NCBI GenBank assembly: GCA_934098565.1
Contig: CAKOON010000005.1
Coordinates: 32,066-96,065, forward strand
Direction: 5' to 3'
Length of the DNA: 64,000 bases
Source of the DNA: an uncultured Bacilli bacterium
GTDB taxonomy: Bacteria > Bacillota_I > Bacilli_A > RF39 > UBA660
Position numbers and translations under genes: made by a program. Within the stretch, counting starts at the first letter, position 1. Every line of letters begins with the position of its first letter. Positions 1-64,000 of the stretch are shown here, piece by piece. Under the pieces are notes generated by a model. It had not been told where the DNA came from, ran no database searches, and saw nothing but the letters and a program-made list of their open reading frames with translations.

Positions 1-679
1 AAACACAAATTACAAATAGTGCTAATGAAAAATACATTAAAAAATTCTTATTTTCTTTTTTAAAAAAATTATATACAATCGGATAAATAATTAATGTATT
101 TACTCCGTATAAATTTCCGTTTTGAAATGTACTAATTATCTTAGTACCTATTCCAGAACTATTATTATTATTCTTTTGCAAATACCACTTTGAACCGTAA
201 GTAATATAATCGCTTAAATTAACTGTTAACCCAGGAATACAAATTTTTTCTATTCCAAAAATATATTGCAATAATGCATAAATACTCGTAAAAAAGAACC
301 CAAAGCAGATTACTTTTATTATTTTTTCTAATTTTTCTTTTGTATCTATAATATCATACGCAATTATAAATATTAATGGATATACTACTAGCGGAATTAT
401 ATACCCAATATTATTCGTAAAATTTCCGATGAGCATAAATTTAATAAAAGAATATATCATTAGAGCAAAAATCACATAACTGATTTTATTAATTATTATC
501 CGTCCATTCACGGCTTTTTTTAAAATCCAAAATAAAAAAGTTATTGCGAAAAAAACATTTCCTACTGTTAATGGTATACCAGCTAATTTAACACCTGCTT
601 TTGGAAACCAAATATTAAAAAATACAGTAATTAACAATAAATTAAATAAAAATCCATTCTTTACCTTATTTTTTTTCAT
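1..679 (-). CDS. Polytopic membrane protein, candidate Wzy/EpsG-like polysaccharide polymerase; its 3' end runs off the window
   Basis: It is absent from the ORF track because there is no stop inside the window. I checked the frame by hand: ATG at 679-677 is followed by 225 sense codons with no stop down to base 2. The translation MKKNKVKNGFLFNLLLITVFFNIWFPKAGVKLAGIPLTVGNVFFAITFLFWILKK... is a run of hydrophobic helices. Its start overlaps the stop of the upstream glycosyltransferase by 14 nt, and it sits in a polysaccharide gene context. Confidence 0.55.
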   Translation of the reverse strand, partial: MKKNKVKNGFLFNLLLITVFFNIWFPKAGVKLAGIPLTVGNVFFAITFLFWILKKAVNGRIIINKISYVIFALMIYSFIKFMLIGNFTNNIGYIIPLVVYPLIFIIAYDIIDTKEKLEKIIKVICFGFFFTSIYALLQYIFGIEKICIPGLTVNLSDYITYGSKWYLQKNNNNSSGIGTKIISTFQNGNLYGVNTLIIYPIVYNFFKKENKNFLMYFSLALFVICV

Positions 680-1814
680 TATTTTTCACATTTCTTTCAT
701 TTAAATTTAAATATTTTTGTTCGAATTGTTTAGTCTCTTCATTAATATCATAATTTGTTATTTCGTTCTTAAACTTTACATTTTTTCTGTCACTTCTCTT
801 TAAAAGTTTTATTATTCCTTTTAACCATATTTCCGAAGAATTATTCAAATTCATAAAGGTTATTCTATCGGTTATTTTTGCAATTTTAGGTACTTCATCA
901 CTAACTACACAAGGAAGCCCAGCAACTTGAGCTTCTACAACAACCATTCCTAATCCCTCGTACAGAGAAGGAAACAAAAATAAATCCATAGCATTATAAT
1001 ATTCGTTAACGGTATCTTTTTGCCCTAAAAACATCACACAATCGTCTAAATCTAAACTATTAACTTTTTCTTTCATTGTCCCCATTAACGGACCTTGCCC
1101 TATTAACATCAGAACGGAGTTATTATTATTTTTATGATATTCATTAAATATATCAATCAATTGTGTATGATTTTTTTGAGTAACGAATCTCCCGATATGG
1201 CCGATAACTACTGTATTATCTGATATTTTTAATTCTTTTCGTAATTTTTTTCGAATCTTTTCATCATATTTAAATTTATCTAAATCAATGGCATTGTTTA
1301 ATATATAAACTTTCCCAGTATCAAACGCTTTGTCTCCAAACATCCAGCGGCCAGCATGTTCTGTACAAGCCATATAACCAGTAGCAACCATCTTAATAAA
1401 AGGCCTTAATGTAACTTTTATAATATTCTTTTTCCATTCTTTTTTATTAGTTGTACTATGACTATGGGCTATTCTAACTGGTACGCCAGCACATTTTGCG
1501 GCAAACAAACTAAATACTGATAAAGTATTAATATGAGAATGAACTATTTTATAATTACCATCCTTTAATACTTTTTTCAGTTCTTTATGGTATTTAAATA
1601 CCTTTTGATAAGGTGGTATTAATATTACTTTTCCTCCTAACTCTTCTATTTCTTTATATGGAATATTAGTAGAGTCATTATCACAAATAAAATCAAATTG
1701 AATTTTAGTTCTATCGATATGGTGATAATAGTTCATAACTACAGCTTCTACTCCACCACCAAGCCATTTACCTATTATTTGTGCTATTCTTATAGGTTCT
1801 TCATTATTTTCCAT
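666..1814 (-). CDS. Glycosyltransferase, GT4 (GT-B fold) family
   Basis: 382 aa. The C-terminal FLFPSLYEGLGMVVVEAQVAGLPCVVSD matches the E-x7-E GT4 signature. It sits in a polysaccharide locus. Confidence 0.85.
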   Translation of the reverse strand: MENNEEPIRIAQIIGKWLGGGVEAVVMNYYHHIDRTKIQFDFICDNDSTNIPYKEIEELGGKVILIPPYQKVFKYHKELKKVLKDGNYKIVHSHINTLSVFSLFAAKCAGVPVRIAHSHSTTNKKEWKKNIIKVTLRPFIKMVATGYMACTEHAGRWMFGDKAFDTGKVYILNNAIDLDKFKYDEKIRKKLRKELKISDNTVVIGHIGRFVTQKNHTQLIDIFNEYHKNNNNSVLMLIGQGPLMGTMKEKVNSLDLDDCVMFLGQKDTVNEYYNAMDLFLFPSLYEGLGMVVVEAQVAGLPCVVSDEVPKIAKITDRITFMNLNNSSEIWLKGIIKLLKRSDRKNVKFKNEITNYDINEETKQFEQKYLNLNERNVKNNEKK

Positions 1815-2011
1815 ACATCTACTTCCTTTACTTAAAAATATAAAATTAACAATAAACTTAATAAAGCTTTTAATATTATACTAATTATTTAGATAAATTC
1901 AAAGCAAAAAATAAATAATTAGTTAAAAATATAAACATTTCTTATAGCTATTAATATATTACCACATATACTAAGTAGTTGCTATAAGAAATGCTTTATA
2001 AAAATTTCAAC

Positions 2012-2698
2012 TTACGCAATCCAATATTTATTAGGTGCTTTTGACTTTATTTCCAAATATTTAATAATTATTTTCCCAGCTTTTATAATTAAATCATAAT
2101 CTTTCTTATTCAGATAATCCATATTTGAATGCATGATATTATTTAAAAGTGGAAGAATATCTATAATCAAATCACAAATCTCTGTTTCTAGTATATTATC
2201 ATTTTTTAATACATCTACCATTCTTCTAATCGTAAGATTTCTGGTATTGATATTATTAATTCTACATATTAGTCTTAATTTTTTTTCCATTTCATATTTA
2301 ATCAACACCAATTTTTGCACTGGATCATCAATATTTTCAATAGTAACTAAACTTTCAATAATGAATGGATTTTTTTTGCTACCTATTGGTTTAGTTTTAT
2401 CAATTTCAACGTCATTGGCAACAATTTTTTTCTTATCTAACTTTGTTTCTTTTATATCCTTAACTTTGGCATCTATTTCTTTTTTCTGTTCCTCATTAAT
2501 TAATTCAGCTTTGACGCCAAACCCCTCAAAACTTTTAATATATTTTGACAGCCAAGGAGTATATGCTATTATAAGTAATACGATAACTCTAGAATTTATT
2601 CTTTCTTGAAACCAATTACTAAAAATCATTAATAATGCAAGAATAACAAAACTTAATGAAATTATATATCGAGATATATTCCAACTATTCTTTGGCAT
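2012..2698 (-). CDS. Two-TM membrane protein with a DUF4145-like C-terminal helical domain
   Basis: The ORF track gives 2012..2740. The ATG at 2698 (MPKNSWNIS...) overlaps the upstream stop by 14 nt and avoids a long overlap; 2710 and 2740 remain possible starts. It has two hydrophobic helices (ISLSFVILALLMIF, VIVLLIIAYTPWL). The C-terminus IRRMVDVLKNDNILETEICDLIIDILPLLNNIMHS parallels the DUF4145 half of the upstream protein. Confidence 0.5.
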   Translation of the reverse strand: MPKNSWNISRYIISLSFVILALLMIFSNWFQERINSRVIVLLIIAYTPWLSKYIKSFEGFGVKAELINEEQKKEIDAKVKDIKETKLDKKKIVANDVEIDKTKPIGSKKNPFIIESLVTIENIDDPVQKLVLIKYEMEKKLRLICRINNINTRNLTIRRMVDVLKNDNILETEICDLIIDILPLLNNIMHSNMDYLNKKDYDLIIKAGKIIIKYLEIKSKAPNKYWIA

Positions 2699-3284
2699 AA
2701 GTATCACCATTATATATTTCTGACTGATATGGCATTTCATATATTACCGATATTATCATTCCAATAAATCTAATTAACTGTTCTGCTTCTTGCTTATTGA
2801 GTACCGTAATTTTATGATTTGCTTCATTGCCTTTACTTCTTATTGCATCCACCCAAACCTTACATTTTGCTGGTATATAATTATTATCATTTAAATAATC
2901 TACATATTCTACAAACTTTAATCCTTCTTTAGAACCGCAATCAACAGCGATATGCATAAGTAATTTTCGACAGCACATACCAACTGATGTATAAGCATTT
3001 ATTGACATACATTTTCTAGCTTCTTCGTATAAACTAAAAACGTTTTCATCTTTAAATATTGACTTATCAAAATTTTTACCAAAGGCAACACCTGGCGTTT
3101 GCTCAAAATAGTCAAAATAAGTTGGCTTTTTACACTTATGGCATATATAAATATATTCTGGTCCTTGGAGTCCACTTGCCGAATCATACATCATATATCC
3201 ATCATTTGAAGCTATATCACTTCCACAATAGCCACATATATAATTTTTTGTTTTTAGTGTTGCCAAATCAACCCATTTTTTCAT
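2685..3284 (-). CDS. Zinc-ribbon plus DUF4145 domain protein
   Basis: 199 aa. The N-terminal CGYCGSD...CHKCKKP is a CxxC...CxxC ribbon. The C-terminal ARKCMSINAYTSVGMCCRKLLMHIAV...WVDAIRSKGNEANH matches the DUF4145 pattern (R..GN.A.H). Confidence 0.65.
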   Translation of the reverse strand: MKKWVDLATLKTKNYICGYCGSDIASNDGYMMYDSASGLQGPEYIYICHKCKKPTYFDYFEQTPGVAFGKNFDKSIFKDENVFSLYEEARKCMSINAYTSVGMCCRKLLMHIAVDCGSKEGLKFVEYVDYLNDNNYIPAKCKVWVDAIRSKGNEANHKITVLNKQEAEQLIRFIGMIISVIYEMPYQSEIYNGDTYAKE

Positions 3285-3532
3285 TTAATAACCTCCTAAT
3301 TAAAATGTAATATTTTATTTTCACCCAAACGATGTTTTATTCTTAATTTTAAACATCTATCCACAAGTTAGAAACCTCGTCAAACCTTTACAAAGGCTAT
3401 TATAAGCTTTAATAATACGATAGTCAAAGAAAATATTGCACTTTTCCATAAAAAGGATATACCCAAGATACTATTTCTATGGTACAATTATTGTGCTTTA
3501 AGTTTATTAGTTGTAGTTTGGGGAGTGTTAAT

Positions 3533-4201
3533 ATGAATAGTGAAGTAACATTAGAAGAGACACAATCTTTGCATATCAAGAAGTATATTTATCTAGGAGT
3601 TAAAAGATTATTTGATATAGTATTATCCTTAATAGGGTGTATATTCTTATTACCGATAGCGCTTATTGTTAAAATATCTTATATCTTAAATAAGGATTAT
3701 GAATCAATCTTCTTTAGTCAAGATAGAATCGGTAAGAATGGAAAAACATTTAAATTCTATAAATTTAGAAGTATGGTAGTAGATGCTGATAAAGTATTAG
3801 AAGAATTATTAAAAAACGATAAAGAAGCTAAAAAGGAGTATAAGTTAAACAAAAAGTTAAAGAATGACCCTAGAATTACTAAGATGGGTAAAATTTTAAG
3901 AAAAACTTCTTTAGATGAATTACCTCAACTTATAAATGTATTAAAAGGAGATATGTCTTTAATAGGTAATAGACCATATTTACCTAGAGAAAAAGAAGAT
4001 ATGGGTATTTATTACGATACTATTCTTAAGACTAAACCAGGATTAACTGGATATTGGCAAGTCAATGGTAGAAGTAATACTACTTTTGAAGAAAGATTAA
4101 AATTAGAAGAATATTATTCTAATCATGCTAGTCTTAAGATGGATATTAAAATATTATTTAAAACTGTATATGTAGTCTTATTTCATAAAGGTGCAGAATA
4201 G
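3533..4201 (+). CDS. Priming polyprenyl-phosphate sugar phosphotransferase (bacterial sugar transferase family, WbaP/EpsL-like)
   Basis: DELPQLINVLKGDMSLIGNRPYLPRE and KPGLTGYWQVNGRS are canonical motifs of this family. The track start 3479 is unlikely: the ATG at 3533 (MNSEV) has a GGGGAG Shine-Dalgarno about 8 nt upstream. Confidence 0.85.
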   Translation: MNSEVTLEETQSLHIKKYIYLGVKRLFDIVLSLIGCIFLLPIALIVKISYILNKDYESIFFSQDRIGKNGKTFKFYKFRSMVVDADKVLEELLKNDKEAKKEYKLNKKLKNDPRITKMGKILRKTSLDELPQLINVLKGDMSLIGNRPYLPREKEDMGIYYDTILKTKPGLTGYWQVNGRSNTTFEERLKLEEYYSNHASLKMDIKILFKTVYVVLFHKGAE

Positions 4202-4242
4202 AAAATAGCGTAAAGTTAATTGAACTTTACGCTATTTTCTGC
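4201..4242. terminator. Perfect 17-bp hairpin between convergent genes
   Basis: GAAAATAGCGTAAAGTT (4201-4217), loop AATTG, AACTTTACGCTATTTTC (4223-4239). The U-tract lies only inside the stem. Confidence 0.6.
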
Positions 4243-4365
4243 TTAAATATTATATCAGATTTTTTTCGCTGATAAATTTTGCCACGTTTTATTTCTAATA
4301 AATAATTTAAAATAAGTTCTGAATGCTCCTATCTTCATATAATAATTAGCAGGATGTTATTCAAG

Positions 4366-5652
4366 CTACTCTTCTTTACCTAAAATATTTGAATGATTTT
4401 TTATGCAATTAATTATTCTTTTTGCTAAAATAGTAACCATTAGATTATTTTTATTATCAACTTTAAAATTATAATTCATTAATTTTTCTCTTAATCCATC
4501 AATCAATAAATACAAATTATCATCTTCATCCATAAATTTGAGTATTTCTTTGTCGGTTTCTAATATTTCCAAGAAACTCATGGCTAATGCATACCTTTTT
4601 TCCACATTGTCAGTTGAATATATTTTTTCAAAATATTCTAGATAAAGAAAATAATTTTTAAATTTTCCATAATCAAAATTATTTAAGTCGCGAAAGTTTG
4701 AAAAATAATGTACACGTTTAAAATCATCAATCATATCTCGATTCTGATAAACTCGGCTAACATGTTGCAATTCTTTTATAGTTGATTCCTTATATTTACT
4801 ACTTGAATAATGTTTACTATACGCACTAACAAATCCATCCATTGAATAAATTAACATCAATCTACCAGTTTCTTTATAAAATTCGTTTAGTAATTCGCAA
4901 CGCCCTCCTTTTTTTTCGCCATCACAGTAATTAAACCAATCCTCTTTTACATCGTCCGTAATAAAAATTATATCTTTTTTTGTCTCCTTTGATTTATTTA
5001 TCATAGAATAAAATATATAGTAGTCCCCATTTTCATCTTTCTTTTTATCCTTACCTGCATATCCAGGCGGAATTTGGTTATTAATTCTTCTAATGCCTTC
5101 CTCCCTAATTTTTCTGTATTCTTCATCACTAAAGGCACTGCCATACGAATTATTAAATAATTCCAAAATTTTTTCGTCAATAATATTATTTTTCTGGGGA
5201 TTATTAATACCTTCTTTCTTTGACTTCTTCTCATCTTGTAAAATTTTAACGACGCTTGACTTTGATTTTTCTAAAATTTTTTCTACTTTTTCTTTACAAT
5301 TCAAATTATCTGATTTTTTTTGATGAATTTCATTCAAGCAATCTTCAATATTCTTGCTTATTTTATTAATAAGTTTATCATAATCAGTAGCATTTTCGGT
5401 AACAACCGTATACCTATTTTTTAAATATTCTTTAGTAACCCAATAAGGCATCCAAAGCCTTTTCGATATGCTTGATAGCGTAGAAAAAATATCGTTTCTT
5501 GTATTTACTGAATATCTATAAAAATTCAGAAGAATATTCGTATCTAAAACTATTATAGCATCTTTCCATATCCTATTATATTCTTCTTCTGAATAATTAA
5601 AATACCCCTTGAACTCTTCTTCTAAGGTCATCTTTTTTTTATCACTGCTCAT
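4366..5652 (-). CDS. Stand-alone PIN-like domain protein (PIN_8-type) with a long helical C-terminal region
   Basis: 428 aa. The N-terminal IIVLDTNILLNFYRYS...RLWMPYWVTKEYLKNR and the later IIFITDDVKEDWF match the acidic-residue layout of PIN-like nucleases, recalled from memory of the family. Confidence 0.6.
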   Translation of the reverse strand: MSSDKKKMTLEEEFKGYFNYSEEEYNRIWKDAIIVLDTNILLNFYRYSVNTRNDIFSTLSSISKRLWMPYWVTKEYLKNRYTVVTENATDYDKLINKISKNIEDCLNEIHQKKSDNLNCKEKVEKILEKSKSSVVKILQDEKKSKKEGINNPQKNNIIDEKILELFNNSYGSAFSDEEYRKIREEGIRRINNQIPPGYAGKDKKKDENGDYYIFYSMINKSKETKKDIIFITDDVKEDWFNYCDGEKKGGRCELLNEFYKETGRLMLIYSMDGFVSAYSKHYSSSKYKESTIKELQHVSRVYQNRDMIDDFKRVHYFSNFRDLNNFDYGKFKNYFLYLEYFEKIYSTDNVEKRYALAMSFLEILETDKEILKFMDEDDNLYLLIDGLREKLMNYNFKVDNKNNLMVTILAKRIINCIKNHSNILGKEE

Positions 5653-5991
5653 TTTTATACCTCACATTATTTTTTAATTTTCATTACTATTAAAAATTCT
5701 TTCTTCAATTATATATGCTCACTTTTCACGTACTGAATAAGTTATTACCTTTAATTATTTTGCATATGACAAAACAATCAGTACATCAAGCCTGATTTTA
5801 TTATAATTAATAATAGCCTGATACTAATTTAAAATAAATTTATCAACAATAAAACTCATATGCATATATTCTATCATATATCTACAAACTTTGGTTAACA
5901 ATTTAGTATCAATATAGCCTTCAAAAAAGATTAAACTGGCTTCTACCGAAAAAGATAAATCTTTATACTCAAATGTTTTGTCAATAAAAGA

Positions 5992-6573
5992 CTAATCTTG
6001 TTTTAAGACTAGTCTTCTCTTTACTCTTGGGCGTTCTTGCTTAATAATCTCATCATAGGTCGTATCTTTTTCTAAATAACAGGTTTCTCCACTTAAAGAA
6101 TAATTACCATCTTTAATATAAAAAGCCGGAATAATTGTATACTGATGATAAGAAGTATTATCATAAAGATTATAACCATCGAAATAAGGATTTACTTGAT
6201 AAGCTAGGGTTATTCCTAAGTAGGCATAAAGTGCTATATACTCGTTATAGCCATTTAAATAAGTATATTTACGGTCAATTTCCCCATCATTATCAATAAT
6301 GGCTTCAGTTCTTATAAATTGGAGACCTACTGGATTTGATTGCTTTAAAAAACTTTCAAGACTAATGAAATCTTGCTCTAAAGCTTCTAGACTATCATAC
6401 TCTCTTTTACTATCTTGGCAAACAACTTGATAGCTGGTACTTTCTATTGACTCTAAAAGATGCCAAAATTGGTCTATATATTCTAAGGAAATAAGGCCAT
6501 CTTTGTTATCAATATCTTTTTTTATATATAAATTACTTCTCATCTGGAATAATCCCCCAAACATAATATCCAC
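5992..6573 (-). CDS. Hypothetical protein
   Basis: The ORF is 193 aa from a GTG start. The ATG at 6543 (MRSNLYIKK) has GGGGGA about 10 nt upstream and is the more likely start. I recognised no motif. Confidence 0.5.
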   Translation of the reverse strand: MDIMFGGLFQMRSNLYIKKDIDNKDGLISLEYIDQFWHLLESIESTSYQVVCQDSKREYDSLEALEQDFISLESFLKQSNPVGLQFIRTEAIIDNDGEIDRKYTYLNGYNEYIALYAYLGITLAYQVNPYFDGYNLYDNTSYHQYTIIPAFYIKDGNYSLSGETCYLEKDTTYDEIIKQERPRVKRRLVLKQD

Positions 6574-6710
6574 TATACTATAATTTAGGAAATATTACAA
6601 TCATAACAAGGAAGATTTTTGCTTAAAAACGACAAGTTTTATAAGCAATTATAAAAAATTCTCCATGACTAAAAGTTCTACCTAAAAACAAAAAAGAACT
6701 ATTAAAGTTC

Positions 6711-7073
6711 TTAAAGTTTAGTACCATAGTTATTATTAATGTCAACACTAGGACTACATTCTTGGATTAAAACAAGGATCCAGCCAACAACAGGAATTAA
6801 AGACATTAACAAGTACCAACCCGACTTATTAACATCATGCATTCTTCTAACGCTTTGAGCTAAAACAGGAATAAAAGTTAATAGATAATAAATAAGCATT
6901 ATATAATCAAAAATATGATAACCAGTAACTTTTATTACGAAACCACTAATAAAGCTAATGATAGCACCAATAAGAATATTAATAACTACTGTCAACCAAT
7001 AGTCTTTTCTAGTTGTTCTATCCTTAAAATTAAAATAGTTAGTCCACATTTTTATATAAGATTCCATATACAC
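6711..7073 (-). CDS. DUF805 family inner-membrane protein
   Basis: It has FKDRTTRKDYWL at the N-terminus, three hydrophobic helices and the hallmark RRMHDVNKSGWYLL. Confidence 0.8.
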   Translation of the reverse strand: MYMESYIKMWTNYFNFKDRTTRKDYWLTVVINILIGAIISFISGFVIKVTGYHIFDYIMLIYYLLTFIPVLAQSVRRMHDVNKSGWYLLMSLIPVVGWILVLIQECSPSVDINNNYGTKL

Positions 7074-7142
7074 ACTACCTTTCTACTATAATTATATAAT
7101 AACTTTTAGAAAAGCAAAAGAAAAATATTACTCAAAGTAATA

Positions 7143-8036
7143 TTAATTCCATAAGTCGTTAGGATACTCACCCTTATCTACTAAATCCTTTAAAGCTTTA
7201 CGAACTAAGGCGGCATCTTCTTTATAAGTTACCCCATACCAAATACTAGAAGTATTTAAGACTTTAACAGTAATATCTTTTTTAGCTAAATGATCGGTAA
7301 TAACATCAGGTATTAAAAATTCACCTTCTAATAAGTTATCTTCATGTTTCTTAAAATATTCTAAAATATCTTTATCTAGAATATCAAAAATATCTTTAGT
7401 AAATAAGAACATATTCATAGAGACAAGGGTATCATCAGTTACGTTAAAGGATGGTTTGCCATCTAAAGGACTAGCAGTGATTACACCATTAGTTTCTTCA
7501 ACTTTAGATTCAATTAAGTTCGTTAGATAATCACTCTTAGAAGAACAAACACCTCTCTTAACAGAACCATTTGAAGTTAAAGTGTTTTTTACTTGGTAGC
7601 CAACCATCCCAAAATTATGGTTAGTAGCACCATTTTTCAAAAAACTTGCGGCTTTTAAATAGGCATCAGAGCCATAAAAGTCATCGGCATTAATGATAGC
7701 AAAGTTTCCTTTAACAACATCTTTACAGCAATAAATTGCATGAGCGGTTCCCCAAGGTTTAATTCTTTCATTATCTAAGTAAGCTTTGGGAATGTTATCC
7801 ATATCTTGATATACATATGTAACAGCAATTTTACCTTCTACTCTCTTACCAATAGTTTCTTTAAAAATCTCAGCATTTTCTCTTTTAATAATGAAAACAA
7901 CTTTATCGAAACCGGCTTTGATAGCGTCATAAATCGAATAGTCGATGATAAATTCGCCATTAGGTCCCATTGGTTCAATTTGTTTTAAACCGCCGAATCT
8001 TGAACCCATTCCGGCAGCCATTATTACTAATTCCAT
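7143..8036 (-). CDS. Sugar-phosphate nucleotidyltransferase
   Basis: MELVIMAAGMGSRFGGLKQ is the G-x-G-(S/T)-R nucleotidyltransferase loop, and INADDFYG is also present. 297 aa. Confidence 0.75.
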   Translation of the reverse strand: MELVIMAAGMGSRFGGLKQIEPMGPNGEFIIDYSIYDAIKAGFDKVVFIIKRENAEIFKETIGKRVEGKIAVTYVYQDMDNIPKAYLDNERIKPWGTAHAIYCCKDVVKGNFAIINADDFYGSDAYLKAASFLKNGATNHNFGMVGYQVKNTLTSNGSVKRGVCSSKSDYLTNLIESKVEETNGVITASPLDGKPSFNVTDDTLVSMNMFLFTKDIFDILDKDILEYFKKHEDNLLEGEFLIPDVITDHLAKKDITVKVLNTSSIWYGVTYKEDAALVRKALKDLVDKGEYPNDLWN

Positions 8037-8037
8037 A

Positions 8038-10179
8038 TTAATCTACCTTTCTTATCCCCTTAAAATTCTTCATAATCTTTTTAATTCCGAACCTGCTACT
8101 AAAAGCCACAGTATAAAAAGTATTATCCATTGCAACAATTGTTCCTCGACCAAACAAGGAGTGCATTATATGACTACCAACCTGGAAGAAGTTATCAACT
8201 GAATCGTTATAGAAAACACTTTTATCCTTAGAAGTACCATAACCGCTAGCGGTAAAGCTAGTTGCCGGTTTAATTACTTTAATGTCTAAAAGTTGGGGGT
8301 CAATTTCTCTAATAAATCTTGAAGCTGGATTTATCTGTTCACGACCATAGAGAATACGTCTTTTGGCATTAGTTAAGAATAACCGCTTACGAGCTCTTGT
8401 TATTCCCACGTAGCAAAGACGGCGTTCCTCCTCGATTTCACTTTCACTTTCAAAAGCGTTTTGATGAGGGAAAATACCTTCTTCTAAACCGCAAAGAAAG
8501 ACACAATCAAATTCTAAACCTTTAGCACTATGAATAGTCATTAAGGTTACAGCATCTTTTTCTTCTTTATGTTCTGACATATCAGCAACTAAGGATATTT
8601 CTTCTAAAAAATCATTTAAATTAACAGAACCAGTTCGTTCTTCAAAGGAAGCAGTTACTGATTTAAATTCCTCTAAGTTTTCAATTCTTAAATCATTTTC
8701 TAAGGACTTCTCAGCAGTAAGACTAGCTCGCATACCACTGTGGTCAATAACGTAGTCAATCAATTCGGTTAAAGACAAGCTATCCATGGCCCTTACCATA
8801 TCAAGTATCAATTCTTTAAATGCTAGTTCCTTGCCCTTAGTAAGGGCATTAAACATACTAGTATTATTCTCTTTAGCTAGGAGGCTCAAGTTTTCAACGG
8901 CTTTTTCTCCAATACCTCTTTTAGGTTCATTAATAACTCTTCTAAGGGCGATATCATCATTTTGATTACAGATAAGTTTTAAATAACTTAACAAATCCTT
9001 AATTTCTTTTCTTTGATAGAAGTAATATGCTCCTACGACATTATAAGGAATATTTTCTTTTAAAAATACTTCTTCTAAAAGTCTTGACTGACCATTAGTA
9101 CGATATAAAATCCCAATATCTTTATAGTCAAAGCCTTCGTTATAAAGTTTTTTAATTTCATCAATAATAGTAGTGGCTTCAGCTCGACCATTTTCAGCAG
9201 TTATATACTGAGTCTTAACGCCATCACCGATAGTGCCTTTTAAATTTAATTCTTTTCTTTCTTTGTTGTTTCTAATTACACAGTTAGCACATTCTAAAAT
9301 ATTATTGGTGCTACGATAATTAGCTTCTAAAGTAACAACTAAACAGTTTTTATAATCCTTTTCAAAATTTAAAATATTACGGAAGTTAGCATTACGGAAA
9401 CCATAAATTGACTGGTTAGCATCACCAACGACAAAAAGATTTTGATATTTTTTAGCTAATAACTTATTAAACTGATACTGAACTTCATTGGTATCCTGGT
9501 ACTCATCAACTAATATATATTTAAATTTTTCTTGATAATGTTCTAAGACGTCTTGGTGTTCTTGAAATAACTTTACCGGTAAGACTAATAAGTCATCAAA
9601 ATCAACAGAATTATTTTTATGAATTAACTCTTGATAAGTTTCATAAATAGCTAAAGTCTCTTTTTCCATTTCGGTATTAAAGAGATTTGCAATTTCTCTA
9701 GAGCTTAAGTTTTCATTTTTAATAAAGCTAATCCGATTACGAACATAAGATGGCGCTAAAGTCTTAGGGTCAATTCCCTTCTCTTTCATAATTCTTTTAA
9801 TTAGACTTAAAACATCATCACTATCAAGAATAGTAAAATTAGAAGAAAGATTACAAAGAGTGCAATTTTCTCTTAGAATTCTTACTCCTAAGGAATGAAA
9901 GGTGCCAACAAAAGCAACGTTATCGGGAACCAAACTATTTATACGTTCTTTCATTTCTTTAGCGGCTTTATTAGTAAAAGTAATAGCCAAAATATTATAA
10001 GAAGGAATGCCATTATCAATAAGATAAGCTATTCTTGTTGTAAGAACTCTGGTTTTTCCGGAACCGGCACCAGCTAAGACAAGGCATGGCCCTTCTAGAT
10101 GAGTAACGGCTTTGTATTGTTGTTCATTTAAATTTTGTAAATAATCCACAGTATCACTCTTTTCAATGTCATGTATCAA
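8038..10179 (-). CDS. pcrA: ATP-dependent DNA helicase PcrA/UvrD (SF1)
   Basis: LNEQQYKAV, Walker A AGAGSGKTRVLT, ILVDEYQDTN, TIHSAKGLEFD and VGITRAR are present. The start is TTG at 10179 or GTG at 10149; this is uncertain. Confidence 0.9.
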   Translation of the reverse strand: MIHDIEKSDTVDYLQNLNEQQYKAVTHLEGPCLVLAGAGSGKTRVLTTRIAYLIDNGIPSYNILAITFTNKAAKEMKERINSLVPDNVAFVGTFHSLGVRILRENCTLCNLSSNFTILDSDDVLSLIKRIMKEKGIDPKTLAPSYVRNRISFIKNENLSSREIANLFNTEMEKETLAIYETYQELIHKNNSVDFDDLLVLPVKLFQEHQDVLEHYQEKFKYILVDEYQDTNEVQYQFNKLLAKKYQNLFVVGDANQSIYGFRNANFRNILNFEKDYKNCLVVTLEANYRSTNNILECANCVIRNNKERKELNLKGTIGDGVKTQYITAENGRAEATTIIDEIKKLYNEGFDYKDIGILYRTNGQSRLLEEVFLKENIPYNVVGAYYFYQRKEIKDLLSYLKLICNQNDDIALRRVINEPKRGIGEKAVENLSLLAKENNTSMFNALTKGKELAFKELILDMVRAMDSLSLTELIDYVIDHSGMRASLTAEKSLENDLRIENLEEFKSVTASFEERTGSVNLNDFLEEISLVADMSEHKEEKDAVTLMTIHSAKGLEFDCVFLCGLEEGIFPHQNAFESESEIEEERRLCYVGITRARKRLFLTNAKRRILYGREQINPASRFIREIDPQLLDIKVIKPATSFTASGYGTSKDKSVFYNDSVDNFFQVGSHIMHSLFGRGTIVAMDNTFYTVAFSSRFGIKKIMKNFKGIRKVD

Positions 10180-10218
10180 TTATATCAAAGGTTCTTAGGA
10201 AAGGAAAGAAAAAGCGAC

Positions 10219-10506
10219 TTAGAGGTATTCTATAATCGCTATATTTTTTTGTAATTTATCAATTAAATCTTGTTCTTCATATTTATTAAATATTTCTATA
10301 AATTTACTATTATCCATTAAGAACATATCATAATAAGTTTTGAAAATATCATAGGTATTAGTAACTCCTAAATCTTTTAAGTAAGATAGATTTGCTGTTA
10401 CTAGATTATTATTTGCAATCAAGGATTTTTTAAGAGCCTTGGGAATATTTTCTTCTAACTCTTTAATTTGTTCAGTAGTAAAGCCACAATTTTCTAAAAA
10501 ATTCAT
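10219..10506 (-). CDS. Small helical-repeat protein (mTERF-like repeat pattern)
   Basis: 95 aa. FLENCGFTTEQIKELEENIPKAL ... LSYLKDLGVTNTYDIF resembles the L..(L)G(F)s...i..l....P motif. Confidence 0.4.
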   Translation of the reverse strand: MNFLENCGFTTEQIKELEENIPKALKKSLIANNNLVTANLSYLKDLGVTNTYDIFKTYYDMFLMDNSKFIEIFNKYEEQDLIDKLQKNIAIIEYL

Positions 10507-10514
10507 ATTATCTT

Positions 10515-12551
10515 CTAAAGCTCCTTTTCTACTCTAGCAAAGTCTTCCATAGTCTTATGGGAATTATAAAATAAACCTGCTAAAATAATGTCTTTTGGAT
10601 TTATTTTGTCTAAATGATTTATCAAAGTAATCAAATTACGTTTCGTATTTTCAGTTGAAAAAGCTAAATTATCGATGATATAGGCATTTTCTTTGGAAAC
10701 ACTAAGAGCTTCGATTTTATTAACTATCTTGGAATAATCATCAAATTTCTTAGCTGACTCTAATTTAGGATTTTCTAAAGTATTTTGTTCTAAAATTTCC
10801 AAGGCTTCTTTAGATATATTACCTTCTAACTCATTAGTTAAGCTTTTATTTAATTTTGTTAAATCAATTTCTTTTTCCACTAACTCCTCAAGAACTTTTT
10901 GACTAAAAATATAACTATTATAAGTCAATATATTATTTTTTTCTTCGGTATATGGAATATTATACTCTTTGCAGAAATTTATTCTTTCTAAAATTAAAGG
11001 AATATTTTGGCTTAAAGCATTAACATTGCAATTTAAAAGATTAGTTTCTCGAGCTTCAATAATTAAATCTAAGTTACGTCTTAGAGCCTCAGGCTCTTGG
11101 CATAAAACTTTAAAGACAATCTTGCCATTTGAATTTTTAAGGCTTACTTTATAATTATTTAGAATATGTAGATTTTCTTGAAGTTTAGCATTATCAATAA
11201 GACTTAGAGATATACCGAATTTTTGTAATTCCATCGGACTTGGTTTATAGCCATTATCTGTTAAAGTCTTTAGATTAGCTAAATAATTATCAAGACCATT
11301 TTGATAAATAACTAACGAAATGTCATTTGAGTCGATATCTTCATTTTTTAAAGTATTTAAAATTTTTTGGCAATCAAAAGCGCTAGTGTCGAATGGCTTT
11401 ATTAAGTCGATATCGGTTTTAGCTTTTCCTAAGGCCAGCAAAGTTTCTTCTCTAAAATTAACAGAATCTTCAATTGGCGCAACTTGGTCTTCTAAAATCT
11501 TTGGGTTTTTTGTAGTTGCTGGTTCTTGGTCTTCTAAAGTAGCCGAAGTATCAACATCCTTAGCTGGAACGTCTTCTTTATCATTTTCAAAAAGACTTCT
11601 TAATTCTTCAAAAGAAATTGGTGTTTCATTCTCTAATTGTTCCTCAAAAGAAATTAAATCACGATTTTCTCCTTCTGATGCTTTCTCCTCTTCTTTAGAA
11701 GTACTAGTTTCTTCTTCTTTCTTGGATTCTTGGTCATTATTTACTTCATCTTCAGTTTTTTCTAAACCCGGAGAAATAGTGTTATCTTCAGTCTCTTTAT
11801 TCAATAAAGAAACAATACTATCTAAATCAACAAAGTCATCAGAGTTAGCAGGTTCATCGAAGTTAACAACGTCGCTCGAACTTGTATCTAAATCAGAAGT
11901 TTCCTCATTGGTCTTTTGACTAGCAAATTCATAATCTTTAAAGAAAGGAACCAATTCATCTTCAGGGAATAAGATTAATTTAGCGGTTTTATAAGCCTCT
12001 TTATCATCAAAATTAACTTTCTTTAAAATACTAATAACTTCATCCCTCGTTTTTTCTACTTGACTAGAAGTAGCAGCGGCAAGTAACGACCTTAATTCTG
12101 CTTGATTTTTTAAAGCATCTTCTAATTCTTGGCATAACTTAGAAATTGCAGCATTTGCATTAGAAAGGTTTTCATTTTCTTTAGTAATACCATTTTCTAA
12201 ATCAGCAATGTCGTTTTCTCTAATAGTAATTTGCAAAGGTAACTGATTAGTCAACTTATCTAAGTCATCTTTAATATTAATTTTTAGTTTTAAAACACTT
12301 GTAATTAAACTTAAATCAGTATCTTTTAGAGAAGCAAAAGCATCAGTTAACAACTTTTTTTCGGTTGCTAAGGTATCAATGTCGTTTTTTATGCTAGTAA
12401 TCCGTTCATTTTTAGAGGTAATACTAGCCTTAGCCTTGGCTACAATCTCTTCGTTTTTATTCTTTTTATTGTGAAGTTCACTTAAAATACTTGATTCTGG
12501 TTCAATTAAATTCTTTAATTTTTCTAATACATTTTGGTTATTATTCATCAC
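10515..12551 (-). CDS. Large coiled-coil, acidic protein with a C-terminal helical-repeat region
   Basis: 678 aa. The N-terminal roughly 200 aa are heptad-like, there is a central D/E/S/T-rich disordered stretch, and the C-terminus carries repeats like those in the downstream 95-aa ORF. Confidence 0.5.
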   Translation of the reverse strand: MMNNNQNVLEKLKNLIEPESSILSELHNKKNKNEEIVAKAKASITSKNERITSIKNDIDTLATEKKLLTDAFASLKDTDLSLITSVLKLKINIKDDLDKLTNQLPLQITIRENDIADLENGITKENENLSNANAAISKLCQELEDALKNQAELRSLLAAATSSQVEKTRDEVISILKKVNFDDKEAYKTAKLILFPEDELVPFFKDYEFASQKTNEETSDLDTSSSDVVNFDEPANSDDFVDLDSIVSLLNKETEDNTISPGLEKTEDEVNNDQESKKEEETSTSKEEEKASEGENRDLISFEEQLENETPISFEELRSLFENDKEDVPAKDVDTSATLEDQEPATTKNPKILEDQVAPIEDSVNFREETLLALGKAKTDIDLIKPFDTSAFDCQKILNTLKNEDIDSNDISLVIYQNGLDNYLANLKTLTDNGYKPSPMELQKFGISLSLIDNAKLQENLHILNNYKVSLKNSNGKIVFKVLCQEPEALRRNLDLIIEARETNLLNCNVNALSQNIPLILERINFCKEYNIPYTEEKNNILTYNSYIFSQKVLEELVEKEIDLTKLNKSLTNELEGNISKEALEILEQNTLENPKLESAKKFDDYSKIVNKIEALSVSKENAYIIDNLAFSTENTKRNLITLINHLDKINPKDIILAGLFYNSHKTMEDFARVEKEL

Positions 12552-12634
12552 ACTAACTCTCCTATTTTCATAATGATTATATCAAAACCAGTACTTAAAG
12601 TAAATTATTTTACGTTATTTTCGACCAATTATTA

Positions 12635-13630
12635 TTATTTTTTTAACATTTCAATGTGTAAATGATCATAAGCTTTTTTCGTAGCAACCCGTCCTCTTGG
12701 AGTTCTTTTGATGAAACCTTCTTGTAAAAGAAATGGTTCGACGACGTCTTCAATCGTCGTTGTTTCTTCACCAATGGAAGTTGCTATTGTGCCAGCGCCA
12801 ACCGGACCACCGTTATATTTGGTAATTAAGGCATCTAAATATTCTAAATCGATGGAATCAAGGCCGTATTCATCAACCTTTAAGCGGTTTAAAGCTTTCT
12901 TAGTTAAAGCAACATCGATTTCAGGATAGTTTTCAACTAAGGCGAAGTCACGAACTCTTTTGAAGAGACGATTGGCAATACGGGGTGTTTTACGACTTCT
13001 TTTAGCTAGTTCGAAAGCCGCTTCGGAACTGATAGGCATACGAAGTACTTTAGAAGTACGAATGATAATATCCTTTAGCTCTTCATCAGTATAATAATTC
13101 AATTTTTCAACAATGCCAAAGCGGTCTCTTAAGGGACTAGAAATGTCACCAGCTCTAGTCGTAGCGCCAACTAAAGTAAAGGGTGGTAAATCAATTTTAA
13201 TATTTCTAGTATTACCATCTTGGCCAACGACAATATCTAGTTCAAAGTCTTCCATGGCCGGGTACAATATTTCTTCAATAAATCTTGGCATACGGTGAAT
13301 TTCATCGATAAACAAAACGTCGCCTTCTTCCAAATTAGAAAGAATAGCGGCCAAATCGCCAGGCTTTTCAATGGAAGGACCGGAGGCCGTTTTAATATTA
13401 ACACCTAACTCATTAGCAATTATATAAGCAAGAGTGGTTTTTCCTAAACCAGGAGGCCCATAAAGAAGGACATGGTCAAGTACTTCATCTCTCATCATAC
13501 AAGCCTTAATAAAGACTTTTAAGTTAGCTTTGATTTCTTCTTGCCCAACATATTCACTTAAAGTTTCGGGTCTTATATTCTTATCAAATTCATTATCTTT
13601 AGTGTTTACATTGTAAATACTCTCTTGCAT
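12635..13630 (-). CDS. ruvB: Holliday junction branch-migration ATPase RuvB
   Basis: [37 protein letters not shown] and GATTRAG are present. Confidence 0.95.
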
Positions 13631-13633
13631 AAA

Positions 13634-14200
13634 TTATTCTCCTTTAATTATCTTATATACTTCTTGAAAGTTTTTTGCTCTTAGGCCTTCGTAGTCTTTG
13701 TTATACCAAGTATCGATTAAAATCGTTTTAATTCCATAGGTATTAACGTCTCTTATCTGTTCAACAGAATCATCAATAAAAATATCAATTCCTACTTCTT
13801 GGCACTTAGCCCCTTTTTTAGATAAATTAATGTAACAATCTTGATACTTAAAGCCTTTCTTGGTTAAATCATTTTTAGTTATATTTAAGACGTCAAAAGG
13901 ACCCTCAGCACTTCTTCTTGTTAAGAAGTAGATTTCATAACCGCTTTCATATAATTTATCTAAATAATAGAGAGCATCCCCTTTAGGAGTAGCTTTTAAA
14001 TAAAGTTGATTATCCCGAAAAAAGCGAAAAAAATCTCTCTTGATATCACTATTCCAATAAAATCTTTCTTTTAAATCATAGGTATCATTGTTACGAATCC
14101 CAGCGTTATTAACATGAACTTTATCATAGTAAAGAGCCGCAGCATCGATTACTTCTAAAGTATTCATTACAGTATCATCTATATCAATCCCTATTTTCAT
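13634..14200 (-). CDS. HAD-superfamily hydrolase, 5'(3')-deoxyribonucleotidase (NT5C)-like
   Basis: MKIGIDIDDTV is the DxDxT motif I, FLTRR is motif II, and FIDDS is motif IV. 188 aa. Confidence 0.6.
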   Translation of the reverse strand: MKIGIDIDDTVMNTLEVIDAAALYYDKVHVNNAGIRNNDTYDLKERFYWNSDIKRDFFRFFRDNQLYLKATPKGDALYYLDKLYESGYEIYFLTRRSAEGPFDVLNITKNDLTKKGFKYQDCYINLSKKGAKCQEVGIDIFIDDSVEQIRDVNTYGIKTILIDTWYNKDYEGLRAKNFQEVYKIIKGE

Positions 14201-14203
14201 TTC

Positions 14204-14761
14204 TTACCTACTCATTAATAGCTTTAATGCTTCCTTAATTTGACTTTCTAATTCTTTAGTAGCGTCAACATTTGGCAAAATAGCTTTAATATCATTTTTC
14301 TTATAGCCTAAAGATTCTAAGACATTAACAAGTTCATCTAAGTCTTTGACAGCAAATAAGTCTTGATGATCTGCTAACTTGCCTTTTAAGTCTAAAATGA
14401 TTTGACGAGCTAATTTATCCCCTACTTTAGGAAACTTCGTTAAATAAACCAGATTTTCTCTTTCAATAGCCTCAATAACATCAGCCGTATTGCCCGTGGA
14501 AACCATTGGTAAAGCCATCTTTGGTCCTAAGCCTTTAACATTGATTAATCTTAAGAAAAGATTTTTTTCTTCCTTTTTTTTAAAGCCATACAAAGTATAT
14601 TCATCTTCCCTTATATAGTTATATAAATAGATTGTGTACTCTAAATTTTCACGATAAACATAAGGGTTACCAACGTAAATTTGGTATCCGATGCCATTAT
14701 TTTCAATAACAACATAGTTGGTACCGATTTCTTTTATAATTCCTGTTATATAGTTATACAT
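14204..14761 (-). CDS. ruvA: Holliday junction DNA helicase subunit RuvA
   Basis: MYNYITGIIKEIGTNYVVIENNGIGYQI is the classic RuvA N-terminus, and LINVKGLGPKMAL is the HhH motif. The start was moved from the track's 14803 to the ATG at 14761, because the promoter at 14785-14813 lies inside the longer ORF and AAAGGAAGG precedes 14761. Confidence 0.9.
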   Translation of the reverse strand: MYNYITGIIKEIGTNYVVIENNGIGYQIYVGNPYVYRENLEYTIYLYNYIREDEYTLYGFKKKEEKNLFLRLINVKGLGPKMALPMVSTGNTADVIEAIERENLVYLTKFPKVGDKLARQIILDLKGKLADHQDLFAVKDLDELVNVLESLGYKKNDIKAILPNVDATKELESQIKEALKLLMSR

Positions 14762-14784
14762 TTCAAACCTTCCTTTTCTTTCCC

Positions 14785-14813
14785 ATAGTACCAACCTACT
14801 CACTCTTTGTCAA
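14785..14813 (-). promoter_or_regulatory. Sigma-A-type promoter of the ruvA-HAD-ruvB operon
   Basis: On the minus strand: TTGACA (14813-14808), a 17-nt spacer, then TACTAT (14790-14785). Confidence 0.6.
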
Positions 14814-15053
14814 GATAAGATTAGAGTTTTTTTTCGGGTTTACTTAGTGGCATTTTCTTTGTTATTTACCCCTCTATATATAATATGTTAAGGATAGGTA
14901 TCGTTTTTTTTCAAAAATCCCAAACTTTTTAAAATTTTTTTTTGATTTTCTTTTATTTGTTTACTTAAAGAAAGATTTATAACTTAAAAAAACTGCATAT
15001 TTCTATACAGCTTACTAAAAAGAATTCAATTTTTTATCTTACATAATAATTTA

Positions 15054-15668
15054 TTATAAATATTGGTCTATATCATTTATGTATAAGCGTAGAATATCAT
15101 ATTGTTTTATATTTTTATTTTTATATCCTAATTCCCTCCTGATAGCTAAAATTAAATCTTCTATCTTAGGAGCATCATTTTGTAAAAAATATTTCGTATA
15201 TTCTTCTTTCGGCAAAGTACCTTTCTTTGTAGCACTGTTCATAGCGCTCATTTTAAAGTTAGACCAAGCCTTTAAAACGTTATCAGACGCATAAATTGTC
15301 ATGTATTTTTGTTGTTTTCTTAATTCTTCAGTTATATCTTTATTATCGTTAATTTCTGCATAAAGGACATTTTTTATTAACCAATCTAGAAATTCTATAT
15401 ATATTCTTTGTCTTTCATTTCTAATTTGATTTTTAATATTATATCTGTTCTCAAAATATTTACCTACTGGCACCCCAATAAATGTTAATGAACCGGTAAT
15501 AAGTGCTACCATAATAGCTGGATAATTATCACTTACATATTTAATATTTTTTATTATCAGTTGCCCCGTTTTTAGAAAGATATAAATTGTAAATATTATT
15601 AGCTCTAGTCCTAAAATGAAACGCAAGATATCCTGTAAAGAATTAAACATTTTTTTCTTACTATGCAT
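15054..15668 (-). CDS. Two-TM membrane protein with a soluble helical C-terminal domain (third gene of the Fic operon)
   Basis: 204 aa. It has hydrophobic helices ILRFILGLELIIFTIYIFL and AIMVALITGSLTFIGVPV. It starts 17 nt after the upstream stop. Confidence 0.6.
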   Translation of the reverse strand: MHSKKKMFNSLQDILRFILGLELIIFTIYIFLKTGQLIIKNIKYVSDNYPAIMVALITGSLTFIGVPVGKYFENRYNIKNQIRNERQRIYIEFLDWLIKNVLYAEINDNKDITEELRKQQKYMTIYASDNVLKAWSNFKMSAMNSATKKGTLPKEEYTKYFLQNDAPKIEDLILAIRRELGYKNKNIKQYDILRLYINDIDQYL

Positions 15669-15685
15669 AATATCACCTTAATCAT

Positions 15686-16927
15686 TTAATCATTAATCTT
15701 ATTAATGTCTATTAACCCGGAATTATTTACAATATATTTTACTATGGTGGAATTGGATACTTTTCCTTGTAATACCATTTCATATAGCGTTAGTAACGAT
15801 TTTGTATCAATAATTAAGGTCTCATTCTTTATAGCTAAATCAATTTGCATTTTATTAATATCATCGCGTAGTGTTATATCTTTGGTTCTTTCATAATTCA
15901 TTATTAGAATTTTTTTGATTTGTTCAGTTTTATTTAGTTCTTGTAAATTGTCCAAATACTTAGAATAATGCACTTCCAATTGAGAAATATGCTCATATTT
16001 AACATTGGATGTTACACCTTTTATTTCACCAATAAAAGTTATGCCGTCTTTAACAAATAGAAAGTCTTCTTTCTTTTCATCTTTAAAATCTTTTAAAGAT
16101 ATATTAAATATATATTCTAATATCTCAAAAACAACTTCTACTAAAGCATCTGAATTATTATATAGTACTGACTTGTAACGCAAGTTTTGTTGCAATTTTT
16201 TACTAGCATTGTCTATTATTTCTTTTTGAAGCTTTATTTGTTCTTTAGCCTGCTCAATGTTATTGCTTTGAATAATATCATCATTAAAATTATATCTATA
16301 AAGCCAATCAGGATACTCTGTTTCTTTTTCTATTAAGCCAATTTCCCTTAAATAATCAAATAGAATACTTATTTTTTCGCTCTTAATTATATCTAAAGTA
16401 GTAATAATTAAATTATCACTTTTAATTGTTGTAACTTTATTACTTTCATCGGAACTTGTTAAAGTTACATAGCCATCGTTATTTATGTAAAACGAAGCTG
16501 GTATTAAATTTGAGTTTATCTTAGTTGAACTATTTTCATATATTATTTCTAAACCTTTAATCGGAATTAATTGTTCCAGTATTTTAGTGAATAAGGGTAA
16601 CATATTCTTTAACTGTAATCTATGATTACTAGACCCCCAACTCCAATGATAATTTAAATTTTGAGGTAAACAAATAATATTTATTGACTTGTTACTATTT
16701 TCTATCATTCGATTAATACTTTTAAAATCTGCAGTCATTTTAGTATTTACATCTGGGGCTGAATAGCTACCTGTTGCACTTTCCCACATATTCTCTGAAT
16801 TCAGGTTAAAAATATTTATGTTATAATTGTCTAAAGACTTTAATTTATTGAAGTCATTACTCTCAATTTTTTTATTATAATCAGCATATTCTAAGGGATT
16901 ATAGGTTATTAATTGTATTTTTGACAT
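15686..16927 (-). CDS. Unknown protein with a PD-(D/E)xK-like C-terminal module (second gene of the Fic operon)
   Basis: 413 aa. A central coiled coil is EQAKEQIKLQKEIIDNASKKLQQNL. The C-terminus LVEVVFEILEYI...KKEDFLFVKDGITFIGEIKGV gives the E ... D ... ExK order of restriction-endonuclease-fold nucleases. The N-terminal half is unassigned. Confidence 0.45.
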   Translation of the reverse strand: MSKIQLITYNPLEYADYNKKIESNDFNKLKSLDNYNINIFNLNSENMWESATGSYSAPDVNTKMTADFKSINRMIENSNKSINIICLPQNLNYHWSWGSSNHRLQLKNMLPLFTKILEQLIPIKGLEIIYENSSTKINSNLIPASFYINNDGYVTLTSSDESNKVTTIKSDNLIITTLDIIKSEKISILFDYLREIGLIEKETEYPDWLYRYNFNDDIIQSNNIEQAKEQIKLQKEIIDNASKKLQQNLRYKSVLYNNSDALVEVVFEILEYIFNISLKDFKDEKKEDFLFVKDGITFIGEIKGVTSNVKYEHISQLEVHYSKYLDNLQELNKTEQIKKILIMNYERTKDITLRDDINKMQIDLAIKNETLIIDTKSLLTLYEMVLQGKVSNSTIVKYIVNNSGLIDINKIND

Positions 16928-16939
16928 TTCTCATCACTC

Positions 16940-17866
16940 CTACAGTAGTTCTAAATATTTATTAAGTATTTCAATCTCTAAATCCGTAACCAATTTAATA
17001 AAGTCAGTATAATTTCCCGTTGTATGGGCTTTATCTAGGGCTTCGTAATATTTTAATCTTGCTTCTTTCTTTACAATAACTGGTAAATAGCCACTATGCA
17101 TTAAATCTAAATTCATAAGTAGTCTAGAGGTTCTGCCATTGCCATCAATAAAGGGGTGAATTTTCACGAGTTCTCCATGTAATAAAGCAGCCCTAATTAT
17201 TGGATGATATTTATCCCAAGTCTGATAATTAACAATAAGTTTTTCCATCAGTTCTGGTAATTTTAAGTAGTCAGGTGGAATATGAACGGCACCTTTAATA
17301 GTAACATTTTCTCTTCGATAGCGACCAGCATTTTCGTTATCAATACCCTTTAGTATTAATTCATGAATACTTTTTATATTCCACTCTGTAATTGGATTTT
17401 CTTCTTTAACTAAGTCATCTAAAAATAAAATAGCCTGTTCATGATTTATAGCTTCTAAATGTTCTTTAATTGATTTGCCACCAACAGTAATCCCCTCTAA
17501 AACCACTTGTGTCTCTCTTAAAGTTAAGGTATTACCCTCAATACCGTTACTATTATAGATCCATTCTAAATTGATGGTTTCTTTTAATGATTGTAATGTT
17601 TTTTTAGATATAGGTCTTTTACTATCTAATTTTCTTTTTAAATTATCTACTTCATCAAAATAATCATCGTCTAAGTTAATTATAAAATTCTCTTCATCTG
17701 GTTTAATTATTCTTTTATCAACTGGTTTACTAGCAGAGGCTGGAATATTCCAATTACTGCCAACTTTAATGGCTCCTTCAATTCTTCCTTCTTGAAGTAA
17801 TTGCCTTATTCTTCTCTCACTAATGCCCCAGTTTTTTTCTGTTTCTTTAGTAGTCATGTATTTCAT
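16940..17866 (-). CDS. HTH-Fic family protein (auto-inhibited Fic AMPylase type)
   Basis: It has the N-terminal HTH WGISERRIRQLLQEGRI, the inhibitory motif SNGIEGN ((S/T)xxxE(G/N)), and the catalytic HPFIDGNGRTSR (HxFx(D/E)GNGRxxR). The Shine-Dalgarno AGAGGTGA lies 5 nt before the ATG. Confidence 0.9.
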   Translation of the reverse strand: MKYMTTKETEKNWGISERRIRQLLQEGRIEGAIKVGSNWNIPASASKPVDKRIIKPDEENFIINLDDDYFDEVDNLKRKLDSKRPISKKTLQSLKETINLEWIYNSNGIEGNTLTLRETQVVLEGITVGGKSIKEHLEAINHEQAILFLDDLVKEENPITEWNIKSIHELILKGIDNENAGRYRRENVTIKGAVHIPPDYLKLPELMEKLIVNYQTWDKYHPIIRAALLHGELVKIHPFIDGNGRTSRLLMNLDLMHSGYLPVIVKKEARLKYYEALDKAHTTGNYTDFIKLVTDLEIEILNKYLELL

Positions 17867-17884
17867 ATTTCACCTCTTGTAATT

Positions 17885-17913
17885 ATTATACCGAGTTCGG
17901 TAGTATATGTCAA
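17885..17913 (-). promoter_or_regulatory. Consensus sigma-A promoter of the Fic operon
   Basis: On the minus strand: TTGACA (17913-17908), a 17-nt spacer, then TATAAT (17890-17885), about 20 nt upstream of the Fic start. Confidence 0.7.
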
Positions 17914-18244
17914 CGATTATGTTCTAAGATTAATATGTTTTTCTACCGTCTTATAGCAAAAAACTTTAAAAGTTCTTAATCTATCATTCATCATTTGCAT
18001 AAAAATAGTCACTAGTAGAACTTTATCTCTGCTGCAAGATGTAAAATGCTTATAAAATGTATACTCTTTTCAGACCAGTATTTATAGGTATTTTTAAATT
18101 TTGCCAATACCATAACGAAATTTAAAGTCTACATATTTTCTTTAAAAACACTTAAAAATTCTTGTACTTAAACCTTTTTTCAAGTAAGATACTATATACT
18201 TAAAACATAATAAGTCTTTAGAAACTTTCATTATTTATATATAA

Positions 18245-18270
18245 CAAAAAAAGAACTCATTAAGAGTCCC
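18245..18270 (-). terminator. Rho-independent terminator closing the Tad-like operon
   Basis: The minus-strand RNA is GGGACUC UUAAU GAGUUC followed by U7, immediately after the stop at 18274. Confidence 0.65.
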
Positions 18271-18273
18271 AAT

Positions 18274-19062
18274 TTAACCATTCATCATCTGCATTACAGC
18301 AAGAACTAGTAAAATCATAACACCAAGACCAGTAGAAATAAGCATACTCATAGTCTTATTTTCCATCTTATCTAATCTTTCTTTATACTTCGTATCACGA
18401 GCTTTTTGTTGAAGATTAGAAATAGAACGAGAGAAGTTTAATAACTGTTCTTGTTTTCTATCTTGACGGCCTAAACCTAAACGATAAAGTAAACGCATCA
18501 TACGCATCGAGTCACGAACCGGATAAGTACGAGCAAATTCCATATAAGGTTCGATTGAACTATCACCGGAGTTAATCTTGGCAATCATTTCTAGTAAGCC
18601 TTTTTTAAAGATTTCAGGAGCAGTATCAACACTTTTACCAATGGCTACGGGTACTGTATAGTGTTGAATTAAGATTTCTAAACCTTTTAAGTAGTGTGGT
18701 AACATGGCATCAATCGTATGCAAGTTATTTTTATAATAACTTTTTAAGTTAGAATAACTTGATTTAAAGATTAGAATACCAGCAACAATGGCCACAATTA
18801 CATAAATATAACTAAACTTATTAATAAAGAAACAAACAACTAATAAAGCGGTAACTAAACCTTGAGTAATTCTTTTTCCAAATAAGTAGTCAGGATCTAC
18901 ACCTTCTCCATATTTAGTACGAACTAAAAAGTCATAATCACTTTCTTTAAATCTTAAAAAGTACCCTACGTTATCATTAATACATTTTTTAACATCAATA
19001 ACTTTGGTTTTATTTAAAATAAAGATGTATAAAGCGGATAATCCTAAAATTTCAAAATACAT
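18274..19062 (-). CDS. TadC-like platform protein (GspF/T2SS-F fold)
   Basis: 262 aa. The topology is TM helices, then a cytoplasmic helical domain (LPHYLKGLEILIQHYTVPVAIGKSV...PEIFKKGLLEMIAKINSG), then a C-terminal TM helix. It is positioned after the CpaF-type ATPase. Confidence 0.6.
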   Translation of the reverse strand: MYFEILGLSALYIFILNKTKVIDVKKCINDNVGYFLRFKESDYDFLVRTKYGEGVDPDYLFGKRITQGLVTALLVVCFFINKFSYIYVIVAIVAGILIFKSSYSNLKSYYKNNLHTIDAMLPHYLKGLEILIQHYTVPVAIGKSVDTAPEIFKKGLLEMIAKINSGDSSIEPYMEFARTYPVRDSMRMMRLLYRLGLGRQDRKQEQLLNFSRSISNLQQKARDTKYKERLDKMENKTMSMLISTGLGVMILLVLAVMQMMNG

Positions 19063-19064
19063 AT

Positions 19065-19967
19065 TTACTCAACCCCCACATCTTCATTGTAATATTTTTC
19101 GCCCGTAAGTAAGAAGTAGCAGTTAATAATAATAATTAAATGTAAAATTAATTTAACATACCACATATCAAGTAGTTTAATATAAGAGTCTTTACCAAGA
19201 AGAAATTGCATAACCGCCGCTAGTAAGAACAAGGCCATCCCGAAAGTTAAGAACTTCTTATGGAAATTAGCTCTATCCATTCTATCACGGTAGACACTTT
19301 CAACTAAGGCATCGATATCTAAAGACATATTTTCTAAAGACTCTCCGGCATCACGGGAACCTTCTTTAGTTATCTGATAGAACAATTGGTGCATGTTTTT
19401 AACCATATAATATGGATACTTTTCATTAAAGTAAGCAATTGATTGGTCAATAGTACCATTAGCGTAAGCCATGTCAATCATCGTTTTCACATCATCGACT
19501 ACGGGTTTTTCTAAGATACCAGATTCAACAACACCCTCTAGGGACTTAACAAAACTCTGAGTAGTATTAAATTCCATGATAACATTAGTAGTATAAGTCT
19601 GAATTTGTTCGAAAATATATTCGGAATAAATTCTTTGCGTACGTAAATACGACAAGTAAGGAATAAAGGCTATCGCAATAGCCGCATAGATTATTGTTAT
19701 AAAGAGATTGTAGAAGTAAAGATAAGCAATGCCACCCGCAACAACGCCAAATAAAACGACTTGACTAATATATTGTTTAACGGTATATTCTTCACCTAGC
19801 TCTTTAGTTTTTTCCCGTACTTGTTTAAAACTATAAGGAGCATACTTATCATAAAGACTAGTAACCCCATTCTGGATGAATTTAAAGGCTCCTTTAGCGC
19901 CATCCGTGGCATTCATTCGATATGAGAATGCAAAGAGTGCTAAAGCAATTAAAATTATTAATTCCAT
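19065..19967 (-). CDS. TadB-like platform protein (GspF/T2SS-F fold)
   Basis: 300 aa. It has an N-terminal TM helix, central TM helices, a helical domain SFVKSLEGVVESGILEKPVVDDVKTMIDMAYANGTIDQSI, and C-terminal TM helices. It lies 2 nt from the next gene. Confidence 0.6.
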   Translation of the reverse strand: MELIILIALALFAFSYRMNATDGAKGAFKFIQNGVTSLYDKYAPYSFKQVREKTKELGEEYTVKQYISQVVLFGVVAGGIAYLYFYNLFITIIYAAIAIAFIPYLSYLRTQRIYSEYIFEQIQTYTTNVIMEFNTTQSFVKSLEGVVESGILEKPVVDDVKTMIDMAYANGTIDQSIAYFNEKYPYYMVKNMHQLFYQITKEGSRDAGESLENMSLDIDALVESVYRDRMDRANFHKKFLTFGMALFLLAAVMQFLLGKDSYIKLLDMWYVKLILHLIIIINCYFLLTGEKYYNEDVGVE

Positions 19968-19977
19968 ATTCTTCCTC

Positions 19978-21315
19978 CTATAAAATTTCTTCTGGGATTG
20001 AACTAGTTGTATTCACTTGGCTTATTTGATTTGTATGATTCATGCTACTTAAAGTATTTAAGGCATTACTACCAAGACCAGCAGGTATACCATTAGTAAT
20101 ATTAGTTCCTAAATTTGGCTGTTGTCCTAAAGAGTTAGGATTTTGACTACCTTGGATATTTTGGTTAGTTTGATTAGAACTATTGCCATTAGTAGTCCCC
20201 TCTTCTTCCTTATACTTTTTTAAATCAGCCTCAATATCACCATCATACTCACTATTAGTTCCTAAATGGAAAGTATCTTTATCTAACATAACATTTTGAA
20301 TACCTAAGTAATCTAATAAGTGTTGGGTTGGATTTTTTAAGATATAATGTCCATCTAAAGCTTTTTTATAGATTTCATTAGTTTGAGGTTTATTATTTTC
20401 ATCAACATAGAACTCACAAATTTCAATGATTTCTCTTTGAAAACGATTAAATTTCTTACTAAAATAACCTTTAACATAAATACCAATTTGAACATAACGA
20501 TGAATAGTATTTAAGAACTGTTCGACATCTTGACTGGACTCCATCAAAGAATACATACGTAAGGGAATTGATGAAGCTTTATCGGCATGGATTGTGGAAA
20601 GTATATTATGACCGGAAGAGATAGCATTACGAACAGACATAACGGCCTCCCCAGAACGAACCTCGGATAGTAAAATCCAAATAGGGTTCTGACGCATGCA
20701 GGCTACTAAGACATCAGTGTAACTACAGATATTATTAGTCTTCATGGCCACGATATCACGATGCGGGAAAATGCGGTCCAAATGTAATTCCAAGGTATCT
20801 TCAATGGTAATAATTTTTTCATTCTCTTTAATATTCGATGCTAAGTATTTAAGAAGCTCGGTTTTACCAGAACCAGTCTCTCCAGCAACAATGATGTTAG
20901 CATGTCCAGCAACACATTTCATTAAAAAATCATGCAATGTTTCGGTAATATATTCTTCATTAATTAGTTTTTGTTTATTAAGACGGATTTTAGCGGGAGT
21001 CTTACGGATAAGACAAGCAATTCCGTTCGTAGCAATCGATTCATGGATGAAATTCATACGGAGTTCGGCGGATTCAGCATCTAACAAGGGGTGCGCCATA
21101 TTGAAGGTTTTCCCCATGACATTAGAACACTGAAAGGCTAATTTTTCCATAAAAGTATTATTAATATCGGGACGTTCTACTTGATAAACACCTTTTGATA
21201 GAGTTTTTAACCAAACTTGACCATTATTAGAATAAGAAATATCGGTAATATCATCATCGGCTAAGAATTCGGCCAAGGGACCGAAGTCCATTTGTTCAAA
21301 GATTGCTTCATTCAT
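19978..21315 (-). CDS. CpaF/TadA-type secretion ATPase (T2SS-E/VirB11 superfamily) with an N/Q/S-rich C-terminal tail
   Basis: DITDISYSNNGQVWL, RMNFIHES...LIRK, Walker A GETGSGKTELLKYL, Asp box IITIEDTLEL, Walker B ILLSEVR and His box LSTIHA are present. The last roughly 85 aa are low complexity. Confidence 0.85.
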   Translation of the reverse strand: MNEAIFEQMDFGPLAEFLADDDITDISYSNNGQVWLKTLSKGVYQVERPDINNTFMEKLAFQCSNVMGKTFNMAHPLLDAESAELRMNFIHESIATNGIACLIRKTPAKIRLNKQKLINEEYITETLHDFLMKCVAGHANIIVAGETGSGKTELLKYLASNIKENEKIITIEDTLELHLDRIFPHRDIVAMKTNNICSYTDVLVACMRQNPIWILLSEVRSGEAVMSVRNAISSGHNILSTIHADKASSIPLRMYSLMESSQDVEQFLNTIHRYVQIGIYVKGYFSKKFNRFQREIIEICEFYVDENNKPQTNEIYKKALDGHYILKNPTQHLLDYLGIQNVMLDKDTFHLGTNSEYDGDIEADLKKYKEEEGTTNGNSSNQTNQNIQGSQNPNSLGQQPNLGTNITNGIPAGLGSNALNTLSSMNHTNQISQVNTTSSIPEEIL

Positions 21316-21330
21316 AAATTACCCTTCTTT

Positions 21331-22104
21331 CTAATTAGTTATGGTTTCTGTTTTATTATAAATATAACTTGTTATTTCTTCGGTTGAAACAGTTGTTGAA
21401 CCTTCTTCTTTAGTATAGTTAGAGTTTCTTGGTACGGGAATAATTTCAACATTACTAACGTATTCACTCTTCTTTAAAAGGTCAAATAAGTTATCTTCAA
21501 CTTCGAATAGTAAAGCAGCTGGGGTACCTCCGGATAAAGTATTTTCTAAAAGAGAATTACCACTAGAGTCTTTAATGGCTTTAATCTTAATAGATTTAAC
21601 TAAGATAGCCATCATGACTTTACCGTTATCTTTAGCTTCCATGTAAAGGTCGATATAGTCTCCGGGACGGAAACGATTCGAATAGGTTGATTTATTATTA
21701 ACTTTTAAGGAGTAAACAGTATAACCATCTTGCATATTCATAAAAGCATAATCAGGCATTTCTTCTTCTTTTAAGACGGATTCCGTATAAAATAAACTCT
21801 TCGCAGGAATATCTGTGGAATAACTAGAATAATAGTTAATTAAATCCTTATCAGAAGTTATAATGTTTTTAGCATTTTTAACTAAAGTACGAGGGACTTT
21901 AACGTGACCAATCATATCTTTCGTAATTTGAGTTTTTCTTGGTATTTCTTTTAGAGCATAAGGAATACTTACTAAGTCAATACTTTTATTAACACGGTAG
22001 TTGTAACCGATTACTAATACAAGAACCCCAGCTAAGATACAAAGAATGGTAACGGTATTTTTATTTTGTAAAAATCTTTTAATTGGTGCTAGTGCATTTT
22101 TCAT
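21331..22104 (-). CDS. CpaB/RcpC-like SAF-domain protein, paralog 2
   Basis: It has an N-terminal TM helix and YNYRVN, a SAF-like IPYALKEIPRKTQITKDMIGHVKVP, and a C-terminal RPGDYIDLY...IKIKAIKDSSGN...TPAALLFEV pattern typical of CpaB. Its start shares a TAATG with the upstream stop. Confidence 0.7.
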   Translation of the reverse strand: MKNALAPIKRFLQNKNTVTILCILAGVLVLVIGYNYRVNKSIDLVSIPYALKEIPRKTQITKDMIGHVKVPRTLVKNAKNIITSDKDLINYYSSYSTDIPAKSLFYTESVLKEEEMPDYAFMNMQDGYTVYSLKVNNKSTYSNRFRPGDYIDLYMEAKDNGKVMMAILVKSIKIKAIKDSSGNSLLENTLSGGTPAALLFEVEDNLFDLLKKSEYVSNVEIIPVPRNSNYTKEEGSTTVSTEEITSYIYNKTETITN

Positions 22105-22919
22105 TAGTTATTCGCCTCATTTCCATTAGTATTAGGAGTATTATAATTTTGACTGACACTAATTGATTTCGAAAGAATGAAGTTTTGAATGTATTGGGAA
22201 TCGATAGTGGCATCACGGTCAGTTGTGGAATAACTAGCGTTTCTTGGAATTGGCATAACACTAATACCACCTATATACTCAGTCTTCTTTAAAAGGGTAT
22301 ATAATTCATCAGGAACAGCAAACCACATTTGGGCTGGGGTTCTTTCTTCGGTTGATGATTCAAAGACATCATTACCACTAGAGTCTAGAACGGCTAGAAC
22401 CTTAATTCCTTGAATTAAACGGCCAAAGATGACTTTATTAGTACTAGAAGTAGCTTTAACAAATAAGTCAACATAATTACCTGTATAAATAGAATTTCCA
22501 TAGGTCGAGTTGATATCAACCGCTAAGTTATAAGCAGTATACCCATCAGGAATATTAGAAAATTCATTAGTAGTAGCTTCTTCAAAAGAGACAATATAGT
22601 CTTTATAGAAGAAACTGTTAGCAGGAATAGTTTCCCCGTATTTAACATAGTTACTAGTGATATTCGCACTCGAAGTGATGATACCAAGACTTTTAGCTAT
22701 TCTTTTTGGTAATTCCGTATAGCCAATGGCATCTGCCGTAATTTGACTACGACTAGTTAATTCTTTTTTCGCATAAGGGACTCTAATAGTGGTTACAGCT
22801 TGATTAACACGGTAGTTGTAAATGGCATATAAGCCAATAATACCGATGATAACAATGATTATTGTTAAAGTATTCTTATTCGATAAGACTTTTTTTAGTT
22901 CTTCTTTTATTTTATCCAT
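22104..22919 (-). CDS. CpaB/RcpC-like SAF-domain protein, paralog 1
   Basis: It is collinear with the downstream paralog: NKNTLTIIIVIIGIIGLYAIYNYRVNQ, VPYAKKELTSRSQITADAIGYTELP, GNYVDLF...IKVLAVLDSSGN...TPAQMWFAV. Confidence 0.7.
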   Translation of the reverse strand: MDKIKEELKKVLSNKNTLTIIIVIIGIIGLYAIYNYRVNQAVTTIRVPYAKKELTSRSQITADAIGYTELPKRIAKSLGIITSSANITSNYVKYGETIPANSFFYKDYIVSFEEATTNEFSNIPDGYTAYNLAVDINSTYGNSIYTGNYVDLFVKATSSTNKVIFGRLIQGIKVLAVLDSSGNDVFESSTEERTPAQMWFAVPDELYTLLKKTEYIGGISVMPIPRNASYSTTDRDATIDSQYIQNFILSKSISVSQNYNTPNTNGNEANN

Positions 22920-22935
22920 TTTTATTCTCCCTTAT

Positions 22936-23748
22936 TTAATCTATTTTATTTAGCCAGCCCTTAGAGATAGCGTAACCAATAATGCCACTTGTTGTGTTAG
23001 AAGCGGCCGCACTAGTTTCTCTAGTTGGATCGTTGTTAATAAATTCATTTAGAGAATCACTACCAAAGGAACGGCTAAAGTCTAAAATCATCGCTTTAAT
23101 AAATTCTGACCAGTAAGTACCAACATTATTATCAACTTTACTAGCGTTACCATTTTGGCTAGCCCACTTTCTTAAATTTGGTAAATTAGCACTCAAAATA
23201 CGATTTCTTAAGTCTTGATTTAAACCATCAGTACCAGTTTCTTTTAAGACTTTTTGTAAGGTGATAGCAAGTTCTGGGGTTGGATTATAAGTTAAACATT
23301 TTTGAACACCATCGCCCCCGGTTGTACTCGAAGTAGTTCCTTCAGAACCACCAATTAAAACCATATCAATTTTGTTAACTAAATCAAAACTATTGTTAGT
23401 TGTATTAGCAATATTAACAGAGTTACTAACGCTAGAAATTTTAACACTTACTTTGGGTGGTACTTCGTGAATATCATAAAATGATATATTGTACTCTTTA
23501 GTCATAGTAGCTGATTCGGAGAAACGACGAATGAAGTTTTCAATAAACTTTTCTTTAGAAATCTTTAAATCACCATATAAACGATAATATGAGTAGTCGA
23601 CAGCATCAACCATCGATGCTGATGCTGTTTCCTTTAACTCGTAATAGTCTTGGGTAGTTCCGGTAGTGGTACTACTAATTAGAAGCATTACGCCTATAAC
23701 TAGGATACCTAGCATTACTAACCAGTAGCCCCAGTAAGATTCTTTCAT
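22936..23748 (-). CDS. N-terminally anchored extracytoplasmic protein, unknown family
   Basis: 270 aa. It has a single N-terminal TM helix (WLVMLGILVIGVMLLISS) and no prepilin G/FTLIE or Flp motif. Confidence 0.55.
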   Translation of the reverse strand: MKESYWGYWLVMLGILVIGVMLLISSTTTGTTQDYYELKETASASMVDAVDYSYYRLYGDLKISKEKFIENFIRRFSESATMTKEYNISFYDIHEVPPKVSVKISSVSNSVNIANTTNNSFDLVNKIDMVLIGGSEGTTSSTTGGDGVQKCLTYNPTPELAITLQKVLKETGTDGLNQDLRNRILSANLPNLRKWASQNGNASKVDNNVGTYWSEFIKAMILDFSRSFGSDSLNEFINNDPTRETSAAASNTTSGIIGYAISKGWLNKID

Positions 23749-23765
23749 TTTCTTCTACCTCTTTT

Positions 23766-26700
23766 CTATTTTAAATAACTATCTATCTTACAAGATGAGT
23801 ATTCACTATTTGAAGAAATATCAGCTAGGAATTGTGATTTATATTCACGAGATTCTTTACTTATAGAACTTGCACTATAGTCACCAAATCCTAAATCGAT
23901 TATTTCTTGATTTTTGTTATATGTTTTAATTGCATTCATACAAGCTGAATTCATAGTAATAGAGTATTCTAAGTACTTTTCATCATCAGCATAAATACCA
24001 TCACCAACATCTTCAATTTGTTTAATGATATCACTTAAATTTTGTTTAGAACCATCAGTAGTATTTTCAACGCCAGAAGTTTTACCACTCCAGTTATAGC
24101 CTTTAGATGAATTACCATTAGGGAATAAGTCATAGTTAGATACAGTCTTTGTATAGAATTGTAAAGTACCATTATTACCAATTAAAGCAGAATTATTATT
24201 AGTAGTTATAGTTGTTTGAAGAGCACTATCTTCACCATATAATTTAATACCTTGGCAATGAGTTTTACATACATTGTTATAAGTTTCATTGCTGGCTGGG
24301 ACTTTAGTTGCTTCTACATAGCTACAACAAGTATCACCATCTGCTAATAGTTTATTAATACAAGCATTAGCTTTATTTTCGTATTCTTCATATAACTTGT
24401 CATCTTTATTAGTATGAAGAAATAAATCTAAGTAAGATTTTTCATCATCATTTTGACAATCAGATGATTTTAAGATATCTTCACAACTTGGAATAACAGT
24501 ATCTGGTTCTGCTTTAACTTCGTAGTTACATACATATTGGTTAGCAAGAAGTCCACTAACATAACCATTATTATCAACAATACGTCCTTGGGAATAAGTA
24601 TTATTGTAGTACTGACCTAAGTTATTAATTTCAATTTGATAACTGTATTTACCTGGCATTGTCGATAAAGCAATTGGATATACTAAACCTTCAGCTTTTT
24701 TCTCTGAACCATCAACTGTTACGATGTCAGTATTTTTAATAGCTTCATCACCAGTATCAACTAGGATTGGAGCTTCAGTTGTATCATTAAAGTTATTAGG
24801 ATTTGTTACATAGATACCTTTATTAGAATATGTCCAATATGGTTGACTAGATTTATAATAAATAAATTTTTGGGAACCTTGACCATTAATACTTGAGACA
24901 ACATCGTTTACTTTATTTAAGAAACCAGAAGTAGTTCCGCCGACTTTACCAGTAGCCCAAGTAGCGATATTAGATAGTAAACTTTGTAGGTTGAAACCAG
25001 CAATTGACACACCTGGATTACCATATCTTGAAATAGTAGCAACACGTTTAACATTACGGTATTTAACATTTTGACCATCTTGAACATGGGCAATTAACTT
25101 AGTAACAATTGAAGTCTCTAAACCTTTGAAGTCTCCTCTAGCAATAGATGAAGTAGCATCTTTAAAGACATTAGAAGTTCCTTTGTAACTTAAGTCATAA
25201 GCAATTGAACCTGGTATATAAGTATTAATTGAACCAGAAACATCATCATCTGATGATAAACCGAATAAATTGCATAGCTTTTCATTATTACTACAAATAT
25301 TATTAGTAAATTCTTGAACAGCTGGAATTTCTTGAAGATTACTAAATAGTTGCCCAAGGACTTCTTTGTTATTATTAAAGAACTGAGCTACATCGTTTGA
25401 ATTATTACCACTAAGAAGTGCAGCGGCGATGCTACCAAGCATACCATCAGATGTTACACAGGTTCCATCCATAATGTTATTCCAGTCTTGGATTTTATTA
25501 ATATCAACGTCTTTATAACAGTAATATGTTGAAACATCGGGACTTTCTTCTTTATTAATTGCTTTTAAAGTAATACTATTAGTTGTTTTGTTGTTCTTAT
25601 TAGCAATGAATTCTAATAAGTTATTATTTTTATAGCCGTAAGTGAATGTTATCTCTGGGTCCATTTCATATTCTTTGTCCCAAATTGTACAAGCATTCAT
25701 GTTTGTTGCTTTTTCTAAAAGGTCTGTACGATAATTTTCATATTCGTCTTTATATTTACGCATTTGTTCTCTAATACTTGCTATATAGGCATAGTATGGA
25801 CTAAATGTTCCTCTTAAGTAATAATAACCATCGAAAGCATAATCTAAAACATTAGAGATATCTTTTTCAGTTGAAGATAATATATCTTTGGCATCACCAA
25901 CAGCCTGGAAGATTTCATTTACAGTTGAAAGAATACTTGTGATATTATCTAAATTGCTGCTAAAACTTGAAGAATTAAGTTTTTTAATACTTTTTTTGGT
26001 TGGGTTTTTAAGCGATTCAGTAGCATTTTGGATGGCGTTAAATGTCACTTGAACATTACCAATAGCTTTGGTTGTAGTGTTAGCACTCTTTTTAAATGAC
26101 TCGACACTTTTTCCTAAATTTTTATAATTGAAGTAAATACCAAAATACATGGTTTTCATTATATAACTATCCGGATCCATTATCCAAATTTTAATTTGAT
26201 TTCCAGTGGTCTCCGCATTTACATGTTTAACTGTGTCTTTAACAAATTCTGAGCTTAGCTTAGTTTCATTAGTAGAAGCATCAGCAAATTTAAAGACATC
26301 TGTGTCATAGCTATAAGGTTGAGCTTTTTGGATATTAAAGATTTTTACAGTTGATTGAGTAGCATCATTTACTCTAGTTACGCCTTCTTTTACAGCCGTT
26401 GAAGCTTGAGCATAAATTTGGCAAACGTCAGCACCAAGAACTCGTCCTAAATTACATAAGAAAGTTATAAAAGTTTTTCCAATAGCAGATACTGCGGCCG
26501 AGCCAAGACTTTTTAGGCTTGTTTTAGCTAGATTACCGACTTCCTGCGCTATTGTATCTTTGATACTATCAATAGATTTACCGATTTTATCTTTATATTG
26601 TTCATATGAATCGCCAAATGATGTTTCTGCTGATTGCTTGAAGGCGTTAGTAATTGTATCAGAATTTAAATCACCACTAAGAAATTCTCCAGCAATGTAA

Positions 26701-29700
26701 GTTGCAAAACTTTCCATACTATTAGTAAAATTGCCTTGGATTCTCCAGAATTCTTCACCAGTAGAAACACCAAGAGCTTCACTAATAATTTTATCTCTAA
26801 TTGTTGCTAATGATGATGACAGCTGGGTTTTAAATTTTAACATAATATCGGTAGTATCAATTGGTGAAACATCACTTTGAACACGTTCATCAACTGGCTC
26901 TGTAACTATAGCTTGTCTAAATGAAGAATACTGATTGATATAGTTATTATAAGCGTCTAACATTTTTTGCTTTGTATTAGCAGCTTCACTTAAATATTTA
27001 GTATTATCAATAGAAGTTGTAACACAAGTTCTTTGACCGGCAACACCAACCGTTGCATGATAAACATTATCTAAATTTGTGGAAATATATCGGCCAGCAT
27101 AAGTAACTCCTAGGTTACCTGGCATTTTAAAGGCATAATCTTCTTTACAAACAATTTTACAATAGTCATTAGCAGTTTGAACAGTATATGAATTACCATT
27201 TGGGTCAGTAGCTTCTACCCCATTCTCACCAATTATACATTTCTCCCAGTTAACGGTAAACGAACTAGTAATGGAATCCACTAGACCAGAAACCGAACCT
27301 AAATTAGTCGCATTCATAACTTGATCTTTAATAGAACCTAAGTAATTTAGAACACCGTTTAACCCATCACCGGTTGAAGAAATTACAGTTTGAATGGTAC
27401 TTGAAAATGATAAGATATTAGTCATTATTTGGTCCATACCAGTGGCTTGAGCTAAATAATCAACTAAGTAAGATGAAGCTTTGGCAATATCTTTTAAACT
27501 AGAAGCAGAAGAGGCACTATCAACAGAGTTTTTAAGAGCTTCTAATAAATTTTTGGTATCAGTAGATATCTTAGTATTACTAGCAGCTTCATAAATTTCA
27601 GCCCACTCTTTTTTTACGTTATCATAGCCATTATCCGCAACGTTAACCATTGTTTCTAAGAATAGTTTAGATAAAACTTTGAAGTTATCTTGAGCAGTTC
27701 CATTAAAGTTAACATTGTTAAGGGCTTGACTTAAAAATCTAGCGGTCTGGTTTTGATTATTAGTATATAACGAATCTAAAAATTTCAATTCATTTTTGAT
27801 ATTCTTAGTAATATTTACTTTATCAGCAAAGTTATAAAGTAAAGCACTTGAGTTCTTTAATCCACTTATAGATAAGCCATTTAGGCCAACATCCTTAAGT
27901 AATTGAACCATAGAAGTAGCATTACCAACTAAAGTTCTTAAATCCCCAATACTATTAATACCACTCATAACAGAATTAAATAAAGTTCCAGATTGCGTTC
28001 CTTCAATTAAATAGAAAACCGTTTCTGAATTAGTACAAGGAAGAGCAAAAGTTGCACGACAAGTGTTTTCTTTTTTCTTACCCATATCAATTGGAATTTC
28101 TTCTACTTTTTCAGCAGCCCCATTATTGAATGCTAAGAATTTCTGATAATTTTTAGTACCGACTCCAGTATGAGTTTTAGTTGAAGTTAAAATCAAAATA
28201 TTAGTTATGGACTTTTTAGAAACATAATTAGTAGTAACTCTAAGTTTAATAGAATCACTTTCGCCTAAAGATTGAGAAACATTCTTTTTAGTTACTTTAA
28301 ATTTAGCAACAGTGTAGCCGCTAGAATCTCTAGTCCAGTCGCTTACAGTTGTAATGTCGGAGTCATCAATTGTTATAGTTGTCCCACCATCAGTAACAGC
28401 AGTAATCTTAAAGTTTTCTTTACTAGTTGCTTCCGTTATTAAGCGGTCATCATCACTTTTTAATTTAACGCTAAATGTTACTTCAAAACCGGTATTTGAC
28501 TCAATTGTCTTTGGAGTTTCATACTCTACTTTGAATTCTACTTCGTTCTCCGCTTTAGTAATAGGTTCATTGCCATTAGCAAACGCTGTTACATCATTGT
28601 AAACTTTTTGAAGCATAGAATCGGCTTTAGTAAATTGTTTTTTGTTATAGCCATCGAAAGCTGCTCTTAATTCCGGACAATCGGCATAGTTACATGCTTT
28701 TCTAGGATTAGTAACAGAAATACCACCATTAACAAAGATTAACATTCTAGCAACGTTATTTAAAACGTAATCAGCATAATCTTCAGCTCTAGTACCACTT
28801 GTTCCAGAGGCACTTTTTATTTCATTATAATTTGTTTCATCAGCATACCAGTTAGAATATAAACGGTATAATCCACGCCATAGTTTAGAATCTTCTTTAA
28901 TTATGGTATTTGGCTGGGAAACATATTTAACACCGGTTGATTCTGGTCCAGTAGCACCTGGATCAATACAGAAAGCTGTAATTGGCGTTGTTTTATCTTG
29001 GCCATCGCAAGTATAATATGTTTTGTAAACGTTATAATAGTTATGGGCTCCTACTGGTGATTTGAATAAAGAATCATTTTTATAACTTCTTTCATCTCTG
29101 ACTATAAATTGAGTGCAAGCATTTTTACCATAAGAACTACTGCTATTAGCTTGACTAATAACTTCACCAGTTTCAGTATCTACAGTGGTTGCAGGTAAAG
29201 GTTCATTTAACTTTTCACAAGCATTTCTAGTAGTTGCTGATTTAGAAGTATCAGTTTGACGATACTTACTAGATTCAGCAGCTTCACTAGCTTTCATCCA
29301 CTTATAAGTAGTAACATTATTTATTTTTACTTGATAACAACTTTCAATATCATTATTGCTGCTACTTTGATCATTATTGCTTGAGCAAAAACTGCTTTCT
29401 ACAGTTTGATTACGGCCACAGCTGCCAGTAGCAGTTTTATAATTTCCGGAAGGAAGTTTGCAACAAACATTTTTATTAGAATCACCATTATCGCTTAATT
29501 TTACTGTTATATAAATCAATGCCGTATCAACTTTATTATTATAACTGTATTTAACTTGAGCAGAAATGCTATCTAACTTATTAGGCATTTTCTTAAGTTG
29601 GTCAGCAGTAACTTTAACTCTCAAAGTTATATCTGAAACATTCAAACCAGAGCCACTATTTTCGTAGCTAGTTTTATATGTTGCAATTTTATTTTCATCA

Positions 29701-29921
29701 TACGTAATTGTAATATTAGATTCAAGAGTTATGGCATTCTTATTAACGCCAAGGTCTTTGGCAATTAAATTTTTAATACCAATTCCTTGATTAATATACC
29801 CATCATTTTGAACATAAAGAGTTTGGCCAAGGGTTTTAGCCTCTGGGCTTAACATTTTAAAGTTAAAAGCAAAAATGCTTAATAATAAAATTAATATTAC
29901 TTTTTTAATACTACTTTTCAT
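23766..29921 (-). CDS. Giant secreted protein (2051 aa), Cys-paired, with a long helical centre; unknown family
   Basis: It has the signal peptide MKSSIKKVILILLLSIFAFNF. I counted about 34 Cys, mostly in close pairs, plus a long central S/N/L-rich helical-looking region. There is no LPXTG and no C-terminal TM helix. Its start overlaps the upstream stop (TAATG). Confidence 0.8.
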   Translation of the reverse strand: MKSSIKKVILILLLSIFAFNFKMLSPEAKTLGQTLYVQNDGYINQGIGIKNLIAKDLGVNKNAITLESNITITYDENKIATYKTSYENSGSGLNVSDITLRVKVTADQLKKMPNKLDSISAQVKYSYNNKVDTALIYITVKLSDNGDSNKNVCCKLPSGNYKTATGSCGRNQTVESSFCSSNNDQSSSNNDIESCYQVKINNVTTYKWMKASEAAESSKYRQTDTSKSATTRNACEKLNEPLPATTVDTETGEVISQANSSSSYGKNACTQFIVRDERSYKNDSLFKSPVGAHNYYNVYKTYYTCDGQDKTTPITAFCIDPGATGPESTGVKYVSQPNTIIKEDSKLWRGLYRLYSNWYADETNYNEIKSASGTSGTRAEDYADYVLNNVARMLIFVNGGISVTNPRKACNYADCPELRAAFDGYNKKQFTKADSMLQKVYNDVTAFANGNEPITKAENEVEFKVEYETPKTIESNTGFEVTFSVKLKSDDDRLITEATSKENFKITAVTDGGTTITIDDSDITTVSDWTRDSSGYTVAKFKVTKKNVSQSLGESDSIKLRVTTNYVSKKSITNILILTSTKTHTGVGTKNYQKFLAFNNGAAEKVEEIPIDMGKKKENTCRATFALPCTNSETVFYLIEGTQSGTLFNSVMSGINSIGDLRTLVGNATSMVQLLKDVGLNGLSISGLKNSSALLYNFADKVNITKNIKNELKFLDSLYTNNQNQTARFLSQALNNVNFNGTAQDNFKVLSKLFLETMVNVADNGYDNVKKEWAEIYEAASNTKISTDTKNLLEALKNSVDSASSASSLKDIAKASSYLVDYLAQATGMDQIMTNILSFSSTIQTVISSTGDGLNGVLNYLGSIKDQVMNATNLGSVSGLVDSITSSFTVNWEKCIIGENGVEATDPNGNSYTVQTANDYCKIVCKEDYAFKMPGNLGVTYAGRYISTNLDNVYHATVGVAGQRTCVTTSIDNTKYLSEAANTKQKMLDAYNNYINQYSSFRQAIVTEPVDERVQSDVSPIDTTDIMLKFKTQLSSSLATIRDKIISEALGVSTGEEFWRIQGNFTNSMESFATYIAGEFLSGDLNSDTITNAFKQSAETSFGDSYEQYKDKIGKSIDSIKDTIAQEVGNLAKTSLKSLGSAAVSAIGKTFITFLCNLGRVLGADVCQIYAQASTAVKEGVTRVNDATQSTVKIFNIQKAQPYSYDTDVFKFADASTNETKLSSEFVKDTVKHVNAETTGNQIKIWIMDPDSYIMKTMYFGIYFNYKNLGKSVESFKKSANTTTKAIGNVQVTFNAIQNATESLKNPTKKSIKKLNSSSFSSNLDNITSILSTVNEIFQAVGDAKDILSSTEKDISNVLDYAFDGYYYLRGTFSPYYAYIASIREQMRKYKDEYENYRTDLLEKATNMNACTIWDKEYEMDPEITFTYGYKNNNLLEFIANKNNKTTNSITLKAINKEESPDVSTYYCYKDVDINKIQDWNNIMDGTCVTSDGMLGSIAAALLSGNNSNDVAQFFNNNKEVLGQLFSNLQEIPAVQEFTNNICSNNEKLCNLFGLSSDDDVSGSINTYIPGSIAYDLSYKGTSNVFKDATSSIARGDFKGLETSIVTKLIAHVQDGQNVKYRNVKRVATISRYGNPGVSIAGFNLQSLLSNIATWATGKVGGTTSGFLNKVNDVVSSINGQGSQKFIYYKSSQPYWTYSNKGIYVTNPNNFNDTTEAPILVDTGDEAIKNTDIVTVDGSEKKAEGLVYPIALSTMPGKYSYQIEINNLGQYYNNTYSQGRIVDNNGYVSGLLANQYVCNYEVKAEPDTVIPSCEDILKSSDCQNDDEKSYLDLFLHTNKDDKLYEEYENKANACINKLLADGDTCCSYVEATKVPASNETYNNVCKTHCQGIKLYGEDSALQTTITTNNNSALIGNNGTLQFYTKTVSNYDLFPNGNSSKGYNWSGKTSGVENTTDGSKQNLSDIIKQIEDVGDGIYADDEKYLEYSITMNSACMNAIKTYNKNQEIIDLGFGDYSASSISKESREYKSQFLADISSNSEYSSCKIDSYLK

Positions 29922-30637
29922 TAAACAATTTCCTCCTTTCTCTTTTTATTTCGTAGATATATAAAGGTACCAGTACCACCAATTATTATCAAGATAACAA
30001 TAGTAACTATAACCCAGTGTTTCTTAACAAAATTAGTAGTTTCTTCCAAGAAACCTTCTTTTCTAGTTTCATCATTAACACTTTTATGAGTCTTAGCATA
30101 TTCATTAATACCATTAACAAAGTCAATATAAGCTATATCATCAGCAGTCATAAATTCTTGACAATAAAAATAATCAGGATAATCACTACAAATTGATTCA
30201 TTATAATACTGGTTAGCTCTTGGTACTGTAACATTTATCTGTCTAATAGCTTTCTTACCACACTCGGTATCAACCGGATAAATTGAAATAGTATATTCTT
30301 TAACTTTTCCCATACCCCCAGTAGAATAAGATACTTCCCCATCAGTTTCCGGATCATAATCAAGACGATATTTAGAACTATCATATTCTAAGATAACATA
30401 AATATCACTAGTTAAATTATAAACGTCAATCATGCCTAAGTATGAAGTTCCGGTTATCTCTTCCCCACTATCTGGGTCCGTACTCGTATAATTATAAGAA
30501 TAAGGATAGCCCTTAGCAGTTACGGCCCCAGCCGCATTATTAAGTTCAGCCTGGCGTTCTAAAGTACAATATTCTGCTTTTACTTTAGGAATAAAAAGTA
30601 AACTTAAGAGAAAAAATAGTAAATATTTTCTTTTCAT
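29921..30637 (-). CDS. Type-I membrane protein (signal peptide plus C-terminal TM anchor), unknown family
   Basis: 238 aa. The signal peptide is MKRKYLLFFLLSLLFIPKVKA/EY, and the C-terminus is WVIVTIVILIIIGGTGTFIYLRNKKRK. Confidence 0.6.
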   Translation of the reverse strand: MKRKYLLFFLLSLLFIPKVKAEYCTLERQAELNNAAGAVTAKGYPYSYNYTSTDPDSGEEITGTSYLGMIDVYNLTSDIYVILEYDSSKYRLDYDPETDGEVSYSTGGMGKVKEYTISIYPVDTECGKKAIRQINVTVPRANQYYNESICSDYPDYFYCQEFMTADDIAYIDFVNGINEYAKTHKSVNDETRKEGFLEETTNFVKKHWVIVTIVILIIIGGTGTFIYLRNKKRKEEIV

Positions 30638-30647
30638 GTTAACCTCC

Positions 30648-31523
30648 TTAGACGTTTTCCGATTTTATAAATCGATAATTTTTATCGAATGTATATTTGA
30701 TAGATGGCATACCTTCAGTATTTTTACAATCTTCTAAAACACGACCATTAGATATATAAATTTCTGATAAAGTAGTTTCACAATAAACTTTTTCTTTAAA
30801 GGCACTATCGTAAACTCCATACTTCATATCACCATCAAATTGCATGACATTAAAATAATACTTAACAGATATTTCATAGCCGCTAGAAGTCTTTTCCAAA
30901 GAACCTTTTTCACTTTCATAAGAACCATCAGCATTTTCATCATCAGAACCTTCTTCATCAGTATAATCAACCATACTTATCGGTATCATACATTCAGTAT
31001 CATCGCAGATAACAGCATTTACTCCTCTAAAGAAGCCATCAGTTATAATTGTTTCTGGTTCCATTTTCAAATCTTTAAACTTAGCTGCTAAGGCTTTATT
31101 AATAAATTTTATGGATAATTTTACTGTACCTAACTCTGTATCTTCATCAAACATATTAGCACCAGCCATATATTTAATTAAATCCGAGTCATTAAAGAAC
31201 ATTCTACTTAAAGTATAAAGAATTTTTACATTAGTATTGATATCATCAGAGTATGTAGCTCCCCAATAAATCTCATCAACAGTACCAGTAGTATCAGTAC
31301 TGCCAATAAAGTCTTTAATGCTATCTTCATCAAATGGTTTAATAGCATCTTTTAAGTAATTTTCAAACTCATTAGTAGTAGGATTATCTGGGGTTAATTC
31401 TTTATCTTTATGAGTTACTTTAAATACTACAAAGATAATAAGTCCAATTAGAATTAGACCTATTAATATGGAAACTATTATTGTTTTTTTGTTTTTAAAA
31501 TCCACTTTTAACTTATTTTTCAT
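30648..31523 (-). CDS. N-terminally anchored extracytoplasmic protein, unknown family (first gene of the Tad-like operon)
   Basis: 291 aa, with the TM helix IIVSILIGLILIGLIIFVVF. I recognised no motif. Confidence 0.55.
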   Translation of the reverse strand: MKNKLKVDFKNKKTIIVSILIGLILIGLIIFVVFKVTHKDKELTPDNPTTNEFENYLKDAIKPFDEDSIKDFIGSTDTTGTVDEIYWGATYSDDINTNVKILYTLSRMFFNDSDLIKYMAGANMFDEDTELGTVKLSIKFINKALAAKFKDLKMEPETIITDGFFRGVNAVICDDTECMIPISMVDYTDEEGSDDENADGSYESEKGSLEKTSSGYEISVKYYFNVMQFDGDMKYGVYDSAFKEKVYCETTLSEIYISNGRVLEDCKNTEGMPSIKYTFDKNYRFIKSENV

Positions 31524-31626
31524 ACTTACACTTATCCTTCTCTATCTTAACTAATATAAGAATAACATTTTTTTTCCAAAAAAACAATTTAATATTACAA
31601 AAATGGCTATTTTTTTGCTAGTCTAA

Positions 31627-31655
31627 TTGACTTTAGGAAACGAATATGGTAAATT
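31627..31655 (+). promoter_or_regulatory. rpsD promoter
   Basis: TTGACT (31627-31632), a 17-nt spacer, then TAAATT (31650-31655), with TG two nt upstream of the -10 element. Confidence 0.55.
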
Positions 31656-31661
31656 ATTCTT

Positions 31662-31819
31662 GCGTTTAATTGGCAGTGCCTCTAGTTTATAGACGTGTCT
31701 ATCCCAGTTATGGTTATAAGTATCTATGACTGCCTAAAGAGAAAATATCTAGATAGACTCCCCTAGAAATAAAAGGTATTCTAAGTAAAAGCAAAATATA
31801 TGGAAAGGAGAATTATTTT
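31662..31819 (+). promoter_or_regulatory. Structured rpsD 5' leader, candidate S4 autoregulatory element
   Basis: This is an untranslated leader of about 160 nt. GGCAGT (31672-31677) can pair with ACTGCC (31728-31733). S4 autoregulation through the rpsD leader is established in Bacillus; applying it here is inference. Confidence 0.4.
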
Positions 31820-32422
31820 ATGGCAAGATATACTGGTGCTCAATACAAAAAATCTCGTCATCTTGGTTTCTCTACTTTAGAAAATGGTAAAGAACTTGCA
31901 AGAAGACCTTATGCTCCTGGTATTCATGGACAAGATCGTAAGAGAAAGTTAAGTGAATATGGTGTTCAGTTACAAGAAAAACAAAAGGTTAGATTTATGT
32001 ATGGTTTAAATGAAAAGCAATTTGCTAAAACATTTAAACGTGCTACTAAAATGGCTGGTATTACTGGTGAAAACCTACTTCAACTTCTTGAGACTAGACT
32101 TGATAATGTAGTTTACCGTATGGGTATGGCTACTACTCGTCGTGCTGCTCGTCAAGTTGTAAATCATGGTCATATTACTGTCAATGGTATCAAAGTTGAT
32201 ATTCCATCTTATACAGTTAAACCAGGCGACGTTATTGCAGTTAAAGAACAATCTTTAGATCATCCTGCAATTAAAGCTGCTGTTGAAGCTACTTTAAATC
32301 GTCCAGCTTACGTTGAACTTGATGCTAATAAGTTAACAGGAAAATATCTTCGTTATCCTGAAAGAAGCGAATTAAATCCTGATATCAATGAAGCATTAAT
32401 CGTTGAATACTATAATAGATAG
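31820..32422 (+). CDS. rpsD: 30S ribosomal protein S4
   Basis: [18 protein letters not shown]..., 200 aa, with the S4 domain [31 protein letters not shown]. Confidence 0.97.
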
Positions 32423-32428
32423 TAAACA

Positions 32429-32459
32429 AAAACTCCAATCAATTCGGTTGGAGTTTTTT
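32429..32459 (+). terminator. rpsD rho-independent terminator
   Basis: AAAACTCCAA (32429-32438), a 9-nt loop, TTGGAGTTTT (32448-32457), and a T-run. Confidence 0.85.
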
Positions 32460-32525
32460 AGTTATTCTAAATTATCTTTTAAGATATTTATTCTGGTCTG
32501 TAAACCTTTAACTAAGGTTTCTATT

Positions 32526-32846
32526 CTAGTAGGATTTATTTCTAATTTCTTTTAGCCAGTATCGGTCTGATAGTGAAAGACCACAAGCTTTATTTAGTAG
32601 TTCGGAAGTAGTAAAAACATTTAGTCTCGCTAAGAGTCTTTTTAGATTTTTCCTAGTTTTAGGAATAGGTCTATTTTGAAGCCATTCATTCAAGTTTTCC
32701 AAATAATTTGAATTTTTATTTATTACTAATGGAACATGCTTAATATTATAGATACTTAAAATATTTGTAAAACATTGATATTCTTTGCTGTATTCTGCAC
32801 GTAAAACAGGATTATTTTTATTCATCAAAATCAATTTCATAAACAT
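32526..32846 (-). CDS. Short ORF, possibly an N-terminal remnant of a HipA-like protein
   Basis: 106 aa. WLQNRPIPKTRKNL...ACGLSLSDRYWLKE resembles, from memory, the N-terminal region of Firmicutes HipA-like proteins. The ORF stops where a kinase domain would begin. Confidence 0.3.
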   Translation of the reverse strand: MFMKLILMNKNNPVLRAEYSKEYQCFTNILSIYNIKHVPLVINKNSNYLENLNEWLQNRPIPKTRKNLKRLLARLNVFTTSELLNKACGLSLSDRYWLKEIRNKSY

Positions 32847-32865
32847 ACACTTTCAAAAAAGCCCC

Positions 32866-34155
32866 CTACTTACTAGGTTGCTCTTCTAAAGGATTCATAA
32901 TAACGGTACAAGTCGAATATTTCTTCAAGTCATTTATCACTCTACTTGCGGTTTCTATATTAAGATTTTTAATAATATCATAAGTATTAGTAATTAACTT
33001 ACCATAAGTCATAATATTATCTTGAACCATACTATTTAAGTATTCAATATCATCTAAACCATAAATAAAGTCAGCAATATTACAACGAATTCTTCTTTCT
33101 AAACGTTTAGGAGTTAAATCCATATTTTCATAATTTTCTTTTAACATTTTTTCAATCTCGGTTGGATACTTAGTTTCAGCATTAATGTTAATAATTAAAT
33201 AATCATCAACAATGGACGCATTGGTACTTAATTTACTTACTAGGTTACTTTCTAATAATCTTTCTTTAATTTGACTAGTAGTTCCAAAGTTGGCATTCAT
33301 AATAATACGAGTATAAACTAATTTTTCCATATCACTAATACTGCCTAAGCTACTTTTCTTTATCTTATAAGCTATTCTTAGTTTAGGAACAGTAATATTA
33401 CCAGTAATAATTTTTCTTTCTTCACAAACAGTTTCTTTTTCTTTAGGTCTGATTTTAACGGGTTCTAAATACTCTTTAAATTCTTTTGTATTTTGATTTT
33501 CTCTAATAACCACATCTAAGTAATCAGCGTCAAAGTTACCAGTAACTACTAAGAACATATTGGCAGGATGATAAAAAGTATTATAGACTAAATTTATCTC
33601 CTCAAGAGTAATATTTTTAACGTCTTCTTCATCTCCAGTAACATAGTATTTACGACTGTTTTCATGAAACAAAGCATTATTTAAAGTATAATATAACATT
33701 TGATAAGGATTATTCTTACCCATTTTAACTTCTGATAAAATAATTTTTCGCTCTTTTTCAATTAGTTCCTTCGTAAAATAAGGAGTCTCAACATAATCAA
33801 GTAAATGCGTAATATTTTCTTTTAAGTTAGAACTAGCTAAAACTTCATAAGAAGTATAGCCAAAAGTCGTAAAAGCATTAATAGAAGACCCTAATTTATT
33901 ATAGTAATCATGAGCAGTCTTATTAGGTCCTTCATTAAATTTAACATGTTCTAAAAAGTGAGCAATTCCCTTTGATACTTGATAAGTCTTATTGCCAATT
34001 TTAAAATCAGTATCAATGCTACCATATTTAACAGATAAAGTAGCATAAAAATTAGAGACATTCTCTTGAGGCCACATATAGACTTCAAGACCATTATCTA
34101 GTTTGTCATAATAGACGGTTTCATTATATTTACTAATCGTTAGTTTTTTTAACAT
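32866..34155 (-). CDS. M16 (pitrilysin/insulinase) family zinc peptidase, active subunit
   Basis: GIAHFLEHVKF contains the HxxEH zinc motif. 429 aa. It overlaps the partner gene by 23 nt. Confidence 0.85.
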   Translation of the reverse strand: MLKKLTISKYNETVYYDKLDNGLEVYMWPQENVSNFYATLSVKYGSIDTDFKIGNKTYQVSKGIAHFLEHVKFNEGPNKTAHDYYNKLGSSINAFTTFGYTSYEVLASSNLKENITHLLDYVETPYFTKELIEKERKIILSEVKMGKNNPYQMLYYTLNNALFHENSRKYYVTGDEEDVKNITLEEINLVYNTFYHPANMFLVVTGNFDADYLDVVIRENQNTKEFKEYLEPVKIRPKEKETVCEERKIITGNITVPKLRIAYKIKKSSLGSISDMEKLVYTRIIMNANFGTTSQIKERLLESNLVSKLSTNASIVDDYLIININAETKYPTEIEKMLKENYENMDLTPKRLERRIRCNIADFIYGLDDIEYLNSMVQDNIMTYGKLITNTYDIIKNLNIETASRVINDLKKYSTCTVIMNPLEEQPSK

Positions 34156-35410
34156 TGGAACCTCCTAATAAATAGATGGTATTTAATTTAATCTTGTTTG
34201 CCAAAGTTACTATTTCTTCTTTAGTAACAGTTGTAATCTCTTTTAAACGTTCACTTAACAAGGGAGAGTCAATAAGATTATGGAACAAATAATTATCCAA
34301 AATACTAGTCTGGTTATCCATACTGGTATTTATCTGGTTTACAAGAGTTTTCTTCGTAGCCATTATTTCTTCATCTGTAAATTTGCCTTGCTGCATTTCT
34401 TTTAAGGCCTTACCAACTAATTTGACACAAGCATCTTTATTTTCATAATCAATTCCAGCATAGACAATTAAAAGATTATCTTGTTTTTGAAAAAGACTAT
34501 ACGTCTGATAACACATACCATTTTCTTCTCGAAGATATTGACTAAGTTTATTATTTATTGAGCCATACCCAAATAAAGAATTAAAATAACTCATTACATA
34601 GTTTTTCTCTCTTAGACTTAAATTATCAGTTTGATAAAGCATAATAAGACTAGATTGTTCATAAGGTCCAATAGCCTCTTTATTAATAATTTTTTTAATA
34701 GGTTTATTCTGGACTGCATATTCTTCTTTTAGACTAGCTATATAATTATTTTGATAATATTCATTAATAGAGGCTGCTACGGTATCCATATCGGTATTAC
34801 CGATAAAATAAATATCACAAGCAAACTCTTTTAAGAATCTTTGATAATAGTTATATAAATCTTCTTTAGTTATTTGGTCTAATTCTGCAATAGTCCCAGG
34901 ATAATCAAAACTAGCCGGATTATCTTTATCTAAAGTTTTAAAAGCCTCTTTAAAAGCATAGGTAGTAGGATTATCATTACTACTTAAAATAGATGTTCTA
35001 AGTAAGTTTTTTACGATATTAAATATCTTAGTATCAGCTTCTCCCGCATTAAAGTTAGGGTGAAAAACAAATTCAAAAGGGAACTTTAAAGCTTCTTCTA
35101 AATGCTTTTTATCACAGTATTTAGGGTCTAAAAAGTCCATAATAAAGTCTAAAAAGACCATCTGTCCCACTCTAGTACTAGCTTCATAAAAGGAAGCATC
35201 ATATAAGTCTTCTAGTTTTTCAATGACTTTCTTCCTTTTATTATATTTTTTAGAAGAATAGCTTAAATAGTCTCCTAACAAATTATTAATCGTAATAGTA
35301 TCCCTAGTAACCCGATTTTTGAAAATTATTTCTAAATGACAAGTCTTAAATTTATCGGTCTTAATTGTATATAAGTTATAGGTATCATTTTTGTATACTT
35401 TATATTCCAT
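34133..35410 (-). CDS. M16 family peptidase-like protein, non-catalytic partner
   Basis: 425 aa with the same fold pattern but no HxxEH. The paired arrangement resembles the Bacillus ymfF/ymfH-type genes. Confidence 0.7.
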   Translation of the reverse strand: MEYKVYKNDTYNLYTIKTDKFKTCHLEIIFKNRVTRDTITINNLLGDYLSYSSKKYNKRKKVIEKLEDLYDASFYEASTRVGQMVFLDFIMDFLDPKYCDKKHLEEALKFPFEFVFHPNFNAGEADTKIFNIVKNLLRTSILSSNDNPTTYAFKEAFKTLDKDNPASFDYPGTIAELDQITKEDLYNYYQRFLKEFACDIYFIGNTDMDTVAASINEYYQNNYIASLKEEYAVQNKPIKKIINKEAIGPYEQSSLIMLYQTDNLSLREKNYVMSYFNSLFGYGSINNKLSQYLREENGMCYQTYSLFQKQDNLLIVYAGIDYENKDACVKLVGKALKEMQQGKFTDEEIMATKKTLVNQINTSMDNQTSILDNYLFHNLIDSPLLSERLKEITTVTKEEIVTLANKIKLNTIYLLGGSNVKKTND

Positions 35411-35449
35411 AATTATCTCCTAAGTATATTATGCCAGAAGTAAAAATTT

Positions 35450-37228
35450 TTATTCTTCAATTTCTTTAGCTAGTTCGGGTACTTCGTCCTTATCTTTTTC
35501 AACGGGATTATACCATTTACTAACACCTTTATAGATAAGATTTAGTTTATTGCCATTTAGACGATATAAATCTTGGGTTTTACTAGCATCATCATAGTTT
35601 TTAGTAGCATACATTACGTCATCATTAATATAGATAAAGGAGTTAATATCATCGGCTAATTTACTATTAATAATACCATTGTAGATAATTAGTTTACCAG
35701 CATTATTAGCATAATCTTTTAAATAATAAATAGAGTTTTCAGTCTCAGAAATAGTTAAATATTCACTATAAACATTAGTATTTATAACACTAGTCTTGCC
35801 GGAACTAGCTAGTTTTAAAGTATTAGAGTCATTTTCTTTAACTAAATAAACAAGTCCCATCGCACTGTCATAATTTTTAATACTAAGACTTAAATTTTCA
35901 TCGATTTTTTTATAACTACTAGCGTGTTTATTACTTACTTTACTGTAGTACAAGGTGTTATCTTCAGTAAAATAGATACCATCACCTTTTAAGTAAGTAA
36001 CAACTAAGGTATCATTAACGGCTTCTTTAACTAAAGAGTCCTCCAAGTCGTTTTGAAAGTATAAACCATTTTCTTTGGTAGTTTCAATATCTTTTTTAAA
36101 TTCATCTAACGAAGTATAATTTGATAAGTCGAAGTCACTGTTCCAATTCATCTTAGTATAAATAAGAAGACGACTAGTTAAATCATAAGTATAAACTTTA
36201 TCAACAGAACTAGCAAGTAAAGTTTTAGTTTGATTATTTTGATAATAAACGTCATAAGCACTGACCGTATAATTCTTGGCATAATCACGCATTTTATTGC
36301 GTTCTTCAACTAATTTTTGTTCGGCTTTTTTAGCTTCTTGCTCTTCTTTAGTTAAGTTCTCATTACTAGAAGCCACATATTTTTTATCATTACTAGCTAG
36401 GCTATCTTTAATATTATTATAAATATTAATGGTATCAGTAGTCTTCGTCGTATAAATAAACTTTGTAAAGTTAGTATTATAAGTTAAAAGTTTTTCAATA
36501 TTAGTTAAAACTCTTGTATTATCAAAGTTAGTAAAATTATATAAATAGTAACTTAAAGACTCATCAGTATTTAAAGTCGAATAAAGCATTTTCTTACCAT
36601 CTTTACTAATAATTATATCTTCATAAGATTTAGCAATAGTATCAATAGTTTGATTATCAATATCTTTAACTAAAAGTGAATTATCTTTTTCATAAATGAC
36701 ATAATTTAGAGAAACGTCCAAAAGTTTAGAAACATTAGAGTCAACTAAATAACTCGAACTATTACGACGATTATAAATATAAAGGTCTTTATTAGTCTCA
36801 ATATAATAAACATACTTATCATCACTACTAAATCCATAACTAGAAGCTTTATTAGTAAGTAGTTTCTTATTATCAGTACTAGTAGTATCTAAAAGATATA
36901 AATTACCGGAATCAGTATAAAGAATATGTCTAATATCATCGTTGGCATAAACAATATCAGTTTCCGAAATATCGGTAATATTATTAACATCATTATTTCT
37001 GGTAATAACTCTTAAACGGTTATCTGAGCCCATAAAGACAAAAGGATAATCAGGAGTAATATTAGTACGGAACAAACTACCTACTAAGAGTAAAAAAATA
37101 GATAAGAACATAATGCTAAAAACAATTACATAAGACTTAGTTGATTTAACAATGTGATTAGTTCTTATTTCTTCTTCTGTTATGGTCAAATTTTTTTCTT
37201 TGCTTTTTTTATTTTTCACGGAAAACAC
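35450..37228 (-). CDS. N-terminally anchored extracytoplasmic protein with repeated beta-rich segments
   Basis: 592 aa, with the TM helix YVIVFSIMFLSIFLLLVGSLF and recurring Y/N/D-rich repeats that suggest a propeller. No family was assigned. Confidence 0.5.
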   Translation of the reverse strand: MFSVKNKKSKEKNLTITEEEIRTNHIVKSTKSYVIVFSIMFLSIFLLLVGSLFRTNITPDYPFVFMGSDNRLRVITRNNDVNNITDISETDIVYANDDIRHILYTDSGNLYLLDTTSTDNKKLLTNKASSYGFSSDDKYVYYIETNKDLYIYNRRNSSSYLVDSNVSKLLDVSLNYVIYEKDNSLLVKDIDNQTIDTIAKSYEDIIISKDGKKMLYSTLNTDESLSYYLYNFTNFDNTRVLTNIEKLLTYNTNFTKFIYTTKTTDTINIYNNIKDSLASNDKKYVASSNENLTKEEQEAKKAEQKLVEERNKMRDYAKNYTVSAYDVYYQNNQTKTLLASSVDKVYTYDLTSRLLIYTKMNWNSDFDLSNYTSLDEFKKDIETTKENGLYFQNDLEDSLVKEAVNDTLVVTYLKGDGIYFTEDNTLYYSKVSNKHASSYKKIDENLSLSIKNYDSAMGLVYLVKENDSNTLKLASSGKTSVINTNVYSEYLTISETENSIYYLKDYANNAGKLIIYNGIINSKLADDINSFIYINDDVMYATKNYDDASKTQDLYRLNGNKLNLIYKGVSKWYNPVEKDKDEVPELAKEIEE

Positions 37229-37263
37229 CTCTTCTTATATTATCATATTAAATGTTAGAAAAG

Positions 37264-38391
37264 TCAATTTAACTTTTCATACTCGCTTGTAAAAAAGCGG
37301 TCAGTCATGCCAGCAATATAGTCGATGACGACTCTTTCTTTGGTGGTATTTTGTTTATAATCATCATTCATATACTTATAAAAATAGATATAAATGTTAC
37401 TATTAATATTTTCACAGTTTAGGTCGTTTAAACTGGATGAAAAAACTTTTTCAAACATTTGATGCCAAGTGGCTAAGGTTTCTTTGGAGTTAGCTTTACT
37501 ATAAATATGTTCATAATTAAATTTCTTTAGGCCAGACAAACATTTAAAGGCTTCTCTACTCATGCTGATATAATCTTTGTTAATACTATTTTCAATGATA
37601 TCATTAATAAAATAGTTTACAATTTCTCGATTAGTAAAGCCAGTAATGGTCATAAGCTCTTTAGGGAGTTCACTCTTTTTTAAGAGATTTAAGCGAATAG
37701 CATCTTCAATATCACGACCGAGATAGCTGATAATATCACTAACCCGGACAACACAACCTTCTAAGGTCATCGGAATAAGAGAAGCATTGGCATCTTTATT
37801 TTTATAAGTTTGATAATATTCTTGAAAAACATCTTCTTTAGTCTTAGGTATAGGCTTATAGCAGGATAGTTCTAGCTCGCCATTATGACACATGATAGCA
37901 TCAAGTACTTGAATAGTAAGATTTAACCCAGCACCCTTATTTTCAAGGAACTCTAGTTTACGAACACTTTGAATATTATGATTAAAGTAACCTTCCCCTA
38001 CTCTTAAAGAAATTTCGTTTAGAATGGCTTCGCCAGCGTGACCAAAAGGTGTATGACCAATATCATGACCGAGACTAGCGGCCTCAATTAAGTCTTCATT
38101 AAGTCCTAAGGCCCGACCAATCGTACGAGCAATTTTACTAACTAGTTGAACATGCGTACTGCGTCTTGTTATATTGTCATTGAAGGTGTTACTAAATACC
38201 TGGGTTTTATTAATATAACGAGTATAAGCAAGCGAATAGATAATCCGATCAATATCATGAAAATATGGTGGTCTTATATCGTCGGCTTCCGGGGTTTTAC
38301 GGTAAGCAGCGGCATTTTTGGTAGCTAGAGGGCCTAAAAAGTTGTCATGGTTCATATTTTTTTTAATTAATTGGAAAGTTTCTTCGTTCAT
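37264..38391 (-). CDS. dGTPase-family HD-domain phosphohydrolase
   Basis: RSTHVQLV...LGHDIGHTPFGHAGE is the HD/dGTP triphosphohydrolase signature, and the C-terminal DYIAGMTDRF is also present. Confidence 0.85.
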   Translation of the reverse strand: MNEETFQLIKKNMNHDNFLGPLATKNAAAYRKTPEADDIRPPYFHDIDRIIYSLAYTRYINKTQVFSNTFNDNITRRSTHVQLVSKIARTIGRALGLNEDLIEAASLGHDIGHTPFGHAGEAILNEISLRVGEGYFNHNIQSVRKLEFLENKGAGLNLTIQVLDAIMCHNGELELSCYKPIPKTKEDVFQEYYQTYKNKDANASLIPMTLEGCVVRVSDIISYLGRDIEDAIRLNLLKKSELPKELMTITGFTNREIVNYFINDIIENSINKDYISMSREAFKCLSGLKKFNYEHIYSKANSKETLATWHQMFEKVFSSSLNDLNCENINSNIYIYFYKYMNDDYKQNTTKERVVIDYIAGMTDRFFTSEYEKLN

Positions 38392-38511
38392 AATTCATCA
38401 CCAAGATTATTGTAACAAAAAAAGGTTTTAAAAGGAAGATTTATGTGTTAGAATAACCAACAGGTGATTTTAATGGATTTTGGAAGTAATTAGGTTGTTG
38501 TTAATGGAGTT

Positions 38512-39054
38512 TTGAGAACCAAGGATGAAGTTTGGAAAATGTATTATGAAGCTTTTAACGATAATCTGGTAACCATTCTAATCCCTGATGAAAATAATGG
38601 TTTTATTCCCTATCCACATCTTAACTTAGGAACCAGGTTAAATAGAGATTATTATGCATCACTTGGGCACGCTAAGTGTTTTGAGAAAATAAACGAATTA
38701 TTGTTGAGGGATAAGAGAAATTCCTATGTAGTTAAGGACTTTGACAATATTCAAGACCGCACTTTCATTGCATATAAATTTGTAGAAAAAGGTTCAGTGG
38801 CCATCATGCGTACTAGTAAAGATAATTTCTTGTTAATATTTCCGGGCTTTAGTGATGATATTGAAAAGAACAGAATAATGTGTGACGATGCTTTAAAATT
38901 GATTAAGTTGCTAAATGTTAACCTTAGTCAGGGGTGTTTTCAAATTAATGGGCAAGTAATTTTTAGTTTAGAAGCATTCGAAGAATATTGCCATCTTTTA
39001 AAATCAAATGATAAACCAAGAAAAAGACAACTTCAAGTTAAAAAGAAAAAATAA
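38512..39054 (+). CDS. Hypothetical protein
   Basis: 180 aa from a TTG start; the ATG at 38539 is an alternative. It has a lysine-rich C-terminus and no recognised motif. Confidence 0.45.
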   Translation: MRTKDEVWKMYYEAFNDNLVTILIPDENNGFIPYPHLNLGTRLNRDYYASLGHAKCFEKINELLLRDKRNSYVVKDFDNIQDRTFIAYKFVEKGSVAIMRTSKDNFLLIFPGFSDDIEKNRIMCDDALKLIKLLNVNLSQGCFQINGQVIFSLEAFEEYCHLLKSNDKPRKRQLQVKKKK

Positions 39055-39169
39055 TTGTTTATGATAGACAGTTGTTTTTTTCTTTTATTATAGCAAAACT
39101 TGTGTTAAAATCACTAATCGGTATTAGCTTTTAAGAAAAATATATTATTTTTAAAGAAAAGGAGATTAA

Positions 39170-39907
39170 ATGAAAAATAATATTGAAAAGCTAAAGAAAG
39201 AAATCTACAAAATTCAATGTAAAAATTGGATTAAAAACACAGAAAAAGGTACTAGTTCGGCTGGTAAAATTTTAGAAAACCTGCTGGGTAAAGAGGACGA
39301 TAATTTTATTATAGCTGATTATCAAGGAATCGAATTAAAAACGAAGTTACAAAACAGCGAACCATATATCGGACTTTTCTCGATGGTGCCAGATAATCGA
39401 CCATTGATATTAAAAGAGATTTTAAATAAATATGGGTGGCCAAGCAAAAAAGATAGAAGATATAAAGTATTTTTTGGAAAAATAACTGGTAAAAAGGTTA
39501 ATAAAATAGGTTTATTTAACGATTTTAAATTAGAAGTTGATAATGAAAGCCAAGTGATATGGCTACTAATTAAAAATAAATATAATGGTTACATAAATAA
39601 AACAATTTCTTGGTCATATGAACAATTAAAAAATCGGTTGAAAATGAAATTATCTTACTTAGCTATCATTCCAGTTGATAAAAAGTATTATGGAGAAGAA
39701 AGTTATTTTAAATATCATAATCCCCAAATATATAGCTTTAAAAATTTTGAGACTTTCTTAAAATTAATCCAAGATGGTACGATTAGAGTCAATATGAAAG
39801 TAAGCTTTTATACCTCCCAAGACCGTTACGGCAAAATACAAGATAAAGGTACCACTTTTGAGATAAAAGAAGAAGATATTGAAAAATTATTTACTAAAAT
39901 AGAATAG
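39170..39907 (+). CDS. MutH/Sau3AI-fold endonuclease of the MvaI/BcnI type
   Basis: 245 aa. GTSSAGKILENLLGKEDDNFIIADYQGIELKTK parallels E. coli MutH GWIGVLLEIWLG...DFAALGVELKTI, giving the helix-G..LE..LG then D-x4-E-x-K catalytic motif. It has its own extended -10 element, TGTTAAAAT, at 39104-39112. Confidence 0.7.
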   Translation: MKNNIEKLKKEIYKIQCKNWIKNTEKGTSSAGKILENLLGKEDDNFIIADYQGIELKTKLQNSEPYIGLFSMVPDNRPLILKEILNKYGWPSKKDRRYKVFFGKITGKKVNKIGLFNDFKLEVDNESQVIWLLIKNKYNGYINKTISWSYEQLKNRLKMKLSYLAIIPVDKKYYGEESYFKYHNPQIYSFKNFETFLKLIQDGTIRVNMKVSFYTSQDRYGKIQDKGTTFEIKEEDIEKLFTKIE

Positions 39908-39910
39908 CAA

Positions 39911-39962
39911 AAATAGTCATAAGACTCACCATAATGATGAATTTTATGACTATTTATTTTTT
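39911..39962 (+). terminator. Terminator after the endonuclease gene
   Basis: AAATAGTCATAA (39911-39922) pairs with TTATGACTATTT (39944-39955), followed by ATTTTTT. Confidence 0.7.
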
Positions 39963-40028
39963 CATTTTTTTCGTATTTATTAATTACTTATTATATAATT
40001 TTTTTAGTTGTTATTGTTCTTTAAAATA

Positions 40029-40068
40029 AGCACAGATTGGGTAGTGCACTTGTTTGAGGCCAGGAGGG
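40029..40068 (+). pseudogene. Degenerate partial tRNA-Pro copy (D-arm to anticodon-arm), inverted relative to the intact gene
   Basis: AGCACAGATTGGGTAGTGCACTTGTTTGAGGCCAGGAGGG aligns with tRNA-Pro positions about 8-48 (AGCACAGCTTGGTAGTGCACCTGGTTTGGGACCAGGGGG) at about 85% identity. It has no acceptor or T arm. Confidence 0.6.
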
Positions 40069-40111
40069 ATAAAAAAATACCGTAATAGATACGATATTAA
40101 TAAACAATAAA

Positions 40112-40188
40112 TGGTCGGGAAGACAGGATTCGAACCTGCGACCCCCTGGTCCCAAACCAGGTGCACTACCAAGCTGTGCTACTTCCCG
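40112..40188 (-). tRNA. tRNA-Pro (anticodon UGG)
   Basis: I folded the cloverleaf by hand. The acceptor is CGGGAAG/CTTCCCG, the D stem GCAC/GTGC, the anticodon stem CCTGG/CCAGG with loop TTTGGGA, and the T loop TTCGAAT. CCA is encoded. Confidence 0.95.
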
Positions 40189-40195
40189 AAATACG

Positions 40196-40272
40196 TGGTG
40201 CGCCCAAAGGGAGTCGAACCCCTAACCTTTAGATCCGTAGTCTAACGCTCTATCCAATTGCGCTATGGGTGC
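40196..40272 (-). tRNA. tRNA-Arg (anticodon ACG)
   Basis: The anticodon stem is TTAGA/TCTAA with loop CTACGGA, and the T arm is AGGGG-TTCGACT-CCCTT. CCA is encoded. There are two stem mismatches, A3:C70 and G12:A23. Confidence 0.85.
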
Positions 40273-40349
40273 ATAAACTTCCAACGCAATATAATTGTAT
40301 AATTAATCAGCAAAAAAAGCAAGTTTTTTCTTACTTTTTCCTGATTTTT

Positions 40350-41123
40350 TTAATCTTTTTTGCTATTTTCTAATTTTTCTAAGGTTTTATCTAAAATTTT
40401 CAGGTCATTATTATTCAAAGTTTTAAAATTTTCTTCTAGAATGGAAGTCTGAATATTTAAAGCTTTTATTTGTTCTTTAGCAGTTCGTTTAGTTAAATTA
40501 TTAATTTTAATTAAACTTTCCATAAGACTATTTTTTAATTTTTTTTCATCAAGGTAATAAAGTTCACGATATATCTGATATTTTTTAGTTTGCGGCTCAT
40601 CTATTTTAGTCATCTTAACAATATAAGAGTCAGTACGAGGCTCGATATCAAAAGATTTAGGAGGCACTTCAAGAAAAATTTCAGTAGTAAAAAAGCTATT
40701 GGTAATAACACTTAACTTCGTAATACTTTGATTAACAACATTTAAAACATAGTTAGAACCCATTAACATATACATTTCATCAAAATCGATATTAATCATC
40801 TTATAGATAAAAGGCTCAATAATACTATAGGGAAGCGAAGTAATTATTTTATTAACTTTAGGTATTGTAACGTCTAAAACGCTTCCCCAAATAATTTCTA
40901 AATTTGGGATTGTTTCTAGATATGGTTTTAATCTCTTATCGAGTTCAATAGCATACATCTTTCTTACTTTAGGAGCAATTATTTTAGTTAAAGTACCCTT
41001 ACCAGGGCCAATTTCCAAGACAATATCGTTTTTATTAAATTTAGGAAAATCTATATACTTTTTAATAATATCTTCATCTATTAAAAAGTGTTGGTCTAAG
41101 TAGTTTGTATCATTTTTAAACAT
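40350..41123 (-). CDS. KsgA/Erm-family rRNA adenine methyltransferase-like protein (divergent)
   Basis: QHFLIDEDII..VLEIGPGKGTLT (motif I), AIELD, and LSVITNSFF..LEVPPKSFDIEPRTDSYIV are collinear with KsgA. Catalytic motif IV reads SLPY instead of N(L/I)PY. 257 aa. Confidence 0.65.
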   Translation of the reverse strand: MFKNDTNYLDQHFLIDEDIIKKYIDFPKFNKNDIVLEIGPGKGTLTKIIAPKVRKMYAIELDKRLKPYLETIPNLEIIWGSVLDVTIPKVNKIITSLPYSIIEPFIYKMINIDFDEMYMLMGSNYVLNVVNQSITKLSVITNSFFTTEIFLEVPPKSFDIEPRTDSYIVKMTKIDEPQTKKYQIYRELYYLDEKKLKNSLMESLIKINNLTKRTAKEQIKALNIQTSILEENFKTLNNNDLKILDKTLEKLENSKKD

Positions 41124-41198
41124 AAAATCTCCTCCACTGCCCTTTATTATAAAAGAAAAGAACCATTATTGCAAACAATGATTCTTAAAATCTTAAAT

Positions 41199-43388
41199 TT
41201 ATTTTTTAAATTGCGAATTATAAAGATCAGCATAAAAACCATTTTTCTTCATTAATTCTTCGTGAGTGCCTTGTTCAATGATATTACCTTCGTTCATAAC
41301 TAAAATTAAGTTAGCATTTTTAATCGTCGATAAACGGTGCGCAATTATAAATGATGTACGCCCTTCCATTAATTTATCCATAGCTTTTTGAACTAACTCT
41401 TCAGTTCTCGTATCGACGTTAGAAGTTGCCTCATCTAAAATTAGAAATGGCGCATTTTCAATCATACCACGAGCAATGGTAAGTAACTGCTTTTGACCGC
41501 CACTAATGGAGTCATTTTCCCCAAGCACATAATCTAAGCCACCTGGTAAAGTTTTAATAAAATGATCAACGCCGACAATCTTACAAGCCGCCCAAATTTC
41601 TTCATCGGTAACATTTTCTTGATTAAACTTGATATTATCACGAATTGAGCCTTCAAATAACCAAGTATCTTGTAAAACCATGATAAATAAATCATGAATG
41701 TTTTTGCGAGTTAAATCTTTAGTAGATATACCATCAATTAAAATATTACCAGAATTTATTTCATAAAATTTCATTAGCAAGTTAACCATGGTTGTTTTAC
41801 CAGCCCCAGTCGGACCAACAATAGCAATCTTTTCTCCAGGATGAGCACTAGCAGAGAAATCCTTAATAATTAAACGAGAGTCATCATAACCAAATTTAAC
41901 ATTTTTAAATTCAATATTACCTTTAACTTGAGATTTATCTAAAATTTTAGTTTTATCACTTTCATTAGCCATTTCTTTTTCATCTAAAAATTCAAAGACA
42001 CGTTCTGAAGCGGCAGCGGTTGTTTGAAGAGAAGTCATAGCTTGAGCAATTTGAGAAAGTGGATTAGTAAATAAGCGAACATAAATCATAAAAGCTACAA
42101 TTACGCCGAAAGTTATATGGCCTTTCATGGCTAATAAAGCTCCTACAATACAAACCATAACATACCCAAAGTTACCAATAAAGCCCATCATAGGTTGCAT
42201 AAGACCGGATAAGAATTGACTTTTTTTATTACATTCACGTAAACGGCTGTTTAATTCATCAAAAGTCTTGGTAACTTCAGCCTTAGCATTATAGCACTCT
42301 ACAACATTATGACCACTATAAATTTCTTCAATATGGCCATTAATATTGCCTAATTCTTCTTGACGAGCAATAAAATACTTCTGGGATTTTTTAAGAATTG
42401 ATATCATGAAAGCAAAACCAAATAAAGTAGATAAAATTGCTGTTAGAGCCATTACCCAGTTAGTAGCAAACATCATGATAATTGAACCTACAAACAAAGT
42501 AAGGGAACTAATTAAAGTCGCTAAACTCTGATTTAAATTTTGAGCAATAGTATCGACATCATTAGTAACACGACTTAGAATATCCCCTATTTCATGGGAA
42601 TCAAAGAATTTTAATGGCAATTTATTAATTTTAACCGAAATTCTAGTTCTTAAATCTTTAGCAAAACCATTAGATATAGTAGTCATAGAATAACTTTGTA
42701 TATAGCCAAAGATGGCACTTAATAAATATAAGCAAACCAAAGTAATAATAATTTTTTTAGCGGCTTCTAAATCCATGTTAGGTTTAACTAAATTATAAAT
42801 AGATTCGGGTAAATTATCCATTACTTTTAAAGTATCATCAGTTACCATACTAGCATCAATATCAATTACACTTTTTAAAAAAGTAATTTCATCTTCAGAA
42901 CTGATTTTAACTCCGTTAACCTCAATATCATCTACTAAAACTTGCAAAACGCTACTTGGTAAGTTAAGAATAGTTTTAAGCATTTCTTTATTATCAGAAA
43001 CATTTTCACCACTAGGAGTCTCTTTATTAGTGGCCTCTTGCATTTTATTTAAGAAGGTTTGATAAGTTGTCTTATCTTCAATACTTATATCCTCACTAGT
43101 AAGAATAAGCATAGTTTTTTCACTCATAGCCTCGCCACTAAAGTTATCGGTAATTTTAGTAACAACTTCTTGTAAGACCTCGGTATTAGGCCTAATACCG
43201 CTAGTTATAACATCAGTTAAACTAGATAATTTATTAGGAGCCGAAAGGGAAAGGATAGCTGATGAGAAAGCTAGGATAATAGCGATAGTCATTAAGACTT
43301 TCCAAGGTTTTAAATTAGATAGCAATCTTTTAATAGAACCAACGAAATCTTTAGATTTTTCATTTGCAGCATGCATAGGTCTAGGCAT
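41199..43388 (-). CDS. ABC exporter permease/ATPase subunit (consensus nucleotide-binding site)
   Basis: Walker A GPTGAGKTT, signature ISGGQKQL and Walker B FLILDEATSNVD are present. 729 aa, with an extracytoplasmic insert of about 150 aa after TM1. Confidence 0.9.
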   Translation of the reverse strand: MPRPMHAANEKSKDFVGSIKRLLSNLKPWKVLMTIAIILAFSSAILSLSAPNKLSSLTDVITSGIRPNTEVLQEVVTKITDNFSGEAMSEKTMLILTSEDISIEDKTTYQTFLNKMQEATNKETPSGENVSDNKEMLKTILNLPSSVLQVLVDDIEVNGVKISSEDEITFLKSVIDIDASMVTDDTLKVMDNLPESIYNLVKPNMDLEAAKKIIITLVCLYLLSAIFGYIQSYSMTTISNGFAKDLRTRISVKINKLPLKFFDSHEIGDILSRVTNDVDTIAQNLNQSLATLISSLTLFVGSIIMMFATNWVMALTAILSTLFGFAFMISILKKSQKYFIARQEELGNINGHIEEIYSGHNVVECYNAKAEVTKTFDELNSRLRECNKKSQFLSGLMQPMMGFIGNFGYVMVCIVGALLAMKGHITFGVIVAFMIYVRLFTNPLSQIAQAMTSLQTTAAASERVFEFLDEKEMANESDKTKILDKSQVKGNIEFKNVKFGYDDSRLIIKDFSASAHPGEKIAIVGPTGAGKTTMVNLLMKFYEINSGNILIDGISTKDLTRKNIHDLFIMVLQDTWLFEGSIRDNIKFNQENVTDEEIWAACKIVGVDHFIKTLPGGLDYVLGENDSISGGQKQLLTIARGMIENAPFLILDEATSNVDTRTEELVQKAMDKLMEGRTSFIIAHRLSTIKNANLILVMNEGNIIEQGTHEELMKKNGFYADLYNSQFKK

Positions 43389-45141
43389 TTTCTAACTCCT
43401 CCTTTGATAATTGTGATAAAGCTATTTCTTTATAGACTTCACAATTTTTTAATAATTCTTGATGAGTACCAATGCCAACACAAGTTCCTTTATCTAAAAC
43501 CACTATTTTATCGGCATTGATAATAGTACCAATTCTTTGGGCTACTATCATACTCGTAGCATCTTTGGTATATTTTTTTAGTTTGCTTCTTAGCGTTGCA
43601 TCAGTCTTATAATCTAGAGCTGAAAATGAATCATCAAAAATATAAATTTCTGGATCACGGGCAATGCTTCTGGCAATGGCTAGGCGCTGTTTTTGGCCAC
43701 CTGAGACATTAGTGCCACCACGGGCAATGTGAGCATCAAGCCCTCCTTCCATTTTAGATACAAATTCGCTGGCTTGGGCTATTTCCACAGCCTCCCTAAC
43801 CTTTTTAACACTAGGTTTTTGGCCATTTTTAGTACCGTAAGCAACATTGCTCTTAACTGTACCAGTAAACATAACGGCTTTTTGAGGAATATATCCTAAT
43901 TTATTATGAAGTTCTTCTAAAGAGTAATTTTTAACATTAACGCCGTCTACTAAAACTTCACCGTCAGTTGCATCATAAAATCTTGGTACTAAGTTAATAA
44001 GACTACTCTTACCAGAACCAGTCGAACCGATAAAAGCAATCGTCTCGCCTTTCTTTACTTTAAAGGAAATGTTACGAAGTAAGTATTCATCGGCATCGGG
44101 ATATTTAAAGGATACATTTCTAAACTCAACGGTTCCAACCTCAGTAGGTTTAATATCATTTTTACCATCTTCGATGCTAATTTCACAATCTAAAACCTCG
44201 TTAATACGACGAGCTGAAATTTGAGCACGGGGCCACATCATAAAGATCATTGCAAGCATTAAGAATGACATAATAACTTGCATTCCATAACTTGAGAAAA
44301 TGACCATATCACTAAACAAACTGATTTTAACACTAATTAAAGCATTACTTATTAAATAAGTACCAATGGCATAAATTCCTAGAGTTAGACCATTCATAAC
44401 TAGCATCATAATAGGATTTAAAATAGCAAAACACTTTTGATTAAATAATTGCATATTGGTTAAATCAGTATTTACTTTTTCAAAGCGATTTTCTTGATAA
44501 TTTTCTGCATTAAAGGCTCTTATAACCCGAATACCAGTAATAGATTCTCGGGTAACATTATTAATTTTATCAATAAGTTTTTGAACTTTTTCAAATCTTG
44601 GTAAAACAATTAACATTAAGCCAATAACTACGCATAGTAAAACAACGACGCAACCAGCGGTTAGCATACTCCATTCAATCGACTTATTTAAAATTTTAGT
44701 AATAGCCCATACGGCCATAATTGGGGCTTTAATCATCAATTGTAAACCAATAGATATAAGCATTTCTAATTGAGTAATATCATTGGTTGTACGGGTAATT
44801 AAACTACTAGTTTGAAATTGTTTAACTTCAGCTGTACTTAAATTTAAAACTTTATTATAAACTTTACTTCTTAAAGTACAAGAAAAATTGGCTGATAAGT
44901 TACTGGCTAAGAAACCAACGATACAAGCCGATACTAACGAGCCAAAAGCACAAAGAAGCATATAACCACCTTGTTTTAATATATCGGCCATCGCCGCCCC
45001 GTCAGTTTGAACTAGTCTTGTAATAGCGGACATATAATCTGGCAATTTTAAATCTAACCAGACTTGGAAAACTACTAAAATAACGCTTATAATTATTAGA
45101 CCTATATCTTTTTTGGTAAAATTTTTAAATAATTTAAACAT
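43381..45141 (-). CDS. ABC exporter permease/ATPase subunit (degenerate nucleotide-binding site)
   Basis: Walker A GSTGSGKSS and signature VSGGQKQR are present. Walker B reads IYIFDDSFSALD, with Asp in place of the catalytic Glu, which is typical of the asymmetric partner in heterodimeric exporters. It overlaps both neighbours by 8 nt. Confidence 0.9.
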   Translation of the reverse strand: MFKLFKNFTKKDIGLIIISVILVVFQVWLDLKLPDYMSAITRLVQTDGAAMADILKQGGYMLLCAFGSLVSACIVGFLASNLSANFSCTLRSKVYNKVLNLSTAEVKQFQTSSLITRTTNDITQLEMLISIGLQLMIKAPIMAVWAITKILNKSIEWSMLTAGCVVVLLCVVIGLMLIVLPRFEKVQKLIDKINNVTRESITGIRVIRAFNAENYQENRFEKVNTDLTNMQLFNQKCFAILNPIMMLVMNGLTLGIYAIGTYLISNALISVKISLFSDMVIFSSYGMQVIMSFLMLAMIFMMWPRAQISARRINEVLDCEISIEDGKNDIKPTEVGTVEFRNVSFKYPDADEYLLRNISFKVKKGETIAFIGSTGSGKSSLINLVPRFYDATDGEVLVDGVNVKNYSLEELHNKLGYIPQKAVMFTGTVKSNVAYGTKNGQKPSVKKVREAVEIAQASEFVSKMEGGLDAHIARGGTNVSGGQKQRLAIARSIARDPEIYIFDDSFSALDYKTDATLRSKLKKYTKDATSMIVAQRIGTIINADKIVVLDKGTCVGIGTHQELLKNCEVYKEIALSQLSKEELENA

Positions 45142-45592
45142 CTTTTTTCCTCTCTTCTTCCATTAAATTTCCTTCCAATTTTTGGAGCAATCTAATTAAT
45201 TCATCTTTTTCTTCTTGGGTAAAATTTTGTTCTAAAAGACTTTCTAAATTTTTTAATTCAACAGATATTTTTTTAGTATTACTTACAAACGTTTTTGTAA
45301 GTTTAATTTCATTTTTTCTAGGATCATCACTGGCGACGTTTCTTATAACAATATTATTTTTCTCCATCGTAGTAAGAATCCCACTTACAGTTGAACGTCT
45401 TAAATTAAAGGCATCACAAATATCTTGTTGAAATATTTTTTTATTTTGATTTTTTAGTAAGTATTTCATAATCATAACTTGCACAGGACTTACTCGATGC
45501 TGGGCTTTTTTATTAAATTTATCTAAGATGTAACGTCCTATTAACTTTTCAGCATTAACAATATGATACCCAATAGAATTATTTTCTTGCAT
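45134..45592 (-). CDS. MarR-family transcriptional regulator
   Basis: 152 aa with the winged-helix region QQDICDAFNLRRSTVSGILTTMEKNNIVIR. It is the first gene of the ABC operon. Confidence 0.8.
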   Translation of the reverse strand: MQENNSIGYHIVNAEKLIGRYILDKFNKKAQHRVSPVQVMIMKYLLKNQNKKIFQQDICDAFNLRRSTVSGILTTMEKNNIVIRNVASDDPRKNEIKLTKTFVSNTKKISVELKNLESLLEQNFTQEEKDELIRLLQKLEGNLMEEERKKDV

Positions 45593-45604
45593 AATTTTAC
45601 CACC

Positions 45605-45655
45605 ATTGTTAGGAAACTAACAAAATAATTCTAACACCGCCAAAAAGATTAGTCA
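45605..45655 (-). promoter_or_regulatory. marR-ABC operon promoter with a palindromic operator
   Basis: On the minus strand: TTGACT (45655-45650), a 17-nt spacer, then TAGAAT (45632-45627). The perfect palindrome TTGTTAG-gaaa-CTAACAA (45605-45622) lies between the -10 element and the Shine-Dalgarno. Confidence 0.6.
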
Positions 45656-45706
45656 AACATTTTCCTAATCTTCACATAAATTTCATTTTTTACAAATTTC
45701 TTTTTC

Positions 45707-46489
45707 TTAATCTGTTTTTTCACTTATTAACTCGCTTAAAAAAACAATATTTAAATCTTTTGATTTTACATACTCTACTAAACAATCTAAGTAAGTTATA
45801 TCTTTTATGTAAATAATACTCCCACTACTTAAAGACGCTTTTACTTCGATAATATTAGTTTTATCTAAAAATAAATCTGGTTTTACTAAATATTTTTTCT
45901 TTTGTTTGCAAAAGTTTAAATTAGTATTATTACTATTTAAGATGCAAATATTAGTATTTTTTTTACTCTTTTTTAGCAATCTATCTAAGGCTTTATAGTT
46001 TTCAAAATCATTATTAATTTGTTCAAAATAATTCTTTTTTTGATAAGTATCTTTGGTAATCAGTAAGGAAGCTTTAATATTATGTTTTACTAAGTAATCT
46101 TTAATTTCTTTAGATGTATTATTATCAATAAGAAAACTAACACTATTTTTTCCTTTATTACCTCTTATAATGATTTTATCTAAGTTATCACTTAAAGAAA
46201 TGGCTGGTTTAACTGATTTAGTTACTAAATAAAGGTTATTAAAAGTATCCTGCTCTTTCATTTTGGCGAGACTTTTTAATTCATCTACAGTACTGCCATA
46301 CATCCCAGGAACAATATAATCATCGGTTATTTCAGCATTAACATAGTCGATTTTTCTTTCTTCTTTAGTAGTTCTAATCTCTTTTAAAATGGGGTCTTGT
46401 TCCCTAACGAGATTAGCAGTTTTATTAGTAGTGTAAAAACTTAAGAGAACTAAAATACTAAATACTAAGTATTTACCATATTTTTTCAT
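45707..46489 (-). CDS. N-terminally anchored protein, possibly a degenerate polysaccharide-deacetylase (NodB)-like fold
   Basis: 260 aa, with the TM helix YLVFSILVLLSFY. Its layout and C-terminus (IVFLSELISE) recall NodB proteins, but the catalytic DD and H..H motifs are absent. Confidence 0.3.
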   Translation of the reverse strand: MKKYGKYLVFSILVLLSFYTTNKTANLVREQDPILKEIRTTKEERKIDYVNAEITDDYIVPGMYGSTVDELKSLAKMKEQDTFNNLYLVTKSVKPAISLSDNLDKIIIRGNKGKNSVSFLIDNNTSKEIKDYLVKHNIKASLLITKDTYQKKNYFEQINNDFENYKALDRLLKKSKKNTNICILNSNNTNLNFCKQKKKYLVKPDLFLDKTNIIEVKASLSSGSIIYIKDITYLDCLVEYVKSKDLNIVFLSELISEKTD

Positions 46490-46557
46490 ATCATCACCTA
46501 GTAAAAGTATATTCCTAAGTATTAAAAAAAATCTAGTTTCCTAGATTTTGGGGTAGT

Positions 46558-46911
46558 TTAGCATATTTTAGACTTTAAAAGATCAATACCTCTTTTGGGG
46601 TCACTAATTAACATACTATAAACATTATGATTTTTTCGTAGTTCCGTCATAAAGTAAACTTCATCTTTCGTCATTGCAACAGCTTCATCTTTAGAGTCAG
46701 TTACTTTTACTAAAACGTCACTACCGATTAAGTAATCAGCGTCAACATTAAATATTTCGCATAATTTGATAATACTTTCTAAAGTTGGATTACGTAGTTC
46801 TCGTTCGTATAAACAAATAACGGATTTTTTAACACCAATTAATTCACCAAGTTGGCTTTGAGTTAAGCCTTTTTCTTTACGCAAGTTTTTTAATCTTTCA
46901 CCTTTTACCAT
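46558..46911 (-). CDS. XRE-family HTH transcriptional regulator
   Basis: LKNLRKEKGLTQSQLGELIGVKKSVICLYERELRNPTLESIIKLCEIFNV is a classic Cro/C1-type HTH. Confidence 0.85.
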   Translation of the reverse strand: MVKGERLKNLRKEKGLTQSQLGELIGVKKSVICLYERELRNPTLESIIKLCEIFNVDADYLIGSDVLVKVTDSKDEAVAMTKDEVYFMTELRKNHNVYSMLISDPKRGIDLLKSKIC

Positions 46912-47352
46912 AAACCCACCTGTTCTTCCTTTCGATAGTGATTAGTTTAGCATCTTTTTACTATTTGTCAAGAAAAAGTTTACGCAGAATAAAAAGAAAT
47001 CTCATCACGGGGTTTTATAAACAAATTACTCATGTGATATCATCTTAACAGATTGTTTCTAAAAAGTAAATCAAAAGATGATTAGTCCTGAAAAGTCTCT
47101 TAAATTTAAGACATATAAGAATTCCATAAATTATAGATTTTAAGAGGTATCATAATATATTTGGATTTATATTTTAATTATTTTTGGTTCTACATCATAA
47201 AGTAGTTTGAATGTCATATAGTAACTTCAATTTAATACGAAAGCTTCTTTACTGGACTGTAATTTTTACTTCATATATAAAGTAAGGAAAAAGCCCTTAT
47301 GACTTATTATATCTTAAGAATATATATAATATAATTTAAAAATTTTAGTAAG

Positions 47353-47376
47353 AAAAAAAGTGACTAGATTAGTCAC
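47353..47376 (-). terminator. Terminator overlapping the stop codon of the DinJ-like gene
   Basis: The minus-strand RNA is GUGACUA-AUC-UAGUCAC followed by U7. The stem includes the last codons and the TAA stop. Confidence 0.75.
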
Positions 47377-47608
47377 AGTTTTCGCAATCACAATCTTCGC
47401 AATCGCACTCTTTACAATGACAATCACAATCACAGTCGCAATCATCATCTTCAAAACCAATATGAAAAGGAATGCCCATATCACGTAACGATGCGGCTAA
47501 AAAGATATTAATGGCTGTTTCAGTATCTAAGCCTAAAGCATTAAATAAGTCATCACAAGCCTCTTTTAATTCCCTGTTTACTTTTACGTCAACAACTTCT
47601 TTCATCAA
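47369..47608 (-). CDS. RelB/DinJ-like ribbon-helix-helix protein with a C-terminal (Asp/Glu-Cys)n tail
   Basis: VDVKVNRELKEACDDLFNALGLDTETAINIFLAASLRDMGIPFHI fits the DinJ antitoxin pattern. The tail is DDDCDCDCDCHCKECDCEDCDCENCD, with 10 Cys in 26 aa. Confidence 0.6.
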   Translation of the reverse strand: MMKEVVDVKVNRELKEACDDLFNALGLDTETAINIFLAASLRDMGIPFHIGFEDDDCDCDCDCHCKECDCEDCDCENCD

Positions 47609-47723
47609 TAATCCTCCTTAGGAGTATTATATCCAATTTTCAAGAAAAATACTATTATTTTTTCCTAAAACTGACGAAGTTATGCTATACTATAACAAAT
47701 TTAAAGAAAGGGATTTAATTTAG

Positions 47724-48398
47724 ATGAAAAAAATAGTAACAGAAAAAGAAAAAGGAAATTTAATTGTCTTAAGTGGACCATCTGGAGCAGGAAAAGATAG
47801 TATTATTAGAGAACTTAAGAATTACTATCATAATTTCTGGGTGTCAGTTTCAATGACTAGCCGTGCACCCCGTGGAGAAGAAGTTGATGGAATTGATTAT
47901 TTCTTCGTTAGTAAGGAAGAGTTTGAAAGTCATATTAAAAGAAATGATTTTTTAGAATATGCTATGTATAATGGTAACTATTATGGGACACCAAAATCAA
48001 AAATTAATGATTTTTTAATTCAAGGGAAAGATGTTATTTTAGAAATAGAAATTCAGGGAGCTTTAAAAATCAAAGAAGAATTTCCGGAAGCAATTTTTAT
48101 CTTTATCATGCCCCCTTCTATGAGAGAATTAGTAAATAGATTAAAGAAAAGAAATACGGAAAATATTGATAAAATTATAGAACGTTTTAAGAAAGCTTAT
48201 CAAGAAATTAACTACTATAATAATTACAACTATGTTGTAATTAATGATGATTTAGAAGAAGCGGTGAAGAAAGTTTGGGCAATTTTACTTTCGGAACGCT
48301 TACGAGTATCAAGAATTGAAAATGTTTATGTTGGTAATATGGAAGAAGAACTTCATGAAGCCTTAAGAGATGACATGACTTTTGATAATTCCAAGTAG
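47724..48398 (+). CDS. gmk: Guanylate kinase
   Basis: LIVLSGPSGAGKDSI is the P-loop, and SMTSRAPRGEEVDGIDYFFVS and EIEIQGA are present. Confidence 0.9.
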   Translation: MKKIVTEKEKGNLIVLSGPSGAGKDSIIRELKNYYHNFWVSVSMTSRAPRGEEVDGIDYFFVSKEEFESHIKRNDFLEYAMYNGNYYGTPKSKINDFLIQGKDVILEIEIQGALKIKEEFPEAIFIFIMPPSMRELVNRLKKRNTENIDKIIERFKKAYQEINYYNNYNYVVINDDLEEAVKKVWAILLSERLRVSRIENVYVGNMEEELHEALRDDMTFDNSK

Positions 48399-48403
48399 GC
48401 TTT

Positions 48404-49168
48404 ATGGAACTTGCAGACTATTATAATAAATTTAATGAGGATAAAAGGCTTTTAAGGCGACATGGGTTAGTTGAGTATTATACAACTATTAAGTATTTAG
48501 ATGAGGTTTTAAGTTGGTATCCGGAGCCAAAAATCTTAGATATCGGAGCCGGAACTGGTAGATATAGTATCTACCTTCATAATAAGGGATACAATGTTTC
48601 AGCAGTGGAATTGGTAAAACAGAACTTGAATGTTATTAAAAGGAAAGCACCTAATCTTAAAAGTTATCTTGGTAATGCTCTAGATTTAAGCTTCTTGGGT
48701 GAACAAAAATATGATGTAATTTTGTTGTTTGGTCCGATATATCATTTATTTGGGGAAGATAAAATTAAAGCAATTAAGGAGGCTTTAAAGTATCTAAATA
48801 AAGATGGTGTTTTAATGATTGTATATTGTCTTAATGATTTTGCTATTCTTAAACATGGTTTTATTGATGGAAATATTATTGTGGAAAAGCAAAATATAAC
48901 TGAAGATTATTTAATTAAAGACAATAAAGATATTTTATATAGTTTTGATACTTTAGAGACAATAGATAAAATTAATGAAAAATGTCATTTAAAGCGCCTT
49001 AAAATTATTAGTCAAGAAGGTATGAGTGAATATATCAGACCAGTCCTTAATAAAATGAGTGAAGAAGAATTTACAAAGTATTTAGACTTTCACTTGCAAA
49101 GGTGTGAAAAATTGGAGTATCTTGGTCTTTCTAGACATGCTTTAGACATAATAAAAAGAATTGAGTAA
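48404..49168 (+). CDS. Class I SAM-dependent methyltransferase
   Basis: ILDIGAGTGRYSIYL is motif I, and DVILLFGPIYHL is also present. 254 aa. Confidence 0.75.
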   Translation: MELADYYNKFNEDKRLLRRHGLVEYYTTIKYLDEVLSWYPEPKILDIGAGTGRYSIYLHNKGYNVSAVELVKQNLNVIKRKAPNLKSYLGNALDLSFLGEQKYDVILLFGPIYHLFGEDKIKAIKEALKYLNKDGVLMIVYCLNDFAILKHGFIDGNIIVEKQNITEDYLIKDNKDILYSFDTLETIDKINEKCHLKRLKIISQEGMSEYIRPVLNKMSEEEFTKYLDFHLQRCEKLEYLGLSRHALDIIKRIE

Positions 49169-49190
49169 TGAGTATTCAATTCTTTTTTTG
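49155..49190. terminator. Bidirectional terminator between the methyltransferase gene and proS
   Basis: AAAGAATTGA (49155-49164) pairs with TCAATTCTTT (49176-49185), with flanking A and T runs. Confidence 0.7.
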
Positions 49191-49196
49191 GATGTT

Positions 49197-50612
49197 CTAA
49201 TATTGTTTAGCAAAGTAGATATCATACTTAGATTTTTTACCACAAACTGGACATATACTAGTCTCATTATCTCCAATAATACATCTCGATTTTAAACCGG
49301 TATCAGCCTTAATTTTTTCTTCACAGTCCATATTACCACACCAAGTAATTTTGATAAAGCCATTTTTATTTTGAGCAATATCTTTAAATTCATCATAAGT
49401 ACTGGCCTCATAAATCATACTATCACGACGTTTTAAGGCTCTTTCATACATTTCTTTTTGCATGATATCCATTGTATCTTTAATAATGCCGACTATTCCT
49501 TCTAAATCATCAACCTTAATTTTTTCTAAAGTATCTCTTCTAACAATGGTAGTAAAGCCATTTTCTAAGTCTCTTTTACCTAATTCTAAACGAATTGGAT
49601 AACCTTTAACTTCGGCCTCGGCAAATTTAAATCCTGGAGTTTTATCGCTATTATCAACTTTGTAAGTGATTCCAGCATTTTCTAATCCTTGGATAATTTC
49701 TTTTAATTTTTCGGAAACATCCCCAATAGGAATAATTATTACTTTAGTTGGAGCAATTCTTGGTGGTAATACTAAACCGTTATTATCACTATGCGTCATA
49801 ATTAAACCACCAATCATTCTAGTAGTTACACCCCACGAAGTTTGATAAGGAGTTTTTAGGGTATTATCTTTATCTAAGAATTTAATATCAAAGGCTTTAG
49901 CAAAATGTTGACCAAAGTAATGACTAGTGCCATTTTGTAAGGCTACCCCGTCCCACATCATGGCCTCAATGGTATAAGTATCTTCAGCTCCCGCAAATTT
50001 TTCTTTTTCGGTTTTCTTACCAACAATAACAGGCATTGCTAAATAATACTTCTGAAAATCTTCATAAACTTTCAACATTTGCAAAGTTTCATTTTTAGCC
50101 TCTTCGGCTGTTGTATGTAGGGTATGTCCTTCTTGCCATAAAATTTCTCTACTACGCAAGAAAGGTCTGGTTGTTTTTTCCCACCTTACAATAGTACACC
50201 ACTGATTATAAAGAATAGGTAAATCACGATAAGAATTAACAATCTTTTTAAAATGATCACAAAATAAGGTCTCACTAGTAGGACGAATACACATTCTTTC
50301 TTCTAACTTATTCTCGCCACCATAAGTTACCCAAGCCACTTCCGGAGCAAAACCTTCAACATGCTCTTTTTCAATATTAAGTAAACTTTCAGGGATAAGC
50401 ATAGGCATCTGTACATTTTGATGTCCTAATCTTTTGAATTCTTTATCTAAAATACTTACCATATTTTCCCAAATAGCATAACCATAAGGTCTAATAATCA
50501 TACTCCCTTTATTCTTTGAATAATCAACTAAATCAGCCTTTTTACATACATCAGTATACCACTGGGCGAAATTGACTTCTCTATCTGTTATATCTTTTAC
50601 TATATTTGCCAT
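49197..50612 (-). CDS. proS: Prolyl-tRNA synthetase, archaeal/eukaryote-like type
   Basis: 471 aa. It has FAQWYTDVCKKADLVDY, class II motifs, and the C-terminal zinc module CGNMDCEEKIK...CPVCGKK. Confidence 0.9.
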   Translation of the reverse strand: MANIVKDITDREVNFAQWYTDVCKKADLVDYSKNKGSMIIRPYGYAIWENMVSILDKEFKRLGHQNVQMPMLIPESLLNIEKEHVEGFAPEVAWVTYGGENKLEERMCIRPTSETLFCDHFKKIVNSYRDLPILYNQWCTIVRWEKTTRPFLRSREILWQEGHTLHTTAEEAKNETLQMLKVYEDFQKYYLAMPVIVGKKTEKEKFAGAEDTYTIEAMMWDGVALQNGTSHYFGQHFAKAFDIKFLDKDNTLKTPYQTSWGVTTRMIGGLIMTHSDNNGLVLPPRIAPTKVIIIPIGDVSEKLKEIIQGLENAGITYKVDNSDKTPGFKFAEAEVKGYPIRLELGKRDLENGFTTIVRRDTLEKIKVDDLEGIVGIIKDTMDIMQKEMYERALKRRDSMIYEASTYDEFKDIAQNKNGFIKITWCGNMDCEEKIKADTGLKSRCIIGDNETSICPVCGKKSKYDIYFAKQY

Positions 50613-50748
50613 ATAATCACTCTTTTCCTTATTTTTTAGTATAGCATATCCATAACGACCATACTATATTTAATCTTTTATTTGTATCAAAAACATATTT
50701 AATTTCTTATATTTAATACCATTGCCAACTCTAAATTTTCTATCATTT

Positions 50749-50817
50749 CCGATTCATTTAGATAATTTGTGGTATTTTATTTAGGTTTTTTGTGGCATTT
50801 TGTTTAGGTAATTTGTG
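50749..50817. repeat. Three tandem 23-bp direct repeats in the valS-proS intergenic region
   Basis: Read on the minus strand: CACAAATTACCTAAACAAAATGC / CACAAAAAACCTAAATAAAATAC / CACAAATTATCTAAATGAATCGG, at 50817-50795, 50794-50772 and 50771-50749. Confidence 0.8.
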
Positions 50818-50841
50818 ATAGTCTTTAATTCTAGCCGGAAA

Positions 50842-53382
50842 TTAACCTAAGTTTTCTATTTCTTTTAAAATATTATTTAACATATCCGTTTCTTTTTGCA
50901 AATCAAGTCTTTCTTTTTCTACTATATTACTAGGAGCCTTCTTAACATAGTTTTCATTACTTAAAAGATTATTTCTTCTCTTAATACTTGCTTCTAGAGT
51001 TTCTTTTTTCTTTGTAAGTTCTTTTAAGACTTCTTCTTTATCTATATTATTATCATAACAAATATAAACAGTAATATCATTAATACTTACTAAAATTTTT
51101 GTATTTTTCCTACTATTTGTAACTATCTTATCATCTAATTTTAACATTTTAACGGCTAAATCATCTAAAGAAGCAGTTTCTACTTCAAAATCTTTACCAA
51201 TATTATTTTCTAGCTTTTTATTTCTAAATAAAGTAATAAATTCTAGTATTTTATCTACTTCTTTAGTATCATCAGTAAAAATATATTCTTTTTCATACTT
51301 AGGATAATTTGCTATCATAATAGAATCACTATCTTTAAATGGTAAATTTTGATAAATTTCTTCAGTTACAAAAGGCATAAATGGATGCATAATCTTAATT
51401 ATTCCTTCTAAAACTTTATATAAAACGCTCTTAGTAGTTATATCACTACTACTAAATTTAGCCATTTCTATATAATTAGAGCAGAAATCATCCCAAATAA
51501 AGTTATAAATTTCACTACCTACCAAGTTAAACTCATATTTATCCATATGTTTAATCGTACTATCAAGAACAGTTTCAAACTTTGTTAAAATCCATTTATC
51601 CTCTTTTTTGAGATTACTAAAATCTAGGGCTTTTAAATCACTAATATTCATTAAAACAAAACGAGAAGCATTCCACATTTTATTAATAAAATTCCAAGTA
51701 GCTTTTAATTTTTCTTCATCGAAACGAAGGTCGGTTCCAAAGGCACAATCAGTTACTAGGTAATATCTTAGACTATCGGCACCATAAATTTTAATCATAT
51801 CCATAGGGTCAATACCATTACCTAAAGATTTACTCATCTTTCGCCCTTCTTTGTCTCTAACAAGACCGTGAATAATAACGTCTTTAAAAGGGCGAACTCC
51901 ATTAAGCTCAAGCGACTGGAAAGTCATTCGATTAACCCAGAAAGGAATAATATCGTAACCAGTAACCAAACAATCGGTTGGAAAATATCTTTTTAAATCA
52001 GCAGTTTGGTCGGGATAACCGAGAGTTGAGAAAGGCCATAGAGCTGAGGAAAACCAAGTGTCTAAGACATCATCATCTTGAACCCAACCTTCGCCAACTG
52101 GTGCAGTCTCACCAACATAAACTTCTTCACCACGATACCAAGCGGGAATTCGATGTCCCCACCATAATTGACGAGAAATACACCAATCGTAAGTGATTTC
52201 CATCCAGTGATTCATAATTTTCTCGAAACGAGGAGGAATAAAGTTAACTTTAGTATCAGAATTCTTTTGATTTTCTAAAACTTTATCCGCTAAGGGACGC
52301 ATTTTAACAAACCATTGTTTAGAAAGATATGGTTCAACAACAGCATCGGTTCTTTCGGAATGGCCAACGTTATGGATAATATCTTCAACACTGATTAAGA
52401 GATTAGCTTCTTTTAAATCAGCAACTAGCTTTTCACGACAAGTCTCTCTCGATAAGCCTTGATATTTACCACAGACTTCATTCATCGTAGCATCTTTATT
52501 CATACAGATAATTCTTGGCAAATCATGTCTTAGACCAACTTCATAGTCGTTAGGATCATGAGCCGGAGTAATCTTAACCACCCCCGTTCCAAACTCAGGA
52601 TCGGCGTGATTATCAAATACTACAGGGACAACTCGATTAACTACGGGAACAATGACTTTTTTACCTTTTAAGTCTTGATATCTTTCATCATTTGGATTTA
52701 CGGCAACAGCAGTATCCCCAAATAAGGTTTCGGGACGAGTCGTTGCCACTTCTAAGTAACGATCCTCTCCCTCAACGTAATATTTTAAGTGATAGAAAGC
52801 ACCTTTATCTTCTTTGTAAATAACTTCTTCGCTAGATAAAGCTGTCATGGCCACTGGGTCCCAGTTAATAATTCTTTCACCGCGATAAATTAAACCTTTT
52901 TTATAGTAATCCACAAAAGTCTTAATGACAGCTTTATTTAACCCTTCATCTAAAGTAAATCTTTCTTTACTATAATCAACTGATAAACCTAGCTTAGCCC
53001 ATTGACTACGGATATTGCCACCAAATTCGTGGGTCCAATCCCAACAAGCGTCCAAGAACTTATCGCGGCCAATGCCTCTTTTATCTAAGCCTTGTTCTTT
53101 TAATCTCTTAACAACTTTAGCTTCGGTTGCAATTGCGGCATGATCCATACCAGGTAACCATAAGCAATCATAGCCTTGTAATCTTTTATATCTAATAATT
53201 ACATCTTGAATAGTTGTATCATAAGCATGACCTATATGTAATTTACCTGTTACATTTGGAGGTGGTATTACTATACAATAAGGTAACTTATCCGTATTAC
53301 CACTCTTAAAATAACCTTTATCTACCCAATTATCATACTTTTTATCTTCCACTTCCAAATGATTATACTTTGTCTCTAACAT
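50842..53382 (-). CDS. valS: Valyl-tRNA synthetase
   Basis: PPPNVTGKLHIGHA is the HIGH motif and RKMSKSLGN is the KMSKS motif. 846 aa, with a C-terminal coiled coil. Confidence 0.97.
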   Translation of the reverse strand: MLETKYNHLEVEDKKYDNWVDKGYFKSGNTDKLPYCIVIPPPNVTGKLHIGHAYDTTIQDVIIRYKRLQGYDCLWLPGMDHAAIATEAKVVKRLKEQGLDKRGIGRDKFLDACWDWTHEFGGNIRSQWAKLGLSVDYSKERFTLDEGLNKAVIKTFVDYYKKGLIYRGERIINWDPVAMTALSSEEVIYKEDKGAFYHLKYYVEGEDRYLEVATTRPETLFGDTAVAVNPNDERYQDLKGKKVIVPVVNRVVPVVFDNHADPEFGTGVVKITPAHDPNDYEVGLRHDLPRIICMNKDATMNEVCGKYQGLSRETCREKLVADLKEANLLISVEDIIHNVGHSERTDAVVEPYLSKQWFVKMRPLADKVLENQKNSDTKVNFIPPRFEKIMNHWMEITYDWCISRQLWWGHRIPAWYRGEEVYVGETAPVGEGWVQDDDVLDTWFSSALWPFSTLGYPDQTADLKRYFPTDCLVTGYDIIPFWVNRMTFQSLELNGVRPFKDVIIHGLVRDKEGRKMSKSLGNGIDPMDMIKIYGADSLRYYLVTDCAFGTDLRFDEEKLKATWNFINKMWNASRFVLMNISDLKALDFSNLKKEDKWILTKFETVLDSTIKHMDKYEFNLVGSEIYNFIWDDFCSNYIEMAKFSSSDITTKSVLYKVLEGIIKIMHPFMPFVTEEIYQNLPFKDSDSIMIANYPKYEKEYIFTDDTKEVDKILEFITLFRNKKLENNIGKDFEVETASLDDLAVKMLKLDDKIVTNSRKNTKILVSINDITVYICYDNNIDKEEVLKELTKKKETLEASIKRRNNLLSNENYVKKAPSNIVEKERLDLQKETDMLNNILKEIENLG

Positions 53383-53404
53383 ATCTATACCTCATTTCTA
53401 CTTC

Positions 53405-53612
53405 TAAAAACAAAAAAGCCATAAATATAAGGACGAATTATCGCGGTACCACCTTATTTTATGACTAATCATACTCTTAATCTTCTTAACGCGAAGTAAC
53501 GTTTTATACTCCAAAGCAACCTTCTTACCAAGTACTACTTGTTTGCACCAATCACAAGTTCTCTATAAAGTACTAATGGTAATACTCCTCTTCTTCTACA
53601 TATCTAAGTGAT
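53405..53612 (-). promoter_or_regulatory. T-box riboswitch leader of valS
   Basis: Read on the minus strand, it has a TATAAT -10 element (53618-53613) and Stem I elements AGAGA and UUGGUGCAAAC. AGUAGUAC contains a GUA (Val) specifier candidate. The T-box sequence AAGGUGGUACCGCG lies at 53455-53442. The terminator is AGUCAUAAAAUAAGG / CCUUAUAUUUAUGGCU followed by U6. Confidence 0.85.
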
Positions 53613-53628
53613 ATTATAAAGGCTTCTT

Positions 53629-54843
53629 TTACTTTTGTCCACCAAAAATTTTAGCCAGTTTACGAACAAATCCAGATTTTGGTTCATTTTCCTTCTTTTG
53701 GTAGTTCGTTTCTTCAATGCTTCTTTCCACAATACCGAAGCGTTCTAGTAAAATAACTACTTTTTTATTGAAACTATGACCAAACGGACTAAAATCAATA
53801 TCGATAGCGTCCAAATTATTTAAATAGTCCAAAATATCTTGACTCTTTAAATTAGGATTAGCTTGGGCATAGACGCAGGCATTAGCAAAACGCCCTAATT
53901 TTTCAATAGTATCAAAATTTTCTTCTCTCAAAACAATGGCAATTGGCGCTATTTTATCGGCTTTAAAACCGATGATAGCTCCTTTTTCGGCTTTTTCTTT
54001 AATGTTTTTAAGAACAGTTTTTAGCTCATCTGATGATACCTTATCATCTTTAGATAAAACTGTAAAAGCATACTTATTATCTAAATAGCAACCGCTAGTT
54101 TCCCCAACGCTTTGTAAGATAGCAATAGCGTTCATCGTATTTTCTTCACTAATTGACGCCTTAGGGTCATATTGACAACCATAGAAACTATAATAGCTTC
54201 TTAAAACTTCCTTTTCAGCTGGGGTTAAAACAACATAAACTTGACTATCATTTTTATTGGTAGAAATCAGACCATAACCGCCAAGCAAAGAGACGATATA
54301 ATCAGTTAAGTAGATATTTCTATCACCTTTAATAGCATACTCTTCTCTATAAGTTTCTTTTTCTATAAATGTTTTTACTTCATCGACTGAATTATGTCCT
54401 TGACTGATGAAAAGGCAAACACGAGCCATTAGATTAAAATCATTATAAGGCGCAATCCCTTGATCAACTGATAAATCAATATCTGGACTAGTACTAGCTA
54501 TAGCAACTGGTAAATAACCATCGATTTTAGTATTTTTATAGAATACTTCGACTTCGCTAGATTTTTTAGCAAACAAAGCTATTTTATCTGATACTGTTTT
54601 AGAAAAGACTTTGCCGCCTTTTCGTACCTTTTCGCCGGGACTTACTTCAACTTCTTTACTATCTATAACCTCAAAATCATTAACGGGCATTACTTTGCCG
54701 CCAAAGTTTTCTGGAATAGTTTGTAAAACGCAATACATATTTTGAAAACTATCATACAAATTTGTATTTAAACAATTAAATTGAACTCCATAAAACTTCT
54801 TATATAAAGTTAACAAACTTTTTTCTTCTTCTGTTAATATCAT
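53629..54843 (-). CDS. Hypothetical protein with an internal two-fold duplication
   Basis: 404 aa. The two halves begin LTEEEKSLLTLYKKFYGVQFN... and LTPAEKEVLRSYYSFYGCQYD..., and end ...IVSLLGGYGLIS and ...VVILLERFGIVERS. Confidence 0.55.
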   Translation of the reverse strand: MILTEEEKSLLTLYKKFYGVQFNCLNTNLYDSFQNMYCVLQTIPENFGGKVMPVNDFEVIDSKEVEVSPGEKVRKGGKVFSKTVSDKIALFAKKSSEVEVFYKNTKIDGYLPVAIASTSPDIDLSVDQGIAPYNDFNLMARVCLFISQGHNSVDEVKTFIEKETYREEYAIKGDRNIYLTDYIVSLLGGYGLISTNKNDSQVYVVLTPAEKEVLRSYYSFYGCQYDPKASISEENTMNAIAILQSVGETSGCYLDNKYAFTVLSKDDKVSSDELKTVLKNIKEKAEKGAIIGFKADKIAPIAIVLREENFDTIEKLGRFANACVYAQANPNLKSQDILDYLNNLDAIDIDFSPFGHSFNKKVVILLERFGIVERSIEETNYQKKENEPKSGFVRKLAKIFGGQK

Positions 54844-55105
54844 AAATATTCCTCCTGTATAAATTATATTAGCACAAATTAATTAACAACACACATATTT
54901 TTGCGAATTTTTACACTTTTTTTGATGCTAAAGGAATTTTGCTAGTATCGACGTCACATTTTACAGTTTCATAACGATCTAAAACACCTTTTATAATCTT
55001 TCATATCTTGTTTCTTATAGCAAATACTAATGTAAATTCTACCCATAGTTTTACTAATAATTTCTTATTAGACTGACTTTTGCAAAAATAATAATTTTGA
55101 TGATT

Positions 55106-56236
55106 CTATATTTCATTTTTAATTTTTCTTTCCCGTGTTTGGTCTTCTTCTAAAACCGGGCCATACATTTTTTCATAGACAATATTAATTTCATTTTGCA
55201 TAAATTCATCTAAATCTTCATCAGTATAACCATAGCCTTGATAAATTTTACTACCACATTCAATATCGATACCGCTAACCACGTATAAGTACGTGAAAAT
55301 GCCACCTAAACTAAGCCAATAATATTCTTCTTGATGAGCTAAAATATATTGCCATTTTTGCAAATACTTAGTTCCTAAGGAAGAAATTCTGGCGGTTAAA
55401 AGAGCAGTTACCACATCAGGAGTAGCAAAGCCAATACGATAAATCATTTGTCTTAACATACTATAAATAGCCGCATTATCATAGCCATCTCGAACTAATA
55501 GCTTTCTTAGAATACGAGGGTCACAGACCTTTTGGGAACCACTTTGAAAATATTCTTTAACTTCGGTTGGTTCGGTATAAGTAGGAGTTGGATTAGAAAC
55601 ATATTCTTTTTTAAGTGGCTGTTTTTCCACATAAAGATGATACATACTTTTAAAGTTATCAAGACTTGCCGACATAGTATTAATTTGGGATTCAATAATT
55701 GCTTTTTCGACTCTCTTACCATTAAGAAATTCTAAATAGTCATGGCCATTATTTAAATATTTTTGATAATTAGTCATAAATAAATCTTTAGCTCCTTCTT
55801 TAAGTAGAAAGCCATCAAAGCAAGAAGCTAGAATCTTTTCTATCCCTATATTATAGGAATTAGGAGTCCCAAGACGGGCATTATTTTCGATAACCTTAAC
55901 AACAATCATCATAAAGTAAATATTATTAGTTCCAATGAAGGCCACTATGGCATCAAAATTAGGAATGTATTCTTGATATTGATCCCTTTCAATACTAGTT
56001 ATTAAAAGATTTATTGACTTCTTTAATCCCGCTATAGCAGTTAACTTAGAACCGAAAAATTTATATTTTTCTTCAAATGGAGTCACATTAGTAACGGCTT
56101 TAGTACTTAAAAATGTGTAACTGACTTCATCAAGTTTTTTAGTTAAAATACTTTCTAAGTTTTCTAAATTTAATTTAATACTTTTTAATAAGTCAATTAG
56201 TCCTCTTAAAGTTGTTTTAGGAATTTTATAATTCAT
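55106..56236 (-). CDS. Hypothetical protein
   Basis: 376 aa. I recognised no motif. It has two moderately hydrophobic segments. Confidence 0.5.
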   Translation of the reverse strand: MNYKIPKTTLRGLIDLLKSIKLNLENLESILTKKLDEVSYTFLSTKAVTNVTPFEEKYKFFGSKLTAIAGLKKSINLLITSIERDQYQEYIPNFDAIVAFIGTNNIYFMMIVVKVIENNARLGTPNSYNIGIEKILASCFDGFLLKEGAKDLFMTNYQKYLNNGHDYLEFLNGKRVEKAIIESQINTMSASLDNFKSMYHLYVEKQPLKKEYVSNPTPTYTEPTEVKEYFQSGSQKVCDPRILRKLLVRDGYDNAAIYSMLRQMIYRIGFATPDVVTALLTARISSLGTKYLQKWQYILAHQEEYYWLSLGGIFTYLYVVSGIDIECGSKIYQGYGYTDEDLDEFMQNEINIVYEKMYGPVLEEDQTRERKIKNEI

Positions 56237-56433
56237 TTAAATCATCCTCTCATAATAAATCAAGTATTTTTTATACAAGACTCTCCTAGTTATTAGTATT
56301 CAAAAGAACACTAACAGCAAACAAATTTAGGAATTACTATTCTAGCAGATTCATGTAATTTGTCAATAATTTAATTGTAAGAATTAAGATTTTATAGTAT
56401 AATTTTAGTAGTTAGAATAAAGGATTGGTAAGA

Positions 56434-58056
56434 ATGGATACAAATAATAAAACAAGTACAGTCATTGATGTTTTAGAAGATGGCAATTTAAGTTTTACCC
56501 AAGAAGATACAACTCCCAAAATTAATACGGTTTTTACAGAGTTTGAATATGATAAAATTCCGGTTGTAGATTTAGTTAATAAAATGATTAATGACGCCGT
56601 AGAAAAACGTGCCAGCGATGTTCATTTTGACCCTACCCCCGATGTTTTAAATGTACGTATTCGTGTCGATGGTGATTTAATTTTATATGCTAAAGTACCA
56701 GCTAGTGTTAAAAAAAATTTAACAACCCGTATTAAGATTATTTCGGGAATGAATATTACCGAAACTCGTCTTCCTCAAGATGGGGCCATTAAGATGACAC
56801 ATAATGATGCTCCTCTTGATATGCGTGTTTCCGCCCTACCAATTGTTGATGGGGAAAAGATTGTTATCCGTATTTTAGATTACTCTAGAAGTATGGCGGG
56901 ACTAGATACTATTGGTTTATCCAAGATAAATTATGATAAAGTTATACGAATGATTGGGGTTCCCAACGGAATTATCCTAGTTACGGGTGCTACTGGTTCC
57001 GGTAAATCAACAACCGTTTATTCAATGCTACAAAAGTTAAATCGAGTAGATACCAATATTATTACCGTTGAAGACCCCGTTGAAATGAAAATGCCAGGTT
57101 TAAATCAGGTCCAAGTTATGAGTGAAATTGGTCTTACTTTTGCGGCCGCTTTGCGTAGTATTTTGCGTCAAGACCCCGATGTTATAATGATCGGAGAAAT
57201 TCGTGATGATGAAACAGCGCGTATTGCGGTTCGTGCCTCTATTACTGGGCACTTAGTTTTATCTACTTTGCACACCAATAATGCCCTTAATACCATCGAG
57301 CGTTTACTTGATATGGATGTTGAACGTTACCTTTTAGGCTCTGCGTTAACGGGCGTTATTGCCCAGCGTTTAGCAAAGAAGTTATGTCCTAAATGTCGTA
57401 AGGCTCGTCCAGTTACAGAGTATGAAAAAAAGGTCTTTAAATTAGCGCTAAATTTAGATATCAAAGAAGTATATGAAGCAGTCGGTTGTAAGAACTGTAT
57501 CAATGGCTTTGTGGGACGTGTCGCAGTCCATGAAGTTTTAATGTTAAATCAAGATGTAAGGGACGCGATTGTTAATAATGCCTCCAAAGAACACTTACGT
57601 AAAATGGTTTACGATAAAGGCCATACAGTCACTCTTCTTCAAGATGGTCTAGAAAAAGTTGTTAGTGGCGATACAACATTCGATGAAATTGTCCAAATTA
57701 TCGATGTTGAATCAGACTTTGGAGAAGATGAACAAGAATTAAAAGATGCTCTACTTGGTAAAGTAAAGAAAAAAGAAGAAGAAGATGCTAATGTCCTAAA
57801 CAATATATCTGGGGACCTAACTGAAGTTTTGGAGACTACAGATGAGGGCTTAAAAGAAGTTACACCTTCCCAAGAAAAATTAGCAACTCCAGAAATCACT
57901 AAAGAAGAATCTCTTGATGAAGGGCAAGAAGAGACTTTAACTTTAAACGATATAAATAATTCTAAAGCAGCAACCAAAAATGATGAAAGCCAAAAAAACT
58001 CAACAGATACTGAAGAATTGTTAATGAGTCCTAAGAAAACAAACAATACTCCTTAA
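56434..58056 (+). CDS. PilB/GspE/ComGA-type type IV filament assembly ATPase with an acidic C-terminal tail
   Basis: RASDVHFDP, Walker A VTGATGSGKSTT, IITVEDPVE, IMIGEIRD, TGHLVLSTLHTN and the tetracysteine CPKC...CKNC are present. The track start 56425 is TTG; the ATG at 56434 follows AAAGGA. The last roughly 110 aa are D/E/K-rich. Confidence 0.85.
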   Translation: MDTNNKTSTVIDVLEDGNLSFTQEDTTPKINTVFTEFEYDKIPVVDLVNKMINDAVEKRASDVHFDPTPDVLNVRIRVDGDLILYAKVPASVKKNLTTRIKIISGMNITETRLPQDGAIKMTHNDAPLDMRVSALPIVDGEKIVIRILDYSRSMAGLDTIGLSKINYDKVIRMIGVPNGIILVTGATGSGKSTTVYSMLQKLNRVDTNIITVEDPVEMKMPGLNQVQVMSEIGLTFAAALRSILRQDPDVIMIGEIRDDETARIAVRASITGHLVLSTLHTNNALNTIERLLDMDVERYLLGSALTGVIAQRLAKKLCPKCRKARPVTEYEKKVFKLALNLDIKEVYEAVGCKNCINGFVGRVAVHEVLMLNQDVRDAIVNNASKEHLRKMVYDKGHTVTLLQDGLEKVVSGDTTFDEIVQIIDVESDFGEDEQELKDALLGKVKKKEEEDANVLNNISGDLTEVLETTDEGLKEVTPSQEKLATPEITKEESLDEGQEETLTLNDINNSKAATKNDESQKNSTDTEELLMSPKKTNNTP

Positions 58057-58102
58057 TTTTCAAGAAAAAATAACTTTTAAAATTTAAAAAAAAGATATAA
58101 AA

Positions 58103-58150
58103 AGTGTAATAATTAATTACTTAAATATGATTAATTATTACACTTCTTTT
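58103..58150. terminator. Bidirectional terminator between convergent genes
   Basis: A 15-bp stem, AGTGTAATAATTAAT (58103-58117) / ATTAATTATTACACT (58130-58144), is flanked by A and T runs. Confidence 0.75.
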
Positions 58151-58207
58151 TGATTATATTTGGTCTTAAAAAACTCTTAAACTTACTCTTTGATAGTTAA
58201 TTAACTA

Positions 58208-59134
58208 TTAAATATTATTAAAGTCTAATCCTTCTTCCAACGCAATATCTTTAAACTCAATTTTAAACTTTTCAATATCTTTTCTTAAGGAATCTTCATA
58301 AACACTTTTCGTATTGCAAATAGCTTCATAGATATGTTTTAATCTTACTTCTTTGGTATTATCAAACAAAGCATAACTAAAAGCATTAGAAATAATAGCT
58401 AAACAGATATCTGGGTATCTTGAGGAAATCTCATAGATTCTTTTATATTCATCAGTCATATCAACAATAAAAGCAAAGATTTTTTCTTTAATAAAGTCAG
58501 TATAAGGCATAACAAGATGCATTTGTTTTTCAATTTTGGGTAAAGTTCCCATTAAGATTTTAATAGTTGTTTCTCTATCAGCTTCTTTAACATCAACTTT
58601 TTGAAATCTTCTTAAGAAGGCTCTATCACGAATAATATATTGTTCATATTCTTCAGTAGTAGTGGCTCCTATCATCTTGATTTCCCCACGGTCAAGGCCA
58701 GCTTTAAAAATATTGGCTAAATCCATACCGGATTCGCTATTATTGCCTTTAATAAGCAAATGGGTTTCATCGATAAAGACAATGGTTTTTTCTCTTTTAG
58801 CTAATTCTTTTACTAAGACATCTACCCTTGTCTCCTTTTGACCAGCAATCTCATACTCACCGATAATCGAAGAAGCATTAAGTTTAAATAAGTCATAACC
58901 GAATAAGGCGTTAGGTACCATGTTATTTTTAATACGGTAAGCAAGTCCCTCAACGATAGCCGTTTTACCAATACCAGCTTTGCCAACTAATAAAGGCGAC
59001 TTTTCAGGGGTTAAAAGAATTAAAATCATCTGTTTAATTTCTTCTTCTCTACCGATGGCCGGATCCGTTATATAATCACGTTCGACTAAATTTTCTGCAT
59101 ATCTTTCTAAAAAACTTATATTTTTTTCTTCCAT
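58208..59134 (-). CDS. Stand-alone AAA+ ATPase resembling the D1 module of ClpA/B/C
   Basis: [54 protein letters not shown] and [28 protein letters not shown] are present. It is only 308 aa, with no N-domain, middle domain or D2. Confidence 0.75.
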
Positions 59135-59230
59135 AATTAATTCACCAAAGATATTATACCGGAAAACTAGTATCTAGACAATCATAAATAATTCTGCTAA
59201 AATAATAATTCCAAAAAGGAGGGGATTATT

Positions 59231-59620
59231 TTGAATATTAAGATTAATCATATTGATTATGGTGCTATGAAACTGGCTATCGAAACCCGTACAGCCGATA
59301 ATATTAATTATGAAGTAAAAATCATTGATATCACTTATCGTCGTGATAACAAAATCTCTAATAATATTGTAGCTACTTTAAAGCTTAATACTTTAAATCC
59401 AGATAGTTTAGAAATAACTACTCGTTCTAAGGATTATTCTAAGGATATGAGTACTGGTATAATTAGAACGTCTCTTTATAGTATTTTTCCTAATACGAAT
59501 ATCAATAAGGCTGCTAATGAACTTAAAACATCGGTTGAAAAAGATAATGACTTAATTTTAAGTCGTTCAAGAAAAAGCCAAAACAGACAAAAAGTTAGCC
59601 CAAAAGTTATCAATTGGTAA
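59231..59620 (+). CDS. Hypothetical protein
   Basis: 129 aa. It has a TTG start 8 nt after AAGGAGG. It is divergent from the AAA+ gene. Confidence 0.5.
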   Translation: MNIKINHIDYGAMKLAIETRTADNINYEVKIIDITYRRDNKISNNIVATLKLNTLNPDSLEITTRSKDYSKDMSTGIIRTSLYSIFPNTNINKAANELKTSVEKDNDLILSRSRKSQNRQKVSPKVINW

Positions 59621-59703
59621 ATTGTATTAAACTTTTTCGGAAACTAGTTAATTTTATATTGACTTATAGGCTTAAATAGGGATATAATTAACTAGTAATT
59701 GAT

Positions 59704-59779
59704 GCCTGATTAGCTCAGTCGGTAGAGCGCACGGCTGTTAACCGTTAGGTCGTAGGTTCGAGTCCTACATCAGGCGCCA
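59704..59779 (+). tRNA. tRNA-Asn (anticodon GUU)
   Basis: The acceptor is GCCTGAT/ATCAGGC, the D stem GCTC/GAGC, the anticodon loop CTGTTAA, and the T arm GTAGG-TTCGAGT-CCTAC. CCA is encoded. Confidence 0.95.
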
Positions 59780-59791
59780 TTTATGTTAATT

Positions 59792-59817
59792 ACAACTTCT
59801 TCGGAAGTTGTTTTTTG
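59792..59817 (+). terminator. Terminator after tRNA-Asn
   Basis: ACAACTTC-TTCG-GAAGTTGT followed by T6. Confidence 0.85.
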
Positions 59818-60060
59818 TTGTTTAAATCTAGGAGTGATAGGCATTTGCCCCCTATTCCTTAGGTTGAATAAAAAAGATAAAAATACTGCTGATTTACCTA
59901 TGTCGCAGTAATTTTGCAGTAAATTATAAAGATGAAATTTATTTTAGGAATAAATTTTGGCTAGAAATGCTATACTAAGTATTAGGAAGTATCCAAATTT
60001 TATGATATATTTCAGACAAAATTTAGTTGCAATCTAAAAGATTTATGGTATACTACTAGT

Positions 60061-60187
60061 GAAAGAACTTGATTGTTCTTAAATAAAAAAGAGATACATT
60101 TGATTTTGTGTGTTAGATGTTTCTCGGTCCATTAATGTTTAATGTTTGAGAAACACCTATTCATCAACGATGCGTAGGTGTTTTTCA
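60061..60187 (+). ncRNA. Candidate small RNA (promoter and terminator defined, no ORF)
   Basis: The promoter is TTGCAA (60027-60032), a 16-nt spacer with TG, then TATACT (60049-60054). A 5' hairpin AAGAAC/GTTCTT is present. The terminator is AAACACCTA (60151-60159) / TAGGTGTTT (60175-60183) followed by TTC. The 3' part is antisense to the end of the 54-codon ORF. Confidence 0.3.
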
Positions 60188-60372
60188 AATTATAATATAT
60201 AAAATATACTATTTTTTGATAGTAGTTATAATATCGTCTATAAAGATTAATATTACAACTAGTATAATGATATACTCCACAGAAAATCTCTTTCATATGG
60301 ACCACCCCCTTTCGTATTTTAAATAATTAAAATATGAACCGAGAGTAAAACACCTAACAATCAAATGTATCT
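60092..60372. repeat. Imperfect inverted repeat pair bounding a 280-bp module
   Basis: A perfect 14-bp core, AGATACATTTGATT (60092-60105), matches its reverse complement at 60359-60372. The arms extend imperfectly to TCTCGGT (60122-60128 and 60338-60344). 31-bp direct repeats with 26/31 identity lie at 60005-60035 and 60388-60418. Confidence 0.7.
60132..60296 (-). CDS. Candidate 54-aa Tyr/Asn-rich small protein
   Basis: It falls below the ORF-track cutoff. The ATG at 60296 is preceded by a strong Shine-Dalgarno, AAAGGGGGTGG, 5 nt upstream. The translation is MKEIFCGVYHYTSCNINLYRRYYNYYQKIVYFIYYNLKNTYASLMNRCFSNIKH. It could be a chance ORF in AT-rich DNA. Confidence 0.3.
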   Translation of the reverse strand: MKEIFCGVYHYTSCNINLYRRYYNYYQKIVYFIYYNLKNTYASLMNRCFSNIKH

Positions 60373-60790
60373 AATAGTAATTTTAACATATATTCCAGAC
60401 AAAATATATAAGCAATCTTTTCAGTAAGTAATTTTTGAGTATTACAGAATGGACTTTCGCATGAATTCTTAAAGACTATTCATCTGTTGATACATGGGCT
60501 TTATTTTTCATATTGCTAGCAATTTAAAAAACATGGATTAGTTACCAACTAAGTAACTATCAGTCTATGTTTTTCTTTTTCCCTAATTTTTTAAGGCTGA
60601 CAAAGGAAGTATATAAATGCCATTTCTTTGGCTATGGTCTTTTGATAATGTACAATCATAACCATAAATACGAGGTTAATCTCCACTTTTTCATAAAGAT
60701 TTGACAAACTTTTTTAGTCTATTCATTGCCTGAGAACCGCTCCACAGAAAGTAAAAAGCCATATGTTTATTAGACATATAGACTTTTTTC

Positions 60791-61441
60791 TTATTCTTCA
60801 TTGTAATCTTTAAAACCTAAGTAGAATACTTTGGGAGCCTTACTAATAAAAGTCATCTCTTTATTAGTTATTGGATGTTTAATAACTAATTTATTGGCAT
60901 GAAGACCTAAACGACTTAAAGAATTAATTTTAGCCTCATACTTCTTATCGCCAACAATAGGATTACCGATATAAGCTAAGCTGGCTCTAATCTGATTTTT
61001 ACGGCCGGTTTTAATTCTTACTTTTAGAAGACTTTGGGTTGAGTTAGTACTTAAAACTTCATATTCAGTAACACTTGATAATCCTTTGTCACTAACATAA
61101 ACATGATGAGTCTTATCTTCTTGAAGATAAAATCTTAAAGTATCTTTAGTTTTAGGAAGCCTACCTTCTACTACGGCCCTATATTCTCTTGTATATCTTA
61201 GCCAATCTCTTTGAAGTAATTCTTTTAACTTAGGGTTTTTAGCAAATAAAACTATACCAGAGGTGTCTTTATCTAAACGATGAACCACAAAGACTTTTTG
61301 ATTTTTCTTATGAAGATACTCCCTTACTTCATGATATAAAGTTCTTTCCCGTTCTTTATCGGTACCAACGGTTAATAATTTACTGGGCTTATTGACTACT
61401 AATATTTCTTTATCTTCATATATAATATTTAATTTTTTCAT
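60791..61441 (-). CDS. RluA-family pseudouridine synthase
   Basis: HRLDKDTSGIVLFAK is the catalytic Asp motif, and KNQIRASL is present. 216 aa. It overlaps the upstream dus-type gene by 4 nt. Confidence 0.85.
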   Translation of the reverse strand: MKKLNIIYEDKEILVVNKPSKLLTVGTDKERERTLYHEVREYLHKKNQKVFVVHRLDKDTSGIVLFAKNPKLKELLQRDWLRYTREYRAVVEGRLPKTKDTLRFYLQEDKTHHVYVSDKGLSSVTEYEVLSTNSTQSLLKVRIKTGRKNQIRASLAYIGNPIVGDKKYEAKINSLSRLGLHANKLVIKHPITNKEMTFISKAPKVFYLGFKDYNEE

Positions 61442-62427
61442 TCTAATTCTCCTAAATCTTTAAGATATGACTCATATTCATCTAAACAAGCAAATATTTC
61501 TTTACTATTCTTACAAGTACATATTTTATTTTTCATTTCTTTACTCTTCGGCATACCTTTTAAGTAATATAGAATATGACTTCTTATTTCTAAAGAAGCA
61601 CTTTTTTCATTGGTATCTTCACATAAAAGTTGATAGTGATATCTCATCATATTTATTTTTTCTTGATTGGTTACTTTTTGCGGTTCAGTTCCATTTTCAA
61701 GATAGTTTACACAGTCTCTAATTAACCAAGGGTTGCCTAAAAGACCGCGCCCAATCATTACCGCATCACAATTGGTCTCAGCAAGCATTTTTTGCGCTAA
61801 ATAACAGCTAGTGACATCGCCATTTCCAATAACAGGAATAGAAACAGCGGCTTTAACTTTTTTAATAATTTGCCAATCGGCAGTACCCGAGTATCCTTGG
61901 GACCTTGTTCTTCCATGAATGGCAATAGCTTTGGCCCCAGCGTCTTCAATTACTTTGGCGACTTCAACGGCATTTACATGGTCATTATCCCAACCGGCTC
62001 TGATTTTAACCGTTACGGGAACATCTACTGCTTGGACAACGGAGGATACAATCTTTTTAATTTTCGCCGGGTCTTTTAAAAGGGCACTACCAGCTTGATT
62101 TTTAATAGCAACTTTAGGAACAGGACACCCCATGTTAATGTCGATAATATCAGGCTTTTGTAGTTTTTCTACTAATTTAGCAGCTTCGACAAAAGACTCT
62201 TCATCACTACCAAAAATTTGTTGACTTATGGGTCTTTCTTCATCACTCATCTTTAGTAAATCTAAAGTCTTTTGGCTTTGATAGCATAAAGCCTTATCAC
62301 TAACCATCTCAGCGTAAATAAGACCAGCTCCCATCTTTTTTAAAATCTTACGATAAGACGTATTAGTAATACCGGCCATTGGAGCGACAACGACTTTATT
62401 TTGAATATGAACATTCCCAATATCCAT
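61438..62427 (-). CDS. dusB: tRNA-dihydrouridine synthase
   Basis: VVVAPMAGITNTSYRKI, DINMGCPVPKV, AGSALL and HGRTRSQGYSGTADW are present. Confidence 0.9.
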   Translation of the reverse strand: MDIGNVHIQNKVVVAPMAGITNTSYRKILKKMGAGLIYAEMVSDKALCYQSQKTLDLLKMSDEERPISQQIFGSDEESFVEAAKLVEKLQKPDIIDINMGCPVPKVAIKNQAGSALLKDPAKIKKIVSSVVQAVDVPVTVKIRAGWDNDHVNAVEVAKVIEDAGAKAIAIHGRTRSQGYSGTADWQIIKKVKAAVSIPVIGNGDVTSCYLAQKMLAETNCDAVMIGRGLLGNPWLIRDCVNYLENGTEPQKVTNQEKINMMRYHYQLLCEDTNEKSASLEIRSHILYYLKGMPKSKEMKNKICTCKNSKEIFACLDEYESYLKDLGELE

Positions 62428-62502
62428 GCAATCACCTCTTTAATAAATTTAATTCGTTAACATTATATCACACGATGATTTAAGTACCAAGAAAAAAAGA
62501 GA

Positions 62503-63072
62503 CTAATTTCTTTTTTGAAATTTAATCTCTACGGTATCATTTTGTTTTAGCATAAAACCATTAGCATCATCAGTATCAAGGTGAATTTCTAAATAGCCAT
62601 CACTACTAGTTTTAAAGAATGCTTCAATAATTCCTTTTTTTTCACCATCAATAATGACCCCAACAGCTTCATCATCAGAAACTCCCCACTCTTTAGCTAG
62701 AGCATCAGATATATGGATATGTCTATTAGCTATTATTCCACAAGGAATGGTTATTTTGTCCTTAGGGCCAATTATTTCTAGCATACTGGCGCCGTCTAAA
62801 TGACCACTTTTTCTAACCGGAGGATTAATGCCTAACTTGTAACTATCTGTTTTAGAAACTTCTACTTGGTTATAAGAACGAAATGGTCCTAAGACTCTTA
62901 CATGTTCTATAGAACCTTTAGGTCCTTTAATAATTACCGTTTCTTCGGATGCAAATTGTCCTGGTTGATTAAGGGGTCTTTTAAATGTTAATTCATCTTT
63001 ACCAAACAGTTTTTGGTAGACTTCTTTAGTTAAATGACAATGTCTATTAGAGACACCTACACTTATCTTCAT
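62503..63072 (-). CDS. pduL: Phosphate propanoyl/acetyl-transferase PduL
   Basis: VGVSNRHCHLTKE and IANRHIHISDA show the duplicated PduL motifs, and QPGQFASEE and LDTDDANG are present. 189 aa. Confidence 0.85.
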   Translation of the reverse strand: MKISVGVSNRHCHLTKEVYQKLFGKDELTFKRPLNQPGQFASEETVIIKGPKGSIEHVRVLGPFRSYNQVEVSKTDSYKLGINPPVRKSGHLDGASMLEIIGPKDKITIPCGIIANRHIHISDALAKEWGVSDDEAVGVIIDGEKKGIIEAFFKTSSDGYLEIHLDTDDANGFMLKQNDTVEIKFQKRN

Positions 63073-63137
63073 AATATAATTACCTACTTTCTACAAGATA
63101 AATTATATCAAAAAAATAGGTCTTAAGACACTATTTT

Positions 63138-63467
63138 CTATAAATTTAATTGGTAAGGTATTTCTGATGTGCCATCCCCTGATTTTGTTTGAATATTTGA
63201 CTTCAGATAAAGTGCAGGACGTGTAGCAAGAGATTCAAAGTCGGCAATGCAAGTTAAAAAGCCCCCGCCGCCGACAACAACAAATGCCGCATCAATTTTG
63301 TTTAAATTAGGCATCAGCGTCCACTGGTAGTAGTCTGATTTATAAAGATAGTCATTACCATGGCAATCGCTATAATAATCCCAACCATACATACCAGTAG
63401 ATAAACATGTTGAACTATTTATTATAGAGCCGCCTCCTGTTGCATATCCATAATCGCTTGGATACAT
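63138..63467 (-). pseudogene. 5'-truncated remnant of a secreted or pilin-associated globular domain
   Basis: The frame is open only about 20 codons upstream of the first Met (…TISISVSWTGKIGLMYPSDYGYA) before a stop. There is no signal peptide or Shine-Dalgarno. It ends ...TRPALYLKSNIQTKSGDGTSEIPYQL, a C-terminal module pattern I recall from larger Firmicutes surface or pseudopilin-like proteins. Confidence 0.4.
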
Positions 63468-63670
63468 TAACCCTATTTTGCCTGTCCACGATACAGAGAT
63501 TGAGATAGTGTAAAAATTGTGTTTTGAAGTTTAATTGTAGTCAAAATTATGGTCAAAATGGCTCTTCAGTCCAGTATCCACCGTGTATTTTCATAGAGTT
63601 TTCAACTCTATGAAAAAAAGTCTTGCTATTTGACTAGAATACCCAAGACTTTTTTAAATTATACATATTA

Positions 63671-63728
63671 AAAAAACAGCAATATCTCATTAAATTTATA
63701 AGTCATAATTAAATATTGCTGTTTTTTT
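63671..63728 (-). terminator. Rho-independent terminator (bidirectional hairpin)
   Basis: AACAGCAATAT (63675-63685) pairs with ATATTGCTGTT (63713-63723), flanked by A6 and T7. Confidence 0.75.
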
Positions 63729-63742
63729 ATTTATTATATTTT

Positions 63743-64000
63743 TTATTCAACGGTTATTTTACTACTAATAAAATCCATAAGATTATTTACCTCTTTAAGA
63801 CTCATGCCTTCTTTAGAAATTAATAAAGCCCCAGTAAATGGTAAACATAACACTATTAAATTCTTAGTTTCTTTAATAGACTTAATAATATCATAACTAT
63901 ATTCTAAATGATTATTAACTTCTTCCAAAATGATACTATCTTTTAAGATTAGTTTAGACTTAGAATAATTTTTAAAATATACCTTATTAACATAAAAATG
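63743..64000 (-). CDS. Hypothetical protein; its 5' end lies outside the window
   Basis: The track starts at an internal TTG (63928), but the frame stays open to base 64000 (…FYVNKVYFKNYSKSKLILKDSIILEEVNNHLEY…). Confidence 0.5.
   Translation of the reverse strand, partial: HFYVNKVYFKNYSKSKLILKDSIILEEVNNHLEYSYDIIKSIKETKNLIVLCLPFTGALLISKEGMSLKEVNNLMDFISSKITVE

Follow-up and report, generated by a model that had tools for sequence, protein, structure and literature searches.

Introduction

The type IIS enzymes FokI and Nt.BspD6I join, via a linker, a catalytic domain bearing a D...(D/E)xK motif to a separate N-terminal module, which in FokI consists of winged-helix DNA-recognition domains. Double-strand cleavage by FokI needs two catalytic domains together. 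Shedu (SduA), patchily distributed in defence islands, is a single polypeptide of ~400 aa that combines a variable or regulatory N-domain with a C-terminal PD-(D/E)xK nuclease. SoFic and FICD (HYPE) carry a Fic core of the form HPFxDGNGRxxR together with an N-terminal, intramolecular inhibitory helix motif, (S/T)xxxE(G/N), and class II Fic proteins of the SoFic type have been reported as single-gene anti-phage or abortive-infection systems (PMC12249575; PMC11514479). According to one account of the PrrC/EcoprrI system (PMC2610378), the anticodon nuclease PrrC, positioned within an hsd operon, is kept silent by its restriction–modification (R-M) partner. Defence hotspots have also been described in the phages and satellites P2 and P4 (Rousset et al., 2022, PMC9122126).

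Here we describe a locus that can be compared with these systems, located in a 64-kb stretch of DNA from an uncultured Bacilli bacterium (the window, by which we mean the whole stretch analysed). We consider it rather likely that its three genes are a mosaic of separately mobile defence or mobile-element accessory genes that are co-transcribed, and not an obligate three-part machine.

Results

Three genes follow a conserved promoter

Three minus-strand ORFs are packed tightly between a Tad-like locus and ruvA, with gaps of 12 nt (gene 1/gene 2) and 17 nt (gene 2/gene 3). A previous sequence-only reading of this DNA had reported the same ORFs, gaps and consensus promoter, and its coordinates proved exact. 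The features of the locus are as follows.

18252–18270, minus strand: terminator-like hairpin after the upstream Tad-like gene
17885–17913, minus strand: sigma-70-type promoter (TTGACA at 17913–17908, 17-nt spacer, TATAAT at 17890–17885)
17889–17902, no strand assigned: perfect palindrome TACCG-N4-CGGTA within the spacer of the promoter, running into the −10 box
16940–17866, minus strand: gene 1, 308 aa
15686–16927, minus strand: gene 2, 413 aa
15054–15668, minus strand: gene 3, 204 aa
about 14986–15013, minus strand: terminator-like hairpin and U-run after gene 3

The single promoter, the tight gaps and the hairpins at both ends make the three genes look like one transcription unit. The upstream hairpin would shield the cassette promoter against transcription coming from upstream. 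The downstream hairpin (centroid −9.7 kcal/mol, z −2.58 against shuffles) was not detected by a consensus terminator scan, for which the sequence is too AT-rich. GC content is 24–27% over genes 2 and 3, compared with 30–34% in the flanks.

The promoter is the only site in the region that matches the TTGACA-17-TATAAT consensus at 12 of 12 positions. Promoter-like sites were not found above chance there (21 found, 25.5 expected), so its weight rests on conservation: the same promoter lies 5' of the genes for the 308-aa Fic protein (Fic-308) in unrelated aligned contigs and, by alignment, 5' of gene 3 in a deletion allele. The palindrome within it occurs once in the window (expected 0.01), and each of the 36 fetched loci that retain the promoter has one copy, at the conserved place in the promoter. 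These comprise 31 loci with a Fic-308 gene or remnant and five deletion alleles (L080–L084), in which the palindrome is upstream of gene 3. We predict that TACCG-N4-CGGTA is an operator, putatively bound by the N-terminal HTH of the Fic protein, which would probably repress its own promoter in this way. One extra, unrelated match to the palindrome was seen in L039.

Gene 1 encodes an HTH-Fic protein related to FICD

Gene 1 encodes a class II (FICD-like) Fic protein with an HTH. Its catalytic motif, HPFIDGNGRTSR, conforms to HxFx(D/E)GNGRxxR and aligns identically to FICD; preceding the Fic core within one polypeptide, SNGIEGN conforms to (S/T)xxxE(G/N) and pairs with TVAIEGN of FICD in the HMMER alignment. 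Both motifs had been picked out beforehand from the sequence, and the alignments bear them out. The Pfam Fic family was matched with an E-value of 3.7e-22 (79 bits, cut-off 24), and FICD structures were the best solved relatives (3.9e-38, residues 51–294), with both motifs aligned. The core and inhibitory motif of gene 1 are arranged as in SoFic and FICD.

PADLOC searches matched SoFic (8.1e-35, profile positions 32–262 of 361 only) and PDC-S04 (1.5e-34); the NCBIfam SoFic equivalog scored 36 bits against a cut-off of 550, and the solved S. oneidensis SoFic aligned around the motif only (E about 1e-5). Unlike SoFic, which has a C-terminal winged-helix domain, gene 1 lacks that domain and has an N-terminal excisionase-type HTH in its place. 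The HTH, also proposed in the earlier reading, had weak Pfam support (HTH_17 did not reach the cut-off, with E 0.0025), but PHROG HTH/excisionase families recognized it at values between 6e-7 and 1e-6, and PF12728 is precomputed for some gene 1 homologues. No small antitoxin gene adjoins gene 1, the upstream 360 nt holding no ORF of at least 50 aa on the same strand. A class I Fic toxin–antitoxin pair (VbhT/VbhA) was rejected because the inhibitory motif lies within gene 1, there is no separate antitoxin, and the VbhT equivalog scored 16.5 bits against a cut-off of 800. The motif and profile matches support gene 1 as a predicted intact, auto-inhibited Fic enzyme, whose type already figures among the listed anti-phage systems.

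Gene 2 has a predicted FokI-like nuclease domain

Gene 2 can be divided as follows.

16328–16927, minus strand: N-terminal alpha/beta domain, residues about 1–200
residues about 215–255, minus strand: coiled-coil linker, a helix in the AF2 model
15686–16162, minus strand: C-terminal PD-(D/E)xK (FokI-like) domain, residues 256–413 and stop
16066–16064, 16027–16025 and 16021–16019, minus strand: predicted catalytic residues D288, E301 and K303

Searches of Pfam, NCBIfam, PHROG, PADLOC and PDB sequences found no match for the protein. Its family counts 805 homologues after clustering at 90% and 1,142 clusters when the threshold is 50% identity, and is uniform in length (~410, about 400–430 aa) among the 150 clusters listed. 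A Foldseek search with the model, the check by which the nuclease fold suggested by the sequence-only reading could be judged, did recover that fold: the FokI catalytic domain (2fok_A/B) was matched with a probability of 0.99 over 183–185 columns (rmsd 4.9–6.5), and the E-values for Nt.BspD6I (3e-3) and FokI (about 0.02) are modest because the full-length model was the query. Among 51 diverse family sequences from at least eight phyla, D283, D288, G300, E301, K303 and G304 are invariant, while Q316 and H320 are conserved in 98% and 96%. D288, E301 and K303 lie on model strands 288–293 and 296–303. Of the E/D/ExK order read previously, the invariant D288, E301 and K303 stand, but the upstream E271 is not conserved across the wide family. 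Model and conservation together support a restriction-endonuclease-fold domain at the C-terminus. An hhalign comparison with an approximate FokI sequence gave no match; as judged from the model, the resemblance to FokI is structural only, with no detectable sequence similarity. Gene 2 accordingly shares with FokI and Nt.BspD6I the C-domain structure, the D...(D/E)xK motif and a separate N-terminal module joined via a linker, but differs from them in sequence, and it has no partner methyltransferase.

The N-terminal domain, modelled with block-mean pLDDT values of about 79–96, also sets gene 2 apart from FokI, in that it is amidotransferase-like alpha/beta. Its best Foldseek matches were the glutaminase domains of PhzE, Pdx2 and HisH (E 1e-4 to about 1e-2), with TM scores of 0.4–0.5 on single-domain targets, a weak fold match that carries no information on a ligand. 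Conserved polar residues are Q5, D33, D67, N90 and K107, and homologues have I, V or F in place of the candidate nucleophile C85. Membership of the class I glutamine amidotransferases was rejected, since there is no Cys-His-Glu triad, Cys85 is not conserved and no GATase Pfam family matched. The model hints at a class I glutamine-amidotransferase-like fold that lacks the nucleophile Cys, a resemblance of fold only.

No Pfam or PADLOC family matched consistently across the 51 members at E ≤ 0.1. Membership of Shedu was rejected: gene 2 resembles it in size, domain order and patchy distribution in defence islands, but neither DUF4263 nor any PADLOC model was matched consistently by the 51 members, and Shedu structures were not among the top Foldseek matches.

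Gene 2 homologues occur alone and in restriction–modification operons

Gene 2 homologues are solo in most of 57 species-level loci, and also in a 65%-identical clade. In nine of the 57 (L011, L015, L023, L025, L031, L035, L039, L042 and L045), HsdS is encoded immediately or nearly upstream, with HsdR downstream too in seven; Fic genes share the type I R-M operon in L011, L025, L042 and L045. Other immediate neighbours are Abi_alpha, AbiH, DpnII and AAA_13, one solo copy lies in an island with an Abi_2 gene, a PLD-helicase-DUF3427 protein and NUDIX, and in L004 gene 2 follows a Bro-N protein. In other genomes, the small TM proteins beside gene 2 homologues show no homology to gene 3. The defence or toxin character proposed earlier agrees with these neighbours (hsd operons, Abi genes, DpnII), which support the view that the genes are of the defence or mobile-element kind; the anti-phage role is one that we infer from guilt by association. 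In 17 IMG/VR contigs, the gene is typically placed just upstream of the terminase (terS-terL) and portal genes. This proximity to phage terminase genes could hint at a phage-side function.

The frequent position between hsdS and hsdR suggests that in such genomes gene 2 may back up type I restriction complexes or be under their control. In this it recalls PrrC (about 9 of 57 loci lie inside hsd operons), but gene 2 has no ABC-ATPase or anticodon-nuclease domain, and the window copy sits between the Tad-like locus and ruvA, outside any hsd operon; regulation of gene 2 by an R-M complex is speculation by analogy.

Mrr and McrBC adjoin hsd in E. coli K-12, and the similar placement of gene 2 homologues inside or beside type I R-M operons raises the somewhat unlikely alternative that gene 2 works as a restriction enzyme on its own, of the modification-dependent type IV or resembling type IIS. 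The N-domain would then read DNA or its modification and the FokI-like domain would cut nearby, killing invading DNA directly and not by abortive infection. A FokI-like catalytic domain linked to a separate conserved N-domain, the lack of a consistently adjacent methyltransferase and carriage by prophages all fit this reading. However, no DNA or modified-base reader is known to have an amidotransferase/flavodoxin-like fold, no Mrr_cat, SRA, EVE or similar Pfam domain matched in the 51 members, and the present data do not separate direct restriction from abortive infection.

Gene 3 encodes a predicted membrane protein

Hydrophobic helices at about residues 13–33 and 50–70 and an all-helical AF2 model (pLDDT 83) agree with the two TM helices and helical soluble domain proposed in the earlier reading, and gene 3 is predicted to combine a pair of TM helices at the N-terminus with a helical bundle in the cytoplasm. 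The model matched no PDB fold (best E 2.1). Gene 3 has 81 homologues and elsewhere follows Bro-N proteins in serine-recombinase elements, without Fic or gene 2. Its nucleotide homology with other contigs covers the ORF only (window 15671–15050, 79% to L061, with sharp ends); by these alignments, it is a separate cargo block.

A probable mosaic of mobile blocks

Nucleotide alignments divided the rest of the locus equally sharply: window 17914–15684 matches L071, L075 and L086 at 78–80% with sharp ends, and 17914–16909 matches L093, which encodes Fic-OLD, at 81% with a sharp end. Neither an integrase nor flanking repeats adjoin the cassette in the window, as had been stated before, but close relatives of both blocks are cargo in serine-recombinase integrative elements. 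There, Fic-308 homologues (82–84% aa identity) are followed by gene 2, an OLD nuclease or, at a longer gap, an AAA_14/DUF4143 ATPase, or have no cargo gene between them and a serine recombinase. The element backbone consists of HTH_36, a 32-aa ORF, the serine recombinase and Fic, then the variable gene and then a host LysM gene; gene 2 is absent from most elements with this backbone. The hotspots of P2 and P4 likewise have a conserved element backbone and a fixed slot where unrelated defence-type genes replace one another; unlike them, the present elements are small serine-recombinase elements of uncultured gut Bacilli/Tenericutes-like bacteria with putative defence genes as cargo, and the window has the cargo only, without the element.

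Deletion alleles were found in strains with an identical Tad-like protein. In L085 a deletion through the microhomology AATTAC(A/C)AGA has removed the 5' ~610 nt of Fic, and genes 2 and 3 are intact. In L080–L084, Fic is gone together with almost the whole of gene 2, which places gene 3 directly under the kept promoter and palindrome. These sister-strain deletions show dispensability, which suits any accessory gene.

The exchange of genes behind a conserved Fic-308 might instead reflect a two-gene system, in which a constant HTH-Fic sensor, regulator or co-toxin controls an exchangeable effector (gene 2, OLD or AAA_14-DUF4143), for example by AMPylation or transcriptional repression, and gene 3 is an unrelated passenger. 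The Fic–gene 2 and Fic–OLD junctions have the spacer, ribosome-binding site and first downstream codons in common, and in the closest clade, where gene 2 is 74% identical or more, Fic and gene 2 invariably adjoin each other, nearly translationally coupled by a 12–13 nt spacer or a one-base overlap, so a functional Fic–nuclease pairing is conceivable within that clade. The four R-M operons shared by Fic and gene 2 point the same way, but can be explained by both being common passengers there. Against a general dependence, gene 2 is mostly solo, Fic-308 also exists without a following cargo gene, gene 2 is intact beside a truncated Fic in L085, and OLD nucleases and SoFic-type Fic proteins have each been reported to work as single genes; we regard the two-gene system as unlikely.

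We find it improbable that the genes serve the mobile element and not the host, with Fic as an addiction or maintenance toxin, gene 2 as a nuclease processing phage or element DNA, and the window copy as a decaying remnant. The serine-recombinase cargo, the place before terS-terL-portal in the viral contigs, and a window copy that lacks a recombinase and is being lost from sister strains are all in keeping with it. Yet the region before terS is a common accessory-gene site in temperate phages, most gene 2 homologues occur in non-phage contexts (type I R-M operons, Abi-rich islands), and the absence of gene 2 from most same-backbone elements argues against a core role in the element.

The integrated three-gene abortive-infection or toxin module (Fic, nuclease and membrane protein) of the sequence-only reading is highly improbable and already contradicted by co-occurrence: one promoter, tight spacing, terminators at both ends and the presence of all three genes in the window strain, L078 and L079 speak for it, but the trio was found only in this species' Tad–ruvA locus, every pairwise and single combination exists elsewhere (Fic with OLD, AAA_14/DUF4143 or nothing; gene 2 solo, with R-M genes or in prophages; gene 3 after Bro-N), gene 3 forms its own homology block, the TM proteins near other gene 2 homologues are unrelated to it, and sister strains retain gene 3 alone under the promoter.

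Discussion

Under the mosaic reading that we prefer, all three genes would be co-transcribed from the Fic gene's own promoter. Block A, reaching from the promoter to the end of gene 2, would be a cargo unit in which a highly conserved HTH-Fic gene and a conserved, short spacer with the ribosome-binding site precede an exchangeable second gene; block B would be the gene 3 ORF alone, carried after Bro-N in the same kind of element. Gene 1 would be an auto-inhibited AMP-transferase of the SoFic/FICD type that, when de-repressed, would AMPylate a host protein and stop growth. Gene 3 would be an independent membrane protein, possibly acting in exclusion or abortive infection.

Gene 2 would be an autonomous DNA nuclease, its FokI-like domain held inactive until the N-terminal alpha/beta domain senses a trigger, whereupon the coiled coil would pair two catalytic domains. 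On the evidence of its model, gene 2 is a member of a large, uncatalogued family of predicted FokI-like nucleases, and it is a candidate new stand-alone nuclease defence gene.

Organization of the cassette and its promoter

The contig was recovered from a Hadza gut metagenome, and the cassette lies between a Tad-like pilus locus and a run of ruvA, a 5'-nucleotidase-family gene (Pfam NT5C) and ruvB. The GC content is 24–27% over genes 2 and 3 (window 14600–17000), as against 30–34% in the ruvAB and Tad-like flanks. As described in the sequence-only reading, a consensus promoter is followed by three minus-strand ORFs with gaps of 12 and 17 nt; no direct or inverted repeats were found around the cassette, and no recombinase was found near it or elsewhere in the window.

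Features of the cassette and its flanks (window positions)
18270–18252: terminator-like hairpin after the upstream Tad-like gene
17913–17908 and 17890–17885, minus strand: promoter TTGACA, 17 nt, TATAAT; sole perfect match in the region
17889–17902: perfect palindrome TACCG-N4-CGGTA, occupying the promoter spacer and overlapping the -10 box
16940–17866, minus strand: gene 1, ORF of 308 aa
15686–16927, minus strand: gene 2, ORF of 413 aa
15054–15668, minus strand: gene 3, ORF of 204 aa
about 15013–14986: hairpin with U-run after gene 3 (-9.7 kcal/mol, z -2.6)

The overall count of promoter-like sites in the cassette region was at chance level. However, this promoter also stands before the Fic gene in unrelated aligned contigs, and its conservation, rather than the site count, makes it credible. 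Since hairpins lie on both sides, the three genes plausibly form a single transcript.

The palindrome occurs once in the 64-kb window, where 0.01 occurrences are expected. Each of the 36 fetched loci in which the promoter is retained has a single copy at the conserved promoter position, whichever gene lies downstream and with deletion alleles included; this copy stands approximately 10–25 nt 5' of the Fic start (L071–L076, L078–L087, L093–L099 and L117–L128, loci from other contigs). TACCG-N4-CGGTA is a predicted operator for the Fic HTH. In elements with a serine recombinase, a second, imperfect copy (TACCGATAACGGAA) was observed just 5' of the -35 box.

Two long ORFs in the surroundings have no Pfam family in the contig annotation: an acidic, coiled-coil-rich ORF of 678 aa downstream of ruvB (window 10515–12551) and an ORF of 2,051 aa at the far end of the Tad-like locus (window 23766–29921).

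Gene 1 encodes a class II Fic protein with an added HTH

Gene 1 matched the Pfam Fic family (3.7e-22) and the PADLOC profiles SoFic (8.1e-35) and PDC-S04 (1.5e-34), and the nearest solved structures were those of metazoan FICD (3.9e-38). In the FICD alignment, both the catalytic motif HPFIDGNGRTSR and the inhibitory motif (SNGIEGN / TVAIEGN) were matched, confirming the intact catalytic site and the auto-inhibitory SNGIEGN read from the sequence. The proposed N-terminal HTH was supported by matches to HTH/excisionase families, although the Pfam HTH_17 match fell just under the cut-off. Taken together, the Fic core, the inhibitory motif and the HTH matches identify gene 1 as a class II, intramolecularly inhibited Fic protein with an added HTH. 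The NCBIfam SoFic equivalog scored 36 bits against a cut-off of 550, and the C-terminal domain of SoFic is absent from gene 1, which represents a known kind of Fic protein in a new architecture.

SoFic-type Fic proteins are reported to act as single-gene abortive-infection defences via AMPylation (PMC12249575; PMC11514479), and EF-Tu was named as a SoFic target in a 2026 preprint. Gene 1 may resemble these proteins in its mode of action. No second Fic gene was found elsewhere in the 64-kb window. Another ORF of 308 aa (58208–59134) is AAA+ ATPase-like by eye, with the Walker A motif GKAGIGKT.

Gene 2 combines an amidotransferase-like fold with a FokI-like domain

The window protein of gene 2 had no match in Pfam-A 2025, NCBIfam 20, PHROGs v4 or PADLOC-DB 2.0, and 51 diverse relatives received no Pfam or PADLOC family assignment either. 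Searches of the PDB sequences with phmmer and hmmsearch, using the single protein and two profiles, gave no match; when the family profile was aligned by hhalign to a FokI cleavage-domain sequence, the probability was an uninformative 0.15; and a fold search of BFVD yielded nothing at E <= 1e-3. At the sequence level, gene 2 lies outside every family in the libraries used. A limited literature search revealed no described family with this architecture, and no Fic+OLD or Fic+nuclease system.

The family is large. Clustering of its homologues gave 805 groups at 90% identity and 1,142 at 50% (E <= 1e-3), which are spread over Bacillota, Tenericutes-like Bacilli, Spirochaetota, Elusimicrobiota, Cloacimonadota, Deferribacterota, Campylobacterota and a methanogen. 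The best 150 of the 1,142 representatives are mostly 400–430 aa long, with a few shorter fragments, and none of these 150 carries an extra fused domain.

An AF2 model (pLDDT 84) comprises an N-terminal alpha/beta domain (approximately residues 1–200), a long helix (215–255) and a C-terminal alpha/beta domain. The restriction-endonuclease-type C-terminal domain proposed from the sequence was recovered by a Foldseek search of the PDB, which matched it to the catalytic domain of FokI (prob 0.99) and to Nt.BspD6I. D283, D288, G300, E301, K303 and G304 are invariant among 51 sequences from many phyla, and Q316 and H320 are nearly so. The nuclease call made from the sequence is supported. The first 'E' of its E/D/ExK order is not conserved family-wide.

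The N-terminal domain matched the class I glutamine-amidotransferase domains of PhzE, Pdx2 and HisH (E 1e-4 to 1e-2; TM 0.4–0.5 on the target). The homologues have C, I, V or F at position 85, so the amidotransferase nucleophile is not kept. Q5, D33, D67, N90 and K107 are conserved, indicating that the domain carries a conserved site. The preferred reading of gene 2 is a DNA nuclease that works on its own. By analogy, it may work like Shedu and other stand-alone PD-(D/E)xK defence nucleases, but it falls outside Shedu itself, as the 51 members gave no consistent Pfam or PADLOC match.

Homologues of gene 2 occur in defence contexts, mostly without genes 1 and 3

A species-level survey, in which one genome per species was scanned, yielded 57 loci with a gene 2 homologue, hosted by Bacillota, Tenericutes-like Bacilli, Spirochaetota, Elusimicrobiaceae, Cloacimonadota, Deferribacteraceae, Campylobacteraceae and Methanobrevibacter. 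A gene 3 homologue was present in none of the 57. Fic lay within approximately 4.5 kb in only about five (L011, L025, L027, L042 and L045) and was never the immediate upstream gene; at L030, only a 75-aa HTH-like ORF stands upstream.

The commonest context was a type I restriction-modification operon with the order HsdM-HsdS-[gene 2 homologue]-HsdR: HsdS was immediately or nearly 5' in nine loci, and HsdR was 3' in seven of these. Other immediate neighbours were Abi_alpha, AbiH, DpnII, an AAA_13 ATPase and KilA-N, and at L004 the homologue follows a Bro-N protein. A clade with 65% identity carries the homologue alone, within an island that also encodes a PLD-helicase-DUF3427 protein and a NUDIX protein; its variants include a Schlafen/AlbA_2-domain protein (L092) or an Abi_2 gene (L091). 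Seventeen IMG/VR viral contigs (L100–L116) also carry homologues, at 35–40% identity, typically directly 5' of terS-terL-portal and 3' of a small transcriptional-regulator-like ORF. Temperate phages typically carry accessory genes in the region upstream of the terminase genes.

Several other unannotated genes were found repeatedly in these neighbourhoods. A 502-aa protein with no Pfam match lies behind hsdR at L025:10766-12274, and a protein of the same length occurs near gene 2 at L089:6404-7912, with a variant in L092 containing SLFN_AlbA_2/HATPase_c_4. Multi-TM proteins of 126–188 aa lie between hsdM and hsdS (L011:4324-4890 and L015:1804-2184). At seven loci (L010, L011, L028, L033, L039, L042 and L057), in several unrelated genomes, the gene 2 homologue is tightly adjoined on one side by a protein of 185–244 aa whose N-terminus has one or two TM helices. 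Neither hmmsearch with a gene 3 profile nor hhalign (<= 2.5% probability) supports reading these proteins as diverged gene 3 homologues, and they have no detectable homology to one another.

Gene 3 is an orphan membrane protein

Gene 3 has two TM helices and a helical bundle, in agreement with the initial description of a helical soluble domain. Searches of Pfam, NCBIfam, PHROGs and PADLOC gave only sub-threshold matches (E >= 0.012), and comparison with PDB folds gave no match (best E 2.1). The 81 homologues found are all at least 44% identical. Those at 60–76% identity are the last cargo gene of serine-recombinase elements, following Bro-N, without Fic or gene 2. Gene 3 is an orphan and probably an independent membrane protein.

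Integrative elements carry Fic with exchangeable downstream genes

Small integrative elements were found in uncultured gut Bacilli (L061–L070, L071–L076, L086–L087 and L093–L099). Their backbone consists of an ImmA/HTH_3 regulator, small ORFs, HTH_36, an ORF of 30–32 aa and a serine recombinase of 524–528 aa, and their variable cargo end abuts a host LysM-domain gene. The cargo was Fic with gene 2, Fic with an OLD nuclease, or Bro-N with gene 3. The closest relatives of gene 2 (74–77% identity) keep the Fic-308–gene 2 pair as cargo, in the order ImmA-like regulator, HTH_36, 32-aa ORF, serine recombinase, Fic, gene 2 and host LysM gene; gene 3 is absent from these closest-clade elements. The commonest Fic-308 variant (82% identity, 745 index blocks) has the same backbone and is followed at 12 nt by an OLD-family nuclease. 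In other variants, an AAA_14/DUF4143 ATPase comes next, or no cargo gene stands before a serine recombinase.

Nucleotide homology to the cassette falls into two sharp-ended blocks, one from the promoter through gene 2 (17914–15684) and one of the gene 3 ORF alone (15671–15050). Against the Fic-OLD element, homology ends 18 nt inside gene 2. Gene 2 and the unrelated OLD gene have a similar spacer, ribosome-binding site and first approximately eight codons (window 16905–16940; L093:4925-4965), suggesting that cassettes may be exchanged by recombination at the translation-initiation region.

Sister strains have lost Fic and gene 2 stepwise

Alleles were compared among contigs encoding an identical 262-aa Tad-like protein, which revealed three states: the full cassette (L078 and L079), a 5'-truncated Fic with intact genes 2 and 3 (L085), and gene 3 alone (L080–L084). 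The deletion regions L085:2400-2950 and L080:5790-6090 were compared with L078:5790-8400. The promoter region of L085 continues into Fic at nt ~605 via the microhomology AATTAC(A/C)AGA. In L080–L084, 42 nt from inside Fic directly abut the final approximately 60 nt of gene 2, and the promoter and palindrome are retained with gene 3 directly behind. Strains lacking Fic and gene 2 might be taken for pre-insertion empty sites, but the remaining Fic promoter and Fic and gene 2 fragments mark them as deletion scars. The loss was stepwise and microhomology-mediated, first of the 5' ~610 nt of Fic and then of the rest of Fic with nearly all of gene 2. Gene 2 is thus tolerated without Fic, and gene 3 without both.

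Identity to the window is uneven. In L085, the Fic remnant is 87%, the promoter region 84% and gene 2 99.5% identical; in L079, Fic is identical and gene 2 is 95% identical. The alleles are mosaic, which indicates recombination with other copies.

Discussion

The sequence-only reading had proposed one three-gene defence or toxin module. A single three-gene system is not supported for these genes: across genomes they are not co-conserved, each is found without the others, their homology falls into two blocks, and deletion alleles exist. That they are of defence or toxin type is backed by their genomic context. Of most interest are the gene 2 family and the slot, on serine-recombinase elements, in which a constant Fic gene is followed by an exchangeable one.

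Candidate defence genes of this general design are common, and stand-alone nucleases with a sensor domain recur in bacterial immunity. The FokI-like domain of gene 2 would need to dimerize, plausibly via the coiled coil and under control of the conserved N-terminal domain. The action of gene 2 could be direct restriction of incoming DNA (type IV or IIS-like) or killing of the infected cell. The position of many homologues between hsdS and hsdR recalls PrrC, an analogy that suggests a possible guard role in hsd operons.

A fuller joint reading is speculative, and we consider it unlikely to hold as a whole. Gene 2 would be a new, widespread family of single-gene immune nucleases (>1,100 clusters), in which an amidotransferase-like domain that has lost catalysis serves as a novel type of infection sensor and triggers FokI-like dimeric DNA cleavage; in type I restriction-modification operons gene 2 would act as a guard, firing once the restriction complex has been put out of action. 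HTH-Fic and its fixed slot would be a new architecture, Fic plus exchangeable effector, on serine-recombinase elements of gut bacteria.

One Fic promoter and its predicted operator carry different genes elsewhere, and two of the three genes have been lost stepwise in sister strains. What looks like a tight, well-promoted 'operon' can thus be a mosaic of recent origin, which calls for caution in operon-based prediction of multi-gene defences. FokI-type domains are useful in practice as programmable cleavage modules. The gene 2 family is found in classic defence settings in many phyla, and its hosts include abundant uncultured Bacilli of the human gut. If it is an immune nuclease, it would provide a new sensor fold and an experimentally accessible example of a gene inserted between hsdS and hsdR.

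Follow-up and report, generated by a model that had tools for sequence, protein, structure and literature searches.

A DUF5411-linked, Tad-like operon of an uncultured gut bacterium and its possible role in presenting a large Cys-rich surface protein

Several described systems resemble the operon analysed here. Miller, Stern & Burstein 2022 (PMC9523054) predicted a 'secretion-related' DUF5411 operon in the gut Clostridia Roseburia, Ruminococcus and Eubacterium, whose eight to nine genes encode CpaF, a PilC/GspF-like protein, DUF5411 and a large cell-invasion-like protein, the rest being unrecognisable. A Tad-like pilus cluster was described for TANB77, an uncultured gut clade (PMC11680825), and the Kil Tad pilus of Myxococcus xanthus carries interchangeable minor-pilin 'Tip' complexes (PMC12075869). 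Furthermore, plasmids of the pLS20, pZB18 and pXO1 types contain a module of an adhesin, a DUF5411-like protein, a VirB11/CpaF ATPase, two paralogous membrane proteins and small proteins; in the literature on the pLS20-type module, a function is given for Tie only. The locus described here lies in a window of 64 kb, the whole stretch of DNA analysed, from an uncultured small-genome gut bacterium. It consists of nine closely spaced minus-strand genes (18274-31523) and is a member of a large and very widespread family of Tad-like loci, linked to DUF5411, in RF39-like gut Bacilli, for which the literature contains no experimental study. The first-pass annotation knew of no described system with such a gene set; this view has to be given up, as an operon of DUF5411, CpaF, PilC/GspF and an invasion-like protein had been predicted (PMC9523054) and this architecture recurs in the annotation of a Priestia plasmid. 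While the related Clostridia operon had thus already been flagged, the special feature here is a lineage without any in-cis pilin-like subunit except DUF5411.

The open reading frames of the operon (Table 1) were found exactly where the first-pass annotation had placed them, separated in operon order by 10, -1, 17, 16, -1, 15, 10 and 2 nt, and both TAATG stop/start overlaps reported at 29921 and 22104 were confirmed. All nine starts are preceded by a Shine-Dalgarno sequence. The terminator that had been proposed to close the operon was recovered as a stem of seven pairs, three of them GC, with a loop of 5 nt and a subsequent T-run. The nine genes form a single operon with a terminator. The Fic gene beyond it has its own sigma-70 promoter, a perfect 12/12 match at 17913-17885. 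In the upstream leader, promoter-like matches were weak (9/12, at 31806-31778 and 31843-31815), and an Rfam scan of this region returned no family match.

Table 1. Features of the operon and its borders, listed in operon order (positions in the window).
Feature	Position	Strand	Evidence
Leader/promoter region, 296 nt	31524..31819	-	between operon and divergent rpsD
A291, N-terminally anchored extracytoplasmic protein, 291 aa, 4 Cys	30648..31523	-	TM helix 15-33
B238, secreted protein with C-terminal TM anchor, 238 aa	29921..30637	-	signal peptide and TM helix 203-221
Giant secreted Cys-rich protein, 2051 aa	23766..29921	-	Sec-type signal peptide, 34 Cys
DUF5411 protein (PF17424), 270 aa	22936..23748	-	177 bits
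CpaB/RcpC-like protein 1, N-terminally anchored, 271 aa	22104..22919	-	RcpC 29.7 bits
CpaB/RcpC-like protein 2, paralogue of protein 1, 257 aa	21331..22104	-	RcpC 22.7 bits
Secretion ATPase, CpaF/FlaI/VirB11 clade, 445 aa	19978..21315	-	T2SSE 99 bits
M300, polytopic membrane protein and probable platform subunit of TadB/TadC-like type, 300 aa	19065..19967	-	five hydrophobic segments
M262, second polytopic membrane protein, M300 paralogue, 262 aa	18274..19062	-	profile and AF2 model
Intrinsic terminator at operon end	18246..18270	-	hairpin GGGACTC-TTAAT-GAGTTCT and T-run

Across the family sample (84 loci, at least 163 species), DUF5411 was present throughout, followed by B238 (74 loci), CpaB (73), the ATPase (69), M300 (68) and M262 (63); missing components are mostly explained by contig ends. 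Gene order is kept even where the giant proteins share only 40% identity. Inspection of the gene neighbourhoods of giant homologues, as suggested by the first-pass annotation, showed the partner genes to be always linked, which supports the physical and evolutionary coupling of a Tad-like motor to the giant and its small partners. The chromosomal position from rpsD to ruvAB is likewise constant across species whose giants share just 40% identity, which indicates long vertical inheritance.

The assignment of the 445-aa protein as a CpaF/TadA-type ATPase is borne out by its T2SSE match and by visible Walker A, Asp-box, Walker B and His-box motifs; its C-terminal tail is rich in N, Q, S and T. 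NCBIfam scores were 119 for VirB11, 105 for the TadA type, 102 for TrbB and 90 for FlaI, every one of them under the family cutoff, and comparison with the PDB gave CpaF as top match (70 bits), followed by FlaI (68 bits) and VirB11 (66 bits). The best-matching plasmid proteins, from Firmicute plasmids, belong to the 'CpaF/VirB11 family' and share 30-33% identity with it. Both CpaB-like proteins fall into one HMM family with 114 hits across 73 loci. Protein 1 scores above the RcpC cutoff of 28.8 bits and has a weak TIGR03177 match, and among 40 family members 37 match RcpC and 12 match SAF, in agreement with the earlier description of two CpaB/RcpC-like proteins. The profile of protein 1 matched a Priestia SAF-domain protein (E=1.8e-36); on the Priestia plasmid, the position of protein 2 is occupied by a weakly ParA/AAA_31-like protein. 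Among the motor components, only the ATPase and CpaB pass a curated family threshold.

The two polytopic membrane proteins had been annotated as platform proteins of GspF fold, which could not be recovered from sequence: a T2SSF search with M300, M262 and 65 members of the M300 family yielded no direct match, the PDB gave none, and comparison of M300/M262 with GspF/HofC was not significant (E=0.05). M300 and M262 are paralogues according to hhalign (probability 94.6%, E=7e-8). M300, which shows 65-98% identity across all loci, gave a profile matching a Priestia 'type II secretion system F family protein' (E=1.6e-12), and this protein in turn matches Pfam T2SSF with 24.2 bits (E=3.4e-5). The M262 profile matched the second membrane protein of the pLS20-type cluster (E=1.9e-8). 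Clustering of M262 relatives at 90% identity gave more than 7,464 groups, none of them annotated, and at 50% identity 634 representatives, among them fusions of 486-613 aa; these two-domain forms are paralleled by a TadC-TadB fusion in TANB77 (PMC11680825). The AF2 model of M262 is all-helical (pLDDT 69), and its highest-probability Foldseek matches were the cytoplasmic GspF domains of EpsF and OutF (probability 0.16-0.44, TM 0.44-0.49, E>1). These results suggest, but do not prove, a GspF fold of M300 and M262, and we infer that both proteins form a TadB/TadC-like platform.

None of the four proximal genes had been assigned to a family before. This holds for the 291-, 238- and 2051-aa proteins but not for the 270-aa protein, which belongs to DUF5411; the signal peptides and TM topologies reported for the operon proteins were confirmed. 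Judged from its sequence, the giant is an enlarged orthologue of the large protein, a secreted Cys-rich protein of roughly 1,100 aa that is found directly upstream of DUF5411 in essentially every locus. Its blocks B, C and D (residues 886-1006, 1370-1461 and 1675-2040) are common to 73-75 of the 76 large proteins preceding DUF5411, and an FCID motif is located at residue 317. Searches of Pfam and the PDB with the giant found no family, and TED matches in 2-3 of 69 proteins (E about 0.01) give a weak hint at a thioester adhesin. The giant is a probable surface adhesin or effector. B238 is encoded immediately upstream of the large protein wherever it was found and has four conserved cysteines (C24, C126, C150, C159), without a match in Pfam or the PDB. 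B238, the large protein and DUF5411 constitute a conserved, duplicable cassette of secreted or anchored proteins, additional copies of which were seen in cis and in trans, some of them motor-less. As these three proteins are the universal core of the family, with DUF5411 present in every locus, the giant is neither lineage-specific nor recruited, contrary to the proposal that the motor had been recruited for a non-canonical cargo. Homologues of A291 are confined to 15 loci within L001-L017, the window clade, where A291 accompanies the cassette in second loci without motor; a family search with A291 gave no match.

The DUF5411 protein is composed of a leaderless N-terminal helix, a conserved core of 130 aa and a clade-specific helical C-terminal domain. 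Its N-terminus, MKESYWGYWLV..LG, is near-invariant from Met1 through the TM helix. Among 1,352 genes, 147 encode the corresponding head, M[KR]E[AS]x(1-3)G; these belong exclusively to DUF5411 and to two families of small genes at the operon end, T81 and T165. These tail genes encode proteins of ~80 aa and ~150-165 aa and are present in 38 of the 48 loci with complete flanks. As the head is common only to these small proteins, DUF5411 is probably a pilin-like adaptor, an assignment based on N-terminal motif and topology, and the family as a whole does have pilin-like subunits. Profile-profile scores of DUF5411 against the tail families were not significant. Its AF2 model, with a pLDDT of about 87 for residues 150-270 and a low-confidence N-terminal half, matched no fold in the PDB, including pilin folds. 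The earlier statement that the operon lacks a pilin is correct for canonical pilins, but DUF5411 bears the head and hydrophobic helix of the tail families. Tail genes were found neither in the window at E<=10 nor in its flanks, nor within 10 kb at any of the 17 window-clade loci, which represent several species with giant identities of 40-99%, and hhalign comparison of A291 with every tail family revealed no remote similarity. The window lineage has probably lost the remaining pilin-like subunits in cis. The same clade is distinguished by a C-terminal extension of DUF5411, a giant doubled to 2,051 aa and the addition of A291; these correlated changes suggest compensation rather than simple relocation of the tail genes.

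Compared with Tad/Flp (type IVc) systems, the operon shares an ATPase of the same clade, one or two CpaB/RcpC-SAF proteins and a paralogous pair of half-size polytopic membrane proteins right after the ATPase, in the order CpaB-ATPase-platform-platform; the Priestia relative even has its weakly ParA-like gene at the TadZ position. In contrast, the platform proteins stay below T2SSF thresholds, the ATPase is no closer to FlaI than to VirB11, and there is an obligatory coupling to DUF5411, B238 and a large Cys-rich protein. The window also lacks TadE/F, and the absence of further Tad genes noted in the first-pass annotation extends to 10 kb on each side of the 64 kb: no Flp (G/xxxxEY) or classical pilin, no class III, Flp or archaeal-type signal, no A24 (TadV) peptidase or polytopic A24-like open reading frame and no ParA/TadZ with deviant Walker A were detected. 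Tail-bearing loci likewise have no A24 peptidase within 10 kb. P-loop open reading frames of the window are limited to RuvB, a pair of T2SSE ATPases, two ABC transporters and an AAA protein, apart from two motifs that match by chance. The second T2SSE protein, overlooked previously, is a genuine PilB/GspE-class ATPase encoded as an orphan at 56425-58056(+), which makes a second filament system in the genome likely.

The Clostridia operon is similar in having CpaF, a GspF-like protein, DUF5411 and a large protein, and the shared DUF5411, CpaF and GspF-like composition by itself suggests orthology; it differs in being a classifier prediction only and in its occurrence in Clostridia, and an RF39-type small-subunit tail, shared head, cassette duplication or pLS20 link is not reported (PMC9523054). 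TANB77 is also an uncultured gut Firmicute with CpaB, TadA, a TadB/TadC fusion and pilin-like proteins without sequence match to known pilins, but TadZ/CpaE and genes for seven pilin-like proteins are part of its cluster, and neither DUF5411 nor a giant Cys-rich protein was reported (PMC11680825). In the Kil system, specificity resides in variable, duplicable tip modules exposing large domains; the duplicated B238-large-DUF5411 cassettes may be analogous to these modules, and also to T4aP minor pilins with PilY1. This likeness would be functional only: no sequence homology between Kil and cassette proteins was detected, the major pilin of Kil (KilP) is a canonical Flp pilin, and the system has its own prepilin peptidase (KilA) and minor pilins of TadE/G-like type (PMC12075869).

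Genes 34-41 of pLS20 follow the same order as the family operon. Within genes 34-45 (Tie, gene 36, 'VirB11' gene 37, 38-41, 45), an adhesin, an N-anchored DUF5411-like protein and a CpaF/VirB11 ATPase are followed by two membrane proteins of matching topology, a ~120-aa T165-like protein and tiny hydrophobic proteins. Gene-36-type proteins are weak DUF5411 relatives, the plasmid ~120-aa proteins match the T165 profile, and the sequence links to the module are altogether weak (E from 1e-8 to 4e-3). Unlike the operon, the module is embedded in a T4SS (VirB4, VirD4, VirB6/8, TrbC/VirB2), the plasmid regions seen have no CpaB-like genes, and its adhesins are of the TED/SpaA type instead of the Cys-rich block B-D family.

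We propose, giving this reading about an even chance, that the operon encodes a monoderm Tad-like nanomachine of the type IV filament superfamily which assembles a surface complex around the large Cys-rich protein and presents it, and is not a machine for a long Flp fibre. A hexameric-type ATPase of the CpaF/FlaI/VirB11 clade would drive the TadB/TadC-like platform of M300 and M262, and the CpaB-like proteins would form an envelope conduit. Platform and motor would pull the N-terminal helix of DUF5411 out of the membrane, and its globular part may grip the large protein, much as PilY1 or the Kil 'Tips' are held by complexes of minor pilins; adjacency is the sole basis for linking DUF5411 with the large protein. 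Most relatives encode the ~80-aa and ~150-165-aa M[KR]E[AS]xxG proteins, and there a short filament of these would be capped by the tip complex. For the window lineage, the absence of tail genes together with the helical domain of DUF5411, the doubled giant and A291 leads us to propose that DUF5411 would act as a stub or piston only, pushing and anchoring the giant adhesin or effector through the wall.

A conventional Tad-like pilus, of which the operon would be the motor-plus-tip half while genes for small subunits (M[KR]E[AS]xxG or Flp-type) and peptidase have moved elsewhere, is possible but rather unlikely. Most relatives encode the small subunits in cis, and in some Tad systems, e.g. in Bifidobacterium breve, tadV or flp lies outside the main locus. 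Moreover, about 84 kb were inspected of a genome which, going by RF39 in general, would measure about 1.5-2 Mb, so that its remainder may contain tail-type genes and a processing peptidase, and the orphan PilB/GspE-class ATPase makes other filament genes, possibly including a prepilin peptidase, likely. However, tail genes are missing near all window-clade loci, the clade-specific changes point to compensation over relocation, and even tail-bearing loci have no neighbouring A24 peptidase.

It appears improbable that motor and platform drive the release or wall-crossing of the giant as a T2SS-like cargo with no pilin-like element. To our knowledge, all known members of the motor superfamily (T2SS, T4P, Tad, archaellum) act on pilin-like subunits, and DUF5411, whose pilin-like head recurs in the small tail proteins, is never missing. 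It is retained beside the large protein even in motor-less cassettes, which argues that DUF5411 is a coupling element and not dispensable. In favour of such a device are the Sec signal peptides of giant and B238, their strict co-inheritance with the motor, the absence of a canonical pilin and the 'secretion-related' classification of the Clostridia operon (PMC9523054). That the operon is a remnant or domesticated Gram-positive conjugative element (pLS20/pXO1-type T4SS) for DNA transfer is hardly credible: although the nearest plasmid relatives of the ATPase, M262, DUF5411-like and T165-like proteins adjoin VirD4 and TrbC/VirB2 in conjugation operons of the pLS20, pZB18 and Peribacillus types, VirB4, VirD4, VirB6 and a relaxase are missing from the window, the locus shows no plasmid or phage similarity at the nucleotide level, and its constant rpsD-ruvAB site speaks for long vertical inheritance. 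A nanomachine presenting the large protein would likely serve attachment to host surfaces or other cells; paralogues of the giant bear a Peptidase_M23 (peptidoglycan hydrolase) domain, and the homologous plasmid module lies alongside the conjugation adhesin Tie.

Gene calling on the operon at 18274-31523 of the minus strand returned the nine reading frames of the first-pass annotation at identical coordinates, with gaps of -1 to 17 nt and two TAATG overlaps, and the terminator predicted at their 3' end was likewise found as a hairpin followed by a T-run. A Shine-Dalgarno sequence is present at all nine start codons, and no known RNA element or riboswitch was detected in the operon leader. The genes encode, in this order, A291 and B238 (proteins of 291 and 238 aa), a giant protein of 2051 aa, a 270-aa protein, two CpaB-like proteins of 271 and 257 aa, a 445-aa ATPase, and the polytopic membrane proteins M300 and M262 (300 and 262 aa). 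Searches of Pfam and NCBIfam assigned no family to M300, M262, A291, B238 or the giant protein. The locus, in an AT-rich window (G+C content ~30%), is chromosomal; it is flanked by rpsD and two M16 peptidase genes at one end and by a Fic gene, ruvA, ruvB and pcrA at the other. A plasmid or phage origin was rejected: megablast of the 14-kb locus against plasmid and phage collections returned nothing, and the flanks are housekeeping genes. A 165-kb contig from a Hadza gut metagenome matches the window. The features discussed here and elsewhere in the window are compiled in the table.

Features of the window and of compared loci (L-numbers denote DUF5411 and plasmid loci)
Feature	Sequence	Position	Strand	Remarks
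Operon terminator	window	18270-18246		hairpin and T-run
Fic/DOC-family gene	window	16940-17866	-	directly 3' of operon terminator; own perfect 12/12 sigma-70 promoter at 17913-17885
Low-complexity tail of ATPase	window	19978-20280		last ~100 codons; rich in N, Q, S, T
Second T2SSE ATPase, PilB/GspE class, 543 aa	window	56425-58056	+	345 bits GspE, 339 bits PilB; CPKC...CKNC zinc motif
308-aa AAA protein	window	58208-59134	-	neighbour of PilB-class ATPase
129-aa ORF	window	59231-59620	+	neighbour of PilB-class ATPase
T-box leader	window	53426-53607	-	5' of 846-aa aminoacyl-tRNA synthetase gene, ValRS-looking
MvaI/BcnI-family restriction endonuclease	window	39170-39907	+	
PIN_8-domain protein	window	4366-5652	-	
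Tail proteins of ~80 aa	relatives			two per operon; N-terminus MKEATGELNMTVVTVVAIAAV...
Tail proteins of ~150-165 aa	relatives			two per operon; N-terminus MREAIGGTWLFQIVI...
Tail protein of ~330 aa	relatives			one
2-TM tail proteins of ~115 aa	relatives			one or two
Extra cassette	L004	2802-12444		
Genes with sortase-like N-terminal region	L044; L046; L058	11270-12010; 11257-11988; 10497-11210		after DUF5411 in three motor-less cassettes; membrane anchor, then ...VVGTIAIENTDF...
Duplicated 47-60-aa proteins	L087; L086; L088	3577-3890; 8011-8163; 8890-9307 and 13092-13238		pLS20 family; MLDQNADRMYWVIGAVLVVGALIGLAEKEFPGLL...
Divergent trio	L022	4160-6210	-	5' of DUF5411 operon
CPBP protease gene	L086	2641-3087		E. 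faecium pZB18; 5' of adhesin

The 270-aa protein, which the first-pass annotation had left without a family, belongs to DUF5411 (PF17424, 177 bits). Its gene is 97% identical to the counterpart of 'uncultured Tenericutes bacterium UMGS735', and remoter relatives are labelled Mycoplasma sp. CAG:956, CAG:472, Coprobacillus sp. CAG:605, Clostridium sp. CAG:609 or 'uncultured Bacilli', all of which we take to be RF39-type small-genome gut Bacilli. At least 163 species-level genomes contain DUF5411 relatives; 79 loci were retrieved and five more were obtained via homologues of the giant protein, and gene calling and iterative HMMs were applied to the resulting 84 loci, many of which are cut by contig ends. 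B238 is present in 74 of them, CpaB in 73, the ATPase in 69, M300 in 68 and M262 in 63, and the order is fixed: B238, a large protein, DUF5411, one or two CpaB genes, ATPase, M300, M262. DUF5411 lies directly 5' of CpaB, the ATPase and the two membrane proteins in at least 60 loci, the window included, as well as on a Priestia plasmid. The rpsD-adjacent position and the gene order are kept even where the giant protein is only 40% identical.

The first-pass annotation had regarded this gene set as undescribed. [quoted passage not shown] This is the only mention of DUF5411 in the literature searched, and the kind of system has thus been noticed earlier but never characterised.

The 445-aa ATPase matches the T2SSE family (PF00437) with 99 bits against a cutoff of 24.9. 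All four nucleotide-binding boxes of a CpaF/TadA-type ATPase (Walker A and B, Asp and His boxes) occur in its translation, as the motifs GETGSGKT, IEDTLE, ILLSEVR and STIHA, and this earlier assignment holds at the level of the clade. Among PDB sequences CpaF scored highest (70 bits), followed by FlaI (68 bits) and VirB11 (66 bits), while the NCBIfam models gave 119 bits for VirB11, 105 for the TadA type and 90 for FlaI, all far under the family cutoffs. Judged by these scores, the protein is a member of the CpaF/FlaI/VirB11 clade with an equivocal subfamily placement. The length of the ATPase ranges from ~360 to 550 aa among relatives, and long-tailed forms occur in the window clade (loci L001-L017).

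Of the two proteins annotated as CpaB/RcpC-like SAF proteins, the 271-aa protein passes the Pfam threshold for RcpC (29.7 bits, cutoff 28.8) and the 257-aa protein scored 22.7 bits. Across the CpaB family, RcpC was matched by 37 of 40 members, SAF by 12 and ChapFlgA by 11, in support of the earlier designation; the two proteins are, as these profile matches indicate, CpaB/RcpC-like paralogues. The CpaB family profile had no match in the PDB.

M300 and M262 are the most conserved parts of the operon (59-98% identity). Neither the window proteins nor 65 members of the M300 family matched Pfam T2SSF, and family profiles as well as a broadened profile matched no PDB sequence. An indirect connection to known platform proteins was provided by the plasmid of Priestia koreensis, where the M300 profile matches a 'type II secretion system F family protein' (E=1.6e-12) and the M262 profile the product of the following gene (E=1.4e-14); the F-family protein itself aligns with the right region of Pfam T2SSF at 24.2 bits (cutoff 25.2, E=3.4e-5). 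Comparison of M300 with M262 by hhalign yielded a probability of 94.6% (E=7e-8, 156 columns) for profiles with distant members added, narrow profiles giving no significant result. By this comparison, they are paralogues of each other, as TadB and TadC are. The AF2 model of M262 (pLDDT 69) had no significant PDB match in Foldseek, and its highest-probability matches were five structures of GspF cytoplasmic domains (EpsF, OutF) with probabilities of 0.16-0.44, TM values of 0.44-0.49 and E>1. In hhalign, the expected cytoplasmic region of E. coli GspF/HofC was aligned at E=0.05 with a thin template. We rate M300 and M262 as probable TadB/TadC-like platform proteins with a putative GspF domain. 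M262 is represented by more than 7,464 clusters at 90% identity in a database of 5.8 billion proteins, all lacking annotation, and by 634 representatives at 50% identity. Some of the latter have 486-613 aa with the M262 region as C-terminal half (P0371, P0378, P0392, P0399 and P0406); presumably they represent fusions of M300 with M262, comparable to full-length GspF/PilC and to the fused TadC-TadB of TANB77.

The absence of canonical Tad components noted before was borne out. No Flp pilin motif (G/xxxxEY) was found by regular expression in ORFs of at least 25 aa in the window and both 10-kb flanks, the sole match being an internal segment of a DUF805 membrane protein, and classical and archaeal pilin signals were likewise absent. 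The polytopic ORFs of the window are limited to M300, M262, two ABC transporters, the DUF805 protein and one spurious ORF, none of which matched A24 peptidases (TadV/CpaA). No deviant Walker A motif of the ParA-like TadZ/CpaE type ([KR]GGxGK[ST]) occurs in window ORFs of at least 80 aa; the position of TadZ in the operon is taken by the second CpaB paralogue. No operon protein matched TadE or Tad Pfam families at E<=1.

The earlier statement that the system has no pilin has to be revised in the light of its relatives. Among the 48 loci whose sequence extends 3 kb or more past M262, 38 have an operon prolonged by a tail of small genes whose products match no known family (table). The expression ^M[KR]E[AS].{1,3}G describes the N-terminus of 147 of 1,352 called genes; all 147 belong to the DUF5411, ~80-aa and ~150-165-aa families, and none is among 481 unassigned genes. 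DUF5411 has the N-terminal consensus MKESYWGYWLIlLGIF..., with hardly any variation between Met1 and the end of the TM helix; its head MKESYWG differs from the TadE type and contains no G/xxxxE motif. Profile-profile comparison of the DUF5411 N-terminus with the tail families T81, T165 and T116 was not significant for these short hydrophobic regions, so that the link to the tail, for which the motif count alone is significant, is drawn at motif level only. We read DUF5411 and the small tail proteins as putative pilin-like subunits with a common non-canonical head which would be very short or uncleaved, resembling class III.

The tail families are absent from all 17 window-clade loci, from the six-frame translation of the window at E<=10 and from 10 kb past each of its ends, the window and its flanks amounting to 84 kb. 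Three traits occur only in this lineage: A291 (15 loci), a C-terminal helical extension of DUF5411 and a giant protein doubled in size. The extension brings DUF5411 to 270 aa, compared with ~135 aa elsewhere, and was modelled by AF2 with a pLDDT of ~87 for that domain; the overall pLDDT of the model is 65, and Foldseek returned nothing below E=2 from the PDB. A291 was considered as a substitute for the tail genes and rejected, as it has no similarity to the tail families beyond TM helices. The system of the window is a tail-less variant, with an expanded giant protein and A291, of a kind that was flagged computationally and is experimentally uncharacterised.

A single-sequence search with the giant protein retrieved only 21 clusters of homologues. 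Four of its blocks (residues ~260-362, 886-1006, 1370-1461 and 1675-2040) recur in proteins of 900-1,550 aa at the same position, and of the 76 large proteins preceding DUF5411, 73-75 were recovered with iterated profiles of blocks B, C and D. In the window, too, the protein with these blocks is preceded by B238 and lies directly 5' of DUF5411. The giant protein is thus an expanded orthologue of a universal ~1,100-aa partner and a core component of the family, and not a recruited cargo as first suggested; the first-pass idea that a motor is coupled to a giant protein still stands. Blocks B and D are rich in cysteines at invariant positions, the giant protein contains 34 cysteines and B238 four conserved ones, which fits extracellular, disulfide-stabilised domains. 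Neither blocks B and D nor B238 had a meaningful match in the PDB. The sequence [YFL]C[ILVM][DNE], which we take to be the cysteine motif of thioester domains, is found in 50 of the 76 large proteins, consistently placed in the N-terminal part, and reads FCID at residue 317 of the window protein. Pfam TED was matched marginally by 2 of 69 large proteins (best E=0.012) and TED_2 by one of 69 (E=0.006); that the large protein is a thioester adhesin is a hypothesis only.

Some loci carry B238, the large protein and DUF5411 as an extra cassette, either in cis (L019, L020, L021, L041, L047, L069) or on separate contigs of one MAG (L012 with L016, L013 with L017, L021 with L032). This modularity recalls the Kil Tad pilus of Myxococcus with its interchangeable minor-pilin 'Tip' complexes (PMC12075869) and supports DUF5411 as the element which would couple a variable large protein to a shared motor. 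Distant giant paralogues of ~2,400 aa carry a Peptidase_M23 (peptidoglycan hydrolase) domain, N-terminal in those of the window clade; their cassettes (A291, B238, giant protein, DUF5411) have no motor beside them. The ~260-aa gene 3' of DUF5411 in motor-less cassettes was considered as a CpaB homologue and discarded because its product is not CpaB-like. Extra cassettes were also noted at L004, L015, L016 and L017, some without motor genes and, in the window clade, with A291 included. In three motor-less cassettes, the gene after DUF5411 encodes a sortase-like N-terminal region (table), which hints at covalent wall anchoring in some variants.

With moderate confidence, we propose that the operon encodes a monoderm Tad-like machine deploying a surface complex of DUF5411, B238 and the large protein. 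Most relatives would carry this complex on a short filament built from the small M[KR]E[AS]xxG subunits. In the window lineage DUF5411 alone would remain of the pilin-like set, and the machine would probably form a stub or piston by which the 2,051-aa protein is anchored and projected; for this protein we infer a physical coupling to the machine and an adhesive or wall-active function. It is less probable, but still plausible, that small subunits and a peptidase are encoded elsewhere, since the 84 kb inspected represent a small fraction of the genome and the second ATPase of the window, of PilB/GspE class, implies another filament system. This ATPase is an orphan, with no PilC, pilin or peptidase gene nearby. 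At L004 a 94%-identical orthologue and the same AAA gene adjoin the M23-giant cassette, and the L004 ATPase was therefore rejected as a motor of the operon. A T2SS-like export device without any pilin-like element appears quite unlikely; DUF5411, with the head of the small tail proteins, is retained in the window lineage.

The proposed Tad-like machine has relatives on plasmids. Searched against plasmids, the ATPase is closest, with 30-33% identity, to 'CpaF/VirB11 family' proteins from pLS20-like plasmids of Bacillus, pZB18 of Enterococcus and plasmids of Listeria. On the Priestia koreensis plasmid, an Ig-like large protein is followed by DUF5411, a SAF protein, a weakly ParA-like protein, CpaF/VirB11, a T2SS F-family protein and a hypothetical protein. 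The order of the pLS20 type (PMC8557374 and plasmid neighbourhoods) comprises the Tie adhesin (gene 34), a 126-aa N-anchored protein (gene 36), 'VirB11' (gene 37), membrane proteins of 268 and 243 aa (genes 38 and 39), a 120-aa protein (gene 40), a duplicated 47-aa hydrophobic protein (gene 41), a 2-TM protein (TrbC/VirB2 in pZB18) and VirD4; all but Tie are listed as 'unknown' (PMC8557374). Proteins of the gene 36 type are weak DUF5411 relatives (N-domain HMM 1e-6 and 4e-3; Pfam 3e-4 and 6e-3, below cutoff), the T165 profile matches 120-aa plasmid proteins (E=3e-6 and 2e-4), and the M262 profile matches the second membrane protein of a Peribacillus cluster (E=1.9e-8). M300-type proteins are encoded on 363 Bacillus-group plasmids, including B. 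anthracis plasmids of pXO1 size (~181 kb; H66-H75). Such homologues are also widespread on conjugative plasmids of B. thuringiensis, nearly always annotated as 'hypothetical protein'. The duplicated proteins of 47-60 aa in the pLS20 family (table), 'unknown' in the pLS20 family paper (PMC8557374), have the size and shape of Flp-like mini-pilins and adjoin the VirB11-like ATPase.

That the operon is a relic of a conjugative element is very improbable: neither the P-loop ORFs of the window nor Pfam searches of the neighbouring genes revealed a VirB4, VirD4, relaxase or VirB6/VirB8-like protein, and the chromosomal site is conserved. The locus is a cousin of the plasmid module and not a conjugation system. 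A bolder form of our proposal is speculative and in our estimation unlikely to be correct as a whole. It envisages a type-IV-filament motor without filament, in which a leaderless, peptidase-independent DUF5411 would serve as piston or anchor and the CpaF-like motor would thread a 2,051-residue disulfide-rich adhesin or effector through the RF39 envelope and hold it there for cell latching, while paralogous giants would add an M23 wall hydrolase. By homology, genes 36-41 of pLS20-, pZB18- and pXO1-type plasmids would then be the surface-presentation or 'pilus' apparatus that has long been missing from Gram-positive conjugation, and would be dedicated to deploying the mating adhesin.

As far as we could find in the literature searched, the RF39-wide distribution, the exclusive common N-terminal head and the link to pLS20 genes 36-41 are new. 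Among the uncultured, genome-reduced bacteria of the human gut, RF39-type Bacilli belong to the most prevalent. To our knowledge, next to nothing is known of their ways of contacting hosts or other microbes. The machine is ubiquitous in these organisms and entirely unannotated; a single subunit has more than 7,400 clusters at 90% identity, and the species number at least 163. Its link to genes 36-41 beside Tie and to homologues of the membrane subunit on pXO1-size plasmids offers a genetically tractable surrogate in Bacillus subtilis, which could reveal the role of a Tad-like motor in monoderms and whether Gram-positive conjugation uses a filament-type device. The window lineage represents a natural 'minimal' version (motor, one pilin-like protein, giant adhesin) that could reveal the essential parts. 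If the pilin-like head indeed needs no A24 peptidase, the known rules for type IV filament subunits would be extended.

Further genes accompany the operons. A divergent trio encoding a membrane-anchored metallophosphoesterase, a CPBP/Rce1-type intramembrane protease and a PedC/TrbB-like thiol-disulfide isomerase lies 5' of many DUF5411 operons (L022 and equivalents in 19-40 loci) and may be a processing or disulfide-forming machinery for the Cys-rich and pilin-like proteins; it is absent from the window. A CPBP protease gene also precedes the adhesin gene of pZB18 (table). In the window, the Fic gene is followed by two ORFs of 413 and 204 aa without family. This trio of Fic, 413-aa and 204-aa genes occurs only in the window's own species, and relatives have different genes at its position.
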